In this document: one piece after another, positions 1-64,000 of the stretch | Numbering within the stretch: position 1 is the first letter of the stretch | How the letters are laid out: each line of letters begins with the position of its first letter | Source: Gammaproteobacteria bacterium | GTDB taxonomy: Bacteria > Pseudomonadota > Gammaproteobacteria > Burkholderiales > Rhodocyclaceae | DNA: 64,000 bases | Direction: 5' to 3' | Assembly (NCBI GenBank): GCA_018824085.1 | Contig: JAHJHI010000054.1 | Location: 7,362 to 71,361 of the forward strand | The notes under the pieces: model-generated | Database searches by the model: none | What the model was told of the DNA's origin: nothing | The model's input: only the letters and a program-made list of their open reading frames with translations | Position numbers and translations under genes: made by a program

Positions 1-501
1 GCCGGCGAGGCGCACGATCTGCTCCAGCGCGGCCTTGCTCGTCTGCGCCATCATGAAGCGCGACACCGGCGCCTCGGCGATCTTCAGCGCCTGTTCGAGA
101 CTGATGCTCTCCTGGTCATAGGGCACGAAGGCGTCGGCCCAGATCTGTTCGCCGATCGGGCGCATGACGAGCAGCGTCAGGATCAGCGCGATGCCGGTCA
201 CGATGCGGTTCGGCAGGCCCTGCTGCAGGCCCAGTGCCTGGCGCAGCAGCGACAGCACGATGATGAAGCGCGTGAAGCTCGTCATCATCATGACCATGAC
301 GGGCAGCAGCCCGAGCAGGGTCATGATGATCAGGATCTGCGTCTTGATCGAGAATTCGGTGGTTGCGCCGCCGGTCGTCGATTCGAGCAGTGCGATGTTG
401 GCCGCGTCCGCCGACGCGCACGCCAGCAGCGTCGCACCGGCCAGCAGCAGCGCGCACAGGTTCGGGATCGACGACCGTCCGCGGGACGATCGCGGGGTCA
501 T
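1..501 (-). CDS. fliP: Flagellar export protein FliP (3' end runs off the window)
   Basis: Not in the ORF track. Manual translation from the ATG at 501 gives a signal-like N-terminus, then EFSIKTQILIIMTLLGLLPVMVMMMTSFTRFIIVLSLLRQALGLQQGLPNR, the FliP hallmark. ATGA overlap with the fliN stop. Confidence 0.93.
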   Translation of the reverse strand, partial: MTPRSSRGRSSIPNLCALLLAGATLLACASADAANIALLESTTGGATTEFSIKTQILIIMTLLGLLPVMVMMMTSFTRFIIVLSLLRQALGLQQGLPNRIVTGIALILTLLVMRPIGEQIWADAFVPYDQESISLEQALKIAEAPVSRFMMAQTSKAALEQIVRLAG

Positions 502-887
502 TGCGTCAGGCTGTCCAGATCGAGGCCGTCGAGATCGATGACGCGCAGGCCGTGGTTCTCGCCCATGAGCACCACTTCGGCATGGCCGATCGGCGTGCCG
601 TTGACCTTGATGACAAGCGGCTCGCCGGCCAGCGTGTCGAGTTCGACGAGGCTGGCCGGCCGGATGTCTATGAGCTCCTGCAGGGACACGCGGGCCGAGC
701 CGACCTCCAGCGTCAGCGTGACCGGTATGCGGCGCATCATCTGCGGCAGGCTGCGCCGCGGCGCGGCGGCCACGGGTGCGGTGCCATCGTTCTCCAGCAT
801 GGCGACGTCGCCGGTTTCGTCCAAACCGTCCAGCAGGTTTTCAATTTCGGTGTCGTTGGTATCCATGGCGTCAGTCCATATCTTCAA
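498..887 (-). CDS. fliN: Flagellar motor switch protein FliN
   Basis: C-terminal SpoA domain IPVTLTLEVGSARVSLQEL...LAGEPLVIKVNGTPIGHAEVV; lies between fliM and fliP. Confidence 0.9.
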   Translation of the reverse strand: MKIWTDAMDTNDTEIENLLDGLDETGDVAMLENDGTAPVAAAPRRSLPQMMRRIPVTLTLEVGSARVSLQELIDIRPASLVELDTLAGEPLVIKVNGTPIGHAEVVLMGENHGLRVIDLDGLDLDSLTQ

Positions 888-2007
888 ATGAGGTGAGACA
901 AAGCTTGCCCTTGTTCTCGGCGACGGTCGCCGCGTACAGCCGCGAGTCGTCGATCAGTACGTCGGCCGAGCCGATGGACACCGGAATCACGTCACCCACG
1001 CACAGGTCGAACAGCTCGCCGAGCGGCATGTCCTTGCTGAGCAAACGGGCCGTCATCGTCATCTGCAGGCGGGCGGCGAACGGAGCCGTCGCCATCGCGG
1101 GCTCCTTCTTTTCGCGCACGTGCGCGAGGCCATGCAGCAGCTTGTCCATCCATGCGTCGTCGAGTGCGAACCACATGTCTCGCTCGCCGTCGAGCTCGGG
1201 CTCGCGAACGGTGCAGGTGATCATCCAGTTGCCCACCGCGGCGACCGGTACGGCCGCCGCGGTGAACGTGACCGGCGCAACCTCGTCGAGCGGACGCGCC
1301 AGATCGGCTGCGTCGATGCGTGCCGCAACGACTGCGGCAAGCTCTTCTCCCAGCGCGATGCCGACGCGTTCTTCGGTCGCGGTTTCACGTTCCGTCGTTT
1401 CCGCACGCGCCACCGGCGCAAGCTGGACGGCGTCGTCCGGCGAAGTCGGCAGATCGATCCGCTCCGCCGTCTCTGCCGGCGCGGCCTGTTCTTCCGGTTC
1501 AGACGGGGCCGTTTCGCCCGTCGCATCGGCCGCCGCGTCTGCGGCTTCGGCGGTCGACCCGGCCTCCGCTGCCGGTTCAGCCGCGCCTGGTTTGACAGCC
1601 TTCGCCGCGAACGCCGCCTGAGCGGCTCTGGCCGCCTGGGCGGGACCGTGGATGCCGAAGCGATAGCCGAGAACGGTCAGGATCAGTGGTCGCTCGGCGG
1701 CAAAACAGATGCGGCCCGCCTCGCTCGCGTAGCCGGTCCAGCGCACGCTTTCGATGGCATCCCGGACGCGCTCGAGCCGCACCGCGGTCACGTCGAACGC
1801 CGCGCGATGGCGCCGGTTCAGGCCGCTGCGCAGCGCGGCTGCGAGGTCCTTGCGCAACTGCACGGAAAATTCGCCAAGACGATGCACCGGACGACCGAGT
1901 GCGCTCACCTCCAGCGTCTCTGCTGCGGTGGGCGAAACCACCTTCGTGGAAGCATTCATGAAAGATTCGTTCGGCTGTACATGTTGTTCGAATGTCGGGC
2001 CCGACAT
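871..2007 (-). CDS. fliM: Lateral-type flagellar motor switch protein FliM with an Ala/Glu-rich insertion (start may be the later Met of MNASTK)
   Basis: LGRPVH N-terminal motif, ETATEER motif and C-terminal SpoA domain (LGELFDLCVGDVIPV); upstream of fliN. Confidence 0.8.
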   Translation of the reverse strand: MSGPTFEQHVQPNESFMNASTKVVSPTAAETLEVSALGRPVHRLGEFSVQLRKDLAAALRSGLNRRHRAAFDVTAVRLERVRDAIESVRWTGYASEAGRICFAAERPLILTVLGYRFGIHGPAQAARAAQAAFAAKAVKPGAAEPAAEAGSTAEAADAAADATGETAPSEPEEQAAPAETAERIDLPTSPDDAVQLAPVARAETTERETATEERVGIALGEELAAVVAARIDAADLARPLDEVAPVTFTAAAVPVAAVGNWMITCTVREPELDGERDMWFALDDAWMDKLLHGLAHVREKKEPAMATAPFAARLQMTMTARLLSKDMPLGELFDLCVGDVIPVSIGSADVLIDDSRLYAATVAENKGKLCLTSFEDMD

Positions 2008-2309
2008 TGCCGGGCCGATCGCCTGCTATGTAGCATTACGAACCCTGCAGGCAGAACTTTAGGCACACGCAACATTAAAATTTCGAGACAGGAGAAACGC
2101 CCGGTCAGCGCGCTCAGCCCGACCGGTCAAGCGACACGGCGCTGCACCGCCTGAAAGCTCGACAGCCCCTTGCCGGAGCGCTCCGGGTCGCGCGAATCAA
2201 AGGTGTCCGGCCGCACCCGGCAGCCGGTCGGGTACGGCGGTGCGCGCGGAAGGAACGCCTGCATGGCGGCGACAGCCACGCAGGCGATAGGCCGCCGGCT
2301 GCGTCCGGA

Positions 2310-2783
2310 TCAGCCCTTTCGCACGCCGTCGCGCGCGACGCCCTGTCGGGCGGGCGACAGGATGGAGAACACGGCGCGCATCGCGACGACGTCGCGTTCG
2401 GCGCTGCGCATGCGGCCCGCCACCTGGCACAGCCGCTTGCCCGGCCGGCACCAGTCGATGCTGCTTTCTATCCAGTCGCCCGGCCAGAGCGCTTCGAGGA
2501 AGTCGACCTGCAGCGAGGCCGTGACGAAGCGGGCGTCGGCCGGCAGCCGGTCCGCCAGTGCGCCCGCCAGCCAGATGTCGGCCAGCGTCGAGATGAAGCC
2601 GCCGTGCACGCGCCCCGCGCCATTGCTGTGCTCGTCCCGCAGTTCGATGCGAAAGTGCCTCAGTGAATCTTCCGTGCGCTGAAAGACGCGGGCGATGGCC
2701 GGCACAAAGCGGCCGCTTCCCTTCCACAGCACATAACCCTGCGCCAGCCATTCGGCTTCGCGTACGCTTGGCTGGTCCATCAC
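2310..2783 (-). CDS. PaaI-family hotdog-fold thioesterase
   Basis: HSNGAGRVHGGFISTLAD motif followed by VTASLQVDFL. Confidence 0.88.
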   Translation of the reverse strand: MMDQPSVREAEWLAQGYVLWKGSGRFVPAIARVFQRTEDSLRHFRIELRDEHSNGAGRVHGGFISTLADIWLAGALADRLPADARFVTASLQVDFLEALWPGDWIESSIDWCRPGKRLCQVAGRMRSAERDVVAMRAVFSILSPARQGVARDGVRKG

Positions 2784-3418
2784 GCGCCCTCCCGCCCGGC
2801 GGCGGCGGCGAACCGCAGCGCGTCATCCAGGCGGTCGTCACCCCAGAACATTTCAGTGCCGACGAAAAAGGTCGGCGCACCGAACACGCCCCGGCGCCGC
2901 GCCTCGTCGGTCTGCTCGCGCAGGCGTGCCTTGACCGGCGCGTCGGCGGCGCGCGCCAGCGTGCCGGCCGGCACGCCCAGCTCGTCGAGTATCCCGCGCA
3001 TCGCCGCCTCGTCATTGATGTCGCGGTCCTGCGCGAAGTTGAGCTGCATGACGCGCCGGCAGAAGGCGCCCATCCATGCCTCCTCCGCTCCCAGCAGCGC
3101 AAGCCGCAGCGCAAGCAATCCGACCCGCGGGAAGACGGACGGCCTGACCCAGGGCAGGCCGTGCTTGCTGCATTGGCGGCTCATGTCCCGCCACATGTAG
3201 TCGCCCTTTTCCTTCTGCAGCACGAAGGGTGAATTGTCCATGCCGAGCGCCTTGAAGACCGGCCCCAGAAGGAACGGCTTCCAGATCACCGGCACGCCGT
3301 GGCGCTGCGCCGCGTCCTCGATGCGCATGACGCTCAGGTAGCTGTAGGTGCTCGCGAATTCGAACCAGAACTCGATTCCGGCCGGCGTGCCACGCCCGCC
3401 GCTCGACACATCATTCAT
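2780..3418 (-). CDS. 2-hydroxychromene-2-carboxylate isomerase / GST-kappa (DsbA-like) family protein
   Basis: IEFWFEFASTYSYL and GVFGAPTFFVGTEMFWGDDRL motifs. Start placed at MNDV. Confidence 0.88.
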   Translation of the reverse strand: MNDVSSGGRGTPAGIEFWFEFASTYSYLSVMRIEDAAQRHGVPVIWKPFLLGPVFKALGMDNSPFVLQKEKGDYMWRDMSRQCSKHGLPWVRPSVFPRVGLLALRLALLGAEEAWMGAFCRRVMQLNFAQDRDINDEAAMRGILDELGVPAGTLARAADAPVKARLREQTDEARRRGVFGAPTFFVGTEMFWGDDRLDDALRFAAAAGREGA

Positions 3419-3458
3419 GGGAACTCCGGATAGAGGGTGACGGCACTCGCGCGGACCT

Positions 3459-4316
3459 TCATGCGTAGGTGACAAGGCAGCGGATTTCGATGCTCTCGCG
3501 CAACGGCGCATCGGCCGGCACGTCGGGCAGGTCGAAGGCGGCGTGCGGCGTGAAGCGCGCAACCCCGCTGACCTGCGAATCATACTGTTTGAACACCAGT
3601 GCTTCGTGACGATCCATTTCCGCGAAATGGTGCCATCGATGACGAGGCGAGTGCCGCACCAGATAGATCTCGCCAGTGCGATCCGGATAACGGATTTCGG
3701 CGGCGACGAGTTCGCGTGCCGAAACCGTGCGTGCGTCGCACACCGCGAGCGGCGTATCGACGACCGGGCCGCGGATCGAACGCCAGATGTTCACGATGGC
3801 GAAGCGCGCCGTCCGGGACAGCGCGTGCGGGTCATCCAGCACCAGTGCGAGGCGCTTCAGTCCCGATGCGTCGCTGTAGTCGTTGTGCACTCGCCCGACC
3901 GCCGCCGCGCGGCTGCCGTCACCGCTGCGCCCGAAGCCGAGCGCCGGACGCCCCGCCTCCCGACGGCGGATCTGATGGTCGAACACGTACGCATGCTGCG
4001 CACCGGTGACCTGGCGGGCCAGTTCGGCCGCTTCCGCGTAGTAGCGCGCGCGGATCGCCTCCTCGTCGCGGAAGTCCGCCACTGCGCTCGGCGCATCCCG
4101 CAATTCAAAGCCCTCGCGCTCGATCGACGGACGCGAACCGGCTCGGGCGTCGGCGATCGGCACGGTGTGCATGACGTAGTCGCAGTTCTGCCAGGGCATG
4201 CCGGGCGGCGGCTCATGCATGTAATTGAACGGACGCGCGCCGCCCGCGCCAAGGTAGCCGAGTGCGCCGCTCACTGTAGGGCGATGGCCGCCGGTGTCTG
4301 ATGGATTGCCTTGCAT
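3459..4316 (-). CDS. CmcJ/NvfI-family Fe(II)-dependent oxidoreductase
   Basis: RVHNDYS, IVNIWRSI..PV.D.PLAVCDART, PHAAF and RESIEIRCLV motifs. Confidence 0.8.
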   Translation of the reverse strand: MQGNPSDTGGHRPTVSGALGYLGAGGARPFNYMHEPPPGMPWQNCDYVMHTVPIADARAGSRPSIEREGFELRDAPSAVADFRDEEAIRARYYAEAAELARQVTGAQHAYVFDHQIRRREAGRPALGFGRSGDGSRAAAVGRVHNDYSDASGLKRLALVLDDPHALSRTARFAIVNIWRSIRGPVVDTPLAVCDARTVSARELVAAEIRYPDRTGEIYLVRHSPRHRWHHFAEMDRHEALVFKQYDSQVSGVARFTPHAAFDLPDVPADAPLRESIEIRCLVTYA

Positions 4317-4452
4317 GCTGCCTCCTGTCGGGATCGTGGTCGCGGGCTGCACGCCCTGCCGGACGCCTGCCCACGAGCGCCATTGAAAACCGGCGCGGCA
4401 CCGCGCTCAACCGATCAATACGCACGCTTCGCATGCGCAGGAGGAATGTGAA

Positions 4453-5376
4453 TCAGGCGATCGGCCATGTGTCCGCTTGCTTCGCCTCCGTCACTATCCA
4501 TCGTGCGACTTCGTCGATCTCGCTGCGGGACGGGCCTTCCGGGCGGACCAGCCAGTAGGCGCTGGGCGCCGCCGGCAACGGCGCCGGCATCCGGACGACC
4601 CGCAGGCGCCCGTCCGCCAGTGCGCCGCCAAGCAGTTCGAGGCGCCCGAGTGCCACCCCCTGGCCCGCAATGGCGGCATGGATCATCTGGTCGTATTGAT
4701 TGAAGCGCAGCACGCCGCGCGCACGCACACCGTGCCAGCCCTGCGACGCCAGACAGTTCTCCCACTGCAGCCACGGTCGCGCGTCGCCGTCGAACTCGAG
4801 CAGCGTGAGCGCTTCGATGCCCTGCCGGCCATCCAGCGCCGTCAGACCGAGCGAGGGATGCGCGACCGGCGCCACGGTTTCTCCGAAAAGCCTTGTGGCT
4901 CCTTGTGGTGCCGCGTCCGGCGCGCAATAGCGGATGGCCAGGTCGGGGCCGTCCTGGCGCGGATCGGTCAGCCTGCTGGACGCCGCGATGCGCACGTCGA
5001 TGCCTGGATGCCGCTGCAGGAAACCGCCGAGACGGGGCAGCAGCCACAGCCCTGCAACACCGATGCTGGTGGTGATGGTCACCGGGCGGGACCCGGCGCC
5101 GACGCGAATCGCGCCGATCACGTCCTGCAGTTGCCGCACGGCGACGTCGGCAGTCGCAAACAGGCGCGCGCCTTCAGGAGTGAATGCGACGAGGCGGTGG
5201 CCGCGCACCAGCAAGCGCACGCCGAGCAGCGCTTCCAGCGCGCGCACCTGACGGCTCACTGCGGACTGGGTCAGGCACAGGTCCTGCGCCGCCAGCGTGA
5301 TGCTCATGCGGCGCCCGACCGCGACGAAGCCCCGGACGAGATCCAGGGAGGCAAGCCTGGCCAGATCGACTGACAT
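4453..5376 (-). CDS. LysR-family (GcvA-like) transcriptional regulator
   Basis: N-terminal HTH SITLAAQDLCLTQSAVSRQVRALEALLG plus substrate-binding domain. Confidence 0.93.
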   Translation of the reverse strand: MSVDLARLASLDLVRGFVAVGRRMSITLAAQDLCLTQSAVSRQVRALEALLGVRLLVRGHRLVAFTPEGARLFATADVAVRQLQDVIGAIRVGAGSRPVTITTSIGVAGLWLLPRLGGFLQRHPGIDVRIAASSRLTDPRQDGPDLAIRYCAPDAAPQGATRLFGETVAPVAHPSLGLTALDGRQGIEALTLLEFDGDARPWLQWENCLASQGWHGVRARGVLRFNQYDQMIHAAIAGQGVALGRLELLGGALADGRLRVVRMPAPLPAAPSAYWLVRPEGPSRSEIDEVARWIVTEAKQADTWPIA

Positions 5377-5525
5377 TCTCCATCCTCATGCGAAAAAGGC
5401 GCACGGCAGTGTGGACATGCAGTCGCCACTACGTCAAATGGGCGCGCCCGGACGCGCCTGCCGAATGGCTTCCGGGCGCCACAGCCGGCGACGGCAGAAG
5501 CGCTTCACGCCACTGGATGTGGACG

Positions 5526-5550
5526 AAAAAAAGCGGGCAATGCCCGCTTT
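5526..5550 (-). terminator. Rho-independent terminator just after the pqqA-like codons
   Basis: AAAGCGGGC-ATT-GCCCGCTTT followed by a T run on the minus strand. Confidence 0.85.
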
Positions 5551-5571
5551 CTTGTGTTGCCGGCGCGTGAC

Positions 5572-5646
5572 CCAGCGATTGGCGACGTACATGGTGATGT
5601 CAAAGCCGAAACGCGGATCGGTTGCCCTCGGGTTTTGCCAGTTCAT
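5572..5646 (-). pseudogene. pqqA: pqqA-like precursor peptide gene with E to D at the core residue and the stop changed to TGG (ORF reads through to 5434)
   Basis: MNWQNPRATDPRFGFDITMYVANR matches the PqqA pattern (W..P...D.R.GFEITMY.ANR). Strong RBS AAGGAG upstream; terminator downstream. Confidence 0.8.
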
Positions 5647-5749
5647 GCTGATCTCCTTTGAGTGACTTCATTCCACGGCCAGCACCGTGCATGCACCCGT
5701 CGTCGCGCATCGCGTGCCGCACGACCTCCGGCAACCCGCGAAAGAGGGC

Positions 5750-6904
5750 TCATGATTTTCCCGGGAGCAAGGGAGCGAACGCGTCCGGCAGCAGACAGTT
5801 CTGCAGGCTGCGCTGCGAGAACAGGTAGCGGCCGTCGCACACGAATCCGAGCTCGTGCCAGTCGACGGCGTCGTTGAGCAGCGCCGTCGCCGCCTGCAGA
5901 TCGCAGGACGCGTCACGCGCGAAAAGCGCGAGCACGGAGCCGTCGTAGTCGGGGCATTCGTGCAGGAAAAAGGGGCGCGCCTTGCGCGTCTTGCCATTCA
6001 CGTAGATGCGCGGCGCGGCCGAACGGTGGTGCAACCGGCCCCATTGCCACCAGTTGTGTTCGCCGAACGCGCGCACCCGCCGCTGCAGCAATCGCGGTTT
6101 GTGCTGCAGCAGCCAGTCGTTGCGCACGTCGAACCAGGCGCGCCGCGTGAGGCCGGTGTCCACCGTGGTCGAACAGACAAATTCGACATTGCCTTGCGGG
6201 TGCACGAACACGTCGTCCGCGCCCGACACCGCACCGACCCGCACGTCGAACAGCGACGCGAGCGGCACGCGGTAGTCGCCCCGCAGGAACATCAATTGAC
6301 CGTGTTCGCAGTGAAAGCGTCGCCCGTCGCTCATGCGCCGGTCCATGCGCCCCTTCTCGAAACGGAACACCGCGCAATTGGGAATGTAGGCGCCGAACAC
6401 GCGGGCATCGCCCGTTTCGAAGAAGTCCGTGATGCTGCCTTGGGTGAACAGCCAGTCGTTGAGCCGGCGCGCCGCGGTGAGCTTGATGAAGTCGCGCGGC
6501 ACGATGAAAATGAGTTCGCCGCCCTGATCCAGATGACGCACGCACTTTTCGATGAAGAAAAGATAGAGGTTGCTGCGCCGGTCGAACAGATCGCCGCCCA
6601 GACGTTCGCGCGTCGCGGGCAGGATGTCCTGGTAGCGCACATAGGGCGGGTTGCCGATGACGGTATCGAAACGCTCGTCGGTCGGGTAATCGAAGAAATC
6701 CATCACGAGCGCGCCGGCCGGCGCGACCGACGGATCGATCTCGATCGCCGTGCACCCCGGCAACCTGCTCGCGAACGAGCCGTCGCCGGCCGACGGTTCG
6801 AGCACGCGCCCGCGGTTGCGGCGCAGCGCGAGCATGCGTTCCACGACGTCTTCGCGGGTAAAGACCTGGCCCAGGCGTTCCACCCGGTGTATCTGATCGT
6901 CCAT
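5750..6904 (-). CDS. Type II-like N6-adenine DNA methyltransferase (gamma motif order) with C-terminal target-recognition region
   Basis: GQVFT, motif I LEPSAGDG before motif IV IGNPPY, then NLYLFFIEKC. Confidence 0.85.
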   Translation of the reverse strand: MDDQIHRVERLGQVFTREDVVERMLALRRNRGRVLEPSAGDGSFASRLPGCTAIEIDPSVAPAGALVMDFFDYPTDERFDTVIGNPPYVRYQDILPATRERLGGDLFDRRSNLYLFFIEKCVRHLDQGGELIFIVPRDFIKLTAARRLNDWLFTQGSITDFFETGDARVFGAYIPNCAVFRFEKGRMDRRMSDGRRFHCEHGQLMFLRGDYRVPLASLFDVRVGAVSGADDVFVHPQGNVEFVCSTTVDTGLTRRAWFDVRNDWLLQHKPRLLQRRVRAFGEHNWWQWGRLHHRSAAPRIYVNGKTRKARPFFLHECPDYDGSVLALFARDASCDLQAATALLNDAVDWHELGFVCDGRYLFSQRSLQNCLLPDAFAPLLPGKS

Positions 6905-7000
6905 GGCGCAATTGTCCCATGTGCGCATGTCCCCTGTGCTGCGGCCCGCCTTGGGCTACCATCACCGCCCCGACCGACTCGCGAGCCCGGACATCCGCCG

Positions 7001-7972
7001 ATGCTGCATTCCCCGATAGAACCCTACGACAACGGCTGGCTGGAAGTCGGACACGGGCATCGCCTGTATTACGAACAATGCGGCAACCCCGACGGGCAGG
7101 TCGCGCTGTATCTGCACGGCGGCCCCGGCTCGGGTTGCTCGCCGCGCCAGCGCCGGTTCTTCGATCCGCAGCGCCATCGCGTCGTGCTGTTCGACCAGCG
7201 CGGCTGTGGTCGCAGCACGCCTGCGGGCGACGTCGCGAACAACCACACCGACGCGCTGGTGCAGGACATCGAGGCACTGCGCCGGCATCTGGGCATCAGC
7301 CGCTGGCTGGTGTTCGGCGGCTCGTGGGGCGCGACGCTGGCCGTGCTGTGGGCGACGCGCCACCGCGACGCGTGCACCGGCGTCATCCTGCGCGGCCTGT
7401 TCCTCGCCGGTCGTGCCGATCTCGAGTGGTTCTTCCACGGGGTTTCGGCGCTTGCGCCGCAGGCGAACTCCGCATTGATGCAGGTCATTCCGGCGCGCTG
7501 GCGCGACCGGGTGGAAACCTGGCTGGATCGCAGCTTCTCGGGCGCGGACCCGGCGCGCATCGACCGCGTCGTGCTGGCTTGGCGGGCCTACGAGCATGCG
7601 CTCGGCAGCTGGCCCGGCAGCGCCGCGCTGGCCGCGCCGTCGGACGACGAGTGGCCGGCGCTGCGCGCCCGCTATCGCGTGCAGTCGCACTATCTCGCCC
7701 GCCGCTGCTTCCTCGGTGAAGCAAAGGTGCTGGACGCAATCGCCCGTCTGCACGGACTGCCGGTCGCCATCGTCCATGGCAGCCAGGACCTCGTATGCCG
7801 CCCGCAGAACGCCTGGCGCGCTCACCAGACCTTGCGCGGCAGCCGCCTGGCCTGGGCACAGGGCGCGGGCCACGACCCCTTCCATCCGGCCAGTCTGCAG
7901 TTGCTGATGACGGCGCTTGCTGCGCATGAACGCGACGGCCATTTCAACGCGTGGCCGGCGGCCCTGCCATGA
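7001..7972 (+). CDS. pip: Proline iminopeptidase
   Basis: LYYEQCGNPDG..LHGGPGSG; catalytic GGSWG, QD and GH residues. Confidence 0.92.
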   Translation: MLHSPIEPYDNGWLEVGHGHRLYYEQCGNPDGQVALYLHGGPGSGCSPRQRRFFDPQRHRVVLFDQRGCGRSTPAGDVANNHTDALVQDIEALRRHLGISRWLVFGGSWGATLAVLWATRHRDACTGVILRGLFLAGRADLEWFFHGVSALAPQANSALMQVIPARWRDRVETWLDRSFSGADPARIDRVVLAWRAYEHALGSWPGSAALAAPSDDEWPALRARYRVQSHYLARRCFLGEAKVLDAIARLHGLPVAIVHGSQDLVCRPQNAWRAHQTLRGSRLAWAQGAGHDPFHPASLQLLMTALAAHERDGHFNAWPAALP

Positions 7973-9315
7973 GCCTGCGGCTGAAGCTCAATGTGCTGCT
8001 CGCGCTGGTCATCCTGACCTTCACGAGCACGCTGCTCACACTCGAACTGATGGGAACGCAGCGGGCCGTCGGCGAGGAAATCGAGGCGGCCAACCGGGTC
8101 GCCACGCAGTTGCTGACGAGGGTGACGCTGATCTACGCCGACACCGGTGCGCCCGCACTGATCGATTTCCTGATCCGTCTCGGCCGCGTGCGCGCCACCG
8201 AAATACGGCTCATCGACGGCAGCGGCGAGCTGCTCTACAACTCGCCGCCATCGCCCTACAAGGCAGGGCGGGAGGCACCCGGATGGTATGCGCATCTCAT
8301 CCTGCCGCGCCGCCCGCGCCAGGAGATCACGCTGGCCGACCGCGCCGTGCTGGTAGTGGAGGCGGACGCCTCGCGCGCCATTCTTGACGGCTGGGACGAA
8401 GCGCTGCAGCTGCTCGTCACCGGATCGATCGCCATGATTCTGGGCAATGCGCTGGTGTTCTGGCTGGTGGGACGCGCGACACGCCCGTTCAACACCATCG
8501 TGCGCGGCCTCGAACACATGCGGGCCGGCGACTATCACACCCGGCTGTCACCGCTGCCCGGGCGCGAAGCCGGTTCAATGGCCGAAGCATTCAACCGCAT
8601 GGCGCAGTCGATCGAGGACAACATGAATGCTCGGCGTGAAGCGCTCGAAGCGCGCAGCAGTCTGGAACAGAACCGCGAACTGACGCAGTTCATACAAAGC
8701 AGGATCGAAGAGGAACGGCGCGACATCGCACGCGAGCTGCACGATGAAATGGGCCAGGCGGTGACGGCAATCAAGAGCATGGGGCTGTCCATCGTCCGGC
8801 GCGACACCGACACGAATCCGCCCAGCGCCGAAGCGGCACAGCTCATCGTCGACACGGCAAACCACCTGTACGACGTGATGCACAGCATCATTCCCCGGCT
8901 GCGTCCGCTGGCGCTGGACAACCTCGGACTGGAAGACGCGCTGGACGACCTCGTCGCCGAGTGGCGGCGCCATCATCCGGAGACACAGTTCTCACTGTCG
9001 CTGTCGGCGCTGCCGGAGTCACCCGGTGATTCGTTCAAACTCGCGGCCTACCGCATCGTGCAGGAGGCGGTGACCAATGCGCTCAAGCACGCCGGCGCCG
9101 GGAAAATCGCCATTTCCCTTGCCGGCTCGGAACGGTGGCTGGATCTGGCAGTCGAGGACGATGGCAGCGGACTGTCCGCCGGCTGGGCACAGAAGCGCGG
9201 CCACCACGGTGTGCGCGGCATGCGCGAGCGGGCGCAGGCGCTGGGTGGAGAACTGGAACTGACGGCGGCTGACGGTGGGGGCACACGGGTGCACGCCCGT
9301 CTGCCACTTGAATAA
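7969..9315 (+). CDS. HAMP + HisKA_3 sensor histidine kinase (MxcQ/MoxY-like)
   Basis: Two TM segments, HAMP domain, ERRDIARELHDEMGQ H-box, EAVTNALKHA N-box, DDGSG and GVRGMRERA. Confidence 0.9.
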   Translation: MSLRLKLNVLLALVILTFTSTLLTLELMGTQRAVGEEIEAANRVATQLLTRVTLIYADTGAPALIDFLIRLGRVRATEIRLIDGSGELLYNSPPSPYKAGREAPGWYAHLILPRRPRQEITLADRAVLVVEADASRAILDGWDEALQLLVTGSIAMILGNALVFWLVGRATRPFNTIVRGLEHMRAGDYHTRLSPLPGREAGSMAEAFNRMAQSIEDNMNARREALEARSSLEQNRELTQFIQSRIEEERRDIARELHDEMGQAVTAIKSMGLSIVRRDTDTNPPSAEAAQLIVDTANHLYDVMHSIIPRLRPLALDNLGLEDALDDLVAEWRRHHPETQFSLSLSALPESPGDSFKLAAYRIVQEAVTNALKHAGAGKIAISLAGSERWLDLAVEDDGSGLSAGWAQKRGHHGVRGMRERAQALGGELELTAADGGGTRVHARLPLE

Positions 9316-9331
9316 GAACGGGGAGACGAAA

Positions 9332-9970
9332 ATGGGCCCGATCAGGGTGATGCTGGTCGACGATCACGCGGTGGTGCGCATGGGCTTCAAGCTTCTGCTG
9401 GCCGCGTGCGACGACATCGAGGTGGTCGGCGAAGCCGACAGCGGCGAAACCGCTTACCAGCGCTACGCGGAACTCAAACCCGACGTCGTGGTGATGGATC
9501 TGTCCATGCCGGGCATGGGCGGCATCGAGGCAGTGCGTCGGCTGACGGCACGCGACAAGGGCGCCCGGATCCTCGCGCTGTCGGCGCACGAAGACACGGC
9601 GCATCCGAAACGCGTGCTCAAGGCCGGCGCAACCGGCTATCTGTCCAAGCGCGGCGCACCGGAGGCCCTGATCGACGCGGTACGCACCGTTGCAGCCGGA
9701 CGGATGTATCTCGATGCCGAAATCGCACAGAAGCTGGCGATGCAGGACGTGACCGGCGCGCAGAATCCGGTCGAAGCACTGAGCGAGCGCGAGTTCGAGG
9801 TCTTCATCCACCTGGCGCGCGGACAGTCGGTGAACCAGATCGCCGAGACGCTGCACCTGTCGACATCCACCGTCGGCACCCATCTCTACAACGTCAAGCA
9901 GAAGCTCGGCGCCACGAATCAGGCCGAACTGACGCTGATCGCGCTGCGCAACGGCCTGATCGAGGCCTGA
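9332..9970 (+). CDS. NarL/LuxR-family response regulator
   Basis: VMLVDDHAVVRMG receiver, MDLSMPG, C-terminal HTH LSEREFEVF. Confidence 0.93.
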   Translation: MGPIRVMLVDDHAVVRMGFKLLLAACDDIEVVGEADSGETAYQRYAELKPDVVVMDLSMPGMGGIEAVRRLTARDKGARILALSAHEDTAHPKRVLKAGATGYLSKRGAPEALIDAVRTVAAGRMYLDAEIAQKLAMQDVTGAQNPVEALSEREFEVFIHLARGQSVNQIAETLHLSTSTVGTHLYNVKQKLGATNQAELTLIALRNGLIEA

Positions 9971-10353
9971 CCACCCCCACGCGCGCACCAATATGGCGCG
10001 TTGGGCGTCATCATGACGCATGCCGGACGCGCTGCGCACGATGCCGCGCCCGTCCGGCAAGCCGGCGCCGCCTGAACGCCGCACCCTCGCCCACCCCGAG
10101 CAGCCTTGTCCCGCAAGGCGGCTGAAAGCTCAGCCCTCCGCCAGCGGCGCACTTTCCTCTTGCGTACCGACATGGCAGTCAGGTGCCCGGATTCATCACG
10201 CCGGAAGCCGCTGGCTCCGATCTGGCACATTTCACGCTTTGAATGGTGCACTGCGTCATTCATTGACGATTCAAAGATTCGGTTTCATGTGCCGCCAGTT
10301 CAACTGCAGCCACCGGGTTTCTGCACCGCCCGGCCGCCAGGGAGGAAATCGCC

Positions 10354-11163
10354 ATGCGTACTTTTGCGTTGTTGCTCATGCTGTCGCTCACGACTGCCGT
10401 CGAGGCCAGCGCCGAACGCTACATCCAGCTGTCGATGCACATGGTGAAGATCCTCGTCGCAGGCCCGGACGGGCGAATCAATACCGGCACCGGCGTACAG
10501 CTGGACGCCGGTCACGTGATCACCAACTGCCACGTCGTCGGCTCGGCGAAGGAAGTCATCGTTGCGCGCGGCAGCGGCGGCACCGCGGGTCGCGCGGAAT
10601 CCGTGGATGTGCGCCACGACCTGTGCCTGCTCGGCGTCACACAGCCCATGGCCGTGCCGGTGGACACCGCATCGTCGCGCGCCGTGAAGATCGGCGACGA
10701 GGTGCAGGCCATGGGTTTTTCCGGCGGCAAGGCGTTGTCGATGAGCAGCGGCAAGGTGACCGCGCTGCACGACATGGATGGCGCGTCGGTCATCGAGACG
10801 GACGCCCAGTTCCAGCAGGGAGCCTCGGGCGGCGCCCTGTTCGACGCCGACGGCCACCTGATCGGCGTGCTCACCTTCTTCATCCCGGGCATGAAGCGCC
10901 ACTTCGCGGTGCCGGTCGACTGGATCGCGCGCGGCGTGGCCGAAGCAGCCAGCGGGGAACAAGCCGCACAGGCACCGGCGCAGCCATTCTGGGCCGCAGC
11001 GGATGCCGACAAGCCGTTCTTCCTGCGCGCCATCCAGCACGAAAACGATCATGACTGGGGCCTCCTGCAGGCGGTGACCCAGGCATGGATCGAAGCCGAA
11101 CCGGGCAACAGCGCGGCCATCGAAGCGGCCGTGCGCGCGAGCCGCCTGCCCGCGGCGCGCTGA
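10354..11163 (+). CDS. Secreted trypsin-like (S1) serine protease
   Basis: Signal peptide, TNCHVV (His), HDLCLL (Asp), GASGGAL (Ser); RBS GGAGG. Confidence 0.85.
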   Translation: MRTFALLLMLSLTTAVEASAERYIQLSMHMVKILVAGPDGRINTGTGVQLDAGHVITNCHVVGSAKEVIVARGSGGTAGRAESVDVRHDLCLLGVTQPMAVPVDTASSRAVKIGDEVQAMGFSGGKALSMSSGKVTALHDMDGASVIETDAQFQQGASGGALFDADGHLIGVLTFFIPGMKRHFAVPVDWIARGVAEAASGEQAAQAPAQPFWAAADADKPFFLRAIQHENDHDWGLLQAVTQAWIEAEPGNSAAIEAAVRASRLPAAR

Positions 11164-11164
11164 C

Positions 11165-11205
11165 AAAAAAACGCCGGACCGACGAAAGATCATCGGCCCG
11201 GCGTC
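11165..11205 (-). terminator. Rho-independent terminator of hppA
   Basis: Minus-strand hairpin ACGCCGGGCCGATG...CGTCGGTCCGGCGT followed by a T run. Confidence 0.7.
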
Positions 11206-11233
11206 AGTCCCCGAGCGGTGCTGCCTGTTGTCG

Positions 11234-13393
11234 TCAGTGCGTCAGCGCGACGTGCTCCACCTGCGCCGCCGGCGCGGCGGATTGATGAACTGCATCGCCC
11301 GGGCCAACCGCCGACGGCAGCAAGGGCACGATGAGCAGCGCGACGATGTTGATGATCTTGATCAGCGGATTCACTGCCGGGCCGGCCGTGTCCTTGTACG
11401 GGTCGCCCACCGTGTCACCGGTCACCGCCGCCTTGTGGGCCTCCGAGCCCTTGCCGCCGAAATGACCGTCTTCGATGTATTTCTTCGCGTTGTCCCATGC
11501 GCCGCCACCGGTCGTCATGGAAATCGCGACGAACAGCCCGGTCACGATGGTGCCCATGAGCAATCCGCCGAGCGCCTGCACGCCGGCCTCCGGTCCCATC
11601 AGGAAGGCCATGCCGAACGCGACGACGACCGGCACCAGCACCGGAAGCAATGACGGAATCATCATTTCCTTGATCGCGGCGACGGTCAGCATGTCGACCG
11701 CGCGCGAATAATCGGGCTTGGCCGTGCCTTCCATGATGCCGGGGATCTCCTTGAACTGCCGGCGCACCTCGACGACGACGGCGCCGGCCGAGCGCCCCAC
11801 CGCCTCCATCGCCATCGCGCCGAACAGGTAGGGAATCAGCCCCCCGATGAACAGGCCGATGATGACCGCCGGATTGGCCAGATCGAAGGCGACGCTGTGA
11901 CCGACCGCCTCGAGCGCGTGCGTGTAGTCGGCGAACAGCACGAGCGCGGCCAGACCGGCCGAGCCGATGGCATAGCCCTTGGTCACCGCCTTCGTCGTGT
12001 TGCCAACGGCGTCCAGCGGATCGGTCACCGCGCGCACCGAATCGGGCAGTTCGGACATTTCTGCAATGCCGCCCGCGTTGTCGGTGATCGGGCCATAGGC
12101 GTCGAGCGCGACGATGATGCCGGACATGCTGAGCATCGACGTCGCGGCGATCGCGATGCCGTACAGACCGCCCAGCGTGTAGGCCGCCCAGATCGCGGCG
12201 CACACCGAAAGCACCGGCAGGGCGCACGATTTCATCGACACGCCCAGGCCGGCGATGATGTTGGTGCCGTGGCCCGTGGTCGAGGCCTGTGCGATGTGCT
12301 GCACCGGCTTGAATTCGGTGCCGGTGTAGTACTCGGTGATGACCACCATCAGTCCGGTCAGCACCAGCCCGACGACCGCCGCGCCATACAGGCGCCACTG
12401 CGCGCCATCCAGGATGCCCATCGACGCATTCAGCGCGTCATCAGGCATCAGCATCACGGTCAGCGGATAGAAGGCGATCAGCCCGAGCACACCGGCAACC
12501 AGCAGGCCGCGGTAGAGCGCGTTCATGATCTTCTGTCCGGGCCTGGCCTTGACGAACATGCAGCCGACGATGGACGCGAGGATGGAAAATCCGCCGAGAG
12601 CGAGCGGATAGATGACCGCGGCTTCGGCGTTCGATTTGAGCATCAGCGCGCCGAGCAGCATGGTCGCGACGATGGTCACCGCGTAGGTCTCGAACAGGTC
12701 CGCCGCCATGCCCGCGCAGTCGCCGACGTTGTCACCGACGTTGTCCGCGATCACCGCCGGGTTGCGCGGATCGTCCTCCGGAATGCCGGCTTCGACCTTG
12801 CCCACCAGGTCGGCACCGACGTCGGCACCCTTGGTGAAGATACCGCCGCCGAGACGCGCGAAGATCGATATCAGCGACGAGCCGAACCCCAGGCCGATGA
12901 GCGGATGGATGATCTGCTCCATCGTCGCGTCATGCGCCGCGGAGCCGCTGAGGATGGCGTAATAGCCCGCCACGCCGAGCAGGCCCAGCCCCACCACCAG
13001 CATGCCGGTGATCGCGCCGCCGCGGAAGGCGACGTCGAACGCTTCCGAAATGCCCTGGCGCGCCGCCTCCGCCGTGCGCACGTTCGCGCGCACCGACACG
13101 TTCATGCCGATGTAGCCGGCAGCGCCCGAGAGCACGGCACCGATGACGAATCCGGCCGCGGTCGACGTTCCGAGCGTCAGCCACAGGACGATGGTCAGCA
13201 CGACACCGACTACGGCGATGGTGCGGTACTGGCGATTGAGATAGGCCTTCGCGCCTTCCTGCACGGCATCGGCAATCTCGCGCATGCGCGGGTTGCCGGT
13301 AGGTTGGGCGAGGATCCATTTGCTAGAGACGGCGCCATAGACAATGGCCACCACAGCGCACACGAGTGCGAACACCAGACCGAACGACGACAT
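11234..13393 (-). CDS. hppA: Membrane-bound H+-translocating pyrophosphatase, K+-independent type
   Basis: [37 protein letters not shown] (Lys signature), [13 protein letters not shown] before MSSFG. Confidence 0.95.
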
Positions 13394-13567
13394 CACCCCT
13401 CCTCTTGTTTTGACTGCGTGCAACGAAGAAGCGGTGCCGTAAGCCCGCCTCCGGAAGCTGCTGCGATCTTGTGGATCGCCGGGTTGCGGCCGCTTCGGCC
13501 GCGTCCCTGATAAGTCATCCGCACGCGCTGGCGCGCGCGGCTACAAGTGGTGCGTCCTCGACCCGTG

Positions 13568-14824
13568 TCAGCCGGCGAACGGCGGCAACAGCGCCGGTAC
13601 GCTCTCGTTGAGCAGGCTCACATAGGCCGGCAGACCATTGACATAAGGCGGGTAGTCCTCGCCTTCGATCAAGGGCTGCAGGTATTTCCGGCAGGCGTCC
13701 GTAATGCCGAAGCCGTCGCCGGAAATGAATTCCCTTGGCATCATCTTCTCGCGATTGGCCACATCCTTCAATTGCGCGACACCGACATCCCAGCGATACG
13801 GTTCGTCGGACGTGCGCACGATGGCCGGCATCACGGCATTGCGCCCGGCGAGTGCCAGTTCGACCGCACGGCGCCCGAGCGCGAGCGCCTGAGCGACGTC
13901 GGTGGCGGACGCGACGTGACGCGCGCTGCGCTGCAGGTAATCCGGCAACGCCCAGTGGTACTTGTGGCCGAGCCTGTCCTTGATCAGCTCGGCCACCTGC
14001 TGGCCGACGCCGCCCAGTTGCGCGTGGCCGAAGGCATCGCGCGAACCGGCTTCGCCGAGCAGCTTGCCGTCCGCGCCGCGCAGGCCTTCCGACACAGCGA
14101 TGGCACAGAAGTCGTGCTCGCGCACGCAGGCATCGACGCGGGCAAGAAAAGCTTCGGGGTCAAAGGTGATCTCGGGGAACAGCAGCAGGTGCGGCGCTTC
14201 GCCTGCACGACGGGCGGCCAGACCGGCGGCAGCGGTGATCCAGCCCGCATGCCGGCCCATGACCTCCATGACGAAAACCTTCGTCGATGTGCGCGCCATC
14301 GATGCGACGTCGAGCCCGGCTTCCATCATGGACAGTGCGACGTACTTCGCCACCGAACCGAAGCCGGGACAGTTGTCCGTCTCGACCAGGTCGTTGTCGA
14401 CCGTCTTCGGGATGCCGACGCACACCAGCGGATAGTTCAGCCGCTCGGCGATCTGCGACACCTTCCATGCGGTGTCCATGGAATCGTTGCCGCCGTTGTA
14501 GAGGAAGTAACGGATGTCGTGCGCGCGGAACACGTCGATGAGCCGCTCGTACTGCGCGCGGCTCTCGTCGAGTCCCTTGAGCTTGTAGCGGCAGGAGCCG
14601 AAGGCCCCGCCGGGGGTGTGACGCAGCGCGGCGATCGCGGCGTCCGATTCGAGCGAGGTGTCGATCAGGTCTTCATGCAGCGCGCCGAGGATGCCGTTGC
14701 GCCCGGCAAACACGCGACCGATCCGGCCGCCCTGTTCGCGCGCTGCCTGGATGACGCCGCATGCCGTGGCATTGATGACGGCGGTGACGCCGCCGGACTG
14801 CGCGTAGAACAGGTTTTCAGCCAT
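13568..14824 (-). CDS. pfp: 6-phosphofructokinase, PPi-dependent signature
   Basis: QSGG, GGNDS (Asp at the PfkA Gly104 position), PKTVDND (Lys at the Gly124 position), MGRHAGW. Confidence 0.82.
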   Translation of the reverse strand: MAENLFYAQSGGVTAVINATACGVIQAAREQGGRIGRVFAGRNGILGALHEDLIDTSLESDAAIAALRHTPGGAFGSCRYKLKGLDESRAQYERLIDVFRAHDIRYFLYNGGNDSMDTAWKVSQIAERLNYPLVCVGIPKTVDNDLVETDNCPGFGSVAKYVALSMMEAGLDVASMARTSTKVFVMEVMGRHAGWITAAAGLAARRAGEAPHLLLFPEITFDPEAFLARVDACVREHDFCAIAVSEGLRGADGKLLGEAGSRDAFGHAQLGGVGQQVAELIKDRLGHKYHWALPDYLQRSARHVASATDVAQALALGRRAVELALAGRNAVMPAIVRTSDEPYRWDVGVAQLKDVANREKMMPREFISGDGFGITDACRKYLQPLIEGEDYPPYVNGLPAYVSLLNESVPALLPPFAG

Positions 14825-14832
14825 GTTTCCGA

Positions 14833-15570
<738 letters not shown>

Positions 15571-15607
15571 TTACCGCCAATGTGCAGCGCGGTCAAACCG
15601 CAGTGCG

Positions 15608-16372
15608 TCAGACGGTGCCCGCGGCAATGATCGCGCTGACTCTCTGCAAATCCTCTTCGGTGTCGACGCCGGCGTGCGGCATCGCCACATTGCCGACCAC
15701 GCGGATACGGTAGCCATGCCACAGCGCGCGCAGCTGCTCAAGCGCCTCGAGCTGTTCCATCGGCGCCGGCGCGAGCCGCGCGTTCTTCTGCAGGAAACGC
15801 ACACGGTAGGCGTAGATGCCGATGTGGCGCTGCGCGCCGAGATCCTGCGGCAGCGCCTGCGGACCCGCCGCAAAGGCGTCGCGCGCCCAGGGAATCGGCG
15901 CGCGCGAGAAATACATGGCGCGCCCCTGCGCGTCGCACAGCACCTTCACGACAGCGGGATTGAAGAAATCGGCCACCTCGGAGATGGCACTGCTGGCCGT
16001 GGCGATCGACGACTCCGGGTCCTGGTCCAGCGCCAGCGCGACCGCGCGGATGAGCGCCGGATCGATCAACGGTTCGTCACCCTGCACGTTCACGACGACG
16101 GCACCCGACGCCCAGCCAAGCTGATCCGCCACTTCGGCGATGCGGTCGGTACCCGTCGCGTGATCGCTGCGCGTCATCACAGCCTGAAAACCGTGCGCCA
16201 CGACGGCGGCGGCAATCTCTTCATGATCGGTGGCCACAACCAGCGCCTCGGGGCCACTGAGCACCGCCCGCTGCGCCACCCGCACCACCATCGGCAGGCC
16301 GCAGATGTCGCGCAGCGGCTTGCCCGGAAGGCGGGTTGACGCGTGGCGCGCCGGAATGACGACCTTGAACAT
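15608..16372 (-). CDS. kdsB: 3-deoxy-manno-octulosonate cytidylyltransferase
   Basis: [34 protein letters not shown]. Confidence 0.96.
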
Positions 16373-16382
16373 GGCTATTCCT

Positions 16383-16601
16383 TCAGGTGGGCGAAGGGTT
16401 GCGGCCTGCCGGCTCGCGCAAGGCTTCCACTTCGTCGTCGCTCATTTCACGTGCCTCGTCCTCGAGCATGACGGGAATGCCGTCACGGATCGGATAGGCC
16501 AGCCGGCTGGCCTTGCACTGCAACTCGTTGCGCGCGCGGTCAAGCACCAGCGGCGCCTTGGTGACCGGGCAGACGAGTATTTCAAGAAGACGGGGATCCA
16601 T
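16383..16601 (-). CDS. Trm112/YcaR-family protein
   Basis: [14 protein letters not shown]...[11 protein letters not shown]; standard lpxK-ycaR-kdsB order. Confidence 0.92.
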
Positions 16602-17610
16602 GCATCAACTCCGCGATGCGGGCCGAAACATGGCCCGCGAGATCAGGGTCGAGGCAAGCCTCGACCGGCAATACCCACACAGGGGCGTCCGACAATCCGT
16701 GACATTTTACCGCGTCCTTCTCGGTAAGCAGCAGCCCATCGCACGCCGGAAAACGCAGGTCCTGCGCCGAATACACGTGGTGGTCGGCGAACGCATGCGC
16801 GGTGAACTCCAGTCCGAGCGCCCGCAGATGGTCGAAGAACCTGGCCGGCTCGCCGATGCCCGCCAGCGCATGCAGGCGCTGGCCGCGCAGCGCCTCCGCC
16901 TGAACCCGCTCCTGCGGCCGATCGAGGCGCACGAATGTGTCGCCCCGCAGGACCATGCGAAATACCGGAGCGGCATTCCGCCGAATGGCGGCAGGAAGGT
17001 CTCCACCGCCATTGATCACCAGTGCATCGACGTTTCCGAGTCGTGCCGCGGGCTCGCGCAACGGTCCCGCCGGCAGGTGCAGTCCGTTCATCAGGCCGCG
17101 CCGGTCGAGCACGGCGATCTCGATGTCGCGCGCCAGCGCGTAGTGCTGAAGTCCGTCATCACACAGCACCAGATCGCATTCGGGGTGCTGCGCCAGCGCA
17201 GCCCGCGCGGCTTCGGCGCGCCTGCGCCCGACCCATACCGGCACGCCCGCTCGACGGGCCAGCAGCAGCGCCTCGTCGCCGCAGTCGCGCGCGTCACCGT
17301 CGGGCAGCACCCGCCGCACGCCGTCACCGGCGCCGCCGTAGCCGCGTGACACGATCAGCGGATGATGGCCAAGTGCCGCGAGCGCTTGCGCGAGATGAAG
17401 GGTCAGCGGGGTCTTGCCGGCGCCACCGGCGATGATGTTGCCAATGACGACGACCGGCACCGGCAGCCTGGCCGTCCGCAACGCGCCGCATCGATACGCG
17501 CCGCGGCGCAGTGCGGCCAGCAGGCGGAACAGCAGCGACAGCGGCCACAGCAGCCAGGCCAGCACGCCACGGCTGCGCCAGTGTGCTGGCAGCGCACGCG
17601 CCGCACTCAT
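16582..17610 (-). CDS. lpxK: Tetraacyldisaccharide 4'-kinase
   Basis: [37 protein letters not shown]. Confidence 0.96.
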
Positions 17611-18035
17611 CGGCCGGCGGCGGTGTCTGACTGGGTCGCGAAGGAAATGCCGGAGATGCCTGCCTGCTGCGCGGCCTGCATGACGTCTATCGACGATTGC
17701 AGGCGGGCTTCGCGATCGGACGAGATGATGACCACCGGTTCCTGCTTGCCGGACGCAGCCTGCGCCAGCGCGGTACGCAGCGCGTCGGCGTCGCCGGCGG
17801 GCACCGGTTGACGATTGATCAGGATGTCGCCGCGCGCGGTGATCAGCACATTGATCTCGCGGTCGCCCGGATCGGATTCGGGCGCCTCGGCGCTGGGCAG
17901 CGTGATCTCCAGTCCGGCGGTTTTCGAATAGGAGGTGGTCACCATCAGGAAGATCAGGATGACCAGCAGCACGTCGATCAGCGGGATCAGGTTGATCTCG
18001 ACATCTTCGCGTCCGCGCCCGCGTCGGAAATTCAT
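17607..18035 (-). CDS. exbD: ExbD/TolR biopolymer transport protein
   Basis: EINLIPLIDVLLVILIFLMV. Confidence 0.92.
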   Translation of the reverse strand: MNFRRGRGREDVEINLIPLIDVLLVILIFLMVTTSYSKTAGLEITLPSAEAPESDPGDREINVLITARGDILINRQPVPAGDADALRTALAQAASGKQEPVVIISSDREARLQSSIDVMQAAQQAGISGISFATQSDTAAGR

Positions 18036-18044
18036 CGCCGGCCC

Positions 18045-18656
18045 CTACTTCGCGGAGCGTTCGCCGTGCACGACTTCGACCAGCTTGATCGCCTGCTGCT
18101 CCATGTCCACGACGAAGTCATCCACCAGCCCACGGAAATAGCGGTGAAAGATGAGCGCAGGAATGGCGACCAGCAAGCCGAATCCGGTGTTGTACAGCGC
18201 AATGGAAATACCGCTGGCGAGCTGCTGCGGATTGGCGCCGCTCGCCGTCTGGGAACCGAAGATTTCGATCATGCCGACGACCGTGCCGAACAGTCCCATC
18301 AGCGGCGCTGCGGCGGCGATGGTGCCGAGCGTGGTGAGATAGCGATCGAGATGATGCGCCACGGCGCGCCCCTCTTCCTCGATGGATTCCTTCATGACGA
18401 TGCGCGGACTGCGCACGCTGCGCAGTCCCGCCGCCAGCACGCGGCCAAGCGGCGAGTGGTTCGCAACACGACGTATCATGTCGGCGCCGGGCTGACCGCC
18501 CTTCAGGTCGGTCACGATGGAATCCAGCAATCCCGGAGGCACCACCTTGCTGCGACGCAGGCTTGTCAGCCGTTCCAGAATCAGCGCTAGCGCAATGATG
18601 GAGGCGGCGATCAACGGCCAGATCGGCCAGCCAGCCGCGCGGATGATGTCAAACAC
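18045..18656 (-). CDS. exbB: MotA/TolQ/ExbB proton-channel protein
   Basis: LGTIAAAAPLMGLFGTVVGMI, GISIALYNTGFGL; GTG start at 18656. Confidence 0.9.
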   Translation of the reverse strand: MFDIIRAAGWPIWPLIAASIIALALILERLTSLRRSKVVPPGLLDSIVTDLKGGQPGADMIRRVANHSPLGRVLAAGLRSVRSPRIVMKESIEEEGRAVAHHLDRYLTTLGTIAAAAPLMGLFGTVVGMIEIFGSQTASGANPQQLASGISIALYNTGFGLLVAIPALIFHRYFRGLVDDFVVDMEQQAIKLVEVVHGERSAK

Positions 18657-18747
18657 GTGGGATCCCCCGGTGAACAAGCGGCGAACTGTAGCCTGCGGGA
18701 CGTGACGGAGCAACCCTGGCCGGGCGGCACCGGCGCAGCCCGGCAAG

Positions 18748-18783
18748 GTTATCCACAGAAATTGTGGATAACTGTGTGGGTTT
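18748..18783. promoter_or_regulatory. DnaA-box cluster: two perfect inverted boxes plus one degenerate box (DARS-like layout)
   Basis: TTATCCACA (18749-18757), 5-bp spacer, TGTGGATAA (18763-18771), 3-bp spacer, TGTGGGTTT (18775-18783). Confidence 0.8.
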
Positions 18784-18898
18784 CATCGGGACTCCCGCGC
18801 TAAACCGCCCCGGGGTAAGCATTTTTCTTACACCGATCAAAAATTAAGCTTCCGTGAAGCGATCATTGCAGATTGATCACGGAACCCTTCGGAGCCAC

Positions 18899-20257
18899 AT
18901 GGTCCAAAGCAGCCCGACAGCCCCCCCGGACGGGGCGATCGCCGTTTCCGAACTGGCACGCCGTGCCCGGCTCACGCTTGAGCGCAGCTTTCCCGTGCTG
19001 TGGGTGAGCGGAGAACTGTCGGGCGTGACCCGCGCGACATCCGGCCATCTGTATTTTTCGCTCAAGGACGAAAGTGCCCAGGTCCGCTGCGTCATGTTCC
19101 GCAGCCGCAGCCAGTTGCTTGCGTTCGAGCCACGGCCCGGACTGCGGGTCGAGGTCCGCGCCCAGGTGTCGCTGTACGAAGCACGCGGCGACTTCCAGCT
19201 GACCGTCGACGCGATGCGCCGCGCCGGCGTCGGTGCATTGCACGAAGCCTTCCTCCGCCTGAAGGCCGATCTCGAGCGCGAAGGCCTGTTCGACGCCGCG
19301 CGCAAGCGTGCGCTGCCGGCCTTGCCGGCACGGCTCGCCATCGTGACGTCACCGGGCGCGGCCGCTTTGCGTGATGTGTTGTCAACGCTGGCGCGACGCG
19401 CACCGCACATCGGCATCGTGCTGCTGCCCTGCCTGGTGCAGGGCGCAGAGGCACCCGCTCAGATTGCAGGGGCCATCATGCGTGCCGGCAGCACCGGATG
19501 CGACGCCGTACTGGTCGTGCGCGGCGGCGGTTCGGCCGAAGACCTGATGGCCTTCAACGACGAGCGCGTCGCGCGTGCCATCGTCGCGTGTCCGGTACCG
19601 GTCGTGAGCGGTGTCGGGCACGAAACCGATTTCTCCATCGCCGATTTCGTCGCCGACGTCCGCGCCGCCACGCCGACCGCGGCCGCGGAGCTTGTCAGCG
19701 CCGGCCACGTCGAGGCCATCGCCCGGCTGGCTGCGCTCGCGGCGCGGCTGTCGCGAACGACGCGGGCGATGCTCGACGCGCGCGGACAGAAGATGGACGA
19801 CCTGTCGGCGCGACTGCATCCGCCACAAAGACAGATGGCGCTCGCGCGCGAGCGGCTGCATGCGCTGCATGAGCGTCTGCGCCGGGCACACGCAGTCGAC
19901 CGGGCTCGCGATGCGCGCCACACCGCCGCCATCACCCTCCGCATGCTCAATGCGCGGCCTGCGCTCGCGCTCAGGCGGGCCACGCTGAGCCGGCTTGCCG
20001 AGCGTCTGCACGGTGCGGCAAACGGCATGCTGGACAAGGCGCGCCACCGCGCCGGCCTGGCGGGCGCCCAGCTCGCTCAGCTCGATCCGGGCGCCGTCAT
20101 GTCGCGCGGTTTTTCCATCGTGCGCGATCACGACGGACGCATCGTGCGCAACACGGATGGAATTCATGCCGGGGACCGGTTGTCAGTCCAGTTCTCGCAG
20201 GGGCATGCCGACGTCAGGGTCGAGAAGTCATGCCGGAATTCCACCGGCAAAGACTGA
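18899..20257 (+). CDS. xseA: Exodeoxyribonuclease VII large subunit
   Basis: WVSGELSG...SGHLYFSLKD, VTSPGAAALRD, RGGGSAEDL, GVGHETD, TPTAAAE. Confidence 0.96.
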   Translation: MVQSSPTAPPDGAIAVSELARRARLTLERSFPVLWVSGELSGVTRATSGHLYFSLKDESAQVRCVMFRSRSQLLAFEPRPGLRVEVRAQVSLYEARGDFQLTVDAMRRAGVGALHEAFLRLKADLEREGLFDAARKRALPALPARLAIVTSPGAAALRDVLSTLARRAPHIGIVLLPCLVQGAEAPAQIAGAIMRAGSTGCDAVLVVRGGGSAEDLMAFNDERVARAIVACPVPVVSGVGHETDFSIADFVADVRAATPTAAAELVSAGHVEAIARLAALAARLSRTTRAMLDARGQKMDDLSARLHPPQRQMALARERLHALHERLRRAHAVDRARDARHTAAITLRMLNARPALALRRATLSRLAERLHGAANGMLDKARHRAGLAGAQLAQLDPGAVMSRGFSIVRDHDGRIVRNTDGIHAGDRLSVQFSQGHADVRVEKSCRNSTGKD

Positions 20258-20343
20258 CCCGCCGACGCTTTTGCCTTGTGCTCGCACAGGGGCGGTCATA
20301 AACTCACGCCCTTGCAATTTGAACCGACAGACCGGGAGAAATC

Positions 20344-20931
<588 letters not shown>

Positions 20932-21081
20932 CTGACCGGCCGGGCACCCGTCCGGCCCGCAACACGAAAGCGCGCTGCCTCTTCCGGCCGGTCCGGGTGA
21001 CGCAGCGCGTCTTTGCTTCCGGCGTGCGCGCAACATCGCTGCCGCAGCTCAGTCCGTCGCATGACCTACAGGAGATGGAAA

Positions 21082-21471
21082 ATGTCGCAATGGAGAAAAG
21101 CCGGCCCGAACGAAGCGTTCACGCCTGAAGAGATCGACGCGCGGCTCAAGGAAGAGCTGCCGAAATGGGTCTACGAGGACGGCTGGATCCGCCGCAAATA
21201 CAAGACGAACAGCTGGAAGGGCACGCTCATGGTGGTCAACACCGTCGGCCATCTGGCCGAGGCGGCGTTTCACCACCCCGATCTGGCGGTGTCCTACGCC
21301 TTCGTGATCGTGAAGCTGGTCAATCACGAAGCCAAGGGTGTCACGGAGCGGGACTTCCAGCTGGCGAAGAAGATCGAGGAAGTCATCATGTGGCAGCCGG
21401 CGCTGGAAGAAGGCAGCGCACTCGCCGGCACGCCGGACGACGCGCGCTTCAAGTACATCAAGTACGACTGA
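21082..21471 (+). CDS. pcbD: Pterin-4a-carbinolamine dehydratase (PcbD-like)
   Basis: HLAEAAFHHPDL motif, GVTERDFQLAKKIE; RBS AGGAG. Confidence 0.85.
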   Translation: MSQWRKAGPNEAFTPEEIDARLKEELPKWVYEDGWIRRKYKTNSWKGTLMVVNTVGHLAEAAFHHPDLAVSYAFVIVKLVNHEAKGVTERDFQLAKKIEEVIMWQPALEEGSALAGTPDDARFKYIKYD

Positions 21472-22608
21472 ATGAGCGCGGGCAGCCTGCGCGTCGAGCG
21501 GCATGCATCGATGGCGTCATTCGATCCGCTGCAGTGGGACCGTCTTTCAGGCGGATGCGCGACGGTGTCGCACGCGCTGCTGGATGCCTTCGAAGCCAGC
21601 GGATGCGTATGCGCCGAAACCGGCTGGCAGCCAAGCCATCTCGGAATTCACGACGGCGACACGCTGGTCGCGGCAGCGCCCGGATACCTGAAATCCCACA
21701 GCTATGGCGAATACGTGTTCGACTGGGCGTGGGCCGAAGCGCTCGAACGCGCCGGACGCGCCTACTACCCCAAGTTGCTGTGTGCGATTCCGTTTACGCC
21801 AGTACCCGGCCCGCGCCTGCTGGCACGCAACCCGCACGCCCGCCGGCTGCTGCTTGACGCCTGGCTGGCCCTGGCGCGTGACACCGGCGTATCGTCCGCC
21901 CACCTGCTCTTTCCGGATGACGCCGCACTGGAAATGCTGCAGGACCCGACGCTTCAGCTGCGCGAATCAGTGCAGTTCCATTGGCACAACGCCGGCTATC
22001 GTGACTACCCGCACTTTCTCGAATCACTGAGCCGCGACAAGCGCAAGAAGATCCGCCAGGAGCGCCGGCGCGTGGCCGACGCAGGTGTCGTGCTGCGGCG
22101 CATCGACGGCGCCGACATCAGTGACGCCGAACTGGCGCTGTTCGTCACGTGCTACCGCAACACCTACCGGGTGCGCGGTCAACGCCCCTATCTGAACGAA
22201 CTTTTTTTCGCACGCCTGCGCGAACGCATGCCGCAGGCGCTGATGCTCGTCGTCGCCTCGCGCGACGGCCGTGACATCGCGTGCGCGCTGAACCTGCGCG
22301 ACAGCCGCCGTCTATATGGTCGTTACTGGGGGGAAATCGAATACGTGCCCTGCCTGCACTTCGAAGCCTGCTACCACCAGGGCATCGAATACGCGATCGA
22401 ACGCGGCCTTGAAGCATTCGAAGGCGGCGCACAGGGCGAACACAAGATGGCGCGCGGATTCTCGCCCACGCGCACCTGGTCGGCGCACTGGCTGCGCGAC
22501 GAGGATTTCGCTGCCGCCGTGGCGCGCCATCTGGAGATGGAACGCACCGGCATGGCGCTGCACATCAGCGAACTGGAGGAACGCACGCCCTACCGGCCTG
22601 CCGGTTGA
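21472..22608 (+). CDS. FemAB-like GNAT-fold protein (DUF482 type)
   Basis: KSHSYGEYVFDWAWA, LYGRYWG, LHFEACYHQGIE, FEGGAQGEHK. Confidence 0.9.
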   Translation: MSAGSLRVERHASMASFDPLQWDRLSGGCATVSHALLDAFEASGCVCAETGWQPSHLGIHDGDTLVAAAPGYLKSHSYGEYVFDWAWAEALERAGRAYYPKLLCAIPFTPVPGPRLLARNPHARRLLLDAWLALARDTGVSSAHLLFPDDAALEMLQDPTLQLRESVQFHWHNAGYRDYPHFLESLSRDKRKKIRQERRRVADAGVVLRRIDGADISDAELALFVTCYRNTYRVRGQRPYLNELFFARLRERMPQALMLVVASRDGRDIACALNLRDSRRLYGRYWGEIEYVPCLHFEACYHQGIEYAIERGLEAFEGGAQGEHKMARGFSPTRTWSAHWLRDEDFAAAVARHLEMERTGMALHISELEERTPYRPAG

Positions 22609-22621
22609 GCGTGCCCCGCGC

Positions 22622-23170
22622 TCAGAACGCGGGCTTGTCCGAAGCCTTCTGATAGGCCTCGACGCCGGACATGATTTCGCGCTTCGCGTCCTCGATGTCG
22701 CCCCAGCCCTGCACCTTGACGAACTTGCCGGGTTCCAGATCCTTGTAGTGCTCGAAAAAGTGGGAAATCTGGTCCAGCAGGATTTGCGGCAAGTCACGCG
22801 GGCTTTGCACCGAGCGGTACATCGGCGTGAGCTTGTCCACCGGAACCGCCAGCAGCTTCGCGTCTTCGCCGGCCTCGTCGACCATCTTGAGCATGCCGAT
22901 CGGACGGCAGCGCACGACCACGCCCGGCGGCAGTGCGAACTGCGACATCACGAGCACGTCGACCGGGTCGCCGTCGCCGGCGATGGTGTGGGGGATGTAG
23001 CCGTAGTTGCACGGATAGTGCATCGCCGTCGACATGAAACGATCAACGAAGATGGCGCCCGAATCCTTGTCCACTTCATACTTGATCGGGTCCGAATGCA
23101 TCGGGATTTCGATCACAACGTTGAAATCGTTGGGCAGATCCTTGCCCGACGGAACTCGTTCCAGACCCAT
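22622..23170 (-). CDS. ppa: Soluble family I inorganic pyrophosphatase
   Basis: [27 protein letters not shown]. Confidence 0.96.
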
Positions 23171-23197
23171 GTCTCGCTCCTTGTGTAAAGCCGGCCA

Positions 23198-24205
23198 TTA
23201 TAGCGTTTGTTGCAGCGCACCAGAAGATTGAGCGCCACCGATGATGTCGAGTGTCACATGCGACAGCGAGGGCAGCGCCTCCAGAGCGTTGCGCAGCGCG
23301 CCGGTATCGGTCCGGGCGGACGTGCTGACACTCAGCACGAGCGCGTGCCGGCCGGGTGCCAGCAACCACAGGTGCTCATCGAGCACACACGCTCCCTGAG
23401 CCGTCACGGCGGCATGCACCGCTTCGCGCAGCCTCCCCTCCACCTGACTGTCCAGCAGCACCGTCGCACTGTCGCGCACGAGCAACCAGGCCCAGCGAAG
23501 GATAAGCACGCCGCCCATCGCGGCCATCACCGGATCGAGCCAGGGCATGCCGGCCCATTTTCCGGCAAGCAGCGCCAGAATCGCGGCGATCGATGTCAGC
23601 GCGTCGGCCAGCACGTGCAGGTAGGCGGCACGCAGATTCTGGTCGTGCCCATGAGCGTGTCCGTGATCATGTCCTTCGGCATGGGCATGGGCATGGCCAT
23701 GAACACCGTGCCCGTGCGCAGCGCCGCCTCCGCCATGCAGCAGCCAGGCGCAAAGCACGTTGACCGCGAATCCGAGGACGGCCACTACCAGCGCCTCGTC
23801 ATAATGAATCGTCCGCGGCGCCTGCAGGCGCATTGCCGCCTCGAAAAGCATGGCCAGCGCGACGCCGGCCAGCAGGAGTCCGGAAGAATAACCCGCCAGA
23901 TAGGACACCTTGCCGGGCCCGAACGTGAAGCGGGAACGACCGGCGTGTGCCCGCATGTAGGCATAGGCAAACACGCCTATGCCCATGGCAGCGACGTGGG
24001 TTGCCATGTGCCAGCCGTCGGCGAGCAGCGCCATGGAACCTGACAGGTATCCGGCGGCGATCTCCGCGACCATCGCGATGGCAGTGATCCACAGCACGCG
24101 ACCGACGGCGCGTTCGGCGCGATCCGGCGCAACCGAGAAATCGGGTCTGTGCACGGGGCAGAACGCCGCCGCATCCGTCTTGTCGTTTGATTGGCTTTCA
24201 TGCAT
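23198..24205 (-). CDS. dmeF: CDF-family Co/Ni efflux transporter with His-rich loop
   Basis: SMALLADGWHMATH, His-rich loop, DQNLRAAYLHVLAD. Confidence 0.88.
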   Translation of the reverse strand: MHESQSNDKTDAAAFCPVHRPDFSVAPDRAERAVGRVLWITAIAMVAEIAAGYLSGSMALLADGWHMATHVAAMGIGVFAYAYMRAHAGRSRFTFGPGKVSYLAGYSSGLLLAGVALAMLFEAAMRLQAPRTIHYDEALVVAVLGFAVNVLCAWLLHGGGGAAHGHGVHGHAHAHAEGHDHGHAHGHDQNLRAAYLHVLADALTSIAAILALLAGKWAGMPWLDPVMAAMGGVLILRWAWLLVRDSATVLLDSQVEGRLREAVHAAVTAQGACVLDEHLWLLAPGRHALVLSVSTSARTDTGALRNALEALPSLSHVTLDIIGGAQSSGALQQTL

Positions 24206-24310
24206 CGGCGGATTGTAGGGTGCCGAGGGGCGCAACGCCCTGCTCGCGCCCTGAAATCGGCGCGACCGCACGAACGGGAACGGCGTCACGCAAGACAGCT
24301 TTCGCGCCGC

Positions 24311-24355
24311 TTGACAGCGACGCTGCCTTCTGTATTAATACGAACCATTCTCATT
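24311..24355 (+). promoter_or_regulatory. Sigma70 promoter overlapped by a Fur box (hemP-bfd-bfr)
   Basis: TTGACA at 24311, TATTAAT at 24333, Fur-like AATACGAACCATTCTCATT at 24337-24355. Confidence 0.8.
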
Positions 24356-24372
24356 ATTATGTTTGTTGGCGA

Positions 24373-24552
24373 ATGACTCAACACGCCGCCCCGCCGCCGC
24401 CTGCCACACCGCCGCCCGTGACGACGCACTCACAGCCTGCGCTGGATTCGGCGCAACTGCTTGGTGGCCAGAAACAGATCGCCATCAATCACGGTGGCGA
24501 GCTGTATTCGTTGCGCGTCACGCGCAACGGCAAGCTGATCCTGACCAAATAG
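24373..24552 (+). CDS. hemP: Hemin uptake regulator HemP/HmuP
   Basis: LDSAQLLGGQKQIAINHGGELYSLRVTRNGKLILTK; C-terminal KLILTK signature. Confidence 0.93.
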   Translation: MTQHAAPPPPATPPPVTTHSQPALDSAQLLGGQKQIAINHGGELYSLRVTRNGKLILTK

Positions 24553-24559
24553 GCATCCC

Positions 24560-24835
24560 ATGTACATCTGCCTGTGCGAACCGGTTACCGACCGGGACAT
24601 CAAGACCGCCGTAATGACTGGCTGTCGCAGCGTGCGCGACCTCGCGGGAACGCTGGGCTGCTGCCGGGATTGCGGAAAATGCGTCCGCGCCGCCAAAGAG
24701 GTCATCGATGCCGCACGGGCGGATCTGCATGCCATCCAGTTCCACGTTCCGGCAACGGCACATGGCCGGGAGGATGTCCCGGCTCTCGAAGGAAGCCGGC
24801 CGCACGCGCAACGCCTGACGGTAAAATGCGCGTAG
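24560..24835 (+). CDS. bfd: Bacterioferritin-associated [2Fe-2S] ferredoxin
   Basis: MYICLC...CGKC; directly upstream of bfr. Confidence 0.9.
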   Translation: MYICLCEPVTDRDIKTAVMTGCRSVRDLAGTLGCCRDCGKCVRAAKEVIDAARADLHAIQFHVPATAHGREDVPALEGSRPHAQRLTVKCA

Positions 24836-24874
24836 GCGTCACGGTCGTGACACCGCCTGAACGGGAGAAGTCAC

Positions 24875-25354
24875 ATGAAGGGCGACAAGAAGGTCCTGCA
24901 GTTTCTTAACAAGCAGCTGTGCAATGAACTGACAGCCATCAACCAGTATTTCCTGCATGCGCGCATGTACAAGAACTGGGGCCTGAAGCAGCTGGGCGAT
25001 CACGAGTACCGTGAATCCATAGAGGAGATGAAGCACGCCGACCTCCTGATCGAACGCATCCTGCTGCTGGAAGGCCTGCCGAACCTGCAGGACCTGCACA
25101 AACTGCTGATCGGCGAAAACGTGCCGGAAATGCTCGGCTGCGACCTGAAGGTCGAGCAGCTGTCGCATGCAACGCTGAAAGACGCGATTTCCTGTTGCGA
25201 AACCGCCGCCGATTACGTGTCCCGTGACCTTTTCCGCCAGATACTCGATGACACCGAAGAACACATCGACTGGCTCGAAACGCAGCTGGAGCTGATCGAC
25301 AAGATGGGCCTTCAGAACTACACGCAGACGGCCATGGGAGAGATCGGCAGTTGA
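24875..25354 (+). CDS. bfr: Bacterioferritin
   Basis: MKGD start, [24 protein letters not shown] (heme Met), [10 protein letters not shown]. Confidence 0.97.
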
Positions 25355-25356
25355 GC

Positions 25357-25391
25357 CAGTGGCGATTTCGAAAGGAATCGCCACTGTTTTT
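25357..25391 (+). terminator. Rho-independent terminator after bfr
   Basis: CAGTGGCGATT...AATCGCCACTG followed by TTTTT. Confidence 0.85.
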
Positions 25392-25438
25392 CCGCCCGCA
25401 TCAACGGGCATGACGACGTAACGCAGCCGAATTCACGC

Positions 25439-25693
25439 ATGGCAGATCAACTTTCCGTCAACAGCTCAAGCTCATGCAGGAGCATCGTCCGCATGCTCGC
25501 GTGCGCGCTTGTCTGTGCAGGCATCCTGTGGCTCATGCTGGCCCTGCCGTCGGACAGCCCGGCGCACGCGCTCCACTCCGGCACCGACGCACTGCCGCAG
25601 GGACACGCAGGCGGCCGTACCGCAACGCATGACACACCGGGCGCGGCCCGGACTGCTGCCGGCCCTGCCCGGCGCCCGAACAGACTTTCCTGA
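25439..25693 (+). CDS. Possible small membrane protein upstream of tonB
   Basis: One hydrophobic segment (LACALVCAGILWLMLAL); weak RBS. Confidence 0.3.
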   Translation: MADQLSVNSSSSCRSIVRMLACALVCAGILWLMLALPSDSPAHALHSGTDALPQGHAGGRTATHDTPGAARTAAGPARRPNRLS

Positions 25694-25777
25694 TCTCCCG
25701 GTTCGCCGAATGATGTCCTTGCACCCGATTTCCCCGTCGCTGTCCCGCGCCTCAAAGACGCGCCATGGAGAACACCC

Positions 25778-26584
25778 ATGAGCAGCGCAGCATTTGCCGG
25801 AACCTCGTTCCCACCCGACGCCGCCCCGCCCGAACGCCCGGCACGTGCAGCAGCCCATGCCGTTCGACGCGGCAATCCCGCCGCGACGCGCATCGGCCTG
25901 CCCCTGCGCACAACGGCGCTGATCGCGGCGTTGCTGGTGCATGCGCTGGCGCTGCTGTGGATCTCCGCCAAGCCGGTGGAACCCGTTGTATTGCCGGTGC
26001 TCATGCAGGCGACGCTGATTGCGCCCGAACCGTTGCCGGTCGCGCCGCCGGAACCGCCCAAGGTCGTCCAGGAGGTCGTGCCGGAGCCGCCCAAACCGGT
26101 GAAAAAGCCGGTTCCGAAGCGCAAGGAAGTGGCGCTGCCCAAGCTGGTGGCCAAGGAAGATGCTCCGAGCGTCCAGACCGCCCCGCCCCAGGCTCCGCCA
26201 CCGCCGGAACCCGTCGCCATCGACGCCGCCCCGGCCGCACCCGTGGCGCCCGCGCCGGCCCCGGTGTCCGCCGCACCGGTCGTCGCTCCGCCGCCACCGG
26301 TCAGCCCGCCCCGCTTCAATGCCGACTATCTGGTGAATCCGGCTCCCGCCTATCCGCCAATGTCTCGGCGCATGGGTGAAGAAGGCAGGGTGCTGCTGCG
26401 CGTCATGGTGGAAGCCGACGGCACGCCGTCCAGCGTGGAAGTGCGCACATCGAGCGGCTTTCCGCGACTGGATCGCGCAGCGCAGGAGGCCGTACGCAAG
26501 TGGAAATTCGTGCCGGCACGGCGCGGTGAGGATGCCGTGGCCGGTGCAGTAAACGTGCCCATCGACTTCGGGCTGCGTGGATGA
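25778..26584 (+). CDS. tonB: Energy transducer TonB
   Basis: TM anchor with VH motif, Pro-rich linker, YPPMSRRMGEEGRV, SSGFPRLDRAA. Confidence 0.93.
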   Translation: MSSAAFAGTSFPPDAAPPERPARAAAHAVRRGNPAATRIGLPLRTTALIAALLVHALALLWISAKPVEPVVLPVLMQATLIAPEPLPVAPPEPPKVVQEVVPEPPKPVKKPVPKRKEVALPKLVAKEDAPSVQTAPPQAPPPPEPVAIDAAPAAPVAPAPAPVSAAPVVAPPPPVSPPRFNADYLVNPAPAYPPMSRRMGEEGRVLLRVMVEADGTPSSVEVRTSSGFPRLDRAAQEAVRKWKFVPARRGEDAVAGAVNVPIDFGLRG

Positions 26585-26594
26585 TTTGACCCGC

Positions 26595-26633
26595 ATCGCC
26601 GCCGGCGTACACTGCGCGGCGATCGATTTTTTT
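26595..26633 (+). terminator. Terminator-like hairpin between tonB and exbB
   Basis: ATCGCCGC/GCGGCGAT stem followed closely by seven T. Confidence 0.5.
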
Positions 26634-26662
26634 GTATCTGGCTTCCCTCAGGAGACTGCTGA

Positions 26663-27436
26663 ATGAATGATTCCCTTGGTTTTGCGCACTTTCTGGCAAA
26701 TGCAGACGGTGTTGCGACCACCATCCTCGTGCTGATGGTCTTTGCATCGGTCGGTACCTGGTTCCTCATCGTGCTCAAAGGCATCGTTGCGGTACGCCAG
26801 CGCAGCGCAAGCAGCCGCTTCATGGACCGTTTCTGGAACGCTCCGTCGCTGGAAGACGTTGCCCGTTACATGGGCGCAAACGGTGTCACGGACCCGTTCT
26901 CGCATCTCGTTCACGAAGGCTTCAGCGCTGTGGAGACACTGCGCAGCGGCGTCGCCGGAACACGTGGCCTGATCGCCACCGGCAGCGCCGACGAGTTCCT
27001 GACGCGCGCGCTCAAGCGTTCGATCGAACGTGATCGCAGCCGCATGGAGTATGGCCAGACCTTCCTCGCGTCAGTCGCGTCGAGCGCCCCCTTCATCGGC
27101 CTTCTCGGCACCGTGTGGGGCATCTACCACGCACTGCTGGCCATCGGCATGTCGGGTCAGGGCACGCTGGACAAGGTCGCCGGACCGGTGGGCGAGGCGC
27201 TCATCATGACGGCCATCGGCCTGGCGACCGCCATTCCCGCTGCGCTGGCATTCAACTTCTTCGCCCGATCGACCCGCAACGTCATGGCCGAGCTGAACAG
27301 CTTTGCGCACGACGTGTTCGTGATGCTGTCGACCGGCGTCAAGGACAGCGGCGCAAACGACCCGAAGGCCACCGGCGACCGCGTGCTGTCGCTGGTTGAA
27401 AGCGGCCGCGCGGCAATCCGTCCGGCAACGACCTGA
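26663..27436 (+). CDS. exbB: ExbB
   Basis: ASSAPFIGLLGTVWGIY, VGEALIMTAIGL; follows tonB. Confidence 0.93.
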   Translation: MNDSLGFAHFLANADGVATTILVLMVFASVGTWFLIVLKGIVAVRQRSASSRFMDRFWNAPSLEDVARYMGANGVTDPFSHLVHEGFSAVETLRSGVAGTRGLIATGSADEFLTRALKRSIERDRSRMEYGQTFLASVASSAPFIGLLGTVWGIYHALLAIGMSGQGTLDKVAGPVGEALIMTAIGLATAIPAALAFNFFARSTRNVMAELNSFAHDVFVMLSTGVKDSGANDPKATGDRVLSLVESGRAAIRPATT

Positions 27437-27449
27437 ACCGGAGCACAAC

Positions 27450-27869
27450 ATGGCCTTCGCAAGTTTCGAACAGGACGATGACGGACCGATGGCGGAAATC
27501 AACATGATTCCGCTGATCGACGTGATGCTGGTACTGCTCATCATTTTCATGGTGACCGCGCCCTTGCTCACGCACGCCGTCAAGGTTGATCTGCCCAAGG
27601 AATCCACCGCTGCGAATCAGTTGCCGCCGGAGAACATCCAGATTGCGATCGGGCCCGATGAACAGCTGTACTGGGCCGGCGAGAAGATCGATGACGCCAC
27701 GCTGAGGGCGCGGCTCGAAGAAGCAGCCGCCCGCGACAAGACCGCCGAGATCCAGCTTCGCGCAGACCAGAACGTGCCCTATCGCTCGGTGGCCCATGTC
27801 ATGAGCGAAGCGGCCCGCCTCGGTCTCACACGCATCGGCTTCGTGACCGATCCCAGCGCGGCGAAGTAA
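27450..27869 (+). CDS. exbD: ExbD
   Basis: EINMIPLIDVMLVLLIIFMVTAP, LRAD. Confidence 0.93.
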   Translation: MAFASFEQDDDGPMAEINMIPLIDVMLVLLIIFMVTAPLLTHAVKVDLPKESTAANQLPPENIQIAIGPDEQLYWAGEKIDDATLRARLEEAAARDKTAEIQLRADQNVPYRSVAHVMSEAARLGLTRIGFVTDPSAAK

Positions 27870-28087
27870 TCCGGCAACACCCCGCTCCCCGGTGCGTGCG
27901 GCGCAATGCCGCTCCCCGCACGTCCTGCGCACCGGGCACCGTTCTCCTGCTGACACCTGCCGCCGCCGTCCCGATTTCCGGCACGGCGGCGCAGCCACGT
28001 CCACGCCATGGCGCTCAGGCGCCCGCACGCACGCTGACGCCTGCGCTCCCGCGCGCGCAACGCGCCTGAAAACAGCGCATCGAGCGC

Positions 28088-28132
28088 TTGACTGTCCGCG
28101 CATCGCGTGATTGAATGCGAATCGTTCTTATT
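28088..28132 (+). promoter_or_regulatory. Promoter with Fur box for the small ORF-rpsD2-PEP-CTERM-receptor operon
   Basis: TTGACT at 28088; Fur-like AATGCGAATCGTTCTTATT at 28114-28132. Confidence 0.75.
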
Positions 28133-28250
28133 CATAAGAGCGATTTGCCAGCTACCTGCCCCCCCGCAGGACTCCGCCAGCCTCCCTTGTACGTCCCACG
28201 TGACCACCGCGCACATGCCTGCGCCCGTCACCACTACGGAGGATGCATCG

Positions 28251-28496
28251 ATGACCCCCGAACAGAACCCTGCGGGCGAAGCCAGTCCCAGCACGCTTGC
28301 CGCCGCCACGCTGTTCGTGATGACGCGCTTTGCCGAACGCCCGTGCCCGGAAGTCGCCCAGATGGTGATCCGCCATCTCGAGGTCGTTGCCGACGACGAT
28401 CGCGCCGACCCGCTGATGCGCGAGGTCTGCGGCGCGCTGATCAACCGCTGGACCCTGCACACCGTCGGCGATCTCGCGCTGCGCCCCACTCATTGA
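28251..28496 (+). CDS. Small hypothetical helical protein (81 aa) with Cys/His residues
   Basis: GGAGG RBS 8 nt upstream of the ATG; first gene after the Fur box; TLFVMTRFAERPC...RHL...EVCGALINRW. Confidence 0.7.
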   Translation: MTPEQNPAGEASPSTLAAATLFVMTRFAERPCPEVAQMVIRHLEVVADDDRADPLMREVCGALINRWTLHTVGDLALRPTH

Positions 28497-28520
28497 CGAC
28501 CGCACCCACCCGGAGAACAC

Positions 28521-29135
28521 ATGTCCCGCTATACCGGCCCCCGTCTGCGCATCGTCCGTGCGCTCGGCACTGACCTGCCCGGCCTGACAAGAAAAACGCC
28601 GTCCAATCGTCCGGCACCGCCGGGCCAGCACGGCAGCCGTCCCAACCGTCGCAAGTCGGAGTTCGGCGCCCAGCTGATGGAAAAACAGAAGCTGCGCTAC
28701 AACTACGGCCTGAATGAAACGCAACTTCGCGGCGTGTTCCGGGAGGCCGAGCGCTCCCGTCTGCCGACCGGCGAAAAACTGGTCGAGCTGCTGGAACGCC
28801 GGCTCGACAACATCGTGTTCCGCGGTGGCCTCGCGCCGACGATTCCGGCTGCGCGACAACTCGTGCGTCATCGTCACGTACTGCTGAACGGCAAGCGCGT
28901 GAACATCCCGTCGATCCGCCTGCGCGTCGGTGACACCATCACGGTGACCGAACGCGGCCGCAAGGTGCAGAGCGTTGTCGACGCCTTGGCCAATGCGCCT
29001 CTTGAGCGCGCCGAGTGGATCGTGTTCGATGAGGCGACACTCAGCCTGCGTCTGGCCCATCTGCCACCGGGCGACGCCACGCCGTTCGCATTCGAAGCCC
29101 AGAAAGTCGTGGAGTTCTACGCCCTGCGCGTGTGA
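28521..29135 (+). CDS. rpsD: 30S ribosomal protein S4 paralog outside the alpha operon
   Basis: MSRYTGPR, PPGQHG, EKQKLRYNYGL, LLERRLDNIVFR, AARQLVRH, VVEFY. Confidence 0.93.
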   Translation: MSRYTGPRLRIVRALGTDLPGLTRKTPSNRPAPPGQHGSRPNRRKSEFGAQLMEKQKLRYNYGLNETQLRGVFREAERSRLPTGEKLVELLERRLDNIVFRGGLAPTIPAARQLVRHRHVLLNGKRVNIPSIRLRVGDTITVTERGRKVQSVVDALANAPLERAEWIVFDEATLSLRLAHLPPGDATPFAFEAQKVVEFYALRV

Positions 29136-29378
29136 GCTTCATGTGCCCGGTCCGCGACACGGATCGCGGACACCCCGAGCCAGCCAGACCCGGTCATTCG
29201 TGGTCAGCCAGTCATGCATCCCCGGAAGGAGAACGCGATGACCGCTGACCACAGCCGATTCGACCCGCAAGCAAACCGTCACATTCCGTCGCGCCCGCCG
29301 CGACAACAGGCACGCGCCGGCCACCGCAACCCGCACGGTCGCGACACCTGTTCAACCCATTACAGAGAGAGGTCCACC

Positions 29379-30137
29379 ATGCTGCAGAAACACCTTCGTA
29401 CCAGCGCAACACGTGCACTGATCGCCGTTGCAACCATTGCCGCAACCGGTCTGGCACACGCCAACGCCACGCACAGCGCCTTCAGCGATCCCGCCGATTC
29501 GGTCGCCACGGACGGTTTCAACAACCTGACCTCGGCCCGCCTCACAGCCGCTGATCTCGTCGCGGGCGTCGCGTCGAACACGGAAACGGACGGCAATGCG
29601 GTGCTGACCAGGACGTCGGGCGGGGCATACCCGGCGTCGTCGGGCCTGTATCAGTGGAGCGGCAGCGGATCGACCTTCGCAATGTCGGTCTCCAACGCCG
29701 TTGATGGTCTGACCGGCATCGTGTTCCAGAGCTACATCAACGTCAGCACAGGTGCCAATGGAATCTTCGGGCTGCTGTCGGCGGACAACCTGCCTCGCCT
29801 CAACTTCAACGGTGGCGAACAGTTCCTGCTTGCCTCGACGCAGACGAGCGAAAACCTGGGCTACACCGACTTCTTCACCGGCCAGTTCGTTGCATCGGAT
29901 CCGAACAACCCCAATCACGTCACCTTCACGTGGGACTTTGCCAGTCTCGGCGTCACGGTGCCGGTCGACAGCTTCACCATCACGTTCGCGACCGACAACC
30001 ACGCCCAGACCACAGCGTTCCAGCTCGATCAGTTGTCGGTTGCCGCGCCGGTACCCGAGCCGCAAACGGCTGCGATGCTGCTCGGAGGCATGGCTGTGAT
30101 CTCGCTGATCGCCCGTCGCCGCAAGAACCTGAACTGA
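29379..30137 (+). CDS. PEP-CTERM surface protein 1 (alternative in-frame start at 29238)
   Basis: Signal peptide; C-terminal VPEPQTAAMLLGGMAVISLIARRRK. Confidence 0.9.
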   Translation: MLQKHLRTSATRALIAVATIAATGLAHANATHSAFSDPADSVATDGFNNLTSARLTAADLVAGVASNTETDGNAVLTRTSGGAYPASSGLYQWSGSGSTFAMSVSNAVDGLTGIVFQSYINVSTGANGIFGLLSADNLPRLNFNGGEQFLLASTQTSENLGYTDFFTGQFVASDPNNPNHVTFTWDFASLGVTVPVDSFTITFATDNHAQTTAFQLDQLSVAAPVPEPQTAAMLLGGMAVISLIARRRKNLN

Positions 30138-30151
30138 TAGCCCCTCCGGAA

Positions 30152-30183
30152 CGCGGGCGGCTTCCTTGCGGGAGCCGCCCGCG
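30152..30183 (+). other. Strong intercistronic hairpin with no U-tract
   Basis: CGCGGGCGGCTTCC-TTGC-GGGAGCCGCCCGCG. Confidence 0.65.
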
Positions 30184-30214
30184 TCCTGTCCACCTTCGCC
30201 GCTCTCCGCACACC

Positions 30215-32542
30215 GTGAAAACGCATAGATTTGTCTGCGTGTCGCTGCTCGGCACCCTCCTGTTGCCGACGATCTCCGTCGGGCAGGACGCATCCCGTGA
30301 CGAGGATGTCACCACGCTGCCCGAGGTCGAAGTACGGGACAAACGGGAATTGCGGCGCGCGCCGGATGTGGAGCTGCCGTCTGACCGCCCGGTCACCACG
30401 ATAACGGCTGAAGCAATAGAACGCCGGCAAGCTGACACGATATTCGACCTTCTGCGCGACACACCCGGAGTTGGCGTCAATGGCGGACCGCGCGCCAGCG
30501 GCATGAAGTTCAATCTGCGGGGTTTCTCGGACAACGAAGACGTGCTGTTCAAGATTGACGGCGCAGTCAAGGGTTTCGAGAAATACCGCTTCGGCAGCGG
30601 CGTCTTCATTGAACCCGAATTGCTCAAGGCGGTGGAAGTGGAAAGAGGGCCGTCGGTCAAATCCGGCTCCGGAGCGCTGGGCGGCACTGTTTCGGCAACC
30701 ACGAAGTCGGCTGCCGATTACCTCGCACCGGGTCAGCGCATCGGCAGCACACTGAAATACGGCTACAACGCAAACAACGCCGAGCGGCTGCGCATGCTCA
30801 CTGTCTATGGCCGGCCAAGCGGGTATCTCGATCTCGTTGCGTCAATCGCGCTGCGCGATTCGGACGACATTCGCCTGCCCGACCGCAGCCGGCTTTCCCT
30901 GACGGCCACTCATTCCGAAAGTCGCTTCGCCAAAGCCACCATCTACGCGACCGATGCACTGACGGTGGAGCTGAGTCAGACCATGTACAAGAGCGGTCCC
31001 GAGCGCACGCCCTACGACGCTACCGCGGGCGGCCCGGGCGGATTCGGCGTGGTCGAGCGAACGATTGAAGACACCACGACAAATCTTCGCGTGAATTACA
31101 CGCCGGAAGATTCATGGATTGCACTTCGCGCGACACTTGCATATGAAGAAACCGACCTGAATGACGTACACCGGAGCCAGCAGAGCAATGTGTGCGTGAC
31201 ACCACCCATGTTTCCTCCCTCGCAGCGCGTCGATCGCTGTGACGATCATTGGCAGTACGCGATCTGGACGGCCGAAGTTTTCAACGACACGCACTATGAT
31301 TTCGGCGAGCTGAAAGGCGTGCTGTCGATCGGCTACCAGGGGATACGTAACCGTCGCGATATCTCCCGCATCCGTTCGGGGGCACGAACCGATGAAGACA
31401 TATCGCGGGGTGGTTTCGTCGCCGCACAGCCCCCGGGGAACAAGATTTCGGACGCACTCATCGTCGAGAACGCTTTCACGTGGCGCGATATCACCATCAC
31501 TCCTGGCGCGCGAATGGACCGCTATCACGTCAGTGCCATGGGGCATACCCGCACCATGATGATTGAAGCCGGTCAGTCACCGGACATCCGGTTTTCCAGA
31601 GTCTCGCCTGCGATTGCCATGACCTGGCGCATTCCCGATAGCGACTGGTCAACAACCCTGCGCTACAACGAAGCGTTTCGTCCGCCGCTGATCGACGAGT
31701 ATTTCGCGGCTGGCAGCGAGTCGGCAAGCCGGTGCATAAAAACCAGCGGCAGAGCGAATCTGCCGGGCCACCCCGTACTCGATCCGCTACCGTTGTACGA
31801 CCGCTCCGGTGTCGGCCTTCCCTATGATCCCGCCCTCGATCTCGCGCCGGACAACGGGATATGCGGCGCGCTGTACCGCCCGCAAGAATCCTCAAATCAT
31901 GAATTGATATTCGCGTGGATGCCGAATCCGGTGGCCCCGACGGACGGCCGCTGGCGGGCACGCGCAACGTATTACGACATCCATACCCGCAACAAGCTGG
32001 ACTCCATCTCCAATATCGGCGGCGCAATCGGCCAGCCGGGCACCGAAAGACGCAAAGGCACCGAGCTCGAAATCAGCTATGACGGGATTCGCTGGTTCTC
32101 GTCGGTGAACTGGTCGCAAATCACCGGTCGCATCGTCGACCCGGTCGCCGGCACCGACTACGTGCTTTATGGCGTACCCGGGGACACACTGAGCATCAGC
32201 GCCGGATTTCGCGGATTCGACGGTCGCGTCGAAGCGGGCCTGCGCATGCGCGACATTGCCGACCGACTCGCCACGGAACCCAGTCAGCCCACCGATTGCT
32301 GGCGCGCTGGCTCTCAGCTCGTTCCCGGCCTTGGATCAAACAAGATCCGCCTCGGCACCCAGCATGGCGTACGCCTGCTCGACCTTTTCGCCAGCATGCA
32401 GGTCACGTCCGACACGGTATTGCGCCTGAACGTCGACAACATCACCAACGAGAACTATTGCCTGCCGGACGGCTTCGCCGGCTCGGTCGGCATTCAGGCG
32501 CCGGGCCGCAGCGCCAGAGTGTCGCTGACGATGAGCTTCTGA
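30215..32542 (+). CDS. TonB-dependent heme/hemoglobin-family receptor
   Basis: Signal peptide, TonB-box-like TLPEVEV, plug NLRG...DG, VEVERGP, FRAP-like AFRPP, C-terminal GRSARVSLTMSF; adjacent to hmu genes. Confidence 0.85.
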   Translation: MKTHRFVCVSLLGTLLLPTISVGQDASRDEDVTTLPEVEVRDKRELRRAPDVELPSDRPVTTITAEAIERRQADTIFDLLRDTPGVGVNGGPRASGMKFNLRGFSDNEDVLFKIDGAVKGFEKYRFGSGVFIEPELLKAVEVERGPSVKSGSGALGGTVSATTKSAADYLAPGQRIGSTLKYGYNANNAERLRMLTVYGRPSGYLDLVASIALRDSDDIRLPDRSRLSLTATHSESRFAKATIYATDALTVELSQTMYKSGPERTPYDATAGGPGGFGVVERTIEDTTTNLRVNYTPEDSWIALRATLAYEETDLNDVHRSQQSNVCVTPPMFPPSQRVDRCDDHWQYAIWTAEVFNDTHYDFGELKGVLSIGYQGIRNRRDISRIRSGARTDEDISRGGFVAAQPPGNKISDALIVENAFTWRDITITPGARMDRYHVSAMGHTRTMMIEAGQSPDIRFSRVSPAIAMTWRIPDSDWSTTLRYNEAFRPPLIDEYFAAGSESASRCIKTSGRANLPGHPVLDPLPLYDRSGVGLPYDPALDLAPDNGICGALYRPQESSNHELIFAWMPNPVAPTDGRWRARATYYDIHTRNKLDSISNIGGAIGQPGTERRKGTELEISYDGIRWFSSVNWSQITGRIVDPVAGTDYVLYGVPGDTLSISAGFRGFDGRVEAGLRMRDIADRLATEPSQPTDCWRAGSQLVPGLGSNKIRLGTQHGVRLLDLFASMQVTSDTVLRLNVDNITNENYCLPDGFAGSVGIQAPGRSARVSLTMSF

Positions 32543-32750
32543 ATGAAAATTCATATATCCGCATCGCGCCGCCACAGCGAGAATGCTGCGCGCCTCGGGT
32601 TTTCGACGCGCCACGAATGACATGGGAATGAACGGCGCGTTGCATGCCTGAACACCTCCTTGCACAGAAATTGGACACCCGTACACGAGAACCGGCACAA
32701 TCACGCCGGGAAACGGCCGCAATCATGCGCGTTGCACGAATTTCGACGCA

Positions 32751-32766
32751 TGGCTCGGCTCTTGCT
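32751..32766 (+). promoter_or_regulatory. Sigma54 -24/-12 promoter
   Basis: TGGCTCGGCTCTTGCT (GG-N10-GC). Confidence 0.55.
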
Positions 32767-32836
32767 CAGGAAAATCCGGCTCCCGCCGCATTGCCGTGCG
32801 GGCCGTACCCCGCCTGACCTGCAGGAGGTATTGACC

Positions 32837-32995
32837 GTGCCCGTTCGTGTCACCCGCCACCCCGGAAAACCGCACTGCCACGCCCTGAAGCCGCCCCCGG
32901 CATGCCGGAGCGATTCATGGGGAGCGCGCAGCGTTCGTCGCCGGCGATGGCGGCCGGCACCCGCATCGCGCACCGTCGCATCCGTTGCAACCTGA
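32837..32995 (+). CDS. Possible 52-aa ORF or remnant behind a strong RBS
   Basis: AGGAGG upstream of GTG at 32837; no recognisable domain. Confidence 0.3.
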   Translation: MPVRVTRHPGKPHCHALKPPPACRSDSWGARSVRRRRWRPAPASRTVASVAT

Positions 32996-33035
32996 CAGGC
33001 GCACCATTGGTGCGCGCTTACTGATCCATCTACCG

Positions 33036-33407
33036 ATGCCACACCCTTCCGATCCGGACTGCCTGGCAAACATGTCCGACGCCACCCCCTTCCCCGCGCT
33101 TGCAGGCAGCATTGATGCCGTCATGCTCATCCTTCGCCTGTCGGCCCGTTACGGCCCGCTGATGTTCCGCCACGGCAACAGTGCAGACGGCACCCAGCCA
33201 CTGTGCAGGCCGGTCGGCTCGATCGCGCTCGACGCCAGCGACGTCAAGCTCGGCGAGATCGCCGGCTGCGAGTACTGGGCTGACGCGACGGTATTCGAAC
33301 AGCTCAAGTCCGGCTCCCTGCTGCTCGACGTACGCGTAGCGAACAGCGCCAGCCCTGACGCACCGGCCCTGAGCGATCGCTTCGTGCTGCGCCGCATCGA
33401 TCACTGA
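33036..33407 (+). CDS. Divergent DUF779-family protein
   Basis: YGPLMF, DG..PLC, SDVKLGEIAGC, LLLDV pattern; the usual GGCC motif is replaced. Confidence 0.65.
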   Translation: MPHPSDPDCLANMSDATPFPALAGSIDAVMLILRLSARYGPLMFRHGNSADGTQPLCRPVGSIALDASDVKLGEIAGCEYWADATVFEQLKSGSLLLDVRVANSASPDAPALSDRFVLRRIDH

Positions 33408-33473
33408 AACAAGCGTTCTCGCTGCGTCGCCCCTCCGCTGCCGCGATTCGCGCGTCACCGCGTTCGTATCCGC

Positions 33474-33502
33474 TTGACACTTCAATACGAATCATTATCA
33501 TT
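33474..33502 (+). promoter_or_regulatory. Sigma70 promoter with Fur box for the small ORF-PEP-CTERM-hmuSTUV operon
   Basis: TTGACA at 33474; AATACGAATCATTATCATT at 33484-33502. Confidence 0.85.
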
Positions 33503-33541
33503 ACTGTTATTGAAACACCGCCGCGCCCGATCGCTCACACC

Positions 33542-33730
33542 ATGGCCGACGCACCCTGCACGCCGGATTCACTGAAAACACGGCTGGTCACCTTGCTGGA
33601 CGAGCTGATACGCCATGACGGCTTCGGCTCGCTCAGCGTCGAGGTGCGCCTGCTCAAGCGCGGCCAGAAGGAAGTCATCATCGACTGCGGCAAGCAATAC
33701 CGCTACGTCATCGATTTCGCACCCGGCTGA
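33542..33730 (+). CDS. Small hypothetical protein (62 aa)
   Basis: First ORF after the Fur box; protein-like sequence LLDELIRHDGFGSLSVEVRLLKRGQKEVIIDCGKQYRYVIDF. Confidence 0.8.
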   Translation: MADAPCTPDSLKTRLVTLLDELIRHDGFGSLSVEVRLLKRGQKEVIIDCGKQYRYVIDFAPG

Positions 33731-33852
33731 AACACACCGGGTAGCAGGCAAGACCTTCCGGCGGCGCGGGGCCGCGGAACATCCAATTGCAACATCCGCC
33801 TGAAACGTCGCCTTCGCGGGGAAGGGATGCATGGCTCGAACCGGGGTTCAAC

Positions 33853-34500
33853 ATGTCATTCCATCACCTGTGCACCACGGGCGCACTGTGCCTGCTCGCC
33901 TCCACTTCCGCTTTCGCGACCTCCGCCGCGTGGGACACCCCGCTCGCCGGATACAGCGGTGACGGCACCTCCAGTGCGGCACCCTGGGCGTCCGGCGCCG
34001 CCTACGCCGAGTGGAACGTTTTCGACAGCGCGTCCAGCGACGCCACGCCGGACATCGCCGGCAGCGGCACGCTCAGCCAGACGTCGCCCGGCGCAGGCGC
34101 CTTCCTGACCGGCAGCGGCAACATCTACAGCGCAGGCGGCGGCGCGGCCTTCTCGATCGATCTCGTCTCCTCGCTGACCGGCTCCTACGACATCTGGCTG
34201 CGCGTCGCCACCCAGGGCACCGCGGCCGACAGCGTCGCGACGCTCAACGGCATCGCGGCGACGAAGCAGGTGTCATTCAGCGCCGTGCTGGGCGGCTTTG
34301 GCGGCAGCGAAGAAGAAGCCTACTGGCACTGGACCGTATCCAGTCCGCTCGCGCTGCAGTTCAGCTTCGGCAGCTCGGAAGCGCACATGAGCCTCGACCA
34401 GCTCGCGGTTCTCGCCGCACCGGTGCCGGAACCCGCCACCTGGTTGTCGCTGGCCGCCGGCCTCGGTGTCATCGGCGCACTCGCGCGCCGTCGCGCCTGA
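33853..34500 (+). CDS. PEP-CTERM surface protein 2
   Basis: Signal peptide; C-terminal VPEPATWLSLAAGLGVIGALARRR. Confidence 0.9.
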   Translation: MSFHHLCTTGALCLLASTSAFATSAAWDTPLAGYSGDGTSSAAPWASGAAYAEWNVFDSASSDATPDIAGSGTLSQTSPGAGAFLTGSGNIYSAGGGAAFSIDLVSSLTGSYDIWLRVATQGTAADSVATLNGIAATKQVSFSAVLGGFGGSEEEAYWHWTVSSPLALQFSFGSSEAHMSLDQLAVLAAPVPEPATWLSLAAGLGVIGALARRRA

Positions 34501-34567
34501 TCACGTCCAGCGTTCCCCGGCGTCGCCTCCCGGCGGCACCGACCCATCTTGCGCACCGGAGATTTCC

Positions 34568-35635
34568 ATGCACCAGACAGCCGATCCTGAAAGCCTGTAC
34601 CACACCTTCCATGCGCTGAAAGCCGAGCGCAAGCTGCGCAACCGCGACGCCGCCGCCGCACTCGGCGTGAGTGAAGCCGAAGCCATCGCCAGCGGCGTCG
34701 GCCGCGACGCGGTGCGTCTGCGCGCGCCTTTCGACGCACTGTTCGTGCGCCTGCCCGAAGTGGGCGAAGTGATGGCGCTCACCCGCAACGAAGCCGCCGT
34801 GCATGAAAAGACCGGCCGCTTCGAAACGATGTCCGGCGACGCCAAGGTCGGGCTGGCACTCGGCAGCGCCATCGACCTGCGCATCTTCTATTCGCGCTGG
34901 CGCTTCGGCTACGCCGTCAGCGAGCCGGACGCGGAAGGCATCAAACGCAGCCTGCAGTTCTACGACGCACAGGGCAACGCTGTGCACAAGGTATTCGCGC
35001 GCGCCGGCACCGATGTCGACGCCTGGGCCAGGCTGGTGAGCGACTTCACCGACGACAACCAGCGGGCCGGCGAACGCGTGGAAGCAGCCGCCACCACCGC
35101 CCCGTCCGACGAAAAGCCGATCGAAGCGGTAGACGTCGACGCCTTCCGGCGTGACTGGCTGGCGATGCAGGACACGCACGATTTCTTCCCGTTGCTGCGC
35201 CGCCATGGCGTATCGCGCCGTCAGGCGCTGGCGCTGGCGCCGGAAGGCCACGCGCAGCGCATTGATCCGTCACAGTTGCGGCCGCTGCTCGAACAGGCTG
35301 CCGCCGATGGTTCATCCATCATGTGCTTCGTCGGCAACCCCGGCATGATCCAGATCCACACCGGTCTGGTGCGCCGCATCGAAGTGATGGGCCCGTGGCT
35401 CAACGTGCTCGACCCCGGCTTCAACCTGCACCTGAGGCAGGATCTCGTCGCCCAGGGCTGGATCGTTCGCAAGCCGACGTCGGACGGCATCGTCACGTCG
35501 ATCGAACTGCTCGACGCGGACGGTGAAACGATTGCGATGTTCTTCGGCGAGCGCAAGCCCGGCCAGCCGGAACGCGAGGACTGGCGTGCACTGGTGGCCG
35601 GCGTGAGCGACGCGCCGCAACCCGTGGCGGCATGA
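34568..35635 (+). CDS. hmuS: Hemin-degrading/trafficking factor HmuS/HemS
   Basis: RDAAAALGVSEAE, MALTRNEAAVHE, QFYDAQGNAVHK, THDFF, FVGNPGMIQIHTG, FFGERKPG. Confidence 0.95.
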   Translation: MHQTADPESLYHTFHALKAERKLRNRDAAAALGVSEAEAIASGVGRDAVRLRAPFDALFVRLPEVGEVMALTRNEAAVHEKTGRFETMSGDAKVGLALGSAIDLRIFYSRWRFGYAVSEPDAEGIKRSLQFYDAQGNAVHKVFARAGTDVDAWARLVSDFTDDNQRAGERVEAAATTAPSDEKPIEAVDVDAFRRDWLAMQDTHDFFPLLRRHGVSRRQALALAPEGHAQRIDPSQLRPLLEQAAADGSSIMCFVGNPGMIQIHTGLVRRIEVMGPWLNVLDPGFNLHLRQDLVAQGWIVRKPTSDGIVTSIELLDADGETIAMFFGERKPGQPEREDWRALVAGVSDAPQPVAA

Positions 35636-36471
35636 TGCGGCGGGCCGTCTTCGCCGCACTGTGTGCGTTTTGCTGCGCAGCGCTGGCCGATGCACCACAG
35701 CGGCTGGTCACGGTCGGCGGCGCGGTGAGCGAAATCGTCCACGCGCTGGGCGCGGCGCAGCGCATCGTCGCCACCGACACGACCAGCATCTGGCCGCCCT
35801 CGCTGCTGGCGCTGCCCAAGGTCGGCTACCAGCGCACGCTGGCGGCGGAAGGCGTGCTGTCGATGCGTCCGACGCACCTCATCGCCACCGCCGATGCCGG
35901 CCCGCCGGTCACGCTCACGCAGCTGCGCGGCGCCGGCGTGCAGGTCATCCAGCTGGACGAAGGCCATCGCGCAGCCCAGGTGAGCGAGGCCATACGCAAG
36001 GTTGCTGCCGCACTGTCGCTGGAGGACGCGGGGCGCGAGCTTGCGCAGCGTTTCGACGCCGACTGGGCCGCGGCACAGGCCGACGTGCGCGCGCTGCCCG
36101 GACGCCCGCGCGCGCTGTTCATCCTCGACCACGGCGGCAGCAATCCGATGGTCGCCGGCGACGACACCGCCGCCGCCGCGATGCTCGGCTACGCCGGCGC
36201 GGACAACGTGATGAGCGGGCGTTTCCGCGGCTATCGGCCCTTGACGCTGGAAGCGGCGCTGCTCGCCGCGCCCGACGTCATCGTCACGACCGACGAAGCC
36301 ATCGCCGCGGCCGGCGGGCGCGCCGCCTTTCTTGCGCGCTCCGGTCTGTCCGCACTGCCGGCCGCACGCGCCGGCAAGCTGGTGAGCCTCGACTCGCTGC
36401 GCATGCTCGGCTTCGGACCGCGCCTGCCGGGTGCCGTGCGCGCACTCGCGCAACAGCTGCACGCACGATGA
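35632..36471 (+). CDS. hmuT: Heme ABC transporter periplasmic protein
   Basis: VGGAVSEIVHALG, VGYQRTLAAEG (heme Tyr), LGFGPR. Confidence 0.93.
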   Translation: MMRRAVFAALCAFCCAALADAPQRLVTVGGAVSEIVHALGAAQRIVATDTTSIWPPSLLALPKVGYQRTLAAEGVLSMRPTHLIATADAGPPVTLTQLRGAGVQVIQLDEGHRAAQVSEAIRKVAAALSLEDAGRELAQRFDADWAAAQADVRALPGRPRALFILDHGGSNPMVAGDDTAAAAMLGYAGADNVMSGRFRGYRPLTLEAALLAAPDVIVTTDEAIAAAGGRAAFLARSGLSALPAARAGKLVSLDSLRMLGFGPRLPGAVRALAQQLHAR

Positions 36472-37517
36472 GCGACGCCGCACTTGCTCCGCCCTTCATC
36501 CGTGCGCACGGACGCACGCTGTGGCTGCTGGCGGCCGCCCTCGTGGCCGCACTGGTGCTCGCACTGGGCAGCGGGGCGGTCGCCATTCCGCCCGCCACCG
36601 TCATCGCCACGCTGCTCGGCGCGCACGACGACGCCCAGACTTCACTCGTGATCTGGAGCCTGCGCGTGCCGCGCGCGCTGCTCGGCATCATCGCCGGCGC
36701 CGGCATGGGCATCGCCGGCGCGGCGATGCAGGGACTGATGCGCAACCCGCTGGCTGACCCTGGCCTGGTCGGCGTGAGCAGCGGCGCCGCGCTTGCCGCA
36801 GCCGTCGTCGTCGTATTCGGGGAGCGGGCGATGAGCACCGGCGGCTGGGCCGCTGCCGCACTGCTGCCGGTGGCCGCCTTCACCGGCGCCGTGCTGACGA
36901 CGGCGCTCGTCTATGCCGCCTCGCGCCGCAACGGGCGCAGTTCCGTCACCCTCATGCTGCTGTCCGGCATCGCCATCAACGCACTCGCGCTGTCCGGCAT
37001 CGGCCTGCTGATGTTCATGGGCAGCGACGCACAGATACGCACCTTCACGTTCTGGACGCTGGGCAGCGTCGCCGGCGCCACGTGGCCCGGCGTCATCGCG
37101 GCCGGCTGCGCGGTCGGCCTCGCGCTGTTCGCGCTTTCCCGCAAGGCGGGCCCGCTCGATGCACTGGCGCTGGGCGAGGCGCAGGCGGCGCACCTGGGCG
37201 TCGCCGTCGGCCCGCTGAACCGCGCCTGCGTCGTGCTGATCGCCCTGTCGGTCGGCGCGACGACGGCACTCACCGGCAGCATCGGTTTCATCGGCCTCAT
37301 CGCACCACACGTCGCGCGTCGTCTGGTCGGCCCCGGTCATCGCCAGCTGCTGCCGGCCAGCGCGCTTGCCGGCGCCCTTCTCGTGCTGCTCGCCGACAGC
37401 GCCGCACGCACCTGGGCGGCACCGGCGGAATTGCCCATCGGCGTGCTCACCGCGCTGTTCGGCGCGCCCTTCTTCATGTTCCTGTTGCGCCGGCGCGTCG
37501 GCGCCGAAGGAGGCTGA
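36468..37517 (+). CDS. hmuU: Heme ABC transporter permease
   Basis: LRVPRALL, QGLMRNPLADPGLVGVSSGA, IGFIGLIAPH, ELPIG. Confidence 0.94.
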   Translation: MSDAALAPPFIRAHGRTLWLLAAALVAALVLALGSGAVAIPPATVIATLLGAHDDAQTSLVIWSLRVPRALLGIIAGAGMGIAGAAMQGLMRNPLADPGLVGVSSGAALAAAVVVVFGERAMSTGGWAAAALLPVAAFTGAVLTTALVYAASRRNGRSSVTLMLLSGIAINALALSGIGLLMFMGSDAQIRTFTFWTLGSVAGATWPGVIAAGCAVGLALFALSRKAGPLDALALGEAQAAHLGVAVGPLNRACVVLIALSVGATTALTGSIGFIGLIAPHVARRLVGPGHRQLLPASALAGALLVLLADSAARTWAAPAELPIGVLTALFGAPFFMFLLRRRVGAEGG

Positions 37518-37518
37518 C

Positions 37519-38304
37519 ATGCTGAGCGCCCATCAACTTACGGTGAGCGCGGGCAAACGCCTGCTGCTTGACCGCGTCGACCTGTCGCTGCGTCCCGGCG
37601 AGCTGCTTGTGCTGGTCGGACCGAATGGTGCCGGCAAGACCACGCTGTTGCGCGCGCTGTCCGGCGACATCGGCGCCGCACTGCATTCGGTGTCGTGCAA
37701 CGGCCGCCCGCTGTCCGGCATTCCTGCGGCCGAACTGGCCACGCTGCGTGCCGTCCATTCGCAGCAACAGCGCAACGATCTCGATTTCACGGCGCGCCAG
37801 GTGGTCGAACTCGGACGCTTTCCGCACAACGGCGGGCGACCGGGCAGCGTTGATCGCGCCATCGCGCGCTCGGCCATGGCGCTGACCGGCTGCACCGAGC
37901 TGGCCGAACGCATCTGCGCGACGCTGTCCGGTGGCGAACAGGCACGCGTTCATCTGGCGCGCGCGCTGGCGCAGATCTGGCACGGCCCCACCGGTGCGCA
38001 CTACCTGCTGCTGGACGAGCCGGTTGCCGCGCTGGACATCATGTGGCAGCACCGGGCGCTGGCCTGCGCGCGCGAGCGCACCCGCAGCCACGGCACCGGC
38101 GTGCTCGCCATCGTGCACGACCTCAATCTCGCCGCACGCTACGCCGACCGCATGGTATTGCTGGCCGACGGCCGCATTCAGGCCGACGGCCGCGCGTTCG
38201 ACGTGCTGCACTCGACGGCGCTGGCACGGGCTTTCGGCATCCGCTGCCGCGTGCTGGACGACCCGCTCGGAGAAACGCCGGTCGTCGTCACCGAGCCGGC
38301 CTGA
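37519..38304 (+). CDS. hmuV: Heme ABC transporter ATPase
   Basis: GPNGAGKT, LSGGEQARVHLARALAQ, LLLDEP. Confidence 0.94.
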   Translation: MLSAHQLTVSAGKRLLLDRVDLSLRPGELLVLVGPNGAGKTTLLRALSGDIGAALHSVSCNGRPLSGIPAAELATLRAVHSQQQRNDLDFTARQVVELGRFPHNGGRPGSVDRAIARSAMALTGCTELAERICATLSGGEQARVHLARALAQIWHGPTGAHYLLLDEPVAALDIMWQHRALACARERTRSHGTGVLAIVHDLNLAARYADRMVLLADGRIQADGRAFDVLHSTALARAFGIRCRVLDDPLGETPVVVTEPA

Positions 38305-38322
38305 CACCGCACCGGGCCGGTT

Positions 38323-38502
38323 TCAGCCGGTCCGGTCGGTGCCGCATCCGGTGCGCGACGCGCTGCCGCACTGCCCGCACGAAGCGCATCCCCCCGTTCC
38401 GTCCCGGGTCCTGCGCAATGCCTTTCGCACCGTGGCCGTCACCTTCCAGACGGCCACGGCGACGATGAGCAGTGCCAGCAGATCGGAGAGCGACACGTTC
38501 AT
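38323..38502 (-). CDS. FeoB-associated Cys-rich small membrane protein
   Basis: TM segment then GGCASCGQC...C; ATGA-coupled to the feoB stop. Confidence 0.8.
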   Translation of the reverse strand: MNVSLSDLLALLIVAVAVWKVTATVRKALRRTRDGTGGCASCGQCGSASRTGCGTDRTG

Positions 38503-40382
38503 GCGCAGCACGCCAGGGCGACGCGGTAGGTGACGAAGGACGCGAGATAGGCCAGCGCGAACAGATAGCCCGCCATCAGCAATGGCGCACGCCAGCCGCC
38601 GGTTTCGCGGCGCACCGTGGCGAGCGTGGACAGGCACTGCGGCGCAAACACATACCAGGCCAGCAGCGACAGCGCCGTCGGCAGCCCCCAGCTCGCGGCG
38701 ATCAGCGGTGTCAGCGCGCCGGCGGTGTCTTCCGCCGTCGCCGACAGTGCATAGACCGTTCCGAGCGCACTGACGGCCACCTCGCGTGCCGCCATGCCGG
38801 GCACCAGCGCGATGGAAATCTGCCAGTTGAAACCGATGGGCTCGAAAACCGGCGCCAGCACCCTGCCTATCATGCCGGCAAAGCTGTAACTGACGGCCGG
38901 TCCGCTGGCGCCGGCCGGTGCGGCCGGGAAGCTCGCGAGAAACCACATCAGCACGGTGAGCGCGAGGATGATGCCGCCGACCCGCCGCATGAAGATGACG
39001 ACGCGCTGCCACAGTCCGATCGCAAGATTGCGCAGCGACGGCCAGTGATAGTCCGGCAACTCCATCATCAGCGTCTGCAGGCGGTCACGCGTGCCGAAAC
39101 GCTTGGCGAGCCAGGCCACGGCAATCGCCGACACGATGCCCGCCACATAGAGTGAAAAGAGCACGAGCCCCTGCAGCTCGAATCCACCAGCCACCTCGCG
39201 CGCCGGCACGAAGGCACCGATGAGCAGCGCATACACCGGCAGCCTCGCGGAGCAGGTCATCAGCGGCGCGATCATGATGGTGACCCAGCGGTCACGCGGG
39301 TTCTGGATGGTGCGCGTCGCCATGATGCCGGGAATCGCGCAGGCGAAGCTCGACAGCAGCGGGATGAAGGAGCGGCCCGACAGGCCCACTCCGCCCATCA
39401 GACGATCGAGCAGGAAGGCGGCACGCGGCAGATAGCCGGATTCCTCGAGCAGCAGGATGAAGAAGAAGAGGATGACGATCTGCGGCAGGAAGATGAGCAC
39501 ACCGCCAAGACCGGCGACGATGCCATCGACCAGCAGGCTGCGCAGCATGCCCTGGGGCAGCAGGCCCGCGACGGTGTCACCGATCAGCGACGTGCCGGCC
39601 TCGATCCAGCCCATCGGCGCCTCCGCCCAGGCGAACACGGCCTGGAAGATGAGGAACAGCAACGCGAACAGCAACACCGGGCCAAACAGCGGCTGCAGCA
39701 GCACGCGGTCCAGCCGGTCGCTGAAAGCGTGCGCCTGCATCGCGTCCAGCCCGAGCGCCTTCAGTATCTCCCGCACGCGGCGGTGATCCTCCTGCGGATC
39801 CGCCACGGCGACGTCTGCCCTGCCCGGCGCGGCCACGGCGCGCGCCGGTTGCGCGTCAAGCAGTCCGAGCAGCGCATCCGCGCCACCCGTGCGCACGGCG
39901 ACCGTCGACACCACGGGCACGCCCAACTCGCGCGACAGCACATCGGCGTCCACGTTGAAGCCGCGCGAACGCGCCAGGTCGACCATGTTCAACGCCACCA
40001 CCACCGGCAGGCCGAGCCGTTGCAGCCCCAACACCAGACGCAGCTGGCGCGGCAACTGTGTCGCGTCAACGACGGCCAGCACCAGATCGGGCCGGCGTTC
40101 GCCCGCCAGCCGACCGGCGAGCACGTCGCACGTCACCTGTTCATCGGGCGAATGCGGATTCAGGCTGTAGGTGCCGGGCAGGTCGAGCACCGCGAGGCGC
40201 CGTCCTGCCGGCGTACGCAGCAGGCCCTCCTTGCGCTCGACCGTCACACCGGCGTAATTCGCGACCTTTTGCCGGCTGCCGGTCAGCAGGTTGAACAGCG
40301 CCGTCTTGCCACAGTTCGGATTCCCCACGAGCGCCAGCAATGGCGGCCCCAGGCGCGCGCTGTCTATCACCGCCTGTGTCAC
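38499..40382 (-). CDS. feoB: Ferrous iron transporter FeoB
   Basis: VGNPNCGKT, NYAGVTVE, DLPGTYSL, NMVD, multi-TM region; GTGA overlap with feoA. Confidence 0.96.
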   Translation of the reverse strand: MTQAVIDSARLGPPLLALVGNPNCGKTALFNLLTGSRQKVANYAGVTVERKEGLLRTPAGRRLAVLDLPGTYSLNPHSPDEQVTCDVLAGRLAGERRPDLVLAVVDATQLPRQLRLVLGLQRLGLPVVVALNMVDLARSRGFNVDADVLSRELGVPVVSTVAVRTGGADALLGLLDAQPARAVAAPGRADVAVADPQEDHRRVREILKALGLDAMQAHAFSDRLDRVLLQPLFGPVLLFALLFLIFQAVFAWAEAPMGWIEAGTSLIGDTVAGLLPQGMLRSLLVDGIVAGLGGVLIFLPQIVILFFFILLLEESGYLPRAAFLLDRLMGGVGLSGRSFIPLLSSFACAIPGIMATRTIQNPRDRWVTIMIAPLMTCSARLPVYALLIGAFVPAREVAGGFELQGLVLFSLYVAGIVSAIAVAWLAKRFGTRDRLQTLMMELPDYHWPSLRNLAIGLWQRVVIFMRRVGGIILALTVLMWFLASFPAAPAGASGPAVSYSFAGMIGRVLAPVFEPIGFNWQISIALVPGMAAREVAVSALGTVYALSATAEDTAGALTPLIAASWGLPTALSLLAWYVFAPQCLSTLATVRRETGGWRAPLLMAGYLFALAYLASFVTYRVALACCA

Positions 40383-40660
40383 ATCGAATCTCCGGCAGCC
40401 GGCATGACGAGCACGCAAGCCGCCTCGGCGCGGCGCAGCGCGAAGGTCGACACGCCAACCCTCACGGCGAGCGGCTCGCCGCCGGGCTGGCCGCGGCGCA
40501 CCACGCGCACGGTTTCGCCTTCGATGAAACCGAGTTCGCGCAGTCGCTGCGCCCACTCCGGCACGCCGGCATCGATCAACGCAGCCACAATCATCGGTGC
40601 GCCGGTTGCCGTGTCACTCAGCGGAACCGCCGCGAGCGTCGGGGACATTGGCGCGTTCAT
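40379..40660 (-). CDS. feoA: FeoA
   Basis: RLRELGFIEGETV, GEPLAVRVG..FALRRAEA. Confidence 0.92.
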   Translation of the reverse strand: MNAPMSPTLAAVPLSDTATGAPMIVAALIDAGVPEWAQRLRELGFIEGETVRVVRRGQPGGEPLAVRVGVSTFALRRAEAACVLVMPAAGDSM

Positions 40661-40761
40661 GGCGACACGCGCGGCGCCGCGCAAAGGCAGACAGGGGACG
40701 GACGCAGGATCTGGATCGGCAAGGACACCATGACTGAACCGGGCGGATTCGCCCGCTTGAT

Positions 40762-40780
40762 GTTGAGAATGGTTTTTATT
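40762..40780 (-). promoter_or_regulatory. Fur box upstream of feoA
   Basis: Minus strand AATAAAAACCATTCTCAAC. Confidence 0.65.
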
Positions 40781-40893
40781 TTAACCCAGCACCGGGTGGC
40801 GGGCCAGAACGCCGATACGGCGGGCCTTCCGTGCCTCGCCGGCTTTGGCCAAATGTCCAGAGAGTGTTGCGACGACACCACAAGGATATTTTC

Positions 40894-40912
40894 ATCGATA
40901 ACCATTCTCATT
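40894..40912 (+). promoter_or_regulatory. Fur box upstream of the siderophore receptor
   Basis: ATCGATAACCATTCTCATT in an AT-rich promoter region. Confidence 0.7.
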
Positions 40913-41022
40913 TACAATAAATTACATGAGTCGGGAACTTCCTTGAACACCCCGCCCGCTCAGGACCAGCCAGCCCTTCTGCAAGCCAGTCCCCGCCAAC
41001 CCATATTCCAGGACTGACGCAG

Positions 41023-43242
41023 ATGAAGAAACACGCTCCGCCGCAGCCGCTGTCGCTGGCTGCCGCCATGCTGATGGCGCTTTCAAATACCGCCATCGCT
41101 GACGACACCGTCAAACAGACCGACCCGACCGCGACGCTGCCCGAAGTCAAGGTGCGCGACGCGAGGGAACGTCCGAATTCGCCCAACACCGGCTATCAGG
41201 CCGGCGTCATCCGCTCCACGAAGACGAAACAGCTGGCCAAGGACATTCCGCAGGCGATCACGACGGTGACCGAGCAGCTCATGCTCGACAGCAATTCCGA
41301 CACGATGAAGAGCGCGCTGCGTCACGTCGCCGGCCTGACCTTCAATTCGGGCGAAGGCGGGCGCATCGGCGACAACATCATGCTGCGCGGCTTCTACTCC
41401 TTCGGCGACCTCTATCTGGACGGCATTCGCGACGTTGCGCAGTACAACCGCGAAGTCTTCCACGTGGAACAGATCGACATACTGCGCGGCTCGGCCGCCA
41501 TGCTGTTCGGCCGTGGCCAGGCCGGCGGCGTCATCAACCGCGTCAGCAAGGAACCGGGCCTGGTCGACCACACGGAGGTGTCGGCCACCGTCGGCAGCTA
41601 TTCCTACGGCCGCCTCACCGCCGACGTGAACAAGGTGCTCGGCGAAAACATGGCGCTGCGCATCAGCGCGATGAAGACGGACGCGGAAAGCTCGCGCCGC
41701 GGCGTTGAAACCGACCGTGAAGGCCTGGCACCCACGCTGCGCTGGGGCATCGGCACCGCCAACGAATTCTCGATCGGTCACCTGTACCTGTCGACCGACG
41801 ACGTGCCGGATTTCGGCGTGCCCTTCGTCGCCACTCCAGGCGCCGTGACCGCAACGGGCGTGAAGCGCAGGCCGCTGGACGTGCCGGCAAGCCGCTTCTA
41901 CGGCACGCCCTCGGACTACGAGAAGAACGACACGAACATCACGACCGGCAGCTGGACGCACCGCTTCTCGCAAGATACCGAGCTGAGGACGGTTGCACGC
42001 TTTGCCGACTACAAGCGGGCGCTCTGGGTCACCCAGGCGATACTGGTGGGGGCAGACACCTCAACGGTGAACGATTCGTCGGTAATCCGCCGCAGTCAGA
42101 AGGCCCGTGGCGGGCACGAACGCACCGCCACGCTGCAGAGCGACTTGACGACGAAGTTCGACGCGGCCGGCATGAAGCACGAAGTGCTCGTCGGCGCCGA
42201 ACTGCTGAAGGAAAAGGCCGATCGTTGGAACTACACGGCGCTGACGGCCGGAGAACAGGCCGCCCTGAATACAACCGTCGGCAATGCGAACTCCGATCCG
42301 GTTCTGCCGGCAGGCTATGGCAACCGTACGCACAATAACCCGGCCTCTTATGACGGCGACTCGATCGGCGTCTATGCGCAGGACCAGATCGAATTCATTC
42401 CGCAGTGGAAGTTGCTCCTCGGCATTCGCCACGACCGCATGGATGCCGATTACACGCGACAGGCTGGCGGCATCACGACCGAAACGACACTGAAGTTCAA
42501 CGAGTGGAGCTATCGGAGCGGTCTGCTGTATCAGCCGGACGATCAGTCGTCGTACTACCTTGCATGGAGTGATTCGTTCAATCCGACCGCCGATCTGTAT
42601 CAGTTGAACAACGGCGTCGAATACGACGCGGAGCGCAGCCGCACGATCGAGCTGGGTACCAAGTGGGAACTGCTGGACGGCGCGCTGTCGTTGCGCACCG
42701 CGCTGTACCGCGCAACCAAGTTCAACGAGCGAAACACCGACCTGGAGCAGCCGAACATTTCCGTGCTGTCCAAGGAACGGCATACCGACGGTTTCGAGAT
42801 TGAAGCCGCCGGCCGCCTCACGAGCCGCTGGGACGTGTTCGCGGGCGTCGCGCTGATGCGCTCGCGCATCGACGACGTGTTCGTCGGGGTCAACAACCCC
42901 AACATGGTAGGGCAGCGGCCGCGCAACACGCCACCGTACACCGCCAATCTCTGGACGACCTATCGCGTCGGTGAAAGCTGGCGCGTCGGTGGCGGCATTG
43001 AAGCCAAGGGCAAGCGTCTCGCGTATGGAACGGGCGGCACCAATCCGATCTCGATGGCCCGCGTACCGGACTTCATCCGCGCCGACCTGATGCTGGCCTA
43101 CGAGCAACCGCGCTACAGCGTGAAGCTGAACGTGCTCAACGTGTTCAACAAGCGCTACTACGAGTCGGTCTATGAAAACGGCGGCTTCACCGTGCCGGGT
43201 ACCGAACGCGCGTTCCAGCTGACCACCACGCTCAAGTTCTGA
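41023..43242 (+). CDS. TonB-dependent siderophore receptor (Fiu/PiuA-like)
   Basis: TLPEVKV, DIPQAIT, GEGG..GDNIMLRGF, YLDGIRD, terminal Phe; followed by piuC. Confidence 0.9.
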   Translation: MKKHAPPQPLSLAAAMLMALSNTAIADDTVKQTDPTATLPEVKVRDARERPNSPNTGYQAGVIRSTKTKQLAKDIPQAITTVTEQLMLDSNSDTMKSALRHVAGLTFNSGEGGRIGDNIMLRGFYSFGDLYLDGIRDVAQYNREVFHVEQIDILRGSAAMLFGRGQAGGVINRVSKEPGLVDHTEVSATVGSYSYGRLTADVNKVLGENMALRISAMKTDAESSRRGVETDREGLAPTLRWGIGTANEFSIGHLYLSTDDVPDFGVPFVATPGAVTATGVKRRPLDVPASRFYGTPSDYEKNDTNITTGSWTHRFSQDTELRTVARFADYKRALWVTQAILVGADTSTVNDSSVIRRSQKARGGHERTATLQSDLTTKFDAAGMKHEVLVGAELLKEKADRWNYTALTAGEQAALNTTVGNANSDPVLPAGYGNRTHNNPASYDGDSIGVYAQDQIEFIPQWKLLLGIRHDRMDADYTRQAGGITTETTLKFNEWSYRSGLLYQPDDQSSYYLAWSDSFNPTADLYQLNNGVEYDAERSRTIELGTKWELLDGALSLRTALYRATKFNERNTDLEQPNISVLSKERHTDGFEIEAAGRLTSRWDVFAGVALMRSRIDDVFVGVNNPNMVGQRPRNTPPYTANLWTTYRVGESWRVGGGIEAKGKRLAYGTGGTNPISMARVPDFIRADLMLAYEQPRYSVKLNVLNVFNKRYYESVYENGGFTVPGTERAFQLTTTLKF

Positions 43243-43264
43243 CCTGGATCAGCCTTGGCAGCCT

Positions 43265-43295
43265 GCCCGCCGGTTAGCATTCCGGCGGGCTTTTT
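43265..43295 (+). terminator. Terminator-like hairpin between the receptor gene and piuC
   Basis: GCCCGCCGG...CCGGCGGGC followed by TTTTT. Confidence 0.7.
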
Positions 43296-43311
43296 CACTT
43301 TCGGGATCACC

Positions 43312-43995
43312 ATGCTCATTCACCTGCCTGAAGTGCTCACCGCCGACGAACTGGCGCGTGTGCGCGACATCCTCGAGCACGCGCCCTGGCAGGACGGGCG
43401 CATCACGGCCGGCAGCATTGCCGCCCAGGCCAAGAACAACCTGCAACTGGACGACTTCTGCGCAGAGTCGAACGCGGCGCGCGACATCGTGCTGGGCGCG
43501 CTCGAGCGCAACGCGACCTTCTTCACCGCGGCCTTGCCCAAACGCATCTTCCCGCCGCTGTTCAACCGCTACACCGGCAGCAGCAACTCCTTCGGCAGCC
43601 ACGTGGACAACGCCGTGCGCACCATACGCGGCACGCCGCAACGCGTGCGCACCGACCTGTCGGCCACGCTGTTCGTCAGCGAGCCGCAGGACTACGACGG
43701 CGGCGAACTGGTGATCGAGGACACCTACGGCACGCACAGCGCGAAGCTCGCGGCGGGCGACATGGTGCTCTACCCGTCCAGCAGCCTGCACCACGTGACG
43801 CCGGTTACCCGCGGCACGCGCACCGCGTGTTTCATGTGGATGGAAAGCATGGTGCGCGAGCTCGATCGGCGCCGCCTGCTGTACGAAATGGACCTGAACA
43901 TCATGGAGATGCGCGCGCAGGTCGGCGACATCGAACCCGTGATGAAGATGACTTCGGTCTATCACAACCTGCTGCGCATGTGGGCCAGCACCTGA
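43312..43995 (+). CDS. piuC: PKHD-type Fe(II)/2OG hydroxylase PiuC/YbiX
   Basis: PPLFNRY, FGSHVDN, RTDLSATLF, YDGGEL, YPSSSLHHV. Confidence 0.94.
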   Translation: MLIHLPEVLTADELARVRDILEHAPWQDGRITAGSIAAQAKNNLQLDDFCAESNAARDIVLGALERNATFFTAALPKRIFPPLFNRYTGSSNSFGSHVDNAVRTIRGTPQRVRTDLSATLFVSEPQDYDGGELVIEDTYGTHSAKLAAGDMVLYPSSSLHHVTPVTRGTRTACFMWMESMVRELDRRRLLYEMDLNIMEMRAQVGDIEPVMKMTSVYHNLLRMWAST

Positions 43996-44003
43996 GTGTG
44001 ACG

Positions 44004-45077
44004 TCAGTCGGTCGCCAGCCAGCGCCGTCCGCTGACCGTCTGCTCGAACAGCCGCCACTGCGCCGCCTCGCGGCAGGCGCCGTAGCGAAACGGCACGCCG
44101 GCGCGCCCGGGCGTCTCGAAGCGCAGGTCGCGGAACAGTGCGCATTCGCCATCGGGTCCGCTCTCCGCACTGTCCAGCACCGGGAACATGTCAAACCACC
44201 GGATCACGCCGAACACGTCGGCATTCCACGCGGCACGCGCCAGATCGCGCTGATCGGGCGCACCGAAGCGTTCGCGCAGCTGCCACCGTGCCGACGCGAG
44301 CGGCAGATAGGGCGCCGAATAGCGACGGAAGAATGACGCATCCGGCCCCGCTTCCAGCGGCTCGCGGCGCAGCGTGTTGATGTGCGCGATGTGGTAGCGC
44401 GAACCGTCATCGACCACCGCCGTCCAGTTGAACGGTGACGCCGGCCGCGGAATCGCGCTGACCAGCACTGCGTCGATGCCCTGTCGCGTTGCGTAGTCAC
44501 GCGCAAACGTGATCGCCTGCTGGCGGCCGAACGCGCCGACGCCGATCCAGACGCCCACCAGCAGAAGCGCCGCCGCCGCCGGCAGCCGGCTGCGGCGCCA
44601 CAGCGCGCTGGCCGCAACGCCCGCCAGCAACAGGGCACTCAGCACGAGATCGATGATGAAGGTGGTACCGAAACCGAAACGGCGATCCGACACGGGCGCG
44701 AAGATCATCGTGCCGAACTGGGTGATGAGATCTCCGACGATATGGATGCCGATGGCCGCGCAGGACACCGCATAGAAGGTGCGCCAGTCGCCGGGGGCAC
44801 GACGCATGCGCAGCACCGCCGGCAGCAGCCAGGCGAGCAGGAATCCCCACAGCGGCAGCAACAGGACCGAATGCGTGATGCCCCGGTGGCCGCGCAGATA
44901 GGCCAGATCCGACGCCATGCCGAGCACGAAGTCGGCATCCGGGAAGGCAGCGGCGAGTGCGCCGGCTGCCATGAACTTCCAGGCCGGCGGCGCGGTCACG
45001 GACGCGCCCGATACGGGCGGGCGCGCCATCAGGCGCCCGAGCAGTGCGCCGGACAGAGCGTGTGTAAGGGTGTCCAA
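44004..45077 (-). CDS. Membrane-bound metal-dependent hydrolase (YdjM/DUF457-like)
   Basis: MDTLTH, PDAD, HRGITHS, HIVGDLITQFGT. Confidence 0.87.
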   Translation of the reverse strand: MDTLTHALSGALLGRLMARPPVSGASVTAPPAWKFMAAGALAAAFPDADFVLGMASDLAYLRGHRGITHSVLLLPLWGFLLAWLLPAVLRMRRAPGDWRTFYAVSCAAIGIHIVGDLITQFGTMIFAPVSDRRFGFGTTFIIDLVLSALLLAGVAASALWRRSRLPAAAALLLVGVWIGVGAFGRQQAITFARDYATRQGIDAVLVSAIPRPASPFNWTAVVDDGSRYHIAHINTLRREPLEAGPDASFFRRYSAPYLPLASARWQLRERFGAPDQRDLARAAWNADVFGVIRWFDMFPVLDSAESGPDGECALFRDLRFETPGRAGVPFRYGACREAAQWRLFEQTVSGRRWLATD

Positions 45078-45217
45078 TCTGAAACCTGTCAGGTGAAAAA
45101 ATGCAAGGGATGGCGTATTGCAACCGGGTCATGGACTGCTAAAGGCGCACTTCGTTTCAACTGTGGCGCAGTGCACAACACACAGTCGTATAATGCCCGC
45201 CCGAACAGCTCTTTGGC

Positions 45218-48200
45218 TTGTTGATGGAATCCGCTACCGCGCTCATCGATTTGCACGTTTCGCGCGACCCTACCCGACTGCGCGAAATCCCCTACAACTA
45301 CACCTCCCTGTCCGACCGCGAAATCGTGATGCGGCTGCTCGGCGCCCCGATGTGGGACACGCTGGCCAGCCTGCGCGCCGAGCGCATGACCGGACGCTCG
45401 GCGCGCATGCTGTACGAAGTGCTGGGCGACATCTGGGTGGTGCAGCGCAATCCCTACCTTGAGGACGATCTGCTCGACAATCCCAAGCGCCAGGACGCGC
45501 TGGTTGACGCGATGCGGCATCGTCTGAAGGAAGTCGAGCTGCGGCGCAAGCCGGGTGGCGACGACGCGTCACGCGAGCGCGACCGCAAGGTCGGCGTGCT
45601 GCTCGACGCCGCGCGCGGCGCGGTCGACGCATTCGCCCGGCACTTCGCGCAGACGCGCCAGCTGCGGCGGCGCATCCTGAAAGTGCTGGGACGCCACACG
45701 CGTGAAGCCAACATCGCCTTCGACGGTCTCGCGCGGGTGTCGCACGTGACCGACGCCACCGACTGGCGCGTCGAGTACCCGCTGGTCGTGCTGCATCCCG
45801 ACACCGAGGACGAAGTCGCGCCGCTGGTGCGCGGCTGCATCGAACTCGGCCTGACCATCATTCCGCGCGGCGGCGGCACCGGCTACACCGGCAGCGCCGT
45901 GCCGCTGACGGCGATGTCGGCGGTCATCAACACGGAAAAGCTGATCGACCTCGGCCAGGTGGAGCAGGCCGTGCTGCCCGGACTCGACACGCCGTACGCC
46001 ACGGTGCGCACCGGCGCCGGCGTGGTGACGCGCCGCGTCATGGAGGCGGCCGAGAACGCCGGACTGGTGTTCGCCTGCGACCCGACCTCGGCCGACGCGT
46101 CTTGCGTGGGCGGCAACATCGCCACCAACGCCGGCGGCAAGAAGGCCGTGCTGTGGGGCACCGCGCTCGACAACCTGGCGTCCTGGCGCATGGTGGATGC
46201 CGACGGCTGGCCGCTGGAGGTGACCCGCCTCGAACACAACCTCGGCAAGATCCACGACGCGGCCCGCGTGCGCTTTGCCGTCCAGCGCTTCGAGCTGGAC
46301 GGCGCGACGCCGCGCGGCGAGCGTGAAATCATAGACGTGCCGGGCGCGAGCTTCCGCAAGACCGGGCTGGGCAAGGACGTCACCGACAAATTCCTGTCCG
46401 GCCTGCCCGGCGTGCAGAAGGAAGGCTGCGACGGCCTGATCACCAGCGCGCGCTGGATCCTGCACAAGCTGCCGCCGGTCACGCGCACCGTCTGTCTCGA
46501 ATTCTTCGGTCAGGTGCGCGAAGCCGTGCCCGCCATCGTCGACATCAAGGACTACCTCGACAAGCTGCCGAAATCCGGCCAGGCGCGCGTGCTGCTCGCC
46601 GGACTGGAGCACCTGGATGAGCGCTATGTGCGCGCCGTCGGCTACGCAACCAAGGCGCGCCGCCACGGACGGCCCAAGATGGTGCTCATCGGCGACATCG
46701 TCGGCGATGACGAAACCGCCGTCATGGCCGCCGCGTCGGAAGTGGTGCGCATGTGCAACCAGCGCGGCGCCGAAGGCTTCATCGCGGTGTCTGCCGAGTC
46801 GCGCAAGACCTTCTGGCTGGACCGCGCGCGCACCGCCGCGATCGCCCGCCACACCAACGCGTTCAAGATCAACGAGGACGTGGTGATCCCGCTGCCGCGC
46901 ATGGGTGACTACTGCGACGGCATCGAGCGCATCAACATCGAGCTGTCCATCGCCAGCAAGCTGCGCCTGTGCGACGCGCTGAGCGAATTCCTGCGCGGCG
47001 ACCTTCCGCTGCACGCCGGCGACGCCAATGTCGATGCCGACGAGCTGCTCGGCGACCGCCGCGCGCAGGCGCTGCAGCAGGTCGGCGCGATGCGCGGGCG
47101 CTGGCAATGGCTGCTCGACAACCTCGACCAGCCGCTGGCACGGGCCGAGCCGCTGCTGCTGTCGCTCGGCGTGGAGATCGGCCGTCTGGTCAACCGCGCC
47201 GAGCGGCCGACGCTGTTCCACCGGTTGCAGGACTACTCGGTGCGCGTGTCATGGAAACGCGAGCTGAAGCCCGTGCTCGACGAGATATTCGACGGCGCGA
47301 TGTATCGGCCCATCGTCGATCGCATCGAAGCGATCCGCAAGGACGTGCTGCGCGGGCGCGTCTTCGTCGCGCTGCACATGCACGCCGGTGACGGCAATGT
47401 GCACACGAACATCCCGGTCAATTCCGACAACTACGACATGCTGCAGGAGGCCAATGCCGCCGTCGCCCGCATCATGCGGCTGGCCCGTTCGCTCGGTGGC
47501 GTCATCTCCGGCGAGCATGGCATCGGCATCACGAAGCTGGAGTTCCTGACGGCCGAGGAACTGGCACCCTTCATCGACTACAAGCGGCGCATCGATCCGC
47601 ACGGCCACTTCAACGCCGGCAAACTGCTGCCCGGCGGCGACCTGAGCCGCGCCTACACGCCGTCGTTCTCGCTGCTCGGCACCGAATCGCTGATCATGGA
47701 GAAGAGCGACGTCGGGCAGATCGCCACGTCGATCAAGGACTGTCTGCGTTGCGGCAAATGCAAGCCGGTGTGCGCCACCCACGTGCCGCGCGCCAACCTG
47801 CTCTACTCGCCGCGCAACAAGATTCTCGCCACCTCGCTGCTGATCGAGGCCTTCCTGTACGAAGAGCAGACGCGGCGCGGCATCTCGCTGCGCCACTTCG
47901 ACGAATTCAGCGACGTGGCGGATCACTGCACGGTGTGCCACAAGTGCGCCAATCCCTGCCCGGTCGACATCGACTTCGGCGACGTGTCCATCGCCATGCG
48001 CAATGCTCTGCGCAAACAGGGCAAGCGCAAGTTCAATCCGGGCACCGCGGCGTCGATGGCCTTCCTGAACGCCACCGACCCGGCCACCATCAAGGCCCTG
48101 CGCGTGGCCATGATGGGCATCGGCTACCGCATGCAGCGGCTCGGTCACCGCGTCGGCAAGGCGCTCGGCCTGGTCGACCGGCAGACGCGCAATCCACCGC

Positions 48201-49159
48201 CCACGCTGGGCCGCCCGCCGGTCAAGTCGCAGATCATCCATTTCATCAACAAGCCGATGCCGGGCAAGCTGCCGAAACGCACCTCGCGCGCGCTGCTCGA
48301 CATCGAGGACGCCGCCATCGTGCCGGTCATCCGCGATCCGAAGCTGGCCGCCGACGAACAGGAAGCGGTGTTCTACTTCCCGGGCTGCGGCTCCGAACGG
48401 CTGTTCTCGCAGGTCGGCCTGGCCACGCAGGCGATGCTCTATCACGTCGGCGCGCAGACCGTGCTGCCGCCGGGCTATCTGTGCTGCGGCTATCCGCAGA
48501 CGGCCGGCGGCAATGCTGAAAAGGGACAGGAAATCAGCACATCCAACCGCGTGCTGTTCCACCGCGTCGCCAACACGCTGAACTACCTCGACATCAAGAC
48601 GGTGATCGTGTCCTGCGGCACCTGCATGGACCAGCTCCAGCAGTACGAATTCGACAAGATATTCCCCGGCTGCCGCCTGCTCGACATCCATGAATACCTG
48701 ATGGAAAAAGGCGTGAAGCTCGAGGGCGTCGAAGGCGTGCGCTACATGTATCACGACCCCTGCCACACGCCGATGAAGACGCACGCGCCGATGAAGGTGG
48801 TGAATCAGCTCATCGGCACGTCGGACGGCACGAAGGTCGCGCTCAACGAACGCTGCTGCGGCGAAAGCGGCACGCTGGCGGTGAGCCGGCCGGACATTTC
48901 GACCCAGGTGCGCTTCCGCAAGGAAGACGAGATGCGCAAGGGGGCGGGCGGCCTGCGCGCCGACGGCTTCACCGGCGAGGTGAAGATATTGACGTCCTGT
49001 CCGTCCTGCCTGCAGGGGCTGTCGCGCTACGACGGCGACAGCGACACGCAAGCCGACTACATCGTCGTGGAAATGGCGCGCCACCTGCTGGGTGACGACT
49101 GGGCGCAGGACTACGTCGAGCGCGCCAACAGCGGCGGCATCGAGCGCGTGCTGCTGTAG
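45218..49159 (+). CDS. Large FAD/Fe-S oxidoreductase (DUF3683, GlcD-like FAD domain, 4Fe-4S and CCG domains)
   Basis: [71 protein letters not shown]. Confidence 0.88.
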
Positions 49160-49164
49160 GGGGG

Positions 49165-49716
49165 CTATCGCCGGCGCGCGCTCGACGCGCCGGCGCCTTC
49201 GAGGTCCTGCATGAAGGATTCGAGGGCGCGCTCGTCGTTCATGCCGGCGGGTGCCATTTCGAGTTTCATGCTGCCGCTGCCGCCGGGCTGGTCGCGCGAA
49301 CAGATCATGTGGGCGAGCATGCCGCCGAAGCGCTCGAAGCGCCCCTGCTGGCTGAGATAGGCGTTCTGCGCGCGATACGCGTCGCGTTCCGACTGCAGCG
49401 TCGCGCGGCAATCCCGCTGATAGGCGAAGCCCTTCTGCCGGGCTTCGAGCACGTGCACGAATTCGTGCAGCAGGAAGGAATTGTCGGCACTGTCCTGCAA
49501 CTGAAGATCGGACCGGACCAGTATCTGCTCCCGCGCGCGATCGTAGTAGGCGACAAGGCGAGCGCATTCGGACGGCTCACCGGGGCACACTTCCTCCGAA
49601 AAGGACTGCATCGACAGCATGCGCACCGTCGGCAGGTCGTCCAGTGACAAAGGCGGATAACCCGACAGCGACGACGCCAGCCCCAGCAGGTACGACAGCA
49701 ACGCGGCATCCAGCAT
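49165..49716 (-). CDS. Hypothetical exported protein with an HExxH metallopeptidase-like motif
   Basis: LLHEFVH followed by downstream SERDAY. Confidence 0.6.
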   Translation of the reverse strand: MLDAALLSYLLGLASSLSGYPPLSLDDLPTVRMLSMQSFSEEVCPGEPSECARLVAYYDRAREQILVRSDLQLQDSADNSFLLHEFVHVLEARQKGFAYQRDCRATLQSERDAYRAQNAYLSQQGRFERFGGMLAHMICSRDQPGGSGSMKLEMAPAGMNDERALESFMQDLEGAGASSARRR

Positions 49717-49904
49717 GGCGGCTTCCTTCCCGGCAGGGGTTTCAGCATACGGGGCCCGAAACACCCCGACCGAAACCGTTCGACAGCGCCCGCGCCGGAG
49801 GTTTCACGCCACGCGGGCAGCCGGCGCAAGTGATAGATTGAACGCCTTGCCGCACGCCTGTAAAGCGCGCCGGCCGAGCCCACCCGCCGCAAGGGAGATT
49901 TGCC

Positions 49905-50375
49905 ATGAAGCGCATGTGCCACCGTTTCCGTGCCGCAGCCGTTGCACTTGGCGTGCTGTCGGGCCTGTCCGGCCCCGCTGGCGCAGCCACCGCCGAACGC
50001 ACCGATGCGACGCGCGCCGCGGGCAACACACGGCTGACCGGCGTCTGGTCCTGGACCGACATGCAGCAATGCACGGAAAGCTATGAGTATCGTGCCGACG
50101 GAAGCGGCCAGGTCAGCAGCGGGGACGAACGGACCGACGTGCGCTACACGCTGTCACCCGAGCCGCAGGAGGGCGACTTCTTCCGGCTCGACGTGACCAT
50201 CCAGCACAATTCGGGTGGCAAGGACTGCCTGGGTGAAAGCGGTGACGATGCAGGTGAAACCTACACCGTGTTCGTGACTTTCCAGCCCGACGAGAACACC
50301 CATCTGGTGTGCTACCAGCCGGACTTCACGCGCTGTTTCGGACCGCTGCGCAGGCAGCCCCCCGGCGCGCACTGA
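49905..50375 (+). CDS. Hypothetical secreted protein (lipocalin-like beta fold)
   Basis: Signal peptide, LTGVWSW, four Cys in the mature part. Confidence 0.65.
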   Translation: MKRMCHRFRAAAVALGVLSGLSGPAGAATAERTDATRAAGNTRLTGVWSWTDMQQCTESYEYRADGSGQVSSGDERTDVRYTLSPEPQEGDFFRLDVTIQHNSGGKDCLGESGDDAGETYTVFVTFQPDENTHLVCYQPDFTRCFGPLRRQPPGAH

Positions 50376-50388
50376 AGGCGGCCCGCGT

Positions 50389-51066
50389 TCAGGCCAGCAA
50401 GGCGGCCACGCGGGCACACTCGTCCGGCGTCGCAAGCAGGCGCACGACCTCGCGCAGGTCGGCGCGATCGATGTAGTGCTGCGCCCGGCTCGCCACGACC
50501 TCGCGCCGCACGACACCGCCGAAGCCGACGACCGTGGCGCCTGCCGTCGCCGCTTCGAGGTCGGTCATGCCGTCACCCACCATGACGACCGATGCGCCGT
50601 GCGCCATGACCTCGCGGCAGATGTCCGCCTTGCCGCCGTTGCGGGCCAGCGGCGACGCGCTGTCGAAGCCCGCATAGTCGCCGGCCGCGTCGAATGCCAG
50701 ATCCACCGCGTGTACCTGCGCGTCCGGCACGCCAAGATGGCGCGCCAAAACCAGCACGGCCTGGCGTATGCCGCCGCTGACGACGTGTACCTGCCAGCCG
50801 AGCGCGCGCAAAGCGTGAACGGCCTGCGGCGCACCTTCGACCATGGTGTCGACGTAGTGCCGGCCGAGCCAGTCGATGACGGCGCGCTGCGGGCGGATCA
50901 GGTCGAGCCGCGCGGCATAGGCCGCTTCGAGCGGCAGGCTGCCGTCCATCGCGGCATTGGTCAGCGGCACGACTTGATCGACGACACCGGCACGTTCGGC
51001 CAGCACGTCGATCCCCTCTATCGTCGACAGCGTGCTGTCGCAGTCAAACAGGATGGCGCGTGTCAT
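50389..51066 (-). CDS. serB: Phosphoserine phosphatase (HAD IB, no ACT domain)
   Basis: FDCDST, VSGG, K, VGDGMTD; downstream of serC. Confidence 0.85.
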   Translation of the reverse strand: MTRAILFDCDSTLSTIEGIDVLAERAGVVDQVVPLTNAAMDGSLPLEAAYAARLDLIRPQRAVIDWLGRHYVDTMVEGAPQAVHALRALGWQVHVVSGGIRQAVLVLARHLGVPDAQVHAVDLAFDAAGDYAGFDSASPLARNGGKADICREVMAHGASVVMVGDGMTDLEAATAGATVVGFGGVVRREVVASRAQHYIDRADLREVVRLLATPDECARVAALLA

Positions 51067-51067
51067 G

Positions 51068-52228
51068 TCAGGCACCGTGCCGCAGCGTGGCGTACGCCCA
51101 GTCCAGCCAGGGTGTCAGCGCCGCGACGTCCGCGCTGTCTACCGTGGCACCGCACCAGATGCGGAGCCCGGGCGGCGCGTCCCGGTAGGCCGACACGTCG
51201 TAGGCGGCGCCCTCCTGTTCCAGCAACGCGCACAGACGCCGGATGAAGTCGCGCTGCGCGACCTGCGGCTGCGCCTCGAACCATGGATCCACCACCTTCA
51301 GGCAGACCGATGTGTGCGAGCGCGTATCGACGCGTTCGGCGAGAAAATCCACCCAGTCAGTCTTCGCCACCCACTGCTCGAGCACGGCAAAGCTCTCTTT
51401 GCTGCGAGCGATCAGCGCCGGCAGGCCGCCGATGTCCTCTGCCCAGCGCAGCACGTCGATCTGGTCTTCGACGCACAGCATCGACGGCGTGTTGATCGTG
51501 TTGCCCTGGAACAGGTCTTCGGTCAGCGCACCGTTGTCCATCAGGCGGAACAGCTTGGGCACCGGCCATGCCGGCGTGTGCCGCCGCAACCGTTCGACGG
51601 CGCGCGGACTCAGCACGATCATGCCGTGGGCCGCTTCGCCGCCGAGCACCTTCTGCCAGGACCAGGTCGTCACGTCGAGCTTGTGCCAGGGCAGTTCCAT
51701 CGCGAACGCGGCGGACGTCGCGTCACAGATCGACAGGCCTGCGCGGTCGTCGGCGATCCAGTCGCCGTCGGGCACGCGTACGCCGGCCGACGTGCCGTTC
51801 CACGTGAACACCACGTCGCGATCCCAGCTCACGGCCGACAGGTCGGGCAGCTGGCCGTACGGCGCAACCATGAGATTCGCGTTGGTCAGCTTGAGCACCG
51901 GGCCGACGTCGGTGATCCAGTTCGCACCGAACGCTTCCCAGGCAAGGCAATCCACCTCGCGTTCGCCAAGCAGCGTCCACAGCGCCATTTCGACCGCCCC
52001 GGTATCGGACCCGGGCACGATGGCAATGCGGTAGTCATCCGGCACGCCGAGCACCGCCCGGCTGCGCTCGATGACTTCCCTGAGCTTGGCAAGCCCCTCC
52101 TTCACGCGATGCGAACGGCCTACAAAGGCGTCGCGCAACGCGTCAAGCGTCCAGCCGGGGCGCTTGACGCAGGGCCCGGACGAGAAGGATGGACGAAGCG
52201 GACGAACTTCAGGCTTTGACGGAATCAT
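51068..52228 (-). CDS. serC: Phosphoserine aminotransferase, alphaproteobacterial/Methanosarcina type
   Basis: [62 protein letters not shown]. Confidence 0.92.
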
Positions 52229-52406
52229 GGCGGCAGGGCAATCAACTCGGTGGATGGGCCGGAAACGGCCGGGAACGGGGCTCGGAAGACAAAGCGGCGG
52301 AGTATAGCCGCAGCGCGCGCGCGCCGCAGCATAGCGCCCGGCAAGCTGTGATGCACAGTGGACTGCCGGGAAGATGTTCCGGCTGCCGGCACCCGACGGG
52401 CGTCGG

Positions 52407-53453
52407 TCAGTTCGGCGCCGCGAGCGGCAGATTCAGCAGCAGGTTCTGCGGCTTCATCTGCACCAGACCGTCACCATCCATCGCCAGCGCCATCCAGACC
52501 GGGCGGGCTTCACCGTCGTGGCGCAGCTCGGCGCGCATTTCGCGGGCATCGACAAAGTCGAGACGGAACAGCGCCACGATGCGCGACATGCGGTCCGGCG
52601 CAAGCTCCCCGCCGTCGTACAGCATGTTCAGCAGTTCCATCGCCTCCCGGTCCAGGCCGATATGCCAGGCCCAGTGCTCGTCGCGAATGTCCTTCTGCGG
52701 CGTGATGCTGACGGCACAGCCGTAGAAGTGGGCGATCCAGCGCTCCATGACGCGGCACAGCGCGTCCAGCCCCGGCTGGCCGAAGTTGAGCGGCAGCACG
52801 GCGCGCCGCCCTGCCCTCGCGTAAAGCTCGGCGGCGTTCGCCGGATCGAGCACGTCGAGTCCGCCGGCACGTGGTACCGCGCCGGCCTGCAGGATCAGAC
52901 GGCCGATGTTGCCGAAACCGCCCGTTTCGGCGTGCTCGCCCAGCACCTCGTCGTCGGCGAGCAGCACGCGGCCCGACTGCAGCGTCGCCCGCTGGCTGCG
53001 GAACAGCAGTTCGGCTGCGCGCCACATCAGCGCGCCGTCATTGCCGTCGCAGCCTTCCAGCAGCGCATGCAGGATGATCTGCGTGAGTTGCGGCACGAAC
53101 AGCGGCGCTAGCCCCGACAGGCCGTCGAGGAACAGCTCCAGCCAGGCGGATTCGATATCGGGCTGCGCCAGGACGCGGTCACGGAACGCCAGAAAGGCAA
53201 ACCAGTTGCCGCGTGCGTCCTCGTCGGCGATGGCGGCAATCTCGTCGTGCGCGACGATGCACGCCGGCTGCGCTGCGAGCCGCGCGACCAGTGCGCGCTC
53301 GCCGGCACAGCTTTCATCGACCAGCGCAAGTTCCGGCCGGGCCAGCCAGTGGTGCAGCAGCGCGTCGGTCACGACGAGGCGACCGGCGTCGTTGCGCCCG
53401 ACCAGCGGGTGCAGGGAATCGGGCCACCACTGCGGTTCGCCGCGATGCTGCAT
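52407..53453 (-). CDS. DUF6352-like protein
   Basis: [36 protein letters not shown]; TGATG-coupled to fhcC. Confidence 0.7.
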
Positions 53454-54268
53454 CAGCCGCGGACGAGCAATTCGCCGCGACCGCTCACGCTCATGTCACC
53501 CATGTAGCGGCGCACCGTGCAGGCCCCAGTGTCGAGCGCGCCGAACGCGCCCGGCAGGCCTTTCCAGCTCGCGTACAGCAGGCTGAGGAAACCCAGACGA
53601 TGCGGGCCGCAATCGACGAAGCCCGGCACCAGCTGCGCCGGCGTGCCGGTGACGATGAGCGTGCCACGCTTCATCAGATAGCCCGGATAGGCACCGACGC
53701 TGCCCGCCACCGCGATGGTGCCGGCAATCATGCGTGTGCCGCAGAAGTCGCCGGCATTGCCGCTGACCAGTATCTGGCCGCGCCGCATGCGGTCACCGAG
53801 GCGCTCGCCGGCATTGCCGGCCACCAGCAGCAGGCCGCCCGCCATGCCCTTCATGTCGCCGGGAATCGCGCCACCGGCCGCGTCGCCGACGTTGCCGGCA
53901 ATCTCGATGCGCCCGCCCTTCATGCCGCTGGCACAGAAGGCGCCGGCCGAGCCGCTGATGGTGATGACGCCGCCCAGCAGGCCCTGCCCGACATAGGCAC
54001 CGGCGTCGCCTTCGACGCTGATGCGCCCGGACTTCATGCCGGCGCCGATGCGCTCGAGCCGGTCACAACCGGCGCGGAACACGATGTCGCCGACGTCATC
54101 GCCGGCGATGTCAAACAGTTCGCCGACGCTGGGCGTCGTCCGGCCGACGGACAGCCGGATCGCCGCGATGTCGGCCACCGACTGGCCGGCCAGCGCCGTC
54201 GGATTGAGCATGCCGACGTCGACGCGCTGGGTCGGTGCGTTGCGCAGGGTGAAGACCAGTGCGCTCAT
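53453..54268 (-). CDS. fhcC: Formyltransferase/hydrolase complex subunit C
   Basis: GXGXG repeats, GDRMRRG, MIAGTI, MKRGT. Confidence 0.93.
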   Translation of the reverse strand: MSALVFTLRNAPTQRVDVGMLNPTALAGQSVADIAAIRLSVGRTTPSVGELFDIAGDDVGDIVFRAGCDRLERIGAGMKSGRISVEGDAGAYVGQGLLGGVITISGSAGAFCASGMKGGRIEIAGNVGDAAGGAIPGDMKGMAGGLLLVAGNAGERLGDRMRRGQILVSGNAGDFCGTRMIAGTIAVAGSVGAYPGYLMKRGTLIVTGTPAQLVPGFVDCGPHRLGFLSLLYASWKGLPGAFGALDTGACTVRRYMGDMSVSGRGELLVRG

Positions 54269-55161
54269 GACAGGATCTCCCGCAGGTGGTACTGGAACTG
54301 GCCAAGCTTGCCGCCGTAGTTGCCGGCCGACAGCCGGCGGATGCCGCCTGCCGCGCCGATCCCGCACACCGCGCGCATGCCGACCTCCATCGCCTTCTTG
54401 ACCGACGCGTCGGTGAGGCCGTCGATGACGATCTCGAGCACCGCGCCGATGCGCTCGTCAAGCTCCGACTTCGTCGCGCCGCGCAGGGTCGGGCAGAACG
54501 CGTCATTGGTCGAGGCCGACAGCGCCTTGTACTTCGAACCCACCTTGGAGCCGGAACGCACCACGCCGCCCGGGAAGGGCATCGCCACGTCCGGCAGCTT
54601 GCGCATCTCCACGATGGCCGCCTCGCAGGCTTCAAGCGCCTGCACCTGGCTGTCGGCGAGCACCAGGAAATTGCCGCCGCCAACCGCACGCACCATGCGC
54701 GCGGTGTCCTGCACAAGGAACTCGCCGTCCATCACCGGCACGCGCCAGTAGCGCTTGCCGGCAATCTGCTTCGAGGTCTGGAAGCCGTCGCCGAAATAGC
54801 GCAGCGTCTTGCCCAGCGGCACCGGATCACCCTCGTCCAGGCCGGCGAACACGGCGCTGGTCGGGCTGGTCAGCACGCACTGGCCGACACGGCGCTCGAC
54901 CTGCTTGATGAGCTCCTTGCTGGACATCGCGAACAGCAGCACGGACACCCCCGGACGGCCGTCCGGCGTCTCCGGCGGCGCCAGCAGGCGCTCGATGCCG
55001 GCTTCGGCACCGCAGCCGATGACCGATGTCGCGAATCCGGTCAGCGCATTGGCCGAATTCAGCGCCCAGGTTTCGTTGTGGGCGGTAATGATGAGGCGGG
55101 TGCCCCGCATGCCGAACGCTTCGGCAAAGGTGTCGTCGATTGCTACGCCATTGATGATCAT
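54265..55161 (-). CDS. fhcD: Formylmethanofuran-H4MPT formyltransferase
   Basis: IDDTFAEAF, TGFATSVIGC, PDGRPG, GQCVLTSPT, SAGNYGGKLG. Confidence 0.96.
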   Translation of the reverse strand: MIINGVAIDDTFAEAFGMRGTRLIITAHNETWALNSANALTGFATSVIGCGAEAGIERLLAPPETPDGRPGVSVLLFAMSSKELIKQVERRVGQCVLTSPTSAVFAGLDEGDPVPLGKTLRYFGDGFQTSKQIAGKRYWRVPVMDGEFLVQDTARMVRAVGGGNFLVLADSQVQALEACEAAIVEMRKLPDVAMPFPGGVVRSGSKVGSKYKALSASTNDAFCPTLRGATKSELDERIGAVLEIVIDGLTDASVKKAMEVGMRAVCGIGAAGGIRRLSAGNYGGKLGQFQYHLREILS

Positions 55162-55165
55162 CTGC

Positions 55166-56836
55166 TCAACCCCGCTTCTTGCAGGCGTGGGGAATCAGCT
55201 TCGTTCCGCCGCCGCATTCACACAACTCGTCGTTGCTGATCTTGAAGTTGCTCATGCGTACCGAGTGATAGCGCTCGAAGTACGGCTGGATCTTCTTCTC
55301 GATGCCGATATCGAATTCCGGCTTCACCGCGTGGATGTTGCCGCGCACGACCTTGACGATCCTGCCGTCGCGCACCACCAGTTCGCCGTCCTTGAACACC
55401 AGTTCCGGCTTCTCGAACATGCGCTCGGGGTCCGCATTTTCGCGATACACGACGATGTCCGCCGCAGCGCCCGGCGCCAGATGGCCGCGGTCCGCCAGGC
55501 CGATCAGCTTGGCCGGCGCGGCGCGCGTCATCGTGGCGATCTCGTACAGCGAATACTCGCGGTCGAGACTGCCCAGATTGCTCATCGCGCGTGCTTCCGG
55601 GTTGATCGTGTCCAGCATCGCGTTGCGATAGCTGCGGTCCATCAGCAGCTTGATCAGGTGCGGATAGGTCGTGAACGGCGCGCCGTTGGGGTGGTCCGTC
55701 GTCAGGAACACGCGCCAGGGGTCGTCCACCATCAGGAAGATTTCCAGACCGATCGCCCATTGCAGCGCATTGACGAAGTTCTGGTCCTTGTACTTGAACG
55801 GCACGACGCCGCAGCCGGCGTCGCACTCGATGTCCATGATCACCGACTTCTTCGGCGAGCCATGGTCGGCGTTGCGATACTGGACCATGTTGTCGCCGGA
55901 CGCCGTCACGGTCTGGCCGAACAGGATCTGTCCGACGTCGGCGGTGACGTTCTTCTGCCGGTTGATCGCCTCGGCAATGCGCGCCGCCTCGCTGGAAAAT
56001 TTGCGGTCGCCCTCGGTGCCGTAGCTGTGGAACTGGATGTGCGTGAGGTGGATCGGCAGGCCTTCCGCCGCGTCCATCGTGCCCAGCGTGGTGCCGACGT
56101 TGCCCGGCACGCCGAGGTTGCTGGCATGCACGTGCAGCGGCTTGGGCACACCCAGCTCGTGCACCGCGCGCGACAGCACCTGGAGGATGCGGCGCGGCGT
56201 CACGCCGTAGTAGGCGTTTTCCTCATCGAGATCGAGCTTGCGCTGGTTGAACTTGAACGCCGAGATGGCGCCCGGGTTCACCACCTTTACGCCCACGGTC
56301 TGCGTGGCGTTCAGCGTCCAGGCCACGTAGTCGTTGATCGCCTGCTGGTCCTCGTTGGCAGCCAGCATGCGCAGCAGGAAGTCGTCGCTGCCCAGCATCA
56401 CGTAGCCGCCGGTGTCGACCATGGGCGTGTCGCCCATTTCCATGTGCGCCTGGCGCGCGTTGATCGGCAGCACGGCCGGTTCAAAGCATGCCGTGTAGCC
56501 CATCTCTGCATAGCGGTAACCCGCCGCCAGCGTGCCCGGCGCCGCGTGGCCGCAGCTGGAACGCGTCAGTTCGGTGCGCTCGACGGTGTCGCCGCGGTGG
56601 TCTTCGGGCAGCATTTCGCGCGCGATGTTGACCTTGCCGCCACCGATGTGGGTGTGCATGTCGATCGCGCCCGACATGACGATGCGGCCCGAAATGTTGT
56701 ACTCGGCCGTCACCTTCTCGTTGCCGTCCGGCGCCGCGACGATGTAGCCGTCGCGCACCCAGATGTCCCGCACCTGGTCATTGACGCCGTTGGCCGGGTC
56801 GATCACCCGGCCGCCTGAAAGCTTGATCAGACTCAC
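55166..56836 (-). CDS. fhcA: Fhc amidohydrolase subunit A
   Basis: DMHTH, KVVNPG, HVHASNLG, HLTHIQFH, TTDHPNG; GTG start. Confidence 0.96.
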   Translation of the reverse strand: MSLIKLSGGRVIDPANGVNDQVRDIWVRDGYIVAAPDGNEKVTAEYNISGRIVMSGAIDMHTHIGGGKVNIAREMLPEDHRGDTVERTELTRSSCGHAAPGTLAAGYRYAEMGYTACFEPAVLPINARQAHMEMGDTPMVDTGGYVMLGSDDFLLRMLAANEDQQAINDYVAWTLNATQTVGVKVVNPGAISAFKFNQRKLDLDEENAYYGVTPRRILQVLSRAVHELGVPKPLHVHASNLGVPGNVGTTLGTMDAAEGLPIHLTHIQFHSYGTEGDRKFSSEAARIAEAINRQKNVTADVGQILFGQTVTASGDNMVQYRNADHGSPKKSVIMDIECDAGCGVVPFKYKDQNFVNALQWAIGLEIFLMVDDPWRVFLTTDHPNGAPFTTYPHLIKLLMDRSYRNAMLDTINPEARAMSNLGSLDREYSLYEIATMTRAAPAKLIGLADRGHLAPGAAADIVVYRENADPERMFEKPELVFKDGELVVRDGRIVKVVRGNIHAVKPEFDIGIEKKIQPYFERYHSVRMSNFKISNDELCECGGGTKLIPHACKKRG

Positions 56837-58131
56837 GTCCTCACCTCCCTGAGCTTCGCGGCAATGCTCATGGCCACCGTCTCTGCCGCGGGCAGCGAGG
56901 TCGCACGCAGCGCGCGCAGCGGCAAGGTCACGACCTTGTCGGTGCGCACGAAATGCCCGCTGTGATGAATGCCCGGCGTTGCCACCGGGATGAATACGTG
57001 CGGCTCGCCGTCGAGCTTCTGCGACGGCGGCGCGATGACCACCGTCGGCACGCCACAGGCTGGCGGCGCGACGTGGTCGGCCAGGCTGTTCAGCCACACC
57101 AGCGCATCCGCTTCGCCGGTCTGCAGCAATCGGGTGATGCCGTTATGCACCGGATCGAACTTCGGCGCGCCGCTCGCGTAGCTGGTGCGCATCGGGTAGC
57201 CGGTCTGCCATGTGTGCACCGCGCCCATCGACAGGTCGCCGTCGTTGCCGGCCAGCGGCAGGCTGTTGCAGCGGGTGGTGACATTGAGCTTGCGGACCAG
57301 GCTGACGACGGCGCCGACGTTCAGATCGAGCTGCGCCGCGTCGAACGCCGGGCCGGCCCACACGACGACGCTGTACTTCGCGGCGAACAGCGCATCGACC
57401 AGTTCCTGCCAGCGTGCCAGCGCGATGCCCAGCGGCGCCTCGCCGGTCACCGGCTGTTTCGCCATCAGCGCATTCAGCACCGACAGCGCTTCCGGCATCC
57501 GCATGAGGTCGAATTCGAACACGTCGGGCTGGCGTCCGTCGGGCGACACGCCCGGCGCGGTGTCGAGACCACCGCCCAGATAGACGATGCGGCGGCTGGC
57601 CGGCGCGAGGTCGAACATCGTCTCGCCCACCCAGACGCAGCGCTCGAAGAAGCGCGGCTGCGCACTCACGGCGTCGGTTCCGACCAGCAGGATGAGGTCG
57701 GCACGGTTGCGCACCTCGGCCAGCGTCGTATTGATGCCGCCGCCGTCCTGCACGACGCGGCTGGCACGCCAGCCGAACTCGTTGTTCATGTGATCGATGA
57801 CGCCGCCTGCCTGATCGGCCAGTTCCATCGCGGCACGGGCACCTCCGACATCCAGCGCCATGCCGCCGAAGACCGGCAGCGTCGCGGCGCCAAGCACACG
57901 CGCCGCTTCGGCACAGGCTGCGTCGAGCGACACCGGCTTGCCGTCGATGCGGGGCAACGCACTGTCGCCAACCGTGCTCAGGCGCGCGAAGCTGCTTCGC
58001 GCGCGCTCGCAGCCCTTGGCCACGACCGCGAGGCTGGCGCCCGCGGTATCGACACTCAGGTCATCACAGGCGTGGCCGCACATCGGGCAGGCCACTTCCG
58101 TCATGACGGTCGAAGTCGCTTCATTCGTCAT
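56833..58131 (-). CDS. fhcB: Fhc subunit B (FwdB-like)
   Basis: CPMCGHACDD, TLAEVRNRAD, WQTGYP, ATPGI; operon position. Confidence 0.92.
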   Translation of the reverse strand: MTNEATSTVMTEVACPMCGHACDDLSVDTAGASLAVVAKGCERARSSFARLSTVGDSALPRIDGKPVSLDAACAEAARVLGAATLPVFGGMALDVGGARAAMELADQAGGVIDHMNNEFGWRASRVVQDGGGINTTLAEVRNRADLILLVGTDAVSAQPRFFERCVWVGETMFDLAPASRRIVYLGGGLDTAPGVSPDGRQPDVFEFDLMRMPEALSVLNALMAKQPVTGEAPLGIALARWQELVDALFAAKYSVVVWAGPAFDAAQLDLNVGAVVSLVRKLNVTTRCNSLPLAGNDGDLSMGAVHTWQTGYPMRTSYASGAPKFDPVHNGITRLLQTGEADALVWLNSLADHVAPPACGVPTVVIAPPSQKLDGEPHVFIPVATPGIHHSGHFVRTDKVVTLPLRALRATSLPAAETVAMSIAAKLREVRT

Positions 58132-58226
58132 TTGTCATCCGTTTCATCAGGTTGATCGACCGCGCAATTCGCAACGATACAGCATGCAAAAACGCGGCGC
58201 AGACAGCGTTTCACGCGATGCACTGC

Positions 58227-58243
58227 AGCATCCCGGGTGCCAA
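58227..58243 (-). promoter_or_regulatory. Sigma54 -24/-12 promoter upstream of fhcB
   Basis: Minus strand TTGGCACCCGGGATGCT: TGGCAC-N5-ATGC with GG-N10-GC spacing. Confidence 0.65.
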
Positions 58244-58294
58244 CATGAAGCCCGGTCAATCTGTTGCACAAGCGGCACAGCACGATCCATAAAC

Positions 58295-58324
58295 GACCGC
58301 CTGACGACCGGCCTGAACGCCTGA
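58295..58324. repeat. Three imperfect direct repeats with a GCCTGA core
   Basis: CGACCGCCTGA CGACCGGCCTGA ACGCCTGA in the fhcB-mptG divergent intergenic region. Confidence 0.45.
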
Positions 58325-58406
58325 TTGCGGGACAACCATGCAGCAAGTCCCAGAGACGCTTCCGAATTTGGGATAATCCGCCGCTTTCGTCAGACAGACC
58401 CATCGG

Positions 58407-59381
58407 ATGACCGCTCAGCATGCGACCGCCCCCGCCCTTCAAGTCAGGGCACCCGCGCGCCTGCACATGGGATTCATCGACCTTGAGGGCAGCCTGGGCA
58501 GGCGCTTCGGCAGCGTCGGCCTGACGCTCGAAGGCCTCAGCACGGTGCTGGAGATCCGCCGGGCGGACACGCTGACCGTCACCGGCCACGACGCGGCGCG
58601 GGCACATCGCTACGCCGCCGCGATCAATGCCCGCTTCGACCTCCCGCCCAGCCACATCACGCTGACAGACGCCATTCCGTCGCATTCCGGCCTCGGCTCC
58701 GGCACGCAACTTGCTCTCGCGGTCGGCATGGCGCTGTCGCGTTTTCACGGTATCGGGCTGGATTCCCGCGAGGTCGCGCGGTTGCTTGATCGCGGAGCAC
58801 GCTCGGGCATCGGGATCGGCAGTTTCGACAGCGGCGGCTTCATCGTCGACGGCGGTCGCGGTGCGCTCGATGCGCCGCCGCCCATCGTTGCGCAAATGCC
58901 GTTCCCGGCCGACTGGCGCATGGTGTTGATCTTCGACCACGCGTGCAACGGCCTGCACGGCGCGGCCGAGAAGGAGGCGTTCCGCGTGTTGCCGCCGTAC
59001 GACAGCGGCGTGGCCGATCGCCTGAGCCGGCTGGTGCTGATGCGCGCGCTGCCGGCGCTGGCGGAACAGGATCTCGACATGTTCGGTGCGTCAATGAACG
59101 AATTGCAGGAATGCGTGGGCGACTATTTCGCGCCGGCACAGGGTGGCCGCTACACGAGCCCGCTGGTTGCGCGGATCGCCCAGAGTCTGGCCGACGACGG
59201 CGCAGCCTGTGTCGGCCAGAGCTCCTGGGGGCCGACTGGCTTCGCACTCGCCGCCAGCGAGCAGGACGCACAACGCATGGTTGCCGCGGCGCGCGAACGC
59301 TTCGCGCAGTCGATCGGAATGGAATTGAAAATTTGCGCAGCACGCAATGACGGTGCGCAATGGGCCGAACTGCCGGAGTGA
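58407..59381 (+). CDS. mptG: Beta-RFAP synthase (orf4)
   Basis: PARLHMGF, HSGLGSGTQL, RSGIG, GGFIVDGG, GQSSWGPT. Confidence 0.93.
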   Translation: MTAQHATAPALQVRAPARLHMGFIDLEGSLGRRFGSVGLTLEGLSTVLEIRRADTLTVTGHDAARAHRYAAAINARFDLPPSHITLTDAIPSHSGLGSGTQLALAVGMALSRFHGIGLDSREVARLLDRGARSGIGIGSFDSGGFIVDGGRGALDAPPPIVAQMPFPADWRMVLIFDHACNGLHGAAEKEAFRVLPPYDSGVADRLSRLVLMRALPALAEQDLDMFGASMNELQECVGDYFAPAQGGRYTSPLVARIAQSLADDGAACVGQSSWGPTGFALAASEQDAQRMVAAARERFAQSIGMELKICAARNDGAQWAELPE

Positions 59382-59487
59382 TCCAACGCGGACCCGGCAG
59401 GGTTTGAGGAGAGGTGCGGCCGCAGCCGCACCCTATAACGACGTAACGAAAGCACGCAGCCTTCGGGCGGAAAGAGTGAGTGACACC

Positions 59488-60390
59488 ATGGAAAATCCGT
59501 ACATCCTTCACATGTTCAGCCCGACCAACAACATCAGCCCGTTCGACGTGAACATGGCGTGTGACGCCGGCTTCCAGGTGCTGATGCCCTACGCTGGCGT
59601 CGGGCTCGACCAGATCTATGGACTGACGCAGGACGCCATCTTTTCGCGCGGACCCAACGGCGTGAAGCGCACCGGCCTCTTCATCGGCGGCCGCGACATC
59701 GGGCTTGCCGCCGACATGCTCGATGCCTGCCGCAATGCGATGGTGCCGCCGTTCGAAGTGTCGGTATTCGCCGACCCCAGCGGCGCCTTCACCACGGCCG
59801 CCGCGCTCGTCGCCTGCGTCGAACGCCAGTTGCGCAAGGCGCACAACACCGAACTGGAAGGCAAGACCGTGCTGGTCCTCGGCGGCACCGGCCCCGTCGG
59901 CACCGCCGCGGCCGTGCTGGCGTCCAGCGCCGGCGCCAAGGTGCTCGTCGGCAGCCATTCGAGCGCCATGCGCGCCCGCGTCGCCTCCGAAGTCGTCAAC
60001 ACCCGCTACGGCTCGTCGGTCGAACCGGTCGAAGCGGGCTCGAGCGAACAGAAGGAAAGCCTGATGCCGCAAGCCAACGTGATCCTCTGTACCGCCAAGG
60101 CCGGCATCCAGGTCCTGAGCAAGGAACAGCTGAAGTCCGCGTCGTCGCTGCTGGTGGCGGCGGACGTGAATGCAGTGCCGCCGGCCGGCGTCGAAGGCCT
60201 GGGCGTCATGGACGACGGCAAGCCGCTCGACGCGGGCTCCGGCAAGGCCGTGGGCATCGGCGCACTGGCCATCGGCAACGTGAAGTACCTGTGCCAGCGC
60301 GGCCTGTTCCAGCGCATGATCAATACCGACAAGCCTGTCTATCTCGATTTCCGCGACGCATTCGCCACCGCCCGCGAGCTGGTGGCCTGA
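59488..60390 (+). CDS. mtdB: NAD(P)-dependent methylene-H4MPT dehydrogenase
   Basis: ILHMFSP...SPFDVNMACDAG, FIGGRD, DPSGAFTTAAA, GGTGPVG, DVNAVPP. Confidence 0.93.
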   Translation: MENPYILHMFSPTNNISPFDVNMACDAGFQVLMPYAGVGLDQIYGLTQDAIFSRGPNGVKRTGLFIGGRDIGLAADMLDACRNAMVPPFEVSVFADPSGAFTTAAALVACVERQLRKAHNTELEGKTVLVLGGTGPVGTAAAVLASSAGAKVLVGSHSSAMRARVASEVVNTRYGSSVEPVEAGSSEQKESLMPQANVILCTAKAGIQVLSKEQLKSASSLLVAADVNAVPPAGVEGLGVMDDGKPLDAGSGKAVGIGALAIGNVKYLCQRGLFQRMINTDKPVYLDFRDAFATARELVA

Positions 60391-60416
60391 CGGCGCGCCG
60401 TCCGGAACCCGCGCCG

Positions 60417-61544
60417 GTGTCCCGCTGGCTCATCGTGTCGGGCAGCGCCAACGCGCTTGCCCGTTCCTGCGTCGCGGCAGGCTGGACCTGTGACGTCGTC
60501 GATGGCTATGGCGACGCCGACACCGCCGCGCACGCCGGGCGGATCGCGCGTGCCGGCCTGCGGCACGGCAGCTTCGGCAGTGACCTGCCCGGGGTCATCG
60601 CGGGCATGAAGGGAAACTGGGCGGGCATCGTCACCGGTTCGGGCTTCGAAGCCCGTCCGTCCCTGCTGGATGCACTCGCGGCGTTCGCGCCGCTGGCCGG
60701 CAACGGCGCGCGGACCACACGCCACTGCAAGGCGCCCGCCACCTTCGCCGATTTGATGACGCAGTCGGGCGTGCGCCACGCGCCGGTCGCCGTCGACGGG
60801 CACGCTGCTGCCGGCTGGCTCGTCAAGCGCACGGGTGGATGCGGCGGCGCGCACGTGCGCGCCGCCCGTGGCGGCGAGCGCATCCGACGCGGACACCATG
60901 CGCAGCTGCGCATCGCCGGCATGCCGGCGTCGGCGCTGTTTCTCGCCGACGGCGAACGCGCGCGCATCGTCGGTGTCAGCCGTCAGTGGCCGGGCAGCGA
61001 AGCCGGTCCGTACGCGTGGGCCGAAGCCATTTCAGACCTCGCGCTGCCTGACACGATGCGCGGCGCGCTGGCGCGCGACATCGACGCGATCACGCGCCAG
61101 TTCGGATTGCGCGGCCTGAATGGCGTCGATCTGGTAATCGGGGACGGGCATCACGTCGTCATCGAAATCAATCCCCGTCCGACCGCGACGATGCCGCTGT
61201 ACGAAGGCCGCGTCGTCGGCGGGCTGTTCGCCGCTCACGTCGCGGCCTGTGAAGGGCGGCTCGATGAAGTGGACATGACCGGCGCCGGCGGGACGCTCGG
61301 ACTGCGCGTGGTGTACGCGCCCCGTGACCTGATTGTCGGGGATGATGTCGAATGGCCGGCATGGTGCACCGACCTGCCCGCGTCAGGCAGCCGGATCCGG
61401 CGGGCGACGCCACTGTGCACCGTGCACGCGTCGGCCATCGACGGCACCGGAGCGGGTGCGCTGCTCGCGGCGCGCGAACGTGAAGTACTCGGCATGACCG
61501 GTCTGCGGGCCGGACAGATGAAAACAAGGACAGTCTTTTCGTGA
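60417..61544 (+). CDS. ATP-grasp protein of the H4MPT cluster (orfY-like)
   Basis: GSGFE, GCGGAHV, GLNGVD, EINPRPTAT, PLCTV; lies between mtdB and mch. Confidence 0.85.
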   Translation: MSRWLIVSGSANALARSCVAAGWTCDVVDGYGDADTAAHAGRIARAGLRHGSFGSDLPGVIAGMKGNWAGIVTGSGFEARPSLLDALAAFAPLAGNGARTTRHCKAPATFADLMTQSGVRHAPVAVDGHAAAGWLVKRTGGCGGAHVRAARGGERIRRGHHAQLRIAGMPASALFLADGERARIVGVSRQWPGSEAGPYAWAEAISDLALPDTMRGALARDIDAITRQFGLRGLNGVDLVIGDGHHVVIEINPRPTATMPLYEGRVVGGLFAAHVAACEGRLDEVDMTGAGGTLGLRVVYAPRDLIVGDDVEWPAWCTDLPASGSRIRRATPLCTVHASAIDGTGAGALLAAREREVLGMTGLRAGQMKTRTVFS

Positions 61545-61554
61545 GGAGAATCGA

Positions 61555-62553
61555 ATGAGCAATCCCGAACACGGCCCGGTACTGACCGGCGCACAACCGA
61601 GCCTGGGTACACAGGTCATGTCCCTGGTGGACGGCCTCGTGCGAGACGCCGACGCGCTGCGCGTCAAGGTGGACGCACTGCCCGGCGGCGGTCGCGTCGT
61701 GGACGCCGGCATCAACTGCCCGGGCGGCCTGGAAGCCGGCCGGCGCATCACCGAGATATGCATGGGTGGTCTGGGTACCGCGACCTTCAATACGCGCGAC
61801 TCGCACTGGCCGCTGACCATCAACATCCACTCGACCCATCCGGTACTGGCCTGCCTCGCGAGCCAGTACGCCGGCTGGAGCCTGTCGCACGGCGAAGGCA
61901 AGGAAGCGTTCCATGCGCTCGGTTCCGGTCCGGGCCGCGCGCTGTCCGTGAAGGAACCGCTGTTCGCCGAACTCGGCTACAAGGACGACGCGAAGCATGC
62001 GGTTCTGGTGCTTGAAGTTGACCGTCAGCCGCCGGCCGAAATCCTCGCCAAGATCCGCCGTGACTGCGCCGTGCCGGATGATGGCGTCACCATCATCCTG
62101 ACGCCGACGCGCAGCCTGGCCGGCACCGTGCAGGTGGTCGGTCGCGTGCTTGAAGTCGCATTGCACAAGGTGCACGCACTCGGTTTCCCGCTGACCGGGA
62201 TCGTCGACGGCTCGGCCAGCGCACCGATCGCGCCGCCCGCCCCCGACTTCCTGAACGCCATGGGCCGCACCAATGACGCCATCCTGTTCGGCGGCGTGGC
62301 GCAGCTCTATGTCGACTGCGAGGACGACGCTGCGGCCGACCTGGCGCAGAAGCTCCCGTCGTCGTCGTCGCGCGACTACGGCCGTCCGTTCGCCGACGTG
62401 TTCAAGGAAGTGAAGTACGACTTCTACAAGATCGATCCGATGCTGTTCGCACCGGCACGCGTCATCGTCAGCAATCTGCGCACCGGCAAGAGCTTCCGCG
62501 CCGGGCGCATCAACACCGAACTGCTGGCCCGGTCCTTCGGCGAGGCTGCGTAA
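61555..62553 (+). CDS. mch: Methenyl-H4MPT cyclohydrolase
   Basis: ICMGGLG, ACLASQYAGW, GSGPGRAL, RVLEVALHK, MGRTNDAILFGG, FYKID..LFAPA. Confidence 0.97.
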   Translation: MSNPEHGPVLTGAQPSLGTQVMSLVDGLVRDADALRVKVDALPGGGRVVDAGINCPGGLEAGRRITEICMGGLGTATFNTRDSHWPLTINIHSTHPVLACLASQYAGWSLSHGEGKEAFHALGSGPGRALSVKEPLFAELGYKDDAKHAVLVLEVDRQPPAEILAKIRRDCAVPDDGVTIILTPTRSLAGTVQVVGRVLEVALHKVHALGFPLTGIVDGSASAPIAPPAPDFLNAMGRTNDAILFGGVAQLYVDCEDDAAADLAQKLPSSSSRDYGRPFADVFKEVKYDFYKIDPMLFAPARVIVSNLRTGKSFRAGRINTELLARSFGEAA

Positions 62554-62558
62554 CGCTC

Positions 62559-63485
62559 ATGGGAGCCCAGAAGGCCGCTATTGCCATCATCACCGACGAG
62601 CCCGGCTGGCACGGCGCACGGTTGCGCGACGCGTTCAAGGCGCGCGGCCTGCTGGCGCGCTACGTCAGCCTGGGCGAGTGCCACATCGACCTGCTGCGCG
62701 GCACCGCAGGCGTCGTGATGCCCGGCTTCGAGCAGGAGTTGCCGCAGGCGGTTTTCGTACGCGGCGTCGCGGGCGGCAGCCTGCAGCAGGTGGTGCTGCG
62801 CATGGATTTCCTGCACTACCTCGGTGAGCTCGGCATTCCGGTCTACAACCCGGCGCGGGCGATCGAGCGCAGCGTCGACAAGGCGATGACCAGCGTGCTG
62901 CTGCATCGGGCCGGCATCCCGACGCCGCCGACCTGGGTGACCGAGCAGGAAGTCGAGGCGCGCGGCGTGCTGATGCGCGAATTCGCGGGCGGGCACGACG
63001 TGCTGGTGAAGCCGATGTTCGGCTCGCAGGGCGAAGGCATCGTCCGGCTGTCGCCGGGTGATGCACTCCCGCCGGCCGAAACCGTTGGCGGCGTCTGGTA
63101 CATGCAGCGCTACAGCGCGCGCAGCCGCGACGCGCTGGGCGAATGGTGCGACTGGCGCGTCATGGTCATCGACGGCAAGCCGGTCGCATCGATGATCCGG
63201 CGCGGCAAGAGCTGGCTCAACAACATCGCCCAGGGCGGCATCTGCGAGGCGATCACGCCGGACGAAACGCTGACCCGGCTGGCGGTCGATGCCGCGCGCG
63301 TGACCGGCATGGACTATGCCGGCATCGACATCCTGCGCGACGACCAGGGCCACCTCACCGTGCTCGAGGTCAACAGCATTCCGGCCTGGAAGGGGCTGCA
63401 GGGCGTTGCCCACCTGAACATCGCGCAGGCTCTGGCCGACGACCTGCTGCGCCGCTGCGCCGACGCAGGCGTGATCGCATGCTGA
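62559..63485 (+). CDS. RimK-family ATP-grasp glutamate ligase (orf5)
   Basis: VDKAMTS, KPMFGSQG, YAGIDI, EVNSIPAWKGLQ. Confidence 0.9.
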   Translation: MGAQKAAIAIITDEPGWHGARLRDAFKARGLLARYVSLGECHIDLLRGTAGVVMPGFEQELPQAVFVRGVAGGSLQQVVLRMDFLHYLGELGIPVYNPARAIERSVDKAMTSVLLHRAGIPTPPTWVTEQEVEARGVLMREFAGGHDVLVKPMFGSQGEGIVRLSPGDALPPAETVGGVWYMQRYSARSRDALGEWCDWRVMVIDGKPVASMIRRGKSWLNNIAQGGICEAITPDETLTRLAVDAARVTGMDYAGIDILRDDQGHLTVLEVNSIPAWKGLQGVAHLNIAQALADDLLRRCADAGVIAC

Positions 63486-64000
63486 TGGCCGTGCCCCCAG
63501 CCATTCGACGCAACGCAGAGGGCGCACAGCTCGAGCAGGATTTCCTGCGCGCCTGCCGGCTCGATGTCGAAGCGCTGAAACCGGGCAACGTCGGACTGCA
63601 TGGCGACGGTCACCGCATGCAGGTGGCCGACTTCATCGCCAGTGCGGAAGCATCGGCCGAGCCCCTGTGCCGTGTCGACGCCACGGTCGGTGAACGCATC
63701 CTTGAGGCGATGCGCGCGACCTGGCGGAGGGTCGGCTGCAACACCAATCTCGGCATCGTGCTCGGCTGCGCACCGATCGCACATGCGGCAATGCACCGGG
63801 AACGCAACGAATCGTTCCGCGTCGCCCTGCAGCGCACACTCGACGGACTGACCGTCACCGACGCGTCACATTGCTATGCGGCAATCCGTCTGGCACAACC
63901 TGCCGGACTCGGACAACGCGCCGAACATGACGTCGCGCAGGACGCGCGCATCACGCTGCTCGACGCGATGCGCGTTGCGCAGCACCGGGACAGCATTGCG
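63479..64000 (+). CDS. CitG-like triphosphoribosyl-dephospho-CoA synthase family protein (orf7), partial
   Basis: Not in the ORF track. Manual translation gives FLRACRLDVEALKPGNV...NTNLGIVL...YAAIRLAQPAGLG. Confidence 0.88.
   Translation, partial: MLMAVPPAIRRNAEGAQLEQDFLRACRLDVEALKPGNVGLHGDGHRMQVADFIASAEASAEPLCRVDATVGERILEAMRATWRRVGCNTNLGIVLGCAPIAHAAMHRERNESFRVALQRTLDGLTVTDASHCYAAIRLAQPAGLGQRAEHDVAQDARITLLDAMRVAQHRDSIA

What the first reader, a model, noticed from the sequence alone, without database searches (positions are those of the whole stretch)
5526..5660. Orphan pqqA-like peptide gene with an Asp core and a lost stop codon
Seen: strong RBS, then MNWQNPRATDPRFGFDITMYVANR, then TGG where PqqA normally stops, then a terminator about 25 nt later. 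The ExxxY motif needed for the PqqE C-C crosslink is DxxxY. The next in-frame stop (5434) lies beyond the terminator, so the mRNA would be non-stop. No pqqB-E genes are in the window. Inference: either a decaying extra pqqA copy or a variant RiPP-like precursor/PqqD decoy.
Basis: partly seen in the sequence, partly recalled or inferred. Interest (0 to 1): 0.65.

Follow-up and report, generated by a model that had tools for sequence, protein, structure and literature searches.

The report
Decaying spare pqqA gene copy
This is a spare copy of the small gene for the PQQ cofactor precursor peptide; in this one species it has lost its key glutamate and its stop codon while two intact copies remain, so it is most likely an ordinary dying gene.

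Summary
On the minus strand, a strong ribosome-binding site and ATG (5646) open MNWQNPRATDPRFGFDITMYVANR. TGG (5574-5572) stands where PqqA genes stop. A strong terminator hairpin follows, and the next in-frame stop is at 5436-5434.

It is not a sequencing error: 22 contigs from independent assemblies carry the identical 70-residue frame.

It is the ortholog of a canonical orphan pqqA. In every related Methyloversatilis-type genome recovered, the same locus (pqqA, methyltransferase, pip, kinase, regulator) reads ...TDLRFGFEITMY..NR followed by TGA. These include the closest relatives, whose methyltransferase is 84-86% identical. None of 117 related pqqA genes from other genomes has Asp16, Pro11 or a missing stop.

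The peptide scores below both curated PqqA cut-offs (16.5 against 21.1; 19.0 against 20), whereas its ortholog scores 36.7 and 38.5. Glu-to-Asp is reported to abolish PQQ synthesis in Acinetobacter.

The same organism has an intact pqqABCDE operon and a second intact orphan pqqA.

Verdict: a decaying redundant paralog, fixed in this species. A decoy or new-peptide role is not excluded but nothing supports it.

The parts
5651..5659 (-). Ribosome-binding site AAAGGAGAT, 4 nt before the ATG
   Evidence: Read directly. An AGGAGA core is shared with the orthologs and paralogs.
5575..5646 (-). pqqA-derived coding part, 24 codons: MNWQNPRATDPRFGFDITMYVANR
   Evidence: Pfam PqqA scores 16.5 bits against a cut-off of 21.1. 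TIGR02107 scores 19.0 against a cut-off of 20. It aligns collinearly with canonical pqqA of L045, L067, L090, L051, L137 and L142.
5599..5601 (-). Codon 16, GAC (Asp), where all relatives have GAA/GAG (Glu, the residue that PqqE cross-links to Tyr20)
   Evidence: 0 of 117 related genes have Asp although the search pattern allowed it. PMC2294125, citing Goosen 1992, reports that Glu to Asp gives no PQQ.
5614..5616 (-). Codon 11, CCG (Pro), where all relatives have CTG/CTT (Leu); it lies in the leader part
   Evidence: 0 of 117 have Pro although the pattern allowed it.
5587..5589 (-). Codon 20, TAC (Tyr), retained
5572..5574 (-). Former stop codon, now TGG (Trp); orthologs read TGA at this position
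   Evidence: Alignments. All 117 related genes stop here.
5437..5571 (-). Read-through tail of 45 codons (VTRRQHKK...GAPI) running through the terminator. It does not look coding-like.
   Evidence: GC by codon position is 0.61/0.65/0.74, against about 0.7/0.47/0.82 in the neighbouring genes. No Pfam hit. The only homologs are copies of itself. From 5526 downward the region is not homologous to relatives.
5434..5436 (-). First in-frame stop, TGA, about 90 nt beyond the terminator
5526..5553 (-). Intrinsic terminator: GCGGGC-AUU-GCCCGC with U7, extended by A/U pairs
   Evidence: (-25.6 kcal/mol, z = -3.3). The sequence is identical in L045, L067, L090, L051 and L028.
5750..6928 (-). Upstream neighbour on the same strand: Eco57I-type adenine methyltransferase. 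It is conserved at this place in the Methyloversatilis group.
7001..9970 (+). pip (7001-7972), histidine kinase (7969-9315) and NarL-type regulator (9332-9970). This divergent block lies next to pqqA in many Burkholderiales.
4453..5376 (-). Downstream LysR-family regulator gene on the same strand. It is not syntenic with relatives; homology ends at about 5527.

Best explanation
This is a decaying, redundant orphan copy of pqqA in a Methyloversatilis-like betaproteobacterium known only from metagenomes.

Its ancestor was a normal 24-residue PqqA precursor. That gene sat beside a methyltransferase gene and the pip / kinase / regulator block, and it is still intact there in sister species.

On the branch leading to this species the gene picked up five changes: Thr5Asn, Lys7Arg, Leu11Pro, Glu16Asp and TGA to TGG.

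- Glu16 supplies the gamma-carbon that the radical-SAM enzyme PqqE joins to Tyr20. Asp has no such carbon, and Glu to Asp abolished PQQ synthesis in Acinetobacter. The peptide therefore can no longer yield PQQ. This step is inferred from published work.
- Pro11 lies in the leader, the part that docks on the chaperone PqqD, and probably weakens that docking. This is inferred.
- Loss of the stop lets ribosomes run into the terminator. Any transcript ending at the terminator would be a non-stop mRNA, cleared by tmRNA. Read-through transcripts would give a 70-residue product with a junk-like, Arg-rich tail. This is inferred from the sequence; expression was not tested.

The loss is tolerated because the same organism keeps an intact pqqABCDE operon and a second intact orphan pqqA.
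For: 1. Orthology. Window 5527-9970 is collinear and about 80% identical with loci of Methyloversatilis genomes (L045, L067, L090, L051, L046). The terminator is identical. The pqqA there reads MNWQTPKATDLRFGFEITMYIANR followed by TGA.

2. Closest relatives. The relatives with the most similar methyltransferase (86% and 84% aa; L137/L138 and L142) are also canonical.

3. Wider survey. A pattern that allowed [LP] at position 11 and [DE] at position 16 found 117 loci in other genomes. All have Leu, Glu and a stop directly after the core.

4. Type of change. The window carries 5 unique non-synonymous states (counting the stop loss) and 1 unique synonymous state. Among 23 distinct Methyloversatilis-type pqqA sequences the variant states are 5 non-synonymous and 16 synonymous (Fisher p = 0.015).

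5. Family scores. The window peptide falls below both curated cut-offs (Pfam 16.5 against 21.1; TIGR02107 19.0 against 20). The ortholog scores 36.7 and 38.5, and paralog A scores 39.9 on Pfam.

6. Redundancy.
- In the same metagenomes, two more pqqA-bearing contigs have the same depth as the window contig: 30.6 and 33.6 against 31.7 in X1, and 18.3 and 19 against 16.2 in X3.
- L134, from the same study, carries MNWETPKATDLRFGFEITMYVANR with TGA, followed by uninterrupted pqqB, C, D and E.
- The 24-kb X1 contig aligns to pqqBCDE of L041.
- Paralog B shows no change from its FAM5 ortholog L086 at the Glu16 codon or at the stop.

7. The tail has non-coding-like codon-position GC and no homologs.

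8. Literature. Glu to Asp gives no PQQ in A. calcoaceticus (PMC2294125, citing Goosen 1992). PqqE abstracts H from Glu16 and links it to Tyr20, and the N-terminal leader binds PqqD (PMC10906245). Multi-copy and orphan pqqA genes are known in methylotrophs (PMC11317620).
Against: - The ribosome-binding site, the ATG and the reading frame are intact, and there are no indels in 75 nt. The gene could still be translated.
- The degenerate state is fixed in all sampled strains from several habitats. Diversity is too low to tell constraint from drift: 0 SNPs were seen in 227 nt where 1.3 were expected.
- The rough ratio of non-synonymous to synonymous change on this branch is about 0.45 (my own arithmetic from the codon changes). 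That is below 1, and with 8 substitutions it cannot exclude residual or new constraint.
- Glu-to-Asp lethality was shown in another genus, not here.
A dedicated partner enzyme elsewhere cannot be excluded.
Confidence: 0.82

Rival explanations
1. Functional variant peptide. The Asp-core peptide is still made and acts as a PqqD/PqqE decoy that tunes PQQ synthesis, or as a precursor for a different modification.
For: The ribosome-binding site, ATG, Tyr20 and most of the PqqA sequence are retained. The state is fixed in all 22 contigs. Orphan pqqA copies are differentially regulated in other methylotrophs (PMC11317620).
Against: - It is confined to one species. The D-variant pattern found nothing in the JGI metagenome collection, although that collection also lacks this organism, so the scan has no positive control. 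None of 117 genome loci carries it.
- Pro sits in the leader that should bind PqqD.
- The lost stop adds a junk-like tail or makes the mRNA non-stop.
- There is no radical-SAM or PqqD gene in the window.
- The type of change fits relaxed selection.
Confidence: 0.07
2. Regulatory by-product. Because the stop is gone, ribosomes translate into the terminator hairpin and suppress termination. This would couple transcription of the downstream LysR gene to translation of the dead pqqA frame.
For: The frame runs straight through the hairpin (5553-5527) and ends 58 nt before the LysR start on the same strand. The LysR junction is new in this lineage.
Against: This is purely geometric. There are no expression data. 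LysR has its own intergenic region. The arrangement exists in one species only, so there is no comparative support.
Confidence: 0.05
3. A real 70-residue protein gene, as the gene callers listed it.
For: An open frame of 70 codons with a strong ribosome-binding site, called as a gene in several assemblies.
Against: No homolog other than itself among 5.8 billion proteins. No Pfam domain in the tail. Codon-position GC is not coding-like. The tail crosses a conserved terminator and then DNA that is not shared with relatives.
Confidence: 0.03
4. Sequencing or assembly artefact. The true sequence would be an ordinary pqqA with GAA and TGA.
For: The pqqA copies are repeats, and Logan contigs break inside them.
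Against: The sequence is identical in 22 contigs from different samples, assemblers and archives. Contigs run through the gene at full depth with no variant at these positions.
Confidence: 0.01

Closest known systems
PqqA, the PQQ precursor peptide (Pfam PF08042, NCBIfam TIGR02107)
   Same: It descends from a pqqA gene. It has the same size of core region, about 79% identity to the organism's own PqqA (19 of 24 residues), the same ribosome-binding-site and terminator layout, and orthologous synteny with intact pqqA in sister species.
   Different: Asp replaces the cross-linking Glu, Pro replaces the invariant leader Leu, and the stop codon is lost. Scores fall below both curated cut-offs.
Orphan or multi-copy pqqA genes of methylotrophs (M. 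extorquens pqqA2/pqqA3; five copies in Methylovorus sp. MP688)
   Same: It is an extra pqqA copy away from pqqBCDE, in a genome with at least three copies (PMC11317620).
   Different: The described orphan copies keep the E-x3-Y core and a stop. This one does not.
Non-stop mRNAs rescued by tmRNA (trans-translation)
   Same: There is no in-frame stop between the start codon and the intrinsic terminator.
   Different: Here this is an accidental result of a stop-codon mutation. Neither transcription nor tagging was shown.

Membership tests
PqqA (PF08042 / TIGR02107) | Score at or above the curated family cut-off | tested here: not met
   Pfam scores 16.5 bits against a cut-off of 21.1 (13.4 for the 70-aa frame). 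TIGR02107 scores 19.0 against 20. The ortholog scores 36.7 and 38.5, and paralog A scores 39.9.
PqqA (PF08042 / TIGR02107) | Glu-x3-Tyr core that PqqE cross-links | tested here: not met
   The core is Asp16-x3-Tyr20. Glu is invariant in 117 related genes even though Asp was allowed by the search.
PqqA (PF08042 / TIGR02107) | Short peptide (about 23-39 aa) ending a few residues after the Tyr | tested here: not met
   TGG replaces the stop, so the frame runs to 70 aa. All 117 relatives stop after the core, at 23-26 residues.
PqqA (PF08042 / TIGR02107) | Descent from, or orthology with, bona fide pqqA | tested here: met
   It aligns collinearly, with flanks, to canonical pqqA loci of Methyloversatilis genomes.
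PqqA (PF08042 / TIGR02107) | pqqBCDE present in the same organism (adjacent, or elsewhere for orphan copies) | tested here: met
   They are not in the window. An uninterrupted pqqABCDE lies on L134 and on the 24-kb X1 contig, at the same depth and in the same samples.
PqqA (PF08042 / TIGR02107) | Binds PqqD and is cross-linked by PqqE | not testable with these tools
   This needs biochemistry. The literature predicts failure for Glu to Asp (PMC2294125).
Non-stop mRNA / tmRNA substrate | Translated frame reaches the transcript's 3' end without a stop | tested here: inconclusive
   The geometry is met. Transcription, the 3' end and tagging are not known because no RNA runs are available.

The most novel reading that the evidence does not exclude
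The copy may not be inert. It keeps a strong ribosome-binding site and start codon, so it could be translated into an uncross-linkable PqqA look-alike. Such a peptide could compete for PqqD/PqqE and damp PQQ output. Alternatively, its ribosomes could run through the terminator and set the level of read-through into the newly adjoining LysR gene.
Probability: 0.07. Interest if true: 0.5.

Novelty: new member of a known kind. Interest (0 to 1): 0.15.

Why it matters
It matters little beyond annotation. Gene callers list a 70-residue hypothetical protein here that is really a dead pqqA. Automatic pipelines could also count it as a PQQ precursor when inferring PQQ capacity or pqqA copy number in methylotrophs.

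It is a clean natural example of one redundant copy of a tiny, highly constrained peptide gene drifting while its paralogs stay invariant. The substitutions it accumulated hit the positions that biochemistry marks as essential.

The more useful by-product is the context. In many Burkholderiales, pqqA or the whole pqq operon lies back to back with a pip / histidine kinase / NarL-type regulator block. That makes this two-component pair a candidate regulator of PQQ synthesis.

Tried and rejected
- The organism's whole genome could not be searched, so copy number and partner enzymes rest on metagenome contigs.
- Two metagenome-contig scans found nothing: the 30-mer downstream of paralog A and the Asp-core pattern. 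That collection evidently lacks this organism, so the second zero has no positive control.
- PqqB cluster P0026 turned out to be M. universalis-type, not this organism. P0127 was the right one.
- A blastn-short search for paralog B's upstream 30-mer was uninformative.
- Goosen 1992 (PMC206443) is not held, so it is cited through PMC2294125.
- Rfam gave only sub-threshold, terminator-like hits.
- No RNA runs hold the stretch.
- The antisense 122-aa frame (5297-5665, + strand) has no Pfam hit and looks spurious.
- Population data cannot test constraint because diversity is too low.
- A sigma-54-like motif upstream in relatives was considered by eye and dropped because it lacks the -24 GG.

Full report
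**1. Observation**

Read on the minus strand, the stretch has these features:
- AAAGGAGAT at 5659-5651, then four bases and ATG at 5646.
- 24 codons (5646-5575) that read MNWQNPRATDPRFGFDITMYVANR.
- TGG at 5574-5572 instead of a stop.
- A hairpin GCGGGC-AUU-GCCCGC (5547-5533) followed by seven U (5532-5526).

With its flanking A/U pairs the hairpin folds at -25.6 kcal/mol, z = -3.3 against shuffles. The simple scan lists the hairpin only on the plus strand. The frame stays open to TGA at 5436-5434, which gives 70 codons. It omitted two further odd residues, Pro11 and Asn5.

The upstream neighbour on the same strand is an Eco57I-type adenine methyltransferase (5750-6928). The downstream neighbour is a LysR-family regulator (4453-5376). 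tblastn with this organism's own PqqB, C, D and E finds nothing in the window.

**2. Not an artefact**

The 70-residue frame is found letter for letter on 22 contigs from NCBI, JGI, ENA and Logan assemblies of different samples. One of these is the groundwater MAG contig JAHIYC010000038.1 of GCA_018815175.1. Those contigs differ from the window at 0 to 0.5% of positions. Together they show 90 variable sites over 15.6 kb, and none lies in 5434-5660. Logan contigs of four runs cover the gene at full depth without variants at the critical codons.

**3. Family signal**

| Peptide | Pfam PqqA (cut-off 21.1) | NCBIfam TIGR02107 (cut-off 20) |
|---|---|---|
| Window 24-mer | 16.5 bits | 19.0 bits |
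| Orthologous peptide of sister species | 36.7 | 38.5 |
| This organism's operon copy (paralog A) | 39.9 | not run |

The window peptide is recognisably derived from PqqA but fails both curated thresholds.

**4. Relatives**

A degenerate DNA pattern for P-x-A-T-D-[LP]-R-F-G-F-[DE] was scanned over one genome per species. The hits are Methyloversatilis, Variovorax, Oxalobacteraceae, Rubrivivax, Aquabacterium, Ferrovum and others.

All 117 have Leu11 and Glu16, although Pro and Asp were allowed. All stop directly after the core. The nearest peptides are those of Methyloversatilis (MNWQTPKATDLRFGFEITMY[IV]ANR). Methyloversatilis genomes carry three or more copies each.

**5. Orthology**

blastn shows that window 5527-9970 is collinear and about 80% identical with loci of several Methyloversatilis genomes (L045, L067, L090, L051, L046). 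This stretch covers the terminator, pqqA, the methyltransferase, pip, the kinase and the regulator.

In the nucleotide alignment the terminator is identical. The orthologs read ...CGC TGA where the window reads ...CGC TGG. They have GAA where the window has GAC (codon 16), CTG for CCG (codon 11), ACC for AAC (codon 5) and AAG for AGG (codon 7).

A search with the methyltransferase showed a gap between this species (99% identity) and the next relatives (86% and 84%). Those next relatives (L137/L138 and L142) also carry a canonical pqqA with TGA at the same place. That test comes out on the pseudogene side.

**6. Pattern of change**

I compared the window with 23 distinct Methyloversatilis-type pqqA sequences.

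| | Non-synonymous | Synonymous |
|---|---|---|
| States unique to the window | 5 (counting the stop loss) | 1 |
| Variant states among the intact genes | 5 | 16 |

Fisher's test gives p = 0.015.

Four-fold degenerate divergence to the closest relative is 0.34-0.41 in the four neighbouring genes. The branch-specific changes in pqqA are about 3 synonymous and 5 non-synonymous, with no indel. By my own arithmetic from the alignments this gives a ratio near 0.45. That fits constraint being lost part-way along the branch. With so few sites it is only indicative.

**7. Redundancy in the same organism**

When the runs are laid on the window, two further contigs match 5573-5657 with 12 mismatches. 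Their depth equals that of the window contig: 30.6 and 33.6 against 31.7 in X1, and 18.3 and 19 against 16.2 in X3.

*Paralog A.* It lies on a 24-kb contig that aligns to pqqB-E of a Methyloversatilis locus. I recovered the corresponding contig of a sister run as L134, through PqqB cluster member P0127. It holds the exact 30 bases seen as paralog A's loose end. It reads MNWETPKATDLRFGFEITMYVANR with TGA, followed by uninterrupted pqqB, pqqC, pqqD and pqqE.

*Paralog B.* It is the ortholog of the orphan copy of M. universalis FAM5 (L086). A contig spanning it in X5 shows no difference at the Glu16 codon or the stop. One search shows Leu at position 11.

The organism therefore has at least two intact pqqA genes plus the full pathway.

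**8. Mechanistic reading**

PqqE abstracts a hydrogen from Glu16 of PqqA and joins it to Tyr20. The N-terminal leader is held by PqqD (PMC10906245). In Acinetobacter calcoaceticus, Glu to Asp gives no PQQ (PMC2294125, citing Goosen et al. 1992).

From this I infer the following:
- The Asp16 peptide cannot be a PQQ precursor.
- Pro11 probably impairs leader docking on PqqD.
- With the stop gone, transcripts ending at the terminator would be non-stop mRNAs handled by tmRNA.
- Read-through transcripts would give a 70-residue product.

The tail of that product is Arg-rich. Its codon-position GC is not coding-like (0.61/0.65/0.74, against about 0.7/0.47/0.82 in neighbouring genes). It has no Pfam domain and no homolog.

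Expression could not be examined, because no RNA run holds the stretch. No Rfam family matches.

**9. Rivals**

- *Decoy or new-precursor role.* This cannot be excluded, because the ribosome-binding site, the ATG and the frame are intact and the state is fixed in the species. Nothing positive supports it. The state is confined to one species. An Asp-core pattern found nothing in the JGI metagenome collection, although that scan lacks a positive control because the collection does not hold this organism. No partner gene is nearby.
- *Translation-through-terminator effect on the LysR gene.* This rests on geometry alone.
- *A genuine 70-residue protein, or an artefact.* Both are very unlikely, for the reasons in sections 2 and 8.

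**10. Context noticed on the way**

- In 58 of the 117 loci, pqqA lies next to homologs of the window's kinase and regulator. In 38 of them pip lies between. In 34 of the 58 the full pqqBCDE follows pqqA on the other side. The window copy therefore sits at what looks like the ancestral junction between the pqq operon and a two-component system.
- The methyltransferase between pqqA and pip is seen only in the Methyloversatilis group: 5 loci, plus L137, L138 and L142.
- Homology to relatives ends exactly at the end of the terminator. Each lineage has different genes beyond it, for example a HipA/HTH pair in L137/L138 and the LysR module here.

**11. Verdict**

This is a real feature and it was correctly observed. 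It is best explained as a decaying, redundant orphan pqqA paralog (confidence about 0.8). It is ordinary biology and of low interest, apart from correcting the annotation and the pointer to a candidate PQQ regulator.

Noticed in passing
window 7001-9970; loci L011-L127: Homologs of the window's histidine kinase and NarL-type regulator lie next to pqqA in 58 of 117 Burkholderiales loci. pip lies between them in 38. In 34 of the 58, pqqBCDE follows pqqA on the other side. This two-component pair is a candidate regulator of PQQ synthesis.
   Followed up: partly
window 5750-6928: The Eco57I-type methyltransferase between pqqA and pip is present only in the Methyloversatilis group (5 of 117 loci, plus L137, L138 and L142). 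It is absent where pqqA and pip are direct neighbours. It therefore looks like an old insertion that was kept; homologs reach 67-86% identity in Rhodocyclaceae.
   Followed up: partly
window about 5526, and L067 5986-8000, L137 5350-9167, L142 3100-4063: Homology between relatives ends exactly at the 3' end of the pqqA terminator. Each lineage has different genes beyond it: HipA plus an HTH antitoxin in L137/L138, the LysR / oxidoreductase / DSBA / thioesterase module and lateral-flagellar genes in the window. This looks like a recombination or insertion hotspot.
   Followed up: partly
window 5526-5553 versus L137, L142, L046: The window's terminator is identical to that of the more distant L045/L067/L028 group. 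The relatives closest by methyltransferase identity (L137, L142, L046) have a different hairpin (GGCGGGCC..GGTGCCCGCC). This hints at mosaic ancestry of the short pqqA-terminator segment.
   Followed up: no
L134 4031-4111: The operon pqqA of the same organism has two in-frame ATGs (AGGAG ATG AAC ATG AAC TGG...). The first overlaps the ribosome-binding site, so the second is the likely start.
   Followed up: no
X1 contigs of 12584 and 1216 bases: Logan assemblies break inside pqqA paralog B, presumably because the three copies share k-mers. MAGs of this group may therefore under-count pqqA copies.
   Followed up: no

Follow-up and report, generated by a model that had tools for sequence, protein, structure and literature searches.

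Gene neighbourhood of the DnaA-box trio

The window, i.e. the whole 64-kb stretch of DNA that was analysed, contains a divergent intergenic region of 242 bp between an exbB-like gene and xseA, and a non-coding trio of DnaA boxes lies inside this region (Table 1). The exbB-like gene heads a minus-strand cluster that continues with exbD, lpxK, ycaR/trm112, kdsB and adk; sodB is located 3' of xseA on the plus strand. The gene context given in the earlier note (exbB, xseA and the lipid A/Kdo cluster) was confirmed by annotation of the neighbours. The closest XseA matches were those of Methyloversatilis (identity 74% and below). The cumulative GC skew is monotonic across the 64-kb window, so neither the origin nor the terminus is nearby. 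A fis gene was not found in the 64-kb window, the size of which makes this absence uninformative. The DNA of the window was matched in DNA runs of groundwater and other metagenomes only; one metatranscriptome contained 14% of the sampled words.

Table 1. Features of the exbB-xseA intergenic region and its neighbours, and the cores of E. coli MG1655 used for comparison (offsets with a plus sign are counted from box I)
Feature	Positions	Strand	Sequence	Remarks
Left neighbour, exbB-like gene (MotA/TolQ/ExbB family)	18045–18656	-		GTG start at 18656, 92 bp left of box I
Inverted repeat	18748–18772		GTTATCCACA (18748–18757)-gaaat-TGTGGATAAC (18763–18772)	perfect, 10-nt arms, 5-nt gap
DnaA box I	18749–18757	+	TTATCCACA	perfect consensus; aligns with TTATCCACT of DARS1 and TTATTCACC of DARS2
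Spacer I-II	18758–18762	.	GAAAT	5 bp; length invariant in all loci having the pair
DnaA box II	18763–18771	-	TGTGGATAA (on + strand)	perfect consensus; head-to-head with box I
DnaA box III	18775–18783	-	TGTGGGTTT	6/9 positions; 3 bp past box II (ctg), same orientation as II
Motif at +51	18800–18805	.	CTAAAC	local form of cTAAGt, kept among betaproteobacterial loci
Motif at +68	18815–18831	.	GTAAGCATTTTTCTTAC	local form of aAGGnTTTTt, kept among betaproteobacterial loci
Predicted Fis-consensus site (GnnYAnnnnnTRnnC)	18835–18849	.	GATCAAAAATTAAGC	+86; contains ATCAAAAATTAA
Right neighbour, xseA (exonuclease VII large subunit)	18899–20257	+		TIGR00237, 446 bits; ATG at +150
Window core			TTATCCACA-gaaat-TGTGGATAA-ctg-TGTGGGTTT	gaps of 5 and 3 bp
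DARS1 core (MG1655)			TTATCCACT-attcc-TGTGGATAA-cca-TGTGTATTA	gaps of 5 and 3 bp
DARS2 core (MG1655)			TTATTCACC-ttttc-TGTGGATAG-agt-TGTGAAGAA	gaps of 5 and 3 bp

DnaA boxes of the window

The perfect 10-bp inverted repeat of two consensus DnaA boxes, which the earlier note had described from the letters, was recovered by an inverted-repeat scan and its coordinates were read; the degenerate third box 3 bp further on was also found as described. The 64-kb window has no perfect DnaA box (TTATCCACA) apart from boxes I and II, which are also its sole matches to the relaxed consensus TTWTNCACA; with one mismatch allowed, one extra site was obtained, at 24085, which is 5 kb off and unrelated. Shuffles of the window contained 0.12 perfect boxes on average, and 0 of 100 shuffles reached 2. 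The candidate trio is regarded as a real feature, chance being excluded by the shuffles and by conservation across XseA proteins that are only 44–55% identical.

Core geometry compared with E. coli DARS1 and DARS2

The DARS cores were located in the MG1655 sequence, within the bioD-uvrB and rppH-mutH regions. The orientations of the boxes and the 5-bp and 3-bp gaps are identical in the window, DARS1 and DARS2, and the alignment that the earlier note had suggested thus gave one and the same geometry, box I-5-II-3-III; its description of the DARS cores as two opposed boxes with a weaker third was correct in the structural part, the match being closer than its author could see. The boxes I and II of DARS are 9-mers that are 5 bp apart, their head-to-head contact releases ADP, box III supports oligomer formation, and box II of DARS1 is a full-consensus box (Sugiyama et al. 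2019, PMC6868365).

DARS1 (bioD-uvrB intergenic region, 101 bp) shares with the element of the window the trio geometry, the full-consensus box II TGTGGATAA, the intergenic location and a DNA-repair gene alongside; it needs no IHF or Fis and in this resembles the form without an IHF site that is found in the window. The two differ in context (uvrB vs exbB/xseA), in box I, which has one mismatch in DARS1 and is perfect in the window, and in the conserved Fis consensus at +86 of the window, DARS1 not being known to use one. The activity of DARS1 is a demonstrated one, whereas the element of the window is a candidate by geometry.

Conservation upstream of xseA in Betaproteobacteria

One genome per species was scanned with the XseA protein and the best 80 betaproteobacterial loci were taken (XseA 44–74% identical); the sample includes Rhodocyclaceae, Azoarcus, Accumulibacter, Propionivibrio, Sterolibacteriaceae, Sulfuriferula, Sideroxydans, Nitrosospira, Nitrosomonas, Chitinimonas, Jeongeupia, Iodobacter and Chromobacterium. 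The box pair was present, with at most 3 mismatches over the 18 specified positions, in 63 of these best 80 loci, and conservation upstream of xseA, proposed earlier as a check, was therefore strong; both boxes were perfect in 26/80, and the spacing of boxes I and II was unchanged in every betaproteobacterial locus with the pair. Outside the element, one perfect box was found in the betaproteobacterial loci (~9 kb each, roughly 700 kb in total).

Box II is the most conserved part, TGTGGATAA being present in 55/64 aligned sequences; box I is perfect in 31/64, and its variants retain CACA. In box III, TGTG is at least 80% conserved at its register and the tail is variable (TGTGGATnn, TGTGGGTAA or TGTGCATAA in relatives); within the Methyloversatilis clade TGTGGGT is invariant. 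No conservation was found on the exbB side of the element; on the xseA side an ungapped register is kept for ~100 bp, which includes the motifs at +51 and +68 (Table 1). The cTAAGt motif was not conserved in the gammaproteobacterial contexts described below. Conservation is thus asymmetric, being stronger in box II than in box I and with box III on a single flank; this counts against a symmetric operator of a dimeric regulator and is to be expected of a DARS core.

A degenerate element, or none, was found in Methylophilaceae, some Nitrosomonas, Nitrotoga, Accumulibacter phosphatis and a Burkholderiaceae MAG; it is therefore not indispensable. In some loci exbB is replaced and the element still stays with xseA. 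The left neighbour is convergent on the element in three betaproteobacterial loci, where it is an H+-pyrophosphatase gene (L037), GDT1 (L053) and a YfiH-like gene (L080), respectively; in two others (L060, L065) a gene is inserted between the element and xseA, the module being intact. PriA was considered as the left neighbour in Rhodocyclaceae loci without exbB and was rejected, the neighbour being a Sel1-repeat protein.

Predicted Fis, IHF and fourth-box sites

The string ATCAAAAATTAA, which the earlier note had taken for an imperfect IHF-like site, is present at 18836–18847 and is indeed imperfect (7/9 against the IHF consensus WATCAANNNNTTR), but a Fis consensus of conserved position, of which it forms a part, is the better reading. 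The relatives L003 (GACTAAAAATTAAGC) and L004 (GTACAAAAATTAAGC) do not keep the ATCAA core of this string and still satisfy the Fis pattern; the IHF reading of ATCAAAAATTAA was rejected in favour of Fis since ATCAA is not kept, whereas G-N13-C and the full Fis pattern are kept at a fixed position. Within 200 bp on either side of box I of the window, GATCAAAAATTAAGC is the sole Fis-consensus match; it also fits the higher-resolution Fis consensus GNTYAAAWTTTRANC at 12 of 13 positions. The full Fis consensus was found at +85/86 in 27/62 genome loci (background 0.1–0.2 per offset) and at +86 in 33/105 of the metagenome loci listed (background 0.1–0.2 per offset elsewhere). When 37 betaproteobacterial sequences were aligned, the G and C of the site, which are 14 nt from each other, did not vary.

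The IHF consensus of the family, WATCAANNNNTTR, lies at about +120 (+119 to +122) in one orientation and matches 8–9 of 9 positions in roughly half the genome loci; of the perfect IHF matches that occur within 200 bp on either side, almost all are at about +120. A fourth DnaA box, in the orientation of II and III, was found at +189 to +197 (about +193) in 28/63 genome loci. An IHF site of at least 8/9 was not found in the window or in L001–L004, the best match in the window being that of 7/9 at +86, which overlaps the Fis site. The window and its four Methyloversatilis relatives have neither the IHF site nor the fourth box and retain the core and Fis site only; their conservation ends at ~+105, and xseA starts at +150 to +208. 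Judged by these predicted sites, the copy in the window is a short form, and most relatives have a long form of ~215 bp with an IHF site and a fourth box in addition.

Long form compared with DARS2

The two IHF sites of DARS2 were placed in the MG1655 sequence, one on the minus strand at +93 and one on the plus strand at +109, next to a PciI site to which PMC11724364 refers. Further on, the FBS2-3 region has its Fis consensus at +145, and a DnaA box without mismatch follows at +211. DARS2 (rppH/ygdT-mutH), which depends on DnaA, Fis and IHF, thus resembles the long form, in which DnaA boxes and predicted IHF and Fis sites are likewise combined on the box III side, within ~215 bp and with tight spacing. 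The distal DnaA box is near +200 in the long form and at +211 in DARS2, in the opposite orientation; the IHF site is at +120 in the long form vs +109 for IBS2 of DARS2, a shift of about one helical turn. The order of sites differs: core-Fis(+86)-IHF(+120) in the long form vs core-IHF(+93/+109)-Fis(+145), the latter being the essential sites of DARS2. The context of DARS2 is mutH, and both the IHF site and the distal box of the long form were lost in the clade of the window.

A profile of the module matched DARS1 with E 8e-11 in a test set of 8.4 kb, which is tiny, and mostly via the core; it aligned IBS2 of DARS2 to the IHF site of the module with a gap of 12 nt. The positions of IBS1-2 and FBS2-3 matter for DARS2 activity (Kasho et al. 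2014, PMC4245941), and this importance fits the spacing of the module, which is near base-pair exact.

Occurrence of the module beside other genes

Metagenome contigs were scanned with the core pattern only (boxes I and II without mismatch and the TGTG of box III), and at least 120 contigs were obtained; 113 listed contigs had at least 150 bp after box I, and 112 of them were distinct (<80% identity outside the pattern). Only about 20 of the at least 120 contigs listed had the exbB-xseA context. The remaining contigs carry the same flanking sites, though these were absent from the search pattern: among the 112 distinct loci of the matches listed, G-N13-C was found at +85 to +87 in 93, the full Fis consensus at +85 to +87 in 42 (control offsets, 0), and an IHF site of at least 8/9 at +118 to +123 in 66 (control offsets, 2–3); a fourth box was present at +200 to +208 in 49 of the 98 non-xseA loci among the metagenome matches listed.

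Two recurrent contexts were found by clustering of the neighbour proteins and NCBIfam searches. The first has a divergent priA, which starts at ~-173, and often an ECF sigma-factor gene on the opposite side; one PriA of this context is 72% identical to that of Beggiatoa alba, and a Beggiatoa alba contig was found to contain the complete module 173 bp upstream of priA, consisting of the core, GGTTAAATATTAACC, TATCAATGTGTTA and, at +215, TGTGAATAA. In the second, one flank has a divergent gene, either gltA or that of an M48 protease, and the other flank has the 3' end of hemW; the citrate synthase has its best named matches in Gammaproteobacteria MAGs (86% identity), and the fourth box lies at +201 to +205 in 26 of 27 hemW loci, just past the hemW stop codon. 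As hemW turns its 3' end to the module, no gene on the right could be transcribed away from the module there. The neighbours being unrelated and some left genes convergent, no single transcription unit accounts for the module, which behaves as an autonomous cis-element, independent of any one neighbour gene. As regards the DnaA control of xseA and the lipid A/Kdo operon that the earlier note had offered as one reading, the element is not specific to these genes: the same module stands beside unrelated gammaproteobacterial genes.

UvrB or MutH was not found beside the core in any of the 120 metagenomic cores listed, and the neighbours in the window are exbB and xseA; synteny with the E. coli loci reflects orthology, not mechanism.

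With a probability that falls a little short of even, the candidate module of ~215 bp might be an ancient nucleoprotein unit, the exbB-xseA copy a shortened one, and the whole an ancestral, permuted form of E. coli DARS2. If so, DNA-catalysed recycling of ADP-DnaA under Fis/IHF control would be general in Fis-bearing proteobacteria and not an enterobacterial speciality.

The module keeps near base-pair precision across Beta- and Gammaproteobacteria in at least three unrelated neighbourhoods (exbB-xseA, priA-ECF sigma, and gltA or M48-hemW). The fourth box is one helical turn apart between the classes (+193 in Betaproteobacteria vs +204 in Gammaproteobacteria).

Proposed function

The candidate element is considered, with rather better than even probability, to be a non-coding DnaA-binding site of the DARS type on which a small DnaA oligomer would occupy the three boxes. 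By analogy with DARS1 and DARS2, the perfect box II would be the first to be occupied by DnaA; a second protomer would then be recruited head-to-head to box I, 5 bp away, and a third would join head-to-tail on box III, 3 bp away. Bound ADP would be loosened by the head-to-head contact, and the apo-DnaA released would rebind ATP to give initiation-competent ATP-DnaA. Fis at +86 may couple this activity to growth phase, and in the long-form relatives bending by IHF may bring the fourth box or Fis towards the core. Binding of DnaA and Fis, release of ADP and an effect on initiation are expected from the geometry, the conservation and the E. coli precedent.

The DARS-like betaproteobacterial locus of the earlier note is retained as to core geometry and conservation, which is deep; it is not tied to xseA, and its IHF-like site is better taken as a Fis consensus. 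Several points count against a DARS-type function: the order of sites in the long form differs from that of DARS2; the copy in the window has neither the IHF site nor the fourth box; some lineages have a degenerate element or none; in many betaproteobacterial relatives the fourth box adjoins an extended -10-like element; and datA, which has the opposite activity, likewise brings together DnaA boxes, among them a head-to-head pair, and an IHF site.

DARS elements are central to current models of initiation timing in E. coli; they have been demonstrated in E. coli only and reported as conserved only in close gammaproteobacterial relatives. Conservation of DARS2 has been published for eight E. 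coli-proximal Gammaproteobacteria, which reach as far as Vibrio, Shewanella and Aeromonas and have the core near mutH (Kasho et al. 2014, PMC4245941, Fig. S10); DARS-like sequences of V. cholerae at the E. coli positions are given in a 2018 review, and in a 2017 review 'beta- or gamma-proteobacterial species' are named, no data being given. In the literature covered, a search for links of DARS to xseA, Betaproteobacteria, Pseudomonas or Burkholderia gave nothing relevant. The exbB-xseA trio may thus be the first DARS candidate described outside the close relatives of E. coli; a more novel lead than the element of the window is the wider module, in which the Fis and IHF sites are in permuted order and which has multiple contexts. 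With a candidate of the same core geometry conserved in both Betaproteobacteria and basal Gammaproteobacteria, the question of how general DnaA nucleotide recycling is can be put to a direct test, and the natural variants (short form, long form, permuted Fis/IHF order) may be used to dissect the contributions of Fis, IHF and the distal box. Annotation may also profit: current pipelines ignore this regulatory non-coding element, for which a simple signature to search with is now provided.

Alternative readings

A DnaA-dependent transcriptional operator with Fis, acting on the divergent xseA-sodB and/or exbB-exbD-lpxK-kdsB-adk promoters and coupling repair or envelope synthesis to the replication cycle, is rather unlikely as the explanation of the element; it does not exclude the DARS-type function. 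It would account for the position within the 242-bp divergent intergenic region, 92 bp from the start of exbB and 128 bp from that of xseA, and for the persistence of the element with xseA where exbB is replaced. In many betaproteobacterial relatives, moreover, the fourth box is 2–4 nt upstream of TGnTAnAAT (extended -10-like), with the xseA ATG 7–10 nt further on, which is a classic operator position; a transcriptional role therefore co-exists at least there, and DnaA probably also represses the nearly leaderless xseA in those relatives. On the other hand, a scan of 18500–19050 for sigma-70-like promoters found none, no -35/-10 element is conserved in register with the core, the core-Fis-IHF-box IV module stands beside unrelated genes, including 27 loci with the 3' end of hemW on the right and loci with a convergent left gene, simple repression has no need of the exact I-5-II-3-III geometry, and the E. 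coli xseA-guaB region has no such cluster.

DARS1 of E. coli also lies within a promoter region, that of uvrB. Promoters regulated by DnaA and Fis in E. coli include those of nrdAB, guaB and dnaA; like the element, they have DnaA boxes and Fis sites upstream of DNA-metabolism genes, and in the betaproteobacterial relatives the fourth box overlaps the probable xseA promoter. These E. coli promoters are not known to have the DARS trio geometry or to form a portable module beside unrelated genes. E. coli guaB has a DnaA box; a relic of the trio upstream of E. coli xseA, in the xseA-guaB region, is not present.

A negative DnaA sink that delays initiation, either a high-affinity titration site, as the earlier note had also allowed, or a datA-like promoter of DnaA-ATP hydrolysis, is distinctly improbable and fits the geometry less well than the DARS-like role. 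The two perfect boxes are predicted to bind DnaA strongly, the IHF site of the long form has a DnaA box to either side of it, an arrangement shared with datA and the left half of oriC, and datA also has a head-to-head pair (PMC11724364); against these stand the spacing, which matches both DARS cores base for base, the small amount of DnaA that three boxes titrate, and the need of datA for IHF (PMC11724364), the short form of the window having no IHF site. In MG1655, datA (glyV-queG region) was found to consist of a single perfect box, an IHF site 65 bp on, and then a head-to-head pair with a 3-bp gap, with no trio. It is similar to the element in being non-coding and in its DnaA boxes and head-to-head pair, and it has an IHF site and acts on the DnaA nucleotide state; it differs in that the IHF site lies between separated boxes, the oligomers of ATP-DnaA are head-to-tail, IHF is essential and the activity is opposite to that of DARS. 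A datA-like architecture was rejected, the pair gap of datA being 3 bp with no I-5-II-3-III trio, and the window being without an IHF site.

A feature unrelated to DnaA (25-bp palindromic operator of another dimeric regulator, part of an origin, structured RNA or chance repeat) is most improbable: the repeat is a perfect palindrome, but both of its arms are exact DnaA-box consensus, and the symmetry is broken by the asymmetric conservation and by the third box (in relatives also the fourth) in one orientation. As to particular forms of it, oriC was rejected (only three boxes, no AT-rich unwinding element, no GC-skew switch in 64 kb), as was a structured RNA or riboswitch in the xseA leader, the only Rfam match being a snoRNA model with E 0.05, below the gathering score; RNAalifold predicted 0 pairs for a consensus fold of 37 sequences.

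One weak terminator-like hairpin is located on the minus strand of the window at 18860–18848.

Gammaproteobacterial copies of the module

Module with unrelated neighbours: The DnaA-box trio with the Fis site at +86, the IHF site at +120 (both consensus matches; offsets are counted from box I) and a fourth box for DnaA near +204 was also found in Gammaproteobacteria, among the listed matches of the metagenome contigs carrying the core pattern (L084–L203; for example L089, L092 and L103) and in Beggiatoa alba. The distances between the sites are near base-pair-exact in these copies, and the genes on either side are unrelated (Table).

Table. Positions and surroundings of the module copies, motifs, trios and repeats.
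Feature	Source	Position	Surroundings
Module	Beggiatoa alba, GCA_017116535.1 (L204)	about 1700–1926	
Module, neighbourhood 1	Gammaproteobacteria		priA / ECF sigma factor
Module, neighbourhood 2	Gammaproteobacteria		gltA or M48 protease / hemW 3' end
Motif cTAAGt	window; L001–L080	18800–18805; +51	between core and Fis site
Motif aAGGnTTTTt	window; L001–L080	18815–18831; +68	between core and Fis site
Inverted repeat TTCCGTGA/TCACGGAA	window	18850–18884	a short way upstream of xseA start
Terminator-like hairpin	window, minus strand	18860–18848	
Viral trio	L212	3207–3236	DNA helicase gene 3' end, adjoining minor head protein gene
Viral trio	L208	1560–1589	between small and large terminase genes
IHF-like 13-mer TTTTAACTGGTTA	E. 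coli MG1655, DARS1 region (L081)	1429–1441; +121	bioD-uvrB
Second trio-like arrangement TTATCCCAG-5-TGTGGATAA-3-GGTGTAAGA	E. coli MG1655, DARS2 region (L082)	1452–1486	rppH-mutH

Surroundings of the core at betaproteobacterial xseA loci

Fourth box and xseA start: In betaproteobacterial loci, in the stretch from about +189 to +250, the fourth DnaA box is followed after 2–4 nt by an extended −10-like TGnTAnAAT, and the xseA ATG lies 7–10 nt past the latter (for example L031, L025, L024, L053, L069 and L009). This arrangement suggests a nearly leaderless xseA promoter occluded by DnaA in many Betaproteobacteria; it is missing in the clade of the window.

Motifs between core and Fis site: cTAAGt and aAGGnTTTTt are kept across the betaproteobacterial loci and are not common to the gammaproteobacterial contexts. 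Neither matched any consensus tried, and RNA structure prediction gave no structure for this stretch.

Inverted repeat before xseA: The arms of this perfect 8-nt repeat of the window are 19 nt apart; it overlaps a weak terminator-like hairpin and is not kept in the Methyloversatilis relatives L001–L004.

Viral and E. coli sequences

Viral contigs: The DARS-core pattern (I-5-II-3-TGTG) was found in 34 IMG/VR viral contigs (L205–L238), most of them accounted for by two sequence families. These contigs encode true phage genes, and the Fis and IHF sites are absent from all 34; one possibility is that these trios let the phages bind or manipulate the DnaA of their hosts.

DARS1 and DARS2: The IHF-like 13-mer of DARS1 (7/9) is preceded by a T-tract, and its offset coincides with that of the module's IHF site; this 13-mer is perhaps fortuitous or a relic. 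The second trio-like arrangement of the DARS2 region lies about 316 bp past the DARS2 core, within or beside ygdT, and probably represents the dispensable DnaA boxes IV–VI of full-length DARS2.

Follow-up and report, generated by a model that had tools for sequence, protein, structure and literature searches.

A previously undescribed family of PEP-CTERM proteins encoded beside a heme-type TonB-dependent receptor at a putatively Fur-controlled locus

Two proteins with PEP-CTERM sorting tails, PEP1 and PEP2, are encoded in a 64,000-nucleotide (64 kb) stretch of DNA (hereafter the window, meaning the whole stretch that was analysed), directly ahead of a TonB-dependent receptor (TBDR) gene and of hmuSTUV, respectively. 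These proteins are members of one undescribed β-sandwich family and, given that the pairing of such a protein with a receptor recurs in many Betaproteobacteria, they are probably receptor helper proteins. For both, the term "receptor accessory protein" is well supported; "hemophore" is one possible reading among several.

The explanation that we favor, which taken as a whole we place slightly on the probable side, is that of a heme-acquisition locus, repressed by Fur, in a species of Methyloversatilis, where PEP1 and PEP2 would be surface partners of the adjacent TBDR. Under iron limitation, Fur would leave two promoters, of which promoter A would drive orf81-rpsD2-PEP1-TBDR and promoter B would drive orf62-PEP2-hmuSTUV. 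Both PEP proteins would be exported by Sec, and their PEP-CTERM tails would lead to exosortase processing and placement outside the cell, where their most likely role would be to assist the heme-clade TBDR as accessory or capture proteins, holding or presenting the iron source. The ligand would then enter the TBDR, energized by the TonB-ExbBD module encoded just upstream, and pass to HmuT and on to HmuUV, with HmuS handling it in the cytoplasm. That PEP1 and PEP2 are located at the surface and partner the receptor physically is inferred, as is what their ligand would be.

Organization and regulation of the locus

According to ORF and motif inspection of the window, all elements of the two units lie on the + strand. 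Unit A opens with promoter region A (28088-28132), in which a TTGACT -35 hexamer (28088-28093) precedes a Fur-box-like site, and continues with orf81 (28251-28496), an 81-aa ORF for a small cytoplasmic protein; rpsD2 (28521-29135), a full-length paralog of 30S ribosomal protein S4; PEP1 (29379-30137), with a Sec signal peptide, a domain of ~200 aa, and a PEP-CTERM tail; and the TBDR (30215-32542), a member of the heme/hemoglobin/transferrin clade with plug and barrel domains. Unit B comprises promoter B with its overlapping 19-bp Fur box (33474-33502); orf62 (33542-33730), a 62-aa ORF for another small cytoplasmic protein; PEP2 (33853-34500), with a signal peptide, a β-sandwich domain (approximately residues 25-190), and a PEP-CTERM tail; hmuS (34568-35635; HemS/ChuX 284 bits, ChuX_HutX 207 bits); hmuT (35632-36471; Peripla_BP_2 108 bits); and hmuU (36468-37517) and hmuV (37519-38304), both assigned by position, ORF translation, and tblastn order in related loci. 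By function, hmuS corresponds to cytoplasmic heme handling and hmuTUV to a periplasm-to-cytoplasm ABC transporter. The Pfam/NCBIfam scan covered nine proteins (28107-36471), with the hmuU and hmuV ORFs outside it. Just beyond these coordinates, the ORFs of tonB-exbB-exbD (25778-27869, + strand) provide an energy-transducing module for the receptor, and the whole layout from TonB to FeoA is kept in nine Methyloversatilis loci (L001-L009).

These gene lists agree with the preliminary description of the region, which had overlooked one gene, a DUF779-like ORF between the units (33072-33407, + strand; PF05610, E 5e-14). That description had also presented the units as two parallel operons. There are indeed two Fur-box units, but they are complementary halves of one system, as unit A holds a receptor and no ABC transporter and unit B an ABC transporter and no receptor.

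Fur-box-like site A (AATGCGAATCGTTCTTATT, 28114-28132) and Fur box B (AATACGAATCATTATCATT, 33484-33502) each match the betaproteobacterial Fur consensus at 16/19 positions, and the latter overlaps promoter B, whose TTGACA-16-TATCAT arrangement (33474-33501) is an 11/12 match to sigma-70. Only five sites of at least 14/19 occur in the window (24337, 28114, 33484, 40762, and 40894), all of them in intergenic regions of the iron cluster, and three sites, those at 28114 and 33484 included, reach 16/19. Sites A and B are conserved islands within otherwise diverged intergenic DNA, the island of site A being kept in five Methyloversatilis loci, and a Fur-like box is found upstream of orf62 in ~44 of 47 genome loci from several genera. 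Boxes A and B are more than chance matches, and both units are putative members of the Fur regulon on the strength of a Fur box overlapping or near the promoter. PEP1 shows no Fur box of its own, the best candidate in the 243-nt gap upstream of it scoring 9/19, and it would therefore depend on the orf81 promoter; a PEP1 homolog from another organism (P0126) does have its own Fur box, with a TBDR next. No cobalamin riboswitch or other Rfam element was found in the region.

Regarding expression, a preprint describes a cluster in Methyloversatilis sp. S146-33 with the same gene set, including two TBDTs, hmuTUV, tonB, feoB, and bacterioferritin, and reports increased expression of the entire cluster upon treatment with the siderophore cyanochelin B (10.64898/2026.07.27.740964). 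Thus, a response to siderophore is reported for a like cluster in another Methyloversatilis strain, which is in line with iron-dependent expression; the PEP genes are not named in the available part of that source. Metatranscriptome contigs cover the genes, one of them spanning orf62, PEP2, and the 5′ end of hmuS.

Within Methyloversatilis, orf81 is 77-90% identical; it has no Pfam or NCBIfam match, and homologs with 34-37% identity precede hmuS in other Burkholderiales (L019, L051, L098, L101, and L112). The rpsD2 gene (NF003717 225 bits, TIGR01017 205 bits) is placed outside any ribosomal operon, and an S4 paralog also adjoins the module in L051 and L098. The DUF779-like ORF is found at the same position in 8/9 Methyloversatilis genome loci (L001-L008, 54-68% identity), with no match in L009 or in the loci of any other genus, and its membership in the system is uncertain. 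The most conserved member of the module is orf62, with 60-90% identity across genera and 2647 database matches. It belongs to no Pfam family, its AF2 model consists of a helix and three strands (pLDDT 82), and H25 and C49 are invariant in its family. Its sole likeness to HemP/HmuP is that it stands at the operon position of HemP, none of the 11 family members matching the HemP model (PF10636) at E <= 10. A role for orf62 as a small factor in regulation or handling is probable.

Linkage of the PEP-CTERM genes to the receptor

Of 53 species-representative genome loci with a PEP2 homolog, 52 have a family member as the gene immediately preceding a TBDR. In the same set, orf62 is upstream in 43-47 loci, hmuS is in the locus in 30, and 25 loci contain at least two tandem PEP copies. 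When orf62 is taken as the starting point, 66 metagenome loci extend far enough downstream, and in 60 of them the next gene is a PEP family member, with a TBDR and/or hmuSTUV behind it. The synteny with hmu and TBDR genes that the preliminary description had proposed to check is therefore seen from both sides. The linkage to a heme-clade TBDR and hmu genes is reciprocal in Methyloversatilis, Aquabacterium, Methylophilaceae, and other Burkholderiales, and it is tight enough that these homologs cannot be called unlinked to heme loci. No TBDR or hmu neighbors were seen beside five distant homologs whose context was checked, L053 among them, which come from Planctomycetes and metagenome contigs and are 33-35% identical to PEP2 where measured.

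Outside Methyloversatilis, a Fur box is usually followed by orf62, then by one to three PEP genes, TBDR, and hmuSTUV, an arrangement that reads as hemPRSTUV with an inserted extra gene. The PEP and receptor genes also behave as one cassette. For instance, in L008 and L009, the flanking genes are 80-94% identical, and PEP and TBDR have been swapped together (41% and 33% identity). Across loci, the pairwise distances among PEP sequences track those among TBDRs (matrix correlation r = 0.78, Mantel p = 0.001), and the partial correlation given orf62 is 0.80, compared with 0.20 between PEP and orf62. Neighboring genes are inherited or transferred together, which inflates mirror-tree correlations, and the linkage could thus be read as genomic hitch-hiking devoid of functional meaning. 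We find this scarcely credible, as the linkage holds across several Betaproteobacteria families despite rearrangements in which hmuSTUV stands on either side of the module, runs divergently, or is missing, and as the module retains a Fur box and orf62 at its front.

As for the receptor, it scores 243.1 bits on TIGR01785, which is its best-scoring TBDR subfamily but has a curated cut-off of 316.85. Its earlier designation as heme-type thus rests on its nearest solved relatives and its context. By sequence, the nearest structures in the PDB are those of PhuR, ShuA, and HasR, followed by TbpA, and TBDR and hmuSTUV are contiguous in ~30 related loci. The conserved heme-ligating plug residue His86 of ShuA aligns to an Arg with a Tyr beside it, and no alignment was obtained for the barrel His of the FRAP/NPNL region. 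HasR and TbpA are receptors that use partner proteins. In Methylophilus loci, orf62-PEP-TBDR modules occur without adjacent hmuSTUV, and heme is accordingly a putative substrate of that receptor.

Sorting signals, fold, and possible ligands

Both PEP proteins score above the cut-offs of the sorting-signal models, with 25.0 (PEP1) and 27.6 bits (PEP2) on PF07589 (cut-off 20.7) and 18.5 and 21.2 on TIGR02595 (cut-off 16). Each has a C-terminal PEP motif, a transmembrane helix, and an Arg cluster, and Sec signal peptides can be read by eye from the sequences (MLQKH...TGLAHA before NA in PEP1, MSFHH...STSAFA before TS in PEP2). An exosortase gene in the same genome would be in keeping, if indirectly, with the many PEP-CTERM proteins annotated in Methyloversatilis sp. 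S146-33 (10.64898/2026.07.27.740964). The named NCBIfam PEP-CTERM subfamilies (MHFG, FxDxF, QFxxD, NF038129, and others) give PEP1 and PEP2 19-30 bits against cut-offs of 50-100, and these matches cover only the C-terminal 30-50 residues. Beyond the tail, no Pfam or NCBIfam match was found at E <= 0.1 except a sub-threshold one to CbbQ_C in PEP1 (E 0.048, 14.3 bits, cut-off 20.6). PEP1, whose narrow family yields 19 matches, is homologous to PEP2, which has 110 homologs (hhalign 98.9%, E 3e-17).

The AF2 model of PEP2 ends in a transmembrane helix with a cytoplasmic stub of about four residues, and no route is known for the export of PEP-CTERM proteins across the outer membrane. One might thus suppose that the helix stays uncleaved and holds the PEP proteins on the periplasmic side of the inner membrane, as a heme relay or chaperone or, together with orf62, as a sensor. 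We regard this as quite improbable: nearly all members end in a bona fide PEP-CTERM or, in some relatives, VPLPA-CTERM sorting signal, the stub is too short to signal, and HmuT already serves as the periplasmic carrier.

Haft et al. reportedly tied PEP-CTERM proteins to EPS and floc formation in 2006, and the known exosortase-processed cargo is associated with both. In the literature, we found no report that connects cargo of this kind with Fur control or TonB-dependent uptake. Long members of the family contain TSP_3 or dockerin-like parts and lack domains related to heme, and the fold in its wider family is a generic module of extracellular proteins found in varied contexts. Together with this breadth, the classical association would fit matrix or adhesion proteins that are induced by iron starvation and remodel the EPS or floc surface with no transport role, and Methyloversatilis strains grow as flakes according to the S146-33 preprint (10.64898/2026.07.27.740964). 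Such a role would, however, leave unexplained the near-obligate adjacency to a TBDR as well as the tandem duplication before the receptor, the co-replacement of the cassette, and the co-divergence, and we judge it improbable.

The structure prediction suggested by the preliminary description gave a confident β-sandwich for PEP2 (pLDDT 90.6) but no hemophore fold match in the PDB. Foldseek found no match at E <= 1e-3; the best weak ones were CBM6/35/61 and TNF-like jelly rolls (E ~0.01, TM ~0.3), no hemophore was among the 50 matches listed, and HasA, HmuY, NEAT, and HphA were not best hits. In line with the earlier statement that no HasA-, HmuY-, or NEAT-like gene is visible, the Pfam and NCBIfam models of these families matched none of the nine scanned proteins, PEP1 and PEP2 included. 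There is no conserved His, Met, or Cys across the PEP2 family alignment; the conserved residues of the family are Trp, Tyr, Asn, and Asp. One Tyr is common to the PEP1 and PEP2 subfamilies (in a G-N/L-I/L-Y motif), and it is also present in most of the aligned distant homologs, including three that are not linked to a receptor. Thus, of the earlier interpretation, the homology of the two proteins, their linkage, and the Fur boxes stand, whereas the reading of PEP1 and PEP2 as putative heme-binding hemophore analogues is not supported beyond gene position.

It is also possible, though we would call it unlikely, that PEP1 and PEP2 are lectin-like co-receptors of the TbpB/HpuA type whose ligand is a glycan, a hemoprotein, or another iron-carrying macromolecule and not free heme. 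Their sole fold resemblances are to carbohydrate-binding modules, their conserved residues (Trp, Tyr, Asn, and Asp) are those typically seen on sugar-binding faces and include no His, Met, or Cys, TbpA is among the relatives of the TBDR, and the Methylophilus modules lack adjacent hmuSTUV. Nevertheless, those structural resemblances fall short of significance, the HemS/ChuX domains of HmuS are clear, and ~30/53 loci have the module joined to hmuSTUV with the gene order of a classical heme operon.

Comparison with known systems

The locus resembles the hemPRSTUV/hmuRSTUV operons of Yersinia, Rhizobia, and Burkholderia, which are Fur-controlled, as this locus putatively is, and encode, in this order, a small protein, a heme-clade TBDR, HemS/HmuS, and HmuTUV. 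It differs from them in that one to three genes for exosortase-sorted β-sandwich proteins separate the small gene from that of the receptor, that its small protein, orf62, does not match the Pfam HemP model, and that, in this window, the receptor and ABC genes are split over two Fur-box promoters.

Other systems place a dedicated protein before the receptor. In Porphyromonas gingivalis, the gene of an all-β extracytoplasmic accessory protein, HmuY, lies directly upstream of that of the heme TBDR HmuR in an iron-regulated operon, but HmuY, a lipoprotein, uses two His to bind heme, while the PEP proteins have a PEP-CTERM anchor, no conserved His, and no fold or sequence match to HmuY. HasA similarly feeds a Fur-regulated heme TBDR, HasR, a near relative of the receptor described here; HasA, however, has an α/β fold and uses type I secretion, and neither PEP protein matches it. 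HasA also signals to an ECF sigma/anti-sigma pair by way of a HasR N-terminal extension, whereas our TBDR, read by eye, lacks such an extension, and no type I secretion or ECF sigma genes were seen among the annotated ORFs. In TbpB-TbpA, HpuA-HpuB, and HphA-HphR, the accessory gene immediately precedes that of a TBDR from the same broad clade and the pair co-varies, but TbpB, HpuA, and HphA are Slam-moved lipoproteins with a handle and a β-barrel, in contrast to a single β-sandwich with exosortase sorting. Finally, PEP1 and PEP2 share with the PEP-CTERM/exosortase system (EpsH, XrtA) the signal peptide and the tripartite C-terminus, and they differ from its EPS- and floc-associated cargo in that their genes stand beside a TonB-dependent receptor and Fur boxes.

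Conclusions

HmuY, HasA, HpuA, and TbpB capture or present ligands for their own receptors, which is the role that we propose for PEP1 and PEP2. The family would thus be a previously undescribed one of exosortase-sorted accessory proteins for heme-type receptors, putatively regulated by iron.

Gene organization of the locus

The genes of interest lie on the plus strand and begin with a bacterioferritin gene (24875-25354) and tonB-exbB-exbD (25778-27869). Unit A is preceded by a TTGACT -35 hexamer (28088) and a Fur-box-like site, site A (28114-28132), and comprises orf81 (28251-28496), an 81-aa ORF without a family, a full-length paralog of ribosomal protein S4 (28521-29135), the PEP-CTERM gene PEP1 (29379-30137) and a TonB-dependent receptor gene (TBDR, 30215-32542). 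Unit B is preceded by a near-consensus promoter, TTGACA-16-TATCAT (33474-33501), which is overlapped by a Fur box, site B (33484-33502), and comprises the 62-aa orf62 (33542-33730), the PEP-CTERM gene PEP2 (33853-34500), and hmuS, hmuT, hmuU and hmuV, in that order (34568-38304). Past hmuV, the minus strand carries feoB and feoA, and there is a second TBDR (41023-43242). The region is rich in GC (0.61-0.73). The layout from tonB to feoA is entirely common to nine Methyloversatilis genomes, so we assign the region to a Methyloversatilis species.

All of the elements listed in the preliminary description, which read units A and B as two parallel operons, are present, together with one that it missed, a DUF779-like ORF between the units (33072-33407, plus strand). 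Where this family usually has a Cys-rich stretch, the ORF carries GNSADGT. It is found at this position in eight of the nine Methyloversatilis loci (it is absent from L009) and in no other genus, with an identity of 54-68%, lower than that of the neighbouring genes; the usual neighbours of DUF779 genes are aldehyde dehydrogenases. Between the TBDR stop and this ORF, about 530 nt (32543-33071) carry no obvious gene; an AT-rich palindrome, TGAATGAAAATTCATATATC, stands at its start, a weak promoter of the sigma-70 type lies at 32672-32701, and Rfam gave no match.

Conservation of the module across genomes

The preliminary description had proposed a heme-capture system in which PEP-CTERM proteins occupy the position of hemophores, and the linkage of such genes to TBDR and hmu genes was recovered elsewhere from both ends of the module. 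From the PEP2 side, the locus search used a 13-sequence subset as the query, the 30-sequence alignment being too diverse, and the window proteins were mapped onto 53 species-representative genome loci obtained from PEP2 homologs. A family member lies immediately upstream of a TBDR in 52 of these 53 loci, the sole exception being a Phycisphaeraceae contig; orf62 is found 100-400 nt upstream in 43-47, hmuS is within the locus in 30, and 25 have two or more tandem copies of the family. In the reverse test, from the orf62 side, 80 metagenome loci were fetched, of which 66 had enough downstream DNA, and in 60 of the latter the next gene is a family member, followed by a TBDR and/or hmuSTUV. The common arrangement in Aquabacterium, Methylobacillus, Methylovorus and other Burkholderiales is a Fur box, orf62, one to three PEP genes, a TBDR and hmuSTUV; Methylophilus loci contain orf62-PEP-TBDR only, and in Methyloversatilis the system is split into two units, as in the window.

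Some loci carry further genes. In those of the Methylophilus type, two more PEP-CTERM genes on the opposite strand converge on the 3′ end of the TBDR (L056, 13150-14831, where one of them has a weak Peptidase_M10 match; equivalents occur in L067, L077, L079, L080, L083, L085, L089 and L091). A metagenomic contig from an unrelated organism (L141, 1291-6730) has a PEP1-type gene paired with a TBDR, and its neighbours are mostly from iron-related gene families: an imelysin (Peptidase_M75), a di-haem oxidoreductase, a Zip transporter, a ChaN-like heme-binding protein (Cofac_haem_bdg) and a class II fumarase, the last being a typical member of Fur regulons.

The receptor and its pairing with the PEP-CTERM proteins

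The TBDR at 30215-32542 has Plug and barrel domains, and its best subfamily match is TIGR01785 (heme/hemoglobin), with 243 bits, under the curated 317. Among receptors of solved structure, PhuR, ShuA and HasR are nearest to it, with TbpA next; HasR and TbpA are known to function with a partner protein. In the alignment, the position of the ShuA plug His86 is an Arg adjoining a Tyr, and thus the canonical ligand set is not demonstrably retained. A cobalamin riboswitch before PEP1, which would have implied a BtuB-like receptor, was considered and discarded: Rfam contained no match to a riboswitch or any other element in the region, the 243 nt before PEP1 included, and this speaks against a B12 receptor. 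We give a low probability to the rival reading in which the PEP proteins have a ligand other than heme.

Two Methyloversatilis loci, L008 and L009, are informative about the pairing. Their flanking genes are 80-94% identical to those of the window; the protein at the PEP1 position is not of the PEP1 type and has 41% identity to PEP2, and the TBDR at the same position is only 33-35% identical to that of the window. In these loci, the PEP gene and the TBDR move as a cassette. More broadly, the distance matrices of PEP proteins and adjacent TBDRs are correlated (r = 0.78, Mantel p = 0.001, 51 pairs), a value to be read with the caveat that adjacent genes are co-inherited anyway. The partial r controlling for orf62 is 0.80 (PEP versus orf62, 0.20), with orf62 being a weak proxy for phylogeny because it is short and slow-evolving. 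Co-inheritance of neighbours is what simple hitch-hiking of the PEP gene beside the receptor would produce; considering the recurrent linkage, we regard hitch-hiking as extremely improbable. We consider it likely that the PEP proteins are functionally coupled to the receptor under iron control.

Two branches of one β-sandwich family

PEP1 and PEP2 each begin with a Sec-type signal peptide and end in a PEP-CTERM tail that scores higher than the curated cut-offs. Outside the tail, none of the named NCBIfam PEP-CTERM subfamilies matches them, and sequence searches of Pfam, NCBIfam and the PDB returned nothing for their domains. Their identity to each other is only 28%; their family profiles align across 196 columns (probability 98.9%, E 3e-17), and thus they are two branches of one family, represented in the database by 110 (PEP2) and 19 (PEP1) clusters at the 90% identity level. 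When 1.84 billion representatives were searched with a profile, 175 clusters were recovered at E <= 1e-30, rising to 770 at E <= 1e-10, and there is no Pfam model for the domain. The AlphaFold2 model of PEP2, built from a 98-sequence alignment (pLDDT 90.6, pTM 0.82), is an all-β sandwich at about residues 50-190, followed by a C-terminal helix. Foldseek found nothing in the PDB at E <= 1e-3 for this model; its best matches (E ~0.01, TM ~0.3) were carbohydrate-binding modules (CBM6/35/61), tailspike domains and TNF-like jelly rolls, and the 50 PDB fold matches listed include no hemophore.

Within the PEP2 family, conservation falls on W45, W54, P66, T86, G89, N90, Y92, G122, L131 and S180-L181-D182, with no His, Met or Cys among them; His209 is invariant within the PEP1 branch and particular to it. 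The motif G-(N/L)-(I/L)-Y is common to both branches, and its Tyr was rejected as a system-specific heme ligand because it is kept in most of the aligned distant homologs, three of which have no receptor linkage. That the PEP proteins themselves bind heme is best treated as a tentative proposal, somewhat less probable than its opposite.

Five distant homologs lie in unrelated neighbourhoods and have no TBDR or hmu genes beside them; three come from metagenome contigs, one from Algisphaera and one from a contig of Phycisphaeraceae, and their identity to PEP2, where measured, is 33-35%. Long family members bear TSP_3 or dockerin-like segments, with no heme-related domain found in them. Therefore, the fold is a generic extracellular module, and only a betaproteobacterial subclade, with about 38% or more identity to PEP2, is recruited to receptor loci. 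A role in the matrix or in adhesion would suit such a module; with the receptor-linked subclade in view, we judge it quite unlikely for the proteins studied here. As a separate observation, in the planctomycete Algisphaera (L054, 10001-12803) and in a metagenome contig (L140, 6001-8968), the gene after the distant homolog encodes about 295 aa, with a pseudopilin-like N_methyl match in the former and no Pfam match in the latter, and a DUF6607 protein comes next, in L140 after one more small ORF; the same fold thus has a second type of conserved neighbourhood.

In some family members, a VPLPA-CTERM-like tail replaces PEP-CTERM, and hence the exosortase-type signal is retained and its flavour is variable. 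Tails of the VPVPAA/VPLPAA...RRK type occur in L124 (5848-6669), L106 (6254-7147), L078 (6304-7146), L134 (575-1270) and L135 (6306-7001), in genes that still have orf62 on one side and a TBDR or hmuS on the other. L078 contains a second copy (7403-8650), which gains an additional domain of about 190 aa and lacks an anchor. A role for the PEP proteins as anchored periplasmic proteins is, in our view, very unlikely.

Fur boxes and expression

The window was scanned with a betaproteobacterial Fur consensus, AATGAGAATCATTCTCATT, with sites A and B already known beforehand. In the whole 64 kb, only five positions match at least 14 of 19 bases (24337, 28114, 33484, 40762 and 40894), and all are intergenic and before iron genes. 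The sites other than A and B lie between a cation-efflux gene and bacterioferritin (24337, 16/19) and in the divergent feoA/second-TBDR intergenic region (40762, 14/19; 40894, 15/19). In five Methyloversatilis loci, site A is a conserved island in upstream DNA that has otherwise diverged, and about 44 of 47 genomes, belonging to several genera, have a counterpart of site B at a distance of 35-90 nt before orf62. PEP1 has no Fur box of its own in the window (the best match is 9/19), so it presumably relies on the orf81 promoter; a PEP1 homolog from an unrelated metagenomic organism has its own (15/19), behind a TTGACA hexamer.

A preprint describes an "iron processing cluster" in Methyloversatilis sp. 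S146-33, with two TBDTs, hmuTUV, tonB, feoB and bacterioferritin; the cluster is reported to increase as a whole when the siderophore cyanochelin B is applied, and the authors read it as a candidate siderophore importer, with the PEP-CTERM genes unmentioned (10.64898/2026.07.27.740964). Its gene set is that of the window. Among public RNA data, wastewater runs gave sparse low-depth contigs on the window, and metatranscriptome assemblies from soil and sediment extend over the full length of a related Methyloversatilis locus, mostly at a uniform depth that may include DNA. In one run, orf62, PEP2 and the 5′ end of hmuS lie on a single contig, and depth is 27 for the PEP1 contig versus 0-4 for the receptor; the support from these assemblies is weak, since contig depth is not a reliable measure and they may contain DNA.

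Small proteins and the S4 paralog

The best-conserved gene of the module is orf62 (60-90% identity across genera, 2647 database matches), far more so than the PEP gene downstream. No Pfam model, HemP included, matches it, and the Pfam, NCBIfam and PDB sequence searches were empty for both orf62 and orf81. Its invariant His25 and Cys49 suggest metal or heme binding. In the orf62 model (pLDDT 82), a helix packs against a sheet of three strands, and a dsRBD/SRP14-like fold was set aside, as such matches, the only ones from Foldseek, were non-significant (E > 0.05). In comparison with hemPRSTUV, orf62 occupies the position of hemP, and we treat it as a positional analogue of HemP, outside the HemP family.

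Another small protein that accompanies heme loci is orf81, whose distant homologs (34-37% identity) lie immediately upstream of hmuS in other Burkholderiales (L019, 4444-4638; L051, 14076-14276; also L098, L101 and L112). The S4 paralog (28521-29135) is not part of a ribosomal operon and comes right after a Fur box and orf81; two other Burkholderiales loci likewise have an S4 paralog next to the module (L051, 7912-8520; L098, 4326-4937). A literature search found no report of a Fur-regulated S4 paralog.

Interpretation and significance

The module is probably a TBDR with an accessory protein, made of two undescribed families. The most economical reading, which we favour by a modest degree, is a Fur-repressed heme system to which an exosortase-sorted β-sandwich protein would have been added as a receptor accessory. 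A more ambitious proposal, which we hold to be rather unlikely as a whole, is that the β-sandwich proteins are a new class of hemophores or heme co-receptors, displayed by the exosortase pathway, binding heme or a hemoprotein through a conserved aromatic face and docking on a dedicated TBDR subclade, with orf62, which has an invariant His and Cys, as a new heme-responsive replacement of HemP. In logic and gene order, the module resembles HmuY-HmuR, HasA-HasR, HpuA-HpuB and TbpB-TbpA; its fold, anchor and ancestry set it apart from all four. Most of what is known about heme uptake comes from pathogens, whose known partner proteins (HasA, HmuY, TbpB/HpuA and HphA) are lipoproteins or type I-secreted. 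Our literature search turned up no publication that connects PEP-CTERM cargo with heme, hemophores, Fur or TonB-dependent uptake.

The β-sandwich domain and orf62 represent undescribed families of hundreds to thousands of members that lack a Pfam model, and both now have a clear and testable context. The published "iron processing cluster" of Methyloversatilis, read as a siderophore importer, might be re-read as a heme system with surface accessory proteins. The module would supply environmental Betaproteobacteria, including methylotrophs and Aquabacterium of groundwater, sludge and soil, with their own receptor-accessory family, and the exosortase pathway would gain a function beyond EPS and floc biology. 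If the hemophore proposal were true, these would be the first known nutrient-capture proteins displayed via the exosortase pathway.

Follow-up and report, generated by a model that had tools for sequence, protein, structure and literature searches.

Introduction

Alternative ribosomal proteins are a textbook zinc-starvation response that involves peripheral zinc-ribbon proteins. The Zur-regulated C- forms of L31, L33, L36, S14, S18, and L28 in Bacillus, Streptomyces, and Mycobacterium are cysteine-free paralogs of core ribosomal proteins that are encoded among metal-uptake genes and controlled by metal starvation. In contrast to these peripheral proteins, uS4 is a primary assembly and accuracy protein. 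Some second S4 genes respond to a physiological programme instead of zinc, as in the sporulation-induced C-(V) paralogs of clostridia and the two S4 genes of Myxococcus xanthus, whose expression diverges during development. Outside the ribosome, S4 can also target mRNA and transcription complexes: in Escherichia coli, it represses translation of the alpha operon and takes part in rrn antitermination.

Chen, Roberts, and Luthey-Schulten (2009; PMC3087516) described a C-(IV) type of S4 in a few beta- and deltaproteobacteria. Paralogs of this type lie outside the alpha operon in Nitrosomonas europaea, M. xanthus, Sorangium cellulosum, and Bdellovibrio, whereas Methylobacillus flagellatus has a C-(IV) S4 only, which is also encoded outside the alpha operon. 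Genomes bearing a paralog had a C+ S4 in the alpha operon, and no Zur site was found near the paralogs. In a study of heme uptake (PMC9131926), ChuP/HmuP is described as working post-transcriptionally through HmuP-responsive elements (HPREs) without binding the DNA, and the HemP/HPRE system operates in C. violaceum and E. meliloti.

Here, we describe an S4 gene in a 64-kb stretch of DNA (the window) that shares with the 2009 paralogs the absence of cysteines, an LPGL(S/T)RK-type N-terminus, a location outside the alpha operon, membership in a foreign clade, and the lack of a Zur site. The 2009 study found no regulator and does not mention iron, whereas the present gene has a Fur-type box, a small partner gene, and hemP and HPRE-like motifs as neighbors. 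That Cys-free S4 paralogs outside the alpha operon have been known since 2009 was overlooked in the initial annotation of this locus. Like the Zur-regulated proteins, the paralog is a Cys-free variant of a core ribosomal protein among metal-uptake genes, and its box points to metal-starvation control; unlike them, it is preceded by a Fur-type motif and its canonical partner apparently does not bind metal. The clostridial and M. xanthus genes differ in subclass and trigger, and neither a partner protein nor a Fur box has been reported for them. The E. coli precedent concerns the canonical protein acting on its own operon, and no RNA resembling the alpha leader was detected here. The HemP/HmuP/ChuP system is matched by hemP in the window, which often adjoins the paralog in other taxa, by leader motifs of the GCCAGCCAG type, and by putatively Fur-repressed operons; neither an S4 paralog nor the partner is mentioned in the available sections of PMC9131926.

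Results

The window encodes a Cys-free uS4 paralog under purifying selection

Positions 28521–29135 encode a full-length bacterial uS4 (Table 1). The reading frame starts with ATG, and GGAGAA can be read 6–11 nt upstream. Residues 3–92 match Pfam Ribosomal_S4 (PF00163, 72 bits), residues 93–140 match the S4 domain (PF01479, 63 bits), and the scores exceed the cut-offs of two NCBIfam equivalogs (NF003717, 224.9 versus 116; TIGR01017, 204.7 versus 177.2). The initial annotation described a full-length S4 without cysteines and without rpsM, rpsK, or rpoA beside it, which agrees with the length of the protein, its cysteine count of 0, and its non-ribosomal neighbors. Upstream of the module lie hemP, bfd, bfr, tonB, exbB, and exbD; downstream are genes for a PEP-CTERM protein and a heme-type TonB-dependent receptor (243.8 bits with TIGR01785; cut-off, 316.85), followed by hemS and hmuTUV.

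Table 1 Features of the S4 module and its surroundings (positions in the window).
Feature	Position	Strand	Basis or remark
Fur-type box of hemP	24337-24355		local 19-mer match
hemP (HmuP/ChuP family), 4 kb upstream of the S4 module	24373..24552	+	Pfam PF10636
Putative -35 hexamer TTGACT	28088..28093	+	sequence reading
Fur-type operator AATGCGAATCGTTCTTATT, overlapping putative -10 and transcription start	28114..28132	.	local motif, conservation
Two GCCAGC(C) motifs in 5' leader, weakly HPRE-like	28147..28182 (28147-28152, 28176-28182)	+	positions conserved in alignment
Acidic three-helix protein of 81 aa ending in His, uncharacterised family	28251..28496	+	homologues, AF2 model
Second uS4 gene (rpsD paralog), C-(IV) type, Cys-free, 204 aa	28521..29135	+	profiles, alignment
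GC-rich 8-bp hairpin (GTCCGCGA/TCGCGGAC), 15 nt past the S4 stop, no U-tract	29150..29171	+	sequence, RNA fold
HPRE-like pair AGCCAGCCAGAC ... CAGCCAGTCATGC, before PEP-CTERM and receptor genes	29178..29217	+	conserved in three Methyloversatilis species
PEP-CTERM sorting-signal protein gene	29379..30137	+	Pfam PF07589, NCBIfam PEP-CTERM models
TonB-dependent receptor, plug and barrel domains	30215..32542	+	best family heme/hemoglobin receptor, below cut-off
Fur-type box of hmu operon (62-aa ORF, PEP-CTERM protein, hemS, hmuTUV)	33484..33502	.	6 mismatches to E. coli consensus
Fur-type box upstream of siderophore receptor (41023-43242), then HPRE-like CCAGCCAGCC...AAGCCAGTCC	40894..40912	.	looser motif copy

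By TIGR01017 score, the paralog is the most divergent of the S4 proteins compared; S4 from Methylophilaceae, from Sorangium, and of the canonical betaproteobacterial type scores 231–266 bits (265.5 for the latter). Within one genus, paralogs differ by 11–14%. The gene is frameshifted in A. olearius BH72 and in one Dechloromonas metagenome-assembled genome (MAG), which indicates that it is dispensable there. These frameshifts, the lowest family score, the patchy taxonomic distribution, and the foreign clade would fit a passenger or decaying xenolog, that is, a transferred S4 that landed behind an iron-regulated small gene and has little or no function of its own. We consider this explanation improbable. 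The dN/dS of the paralog is 0.09–0.10, as tight as that of bfr, so the gene is under strong purifying selection. Moreover, the order of the small gene and S4, with a spacing of 15–25 nt, is kept in at least 12 taxa from two classes, the two genes have moved between loci together, and the paralog is expressed in environmental RNA.

In a neighbor-joining tree, whose set contained no cyanobacterial S4, the paralog nests with S4 from Myxococcota, Oligoflexia, and Zetaproteobacteria, far from the canonical beta/gamma clade; one Methylophilaceae S4 falls inside the paralog clade. An N-terminus of cyanobacterial or plastid type had been proposed. The 'LPGLTRK' type does differ clearly from the canonical beta/gamma type, but its likeness to plastids is loose: the nearest solved S4 proteins are of the Bacteroidota type (176 and 152 bits), compared with 131 bits for spinach chloroplast S4 and 121–127 bits for S4 from E. 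coli, P. aeruginosa, and A. baumannii. The paralog has 0 Cys and lies outside the alpha operon, and a same-genus isolate has a canonical copy inside it, in agreement with the C-(IV) class. It is a horizontally spread, Cys-free C-(IV) S4 that is foreign to the canonical clade of its host. GC-rich loci were read by HMM and motif scans and from pre-annotated loci, as greedy ORF calling is unreliable there.

A Methyloversatilis isolate with the paralog also has a canonical alpha-operon rpsD

The gene had been taken for a second S4, which holds for a Methyloversatilis isolate sharing this paralog locus. Every sampled word of the L008 paralog locus (100%) occurs in sequencing runs X67 and X68 of this isolate, which also contain one 21-kb contig colinear with secY-rpsM-rpsK-rpsD-rpoA. 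The reference alpha operon, GC-rich locus L162, was chosen after metagenome contigs had been scanned for canonical alpha operons; the distance from rpsK to rpoA is 933 nt in the isolate contig versus 962 nt in the reference. The flanking letters of the isolate contig encode ..QHGQKSGQR.. and ..RVYAEAERRK.., which are canonical in type and unlike the paralog. In the window's own organism, the canonical gene is represented solely by a contig of the source metagenome with the same rpsK-rpsD-rpoA layout and matching depth. Locus L049 (47% identity), considered as a canonical copy, was rejected because it is a frameshifted paralog.

A genome with this gene as its only rpsD would have a precedent in Methylobacillus flagellatus (PMC3087516). 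For the M. universalis-type isolate, its alpha-operon rpsD refutes that reading, and given the matching contig in the source metagenome we find it scarcely credible for the window.

A Fur-type operator overlaps the predicted promoter of the module

The hexamer TTGAAT (28111–28116) lies 17 nt downstream of the putative -35 element, although a strict consensus scan called no promoter in the window, the putative -35/-10 of the S4 module included. The sole 'terminator' called by a scan overlaps the 5' end of the Fur-type box and is spurious. In three Methyloversatilis species (the window, L007, and L008), the AATGCGAATCGTTCTTATT box is kept and GCGCTTGAC is invariant, whereas the rest of the spacer has diverged. 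A 19-mer motif derived from the hemP and S4 boxes has three matches in the 64-kb window versus 0 expected (100 shuffles); these precede the S4 module, hemP, and the hmu operon, and a fourth, looser copy lies upstream of a siderophore receptor. The classical E. coli Fur 19-mer has no match in the window at up to 3 mismatches. AATGCGAATCGTTCTTATT differs from that consensus at 8 positions, a weak match, and is therefore called a Fur box on the strength of the local regulon motif and of its conservation between species.

This conservation extends well beyond the genus. A similar box occurs 340–630 bp upstream of the S4 paralog in at least nine other taxa, and the box recurs before the orthologous module in Thauera, Dechloromonas, Azonexus, Azoarcus, and one Moraxellaceae MAG. 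At least 7 of 10 independent loci have it in a 400-bp zone (binomial probability, about 1e-10). The initial annotation had distinguished a Fur-like from a Zur-like box, and our scans are in accord: searches for two Zur-type palindromes across the window gave no match. The predicted operator, which overlaps the promoter, would place the S4 module in the Fur regulon. In a preprint, siderophore treatment of a Methyloversatilis strain is reported to induce its 'full iron processing cluster' as a whole.

These data bear on replacement of the zinc type (C+/C-), in which the Cys-free paralog would spare zinc, or iron bound by a Cys4 site, of canonical S4. The paralog does lack cysteines. In Thauera and Azospira, it lies within a cluster of genes for a TonB receptor, CobN-like and ExbB-like proteins, and DUF2149, a kind of cluster that is Zur-regulated in Pseudomonas, and genomes bearing a paralog had a C+ S4 in the alpha operon (PMC3087516). 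However, the GC-rich canonical betaproteobacterial S4 found in metagenomes has two cysteines, not four, located within residues 1–45, and no zinc ribbon. In Thauera, a separate Fur-like promoter directly precedes the small gene. The box upstream of the module carries the motif shared by the promoters of hemP, the hmu operon, and the siderophore receptor; scans of the window with two Zur-type palindromes found no site, and none was found near the S4 paralogs of 2009 (PMC3087516). We therefore regard zinc-type replacement as very unlikely.

A conserved small partner and hemP accompany the paralog

The stop codon of the 81-aa gene lies 24 nt before the S4 start. The initial annotation overlooked this conserved gene. 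Its product has no Pfam or NCBIfam match; the AF2 model comprises three helices (pLDDT 79), and a Foldseek search of the model against the PDB gave no meaningful match (best E ~1). The dN/dS of the gene is 0.15–0.19. Homologues adjoin S4 paralogs, with family members encoded 15–25 nt upstream and nearly always ending in His, and the wider family is found in heme-uptake loci. Our analysis thereby delineates a family of small proteins, hitherto uncharacterised, that belongs to heme-uptake loci.

Downstream of the module, gene content varies by taxon: PEP-CTERM and receptor genes, hemP, an ExbB-like gene, or nothing related to iron. In Niveibacterium, the module stands alone, with no receptor or hemP gene near. 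An operon-specific factor, as proposed earlier, is disfavored by this variation, which fits a general, trans-acting role.

A link of the paralog to hemP and HPRE-like motifs was also overlooked previously. In Dechloromonas, Azonexus, and Azovibrio, the gene immediately after the paralog is hemP; in Uliginosibacterium, hemP comes immediately before it. The GCCAGC(C) motifs of the module leader are weak in the window, whereas Azonexus and Dechloromonas have strong tandem AGCCAGCCAG copies at the same place. For the HPRE-like pair before the PEP-CTERM and receptor genes, GCCAGCCAGAC exactly matches the beginning of the vbuA HPRE of C. violaceum (PMC9131926). With ~43 copies per window, the GCCAGCC 7-mer is frequent in DNA of this high GC content, and CAGCCAGTCATGC is not enriched in the window (4 matches versus 3.1 expected). 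An Rfam search of the window returned no family, and no conserved RNA structure was found near the paralog.

The main rival to a ribosomal role is that the paralog is an extraribosomal RNA-binding regulator, perhaps acting with the His-tail protein and HemP, whose targets would be receptor leaders with HPREs (GCCAGCCAG) or the alpha-operon leader, thereby throttling ribosome synthesis. The adjoining hemP genes, the HPRE-like tandems in the module leaders of Azonexus and Dechloromonas and between the S4 and receptor genes of Methyloversatilis, the post-transcriptional mode of ChuP/HmuP (PMC9131926), and the divergence of the paralog beyond S4 proteins that serve as the only copy all favor this idea. 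We nevertheless judge it unlikely, while granting it a substantial chance. The whole uS4 architecture is retained, and of 51 columns with at least 85% conservation among canonical S4 proteins, 45 have the same majority residue in the paralog clade, more than a binder of mRNA motifs would need. Moreover, we know of no reported S4 paralog of this kind in C. violaceum or E. meliloti, where the HemP/HPRE system works. The frequency of the 7-mer, the lack of a conserved RNA structure or Rfam element, and the Niveibacterium module without receptor or hemP also count against a regulator. Doubtful, in our estimation, is the proposal that the paralog and its His-tail partner form the RNA-binding effector of the post-transcriptional HemP/HmuP switch in these lineages and recognize GCCAGCCAG (HPRE) in the leaders of heme and siderophore receptor mRNAs, as well as in their own leader.

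Environmental RNA contains transcripts of the module

Two metatranscriptomes cover the small gene and S4 but not the promoter gap of ~200–300 nt, and coverage of the metatranscriptome contigs begins 9–59 nt after the Fur-type box. Co-transcription with the receptor genes had been suggested. One RNA contig does span the S4/PEP-CTERM junction, which shows some read-through into the receptor genes; however, a separate RNA 5' end and higher depth downstream of S4 indicate an additional start for these genes. The hairpin after the S4 stop was not called as a terminator and is not conserved in L007 or L008.

Discussion

The Fur-type box, the conserved small partner, and the hemP/HPRE-like link of the S4 paralog appear to be new. 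Our literature search on rpsD2, on S4 paralogs with Fur or iron, and on iron-limitation regulons found no link of S4 to iron, and none of the Myxococcota S4 paralog loci compared has a Fur-type box, the partner gene, or hemP/HPRE neighbors.

We propose that positions 28251–29135 form a two-gene module, consisting of the His-tail protein and a horizontally acquired uS4, that heads an operon for a heme-type receptor. When iron is sufficient, Fur bound to the box over the -10 element and start would keep the module silent; iron starvation would allow its transcription, possibly with help from HemP acting on the GCCAGCC (HPRE-like) motifs of the leader. Nearly all universally conserved uS4 positions are kept. 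The paralog most likely binds the 5' domain of 16S rRNA and substitutes for canonical uS4 in some of the newly made 30S subunits, so that iron-starvation ribosomes would contain an altered version of the protein for accuracy and mRNA entry. The very basic paralog would be escorted or modulated by its small acidic partner. RimO modifies uS12 and MiaB modifies tRNA in reactions that depend on Fe-S clusters, and it is tempting to speculate that one benefit lies in compensation for the loss of modifications such as these.

That the paralog is such an iron-starvation alternative ribosomal protein, partly replacing canonical uS4, has in our view about an even chance of being correct. The C-(IV) S4 that serves alone in Methylobacillus flagellatus (PMC3087516), together with the Methylophilaceae S4 inside the paralog clade, argues for the ribosomal competence of this S4 type. 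Against the ribosomal reading stand the lack of a metal-sparing logic, in that canonical betaproteobacterial S4 has two cysteines and no zinc ribbon, as well as the paralog's divergence and lowest S4 score, its frameshifted copies, and the 8 mismatches of its box.

The locus suggests that ribosomes or RNA control may be retuned when iron is exhausted. A second copy of a primary 30S assembly and decoding-accuracy protein is apparently wired to the iron regulon with a dedicated partner, in a module found repeatedly in many Rhodocyclales and also outside this order. Entry of the paralog into ribosomes would define an iron-starvation-specific ribosome, amenable to purification and to assays of accuracy and mRNA preference. 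Should it stay outside ribosomes, the paralog may be the RNA-level component still missing from HemP/HPRE heme-uptake control, and as a HemP/HmuP effector it would represent a ribosomal protein fold recruited as an iron- or heme-responsive mRNA regulator. The dispensable two-gene module offers a simple genetic handle in the culturable Methyloversatilis universalis, Azospira, and Azonexus.

A Cys-free S4 paralog among iron genes

The S4 paralog is an intact 204-amino acid ORF with an ATG start and the ribosome-binding site GGAGAA. Its product contains both uS4 domains (Pfam PF00163 and PF01479), exceeds the cut-offs of the NCBI bacterial-S4 equivalog models (TIGR01017, 204.7 vs 177.2; NF003717, 224.9 vs 116), and has no cysteines. 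Upstream lie hemP, bfd, bfr, tonB, exbB, and exbD; downstream are genes for a PEP-CTERM protein and a TonB-dependent receptor, after which hemS and hmuTUV follow in a distinct operon. Thus, the initial annotation was correct in describing a full-length, Cys-free S4 whose neighbors are iron rather than ribosomal genes. The top family of the receptor is heme/hemoglobin receptor, with a score under the cut-off. The nearest named proteins are S4 of Methyloversatilis species (87–89% identity), which identifies the window as a Methyloversatilis (Rhodocyclales). The heme-type receptor gene and hemS are each directly preceded by a gene for a PEP-CTERM sorting-signal protein, odd company for iron uptake. 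On the minus strand there is a further ExbB/ExbD-like pair, apart from tonB-exbB-exbD.

Coordinates of the features discussed (L-numbers denote comparison loci; L008 is the M. universalis-type paralog locus)
Feature	Coordinates	Remarks
S4 paralog	window 28521-29135 (+)	
Partner; three-helix family, ~80-120 aa	window 28251-28496; L171 45-296; L172 4768-5313; L173 747-1031	invariant His and Trp, usually C-terminal His
Fur-type box	window 28114-28132	
GCCAGCCAG-type motifs	window 29178-29217, 40963-40990; L010 5778-5815; L012 9638-9670; L003 1437-1470	match published HmuP/ChuP-responsive elements
PEP-CTERM proteins	window 29379-30137; 33850-34500	
tonB-exbB-exbD	window 25778-27869	
Second ExbB/ExbD-like pair	window 17607-18746 (-)	
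62-aa ORF	window 33542-33730; L008 14970-15176	
28-nt insertions	L008 9936-9964	strain-variable
RNA 5′ end	L008 10770	
Frameshifted S4 paralogs	L167 7274-7893; L049 10001-10619	A. olearius BH72; Dechloromonas MAG
DEAD-box helicase gene	L169 3796-5628	Azonexus hydrophilus

The 64-kb window contains no ribosomal operon. Canonical betaproteobacterial alpha operons were therefore taken from metagenome contigs, and L162 (secY, rpsM, rpsK, rpsD, rpoA, rplQ) was selected as a GC-rich reference. All words sampled from the M. universalis paralog locus (100%) were present in one isolate (two runs, 4.2–4.7 Mb of contigs). In one of its runs, a single 21-kb contig was colinear with L162, including a 77-nt piece within rpsD; its rpsK and rpoA anchors were 933 nt apart, compared with 962 nt in L162. 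Read in frame, the letters on either side of this piece give ..QHGQKSGQR.. and ..RVYAEAERRK.., and the paralog reads QHGNRPNRRK and GVFREAERSR at the corresponding places. Judged by these residues, the rpsD on the 21-kb contig is the canonical S4. In its own source metagenome, the window has a depth of 32 and 21.9 in two runs; a 3.8-kb contig with the same layout has a depth of 37.4 and 27.4 and anchors 772 nt apart (800 in the reference). The paralog as the genome's only rpsD is thus ruled out for the isolate by the canonical gene between rpsK and rpoA and very probably fails for the window's own strain; we consider this explanation barely credible. These results bear out the earlier proposal that the gene is a second copy.

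Classification of the paralog

Canonical beta/gamma S4 proteins begin with MARY(I/T)GPK(C/A)KLSRREGTDLFLKS; the paralog begins with MSRYTGPRLRIVRALGTDLPGLTRK. A neighbor-joining tree unites the paralogs of Methyloversatilis, Thauera, Azospira, Dechloromonas/Azonexus, Azoarcus, Azovibrio, Uliginosibacterium, a Methylophilaceae MAG, and a Moraxellaceae MAG in a single group, which is nested among S4 of Myxococcota, Oligoflexia, and Zetaproteobacteria, at a long distance from canonical S4. Of the solved structures, Bacteroidota-type S4 match best (176 and 152 bits), followed by chloroplast S4 (131 bits) and S4 of E. coli, Pseudomonas, and Acinetobacter (121–127 bits). The description of the N-terminus as plastid-like is therefore loosely right at most: the protein is not of the canonical beta/gamma type, but Bacteroidota-type S4 is closer than that of chloroplasts. 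The paralog belongs to the "C-(IV)" class of Chen, Roberts and Luthey-Schulten (PMC3087516). These authors described members encoded away from the alpha operon in N. europaea and three deltaproteobacteria, suggested that they had spread by horizontal transfer from the cyanobacterial side, detected no Zur sites, and did not settle how the genes are regulated. Proteobacterial S4 paralogs lacking cysteine have thus been known since 2009; those described there and the one in the window share the absence of cysteines, location outside the alpha operon, and lack of Zur sites. In M. flagellatus, the C-(IV) type is the only S4 (PMC3087516). Of 51 columns with ≥85% conservation among canonical S4, the paralog clade retains 45, and the paralog had the lowest score of all S4 compared.

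A Fur-type box precedes the module

The gap between exbD and the module formed by the paralog and the small ORF 5′ of it (the partner) contains the sequence TTGACT, 17 nt, TTGAAT. A near-palindrome, AATGCGAATCGTTCTTATT, overlaps the second hexamer; across three Methyloversatilis species, the putative –35 (TTGACT) and this box are conserved islands within a diverged spacer. At ≤3 mismatches, the 19-mer occurs three times in 64 kb (0 expected), before hemP, the module, and the hmu operon, and a looser copy precedes a siderophore receptor. At ≤4 mismatches to the local or classical consensus (background ~1 match per 21 kb), boxes also lie 5′ of the paralog in other taxa: 340–460 bp from its start in Thauera, two Dechloromonas, Azonexus, and Azoarcus, at position –535 in A. 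olearius BH72, and at position –627 in the Moraxellaceae MAG, where two small ORFs are present. The S4, hmu, and receptor boxes differ from the E. coli Fur 19-mer at 8, 6, and 5 positions, respectively. We infer that the S4 box is a Fur-type operator because the motif is common to local iron-gene promoters, there being no direct consensus match. With no Zur-type palindrome in the window, the assignment as Fur-like rather than Zur-like stands. Canonical beta S4 have two cysteines, so a metal-sparing logic is not evident; replacement of the zinc type is very improbable. The Fur-type box heading the hmu operon is followed by a conserved 62-aa ORF (..DCGKQYRYVIDF..) without a family match.

Two sediment metatranscriptomes with an M. 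universalis-like strain provided expression data. RNA contigs cover exbD, skip ~200–300 nt of the promoter region, resume 9–59 nt past the box, and extend through the small ORF and S4, indicating that these two genes form one transcription unit. Co-transcription with the genes farther downstream was only partly upheld. A 614-nt contig joins the S4 end to the PEP-CTERM gene start in one run, and read-through into the receptor genes thus exists; but depth falls to zero at this junction in another run, is greater over the PEP-CTERM gene, and a third-run cDNA contig carries a template-switch oligo that marks a separate RNA 5′ end between the two genes. This end may represent a second promoter or a processing site, and read-through is probably not the sole source of receptor transcripts. 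No intrinsic terminator was predicted and no Rfam element was present. In M. universalis-like strains, the spacer that couples the small ORF to S4 carries strain-variable 28-nt insertions (TTCCGCGCGCTGATTTGCGCGCATTGAT and another resembling it), which have the appearance of a small repeat element.

HPRE-like motifs and hemP

The HmuP-responsive elements (HPREs) of C. violaceum chuR and vbuA are CCCGCAAGCCAGCCGACAGCCAGCCAGCG and GCCAGCCAGACGACGCCGCCG, and the HemP homologue ChuP is a post-transcriptional activator of both genes that showed no binding to the chu DNA probes assayed (PMC9131926). The sequence AGCCAGCCAGAC...CAGCCAGTCATGC, conserved in three species, lies between S4 and the PEP-CTERM/receptor genes, and a similar pair precedes the second receptor. 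Such GCCAGCCAG-type motifs, as well as GCCAGCC(AG), occur in the leaders of both the receptor genes and the module. In the module leader, strong tandem copies are present in Azonexus and Dechloromonas and weaker GCCAGC(C) copies in the window. The 7-mer by itself is frequent in window DNA, so weak copies carry little weight. hemP lies directly 3′ of the paralog in Dechloromonas, Azonexus, and Azovibrio and directly 5′ in Uliginosibacterium. Together, the motifs suggest a HemP-dependent post-transcriptional layer above Fur. The main alternative to a ribosomal role is that the paralog binds RNA outside the ribosome, within this HemP/HPRE circuit or on the alpha-operon leader; the conserved S4 columns of the paralog speak against this alternative, which we regard as tentative and somewhat unlikely.

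The partner and the module in other genomes

The 81-aa partner (net charge ~–4 by residue count) matches no Pfam or NCBIfam family, and its database relatives are all "hypothetical". Homologues lie 15–25 nt 5′ of the paralog in essentially all beta/gamma loci, with extra copies up- or downstream in some, and are absent from the Myxococcota loci. The family has three helices, invariant W67 and H42, and a variable tail whose last residue is His in 38 of 39 aligned sequences. An AlphaFold model (pLDDT 79) predicts a three-helix bundle with a disordered tail, a fold with no match in the PDB. An exhaustive profile search yielded 216 clusters (43–181 aa); C-terminal His occurred in 88 of the 147 newly listed representatives whose sequence was checked. 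More distant members occur in three settings: 5′ of hemS, between the genes for a TonB receptor and an ABM-fold/CbiX-like pair, and between those for an ABC-transporter ATPase (HmuV-like by eye) and a ChaN heme-binding protein. The small protein is thus an accessory gene of heme-uptake loci, possibly a heme or metal binder. In one lineage, the paralog became fixed beside the partner, and the two genes have moved together from then on.

In Thauera and Azospira, the module lies within a TonB-receptor/CobN-like/ExbB-like/DUF2149 cluster adjoining hemP; this cluster may serve heme uptake of the dechelatase type instead of cobalt or zinc uptake. It adjoins imelysin/DUF1513, bfr, and bfd in the Moraxellaceae MAG, is divergent from an ECF-sigma/FecR/receptor set in BH72, precedes hemP, a receptor, and ABC transporter genes in Azonexus, and stands alone in Niveibacterium. 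This variation in downstream genes argues against the suggestion of an operon-specific, cis-acting factor. The gene directly 5′ of the module in Azonexus hydrophilus encodes a DEAD-box helicase of the DeaD/CsdA type, a ribosome-biogenesis factor; its position may be coincidental. In the finished genome of BH72 and in one Dechloromonas MAG, a frameshift splits the paralog and leaves the partner intact; either the paralog is dispensable in some lineages or the frameshifts are sequencing errors. The paralog diverges by 11–14% within a single genus, and its dN/dS of 0.09–0.10 indicates purifying selection; that it is a decaying passenger gene is improbable.

A model for iron-dependent expression of an alternative S4

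The searchable literature yielded nothing that connects Fur, iron, or hemP with an S4 paralog and no description of the His-tail family; the accessible part of a 2026 preprint reports that, in a Methyloversatilis strain, a siderophore induces the entire iron cluster, and leaves the S4 gene unmentioned. We propose a model, to which we give an even chance as a whole, in which Fur represses the module and iron starvation would induce the dicistron. The regulatory half is quite probable and better supported than the ribosomal half, for which sequence conservation and the report of the C-(IV) type as a cell's only S4 argue. The S4 product would function as an alternative ribosomal protein, taken up into newly made 30S subunits, with the acidic partner as its escort or modulator. 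One possible benefit is that the alternative S4 would compensate for lost Fe-S-dependent modifications of the ribosome and tRNA.
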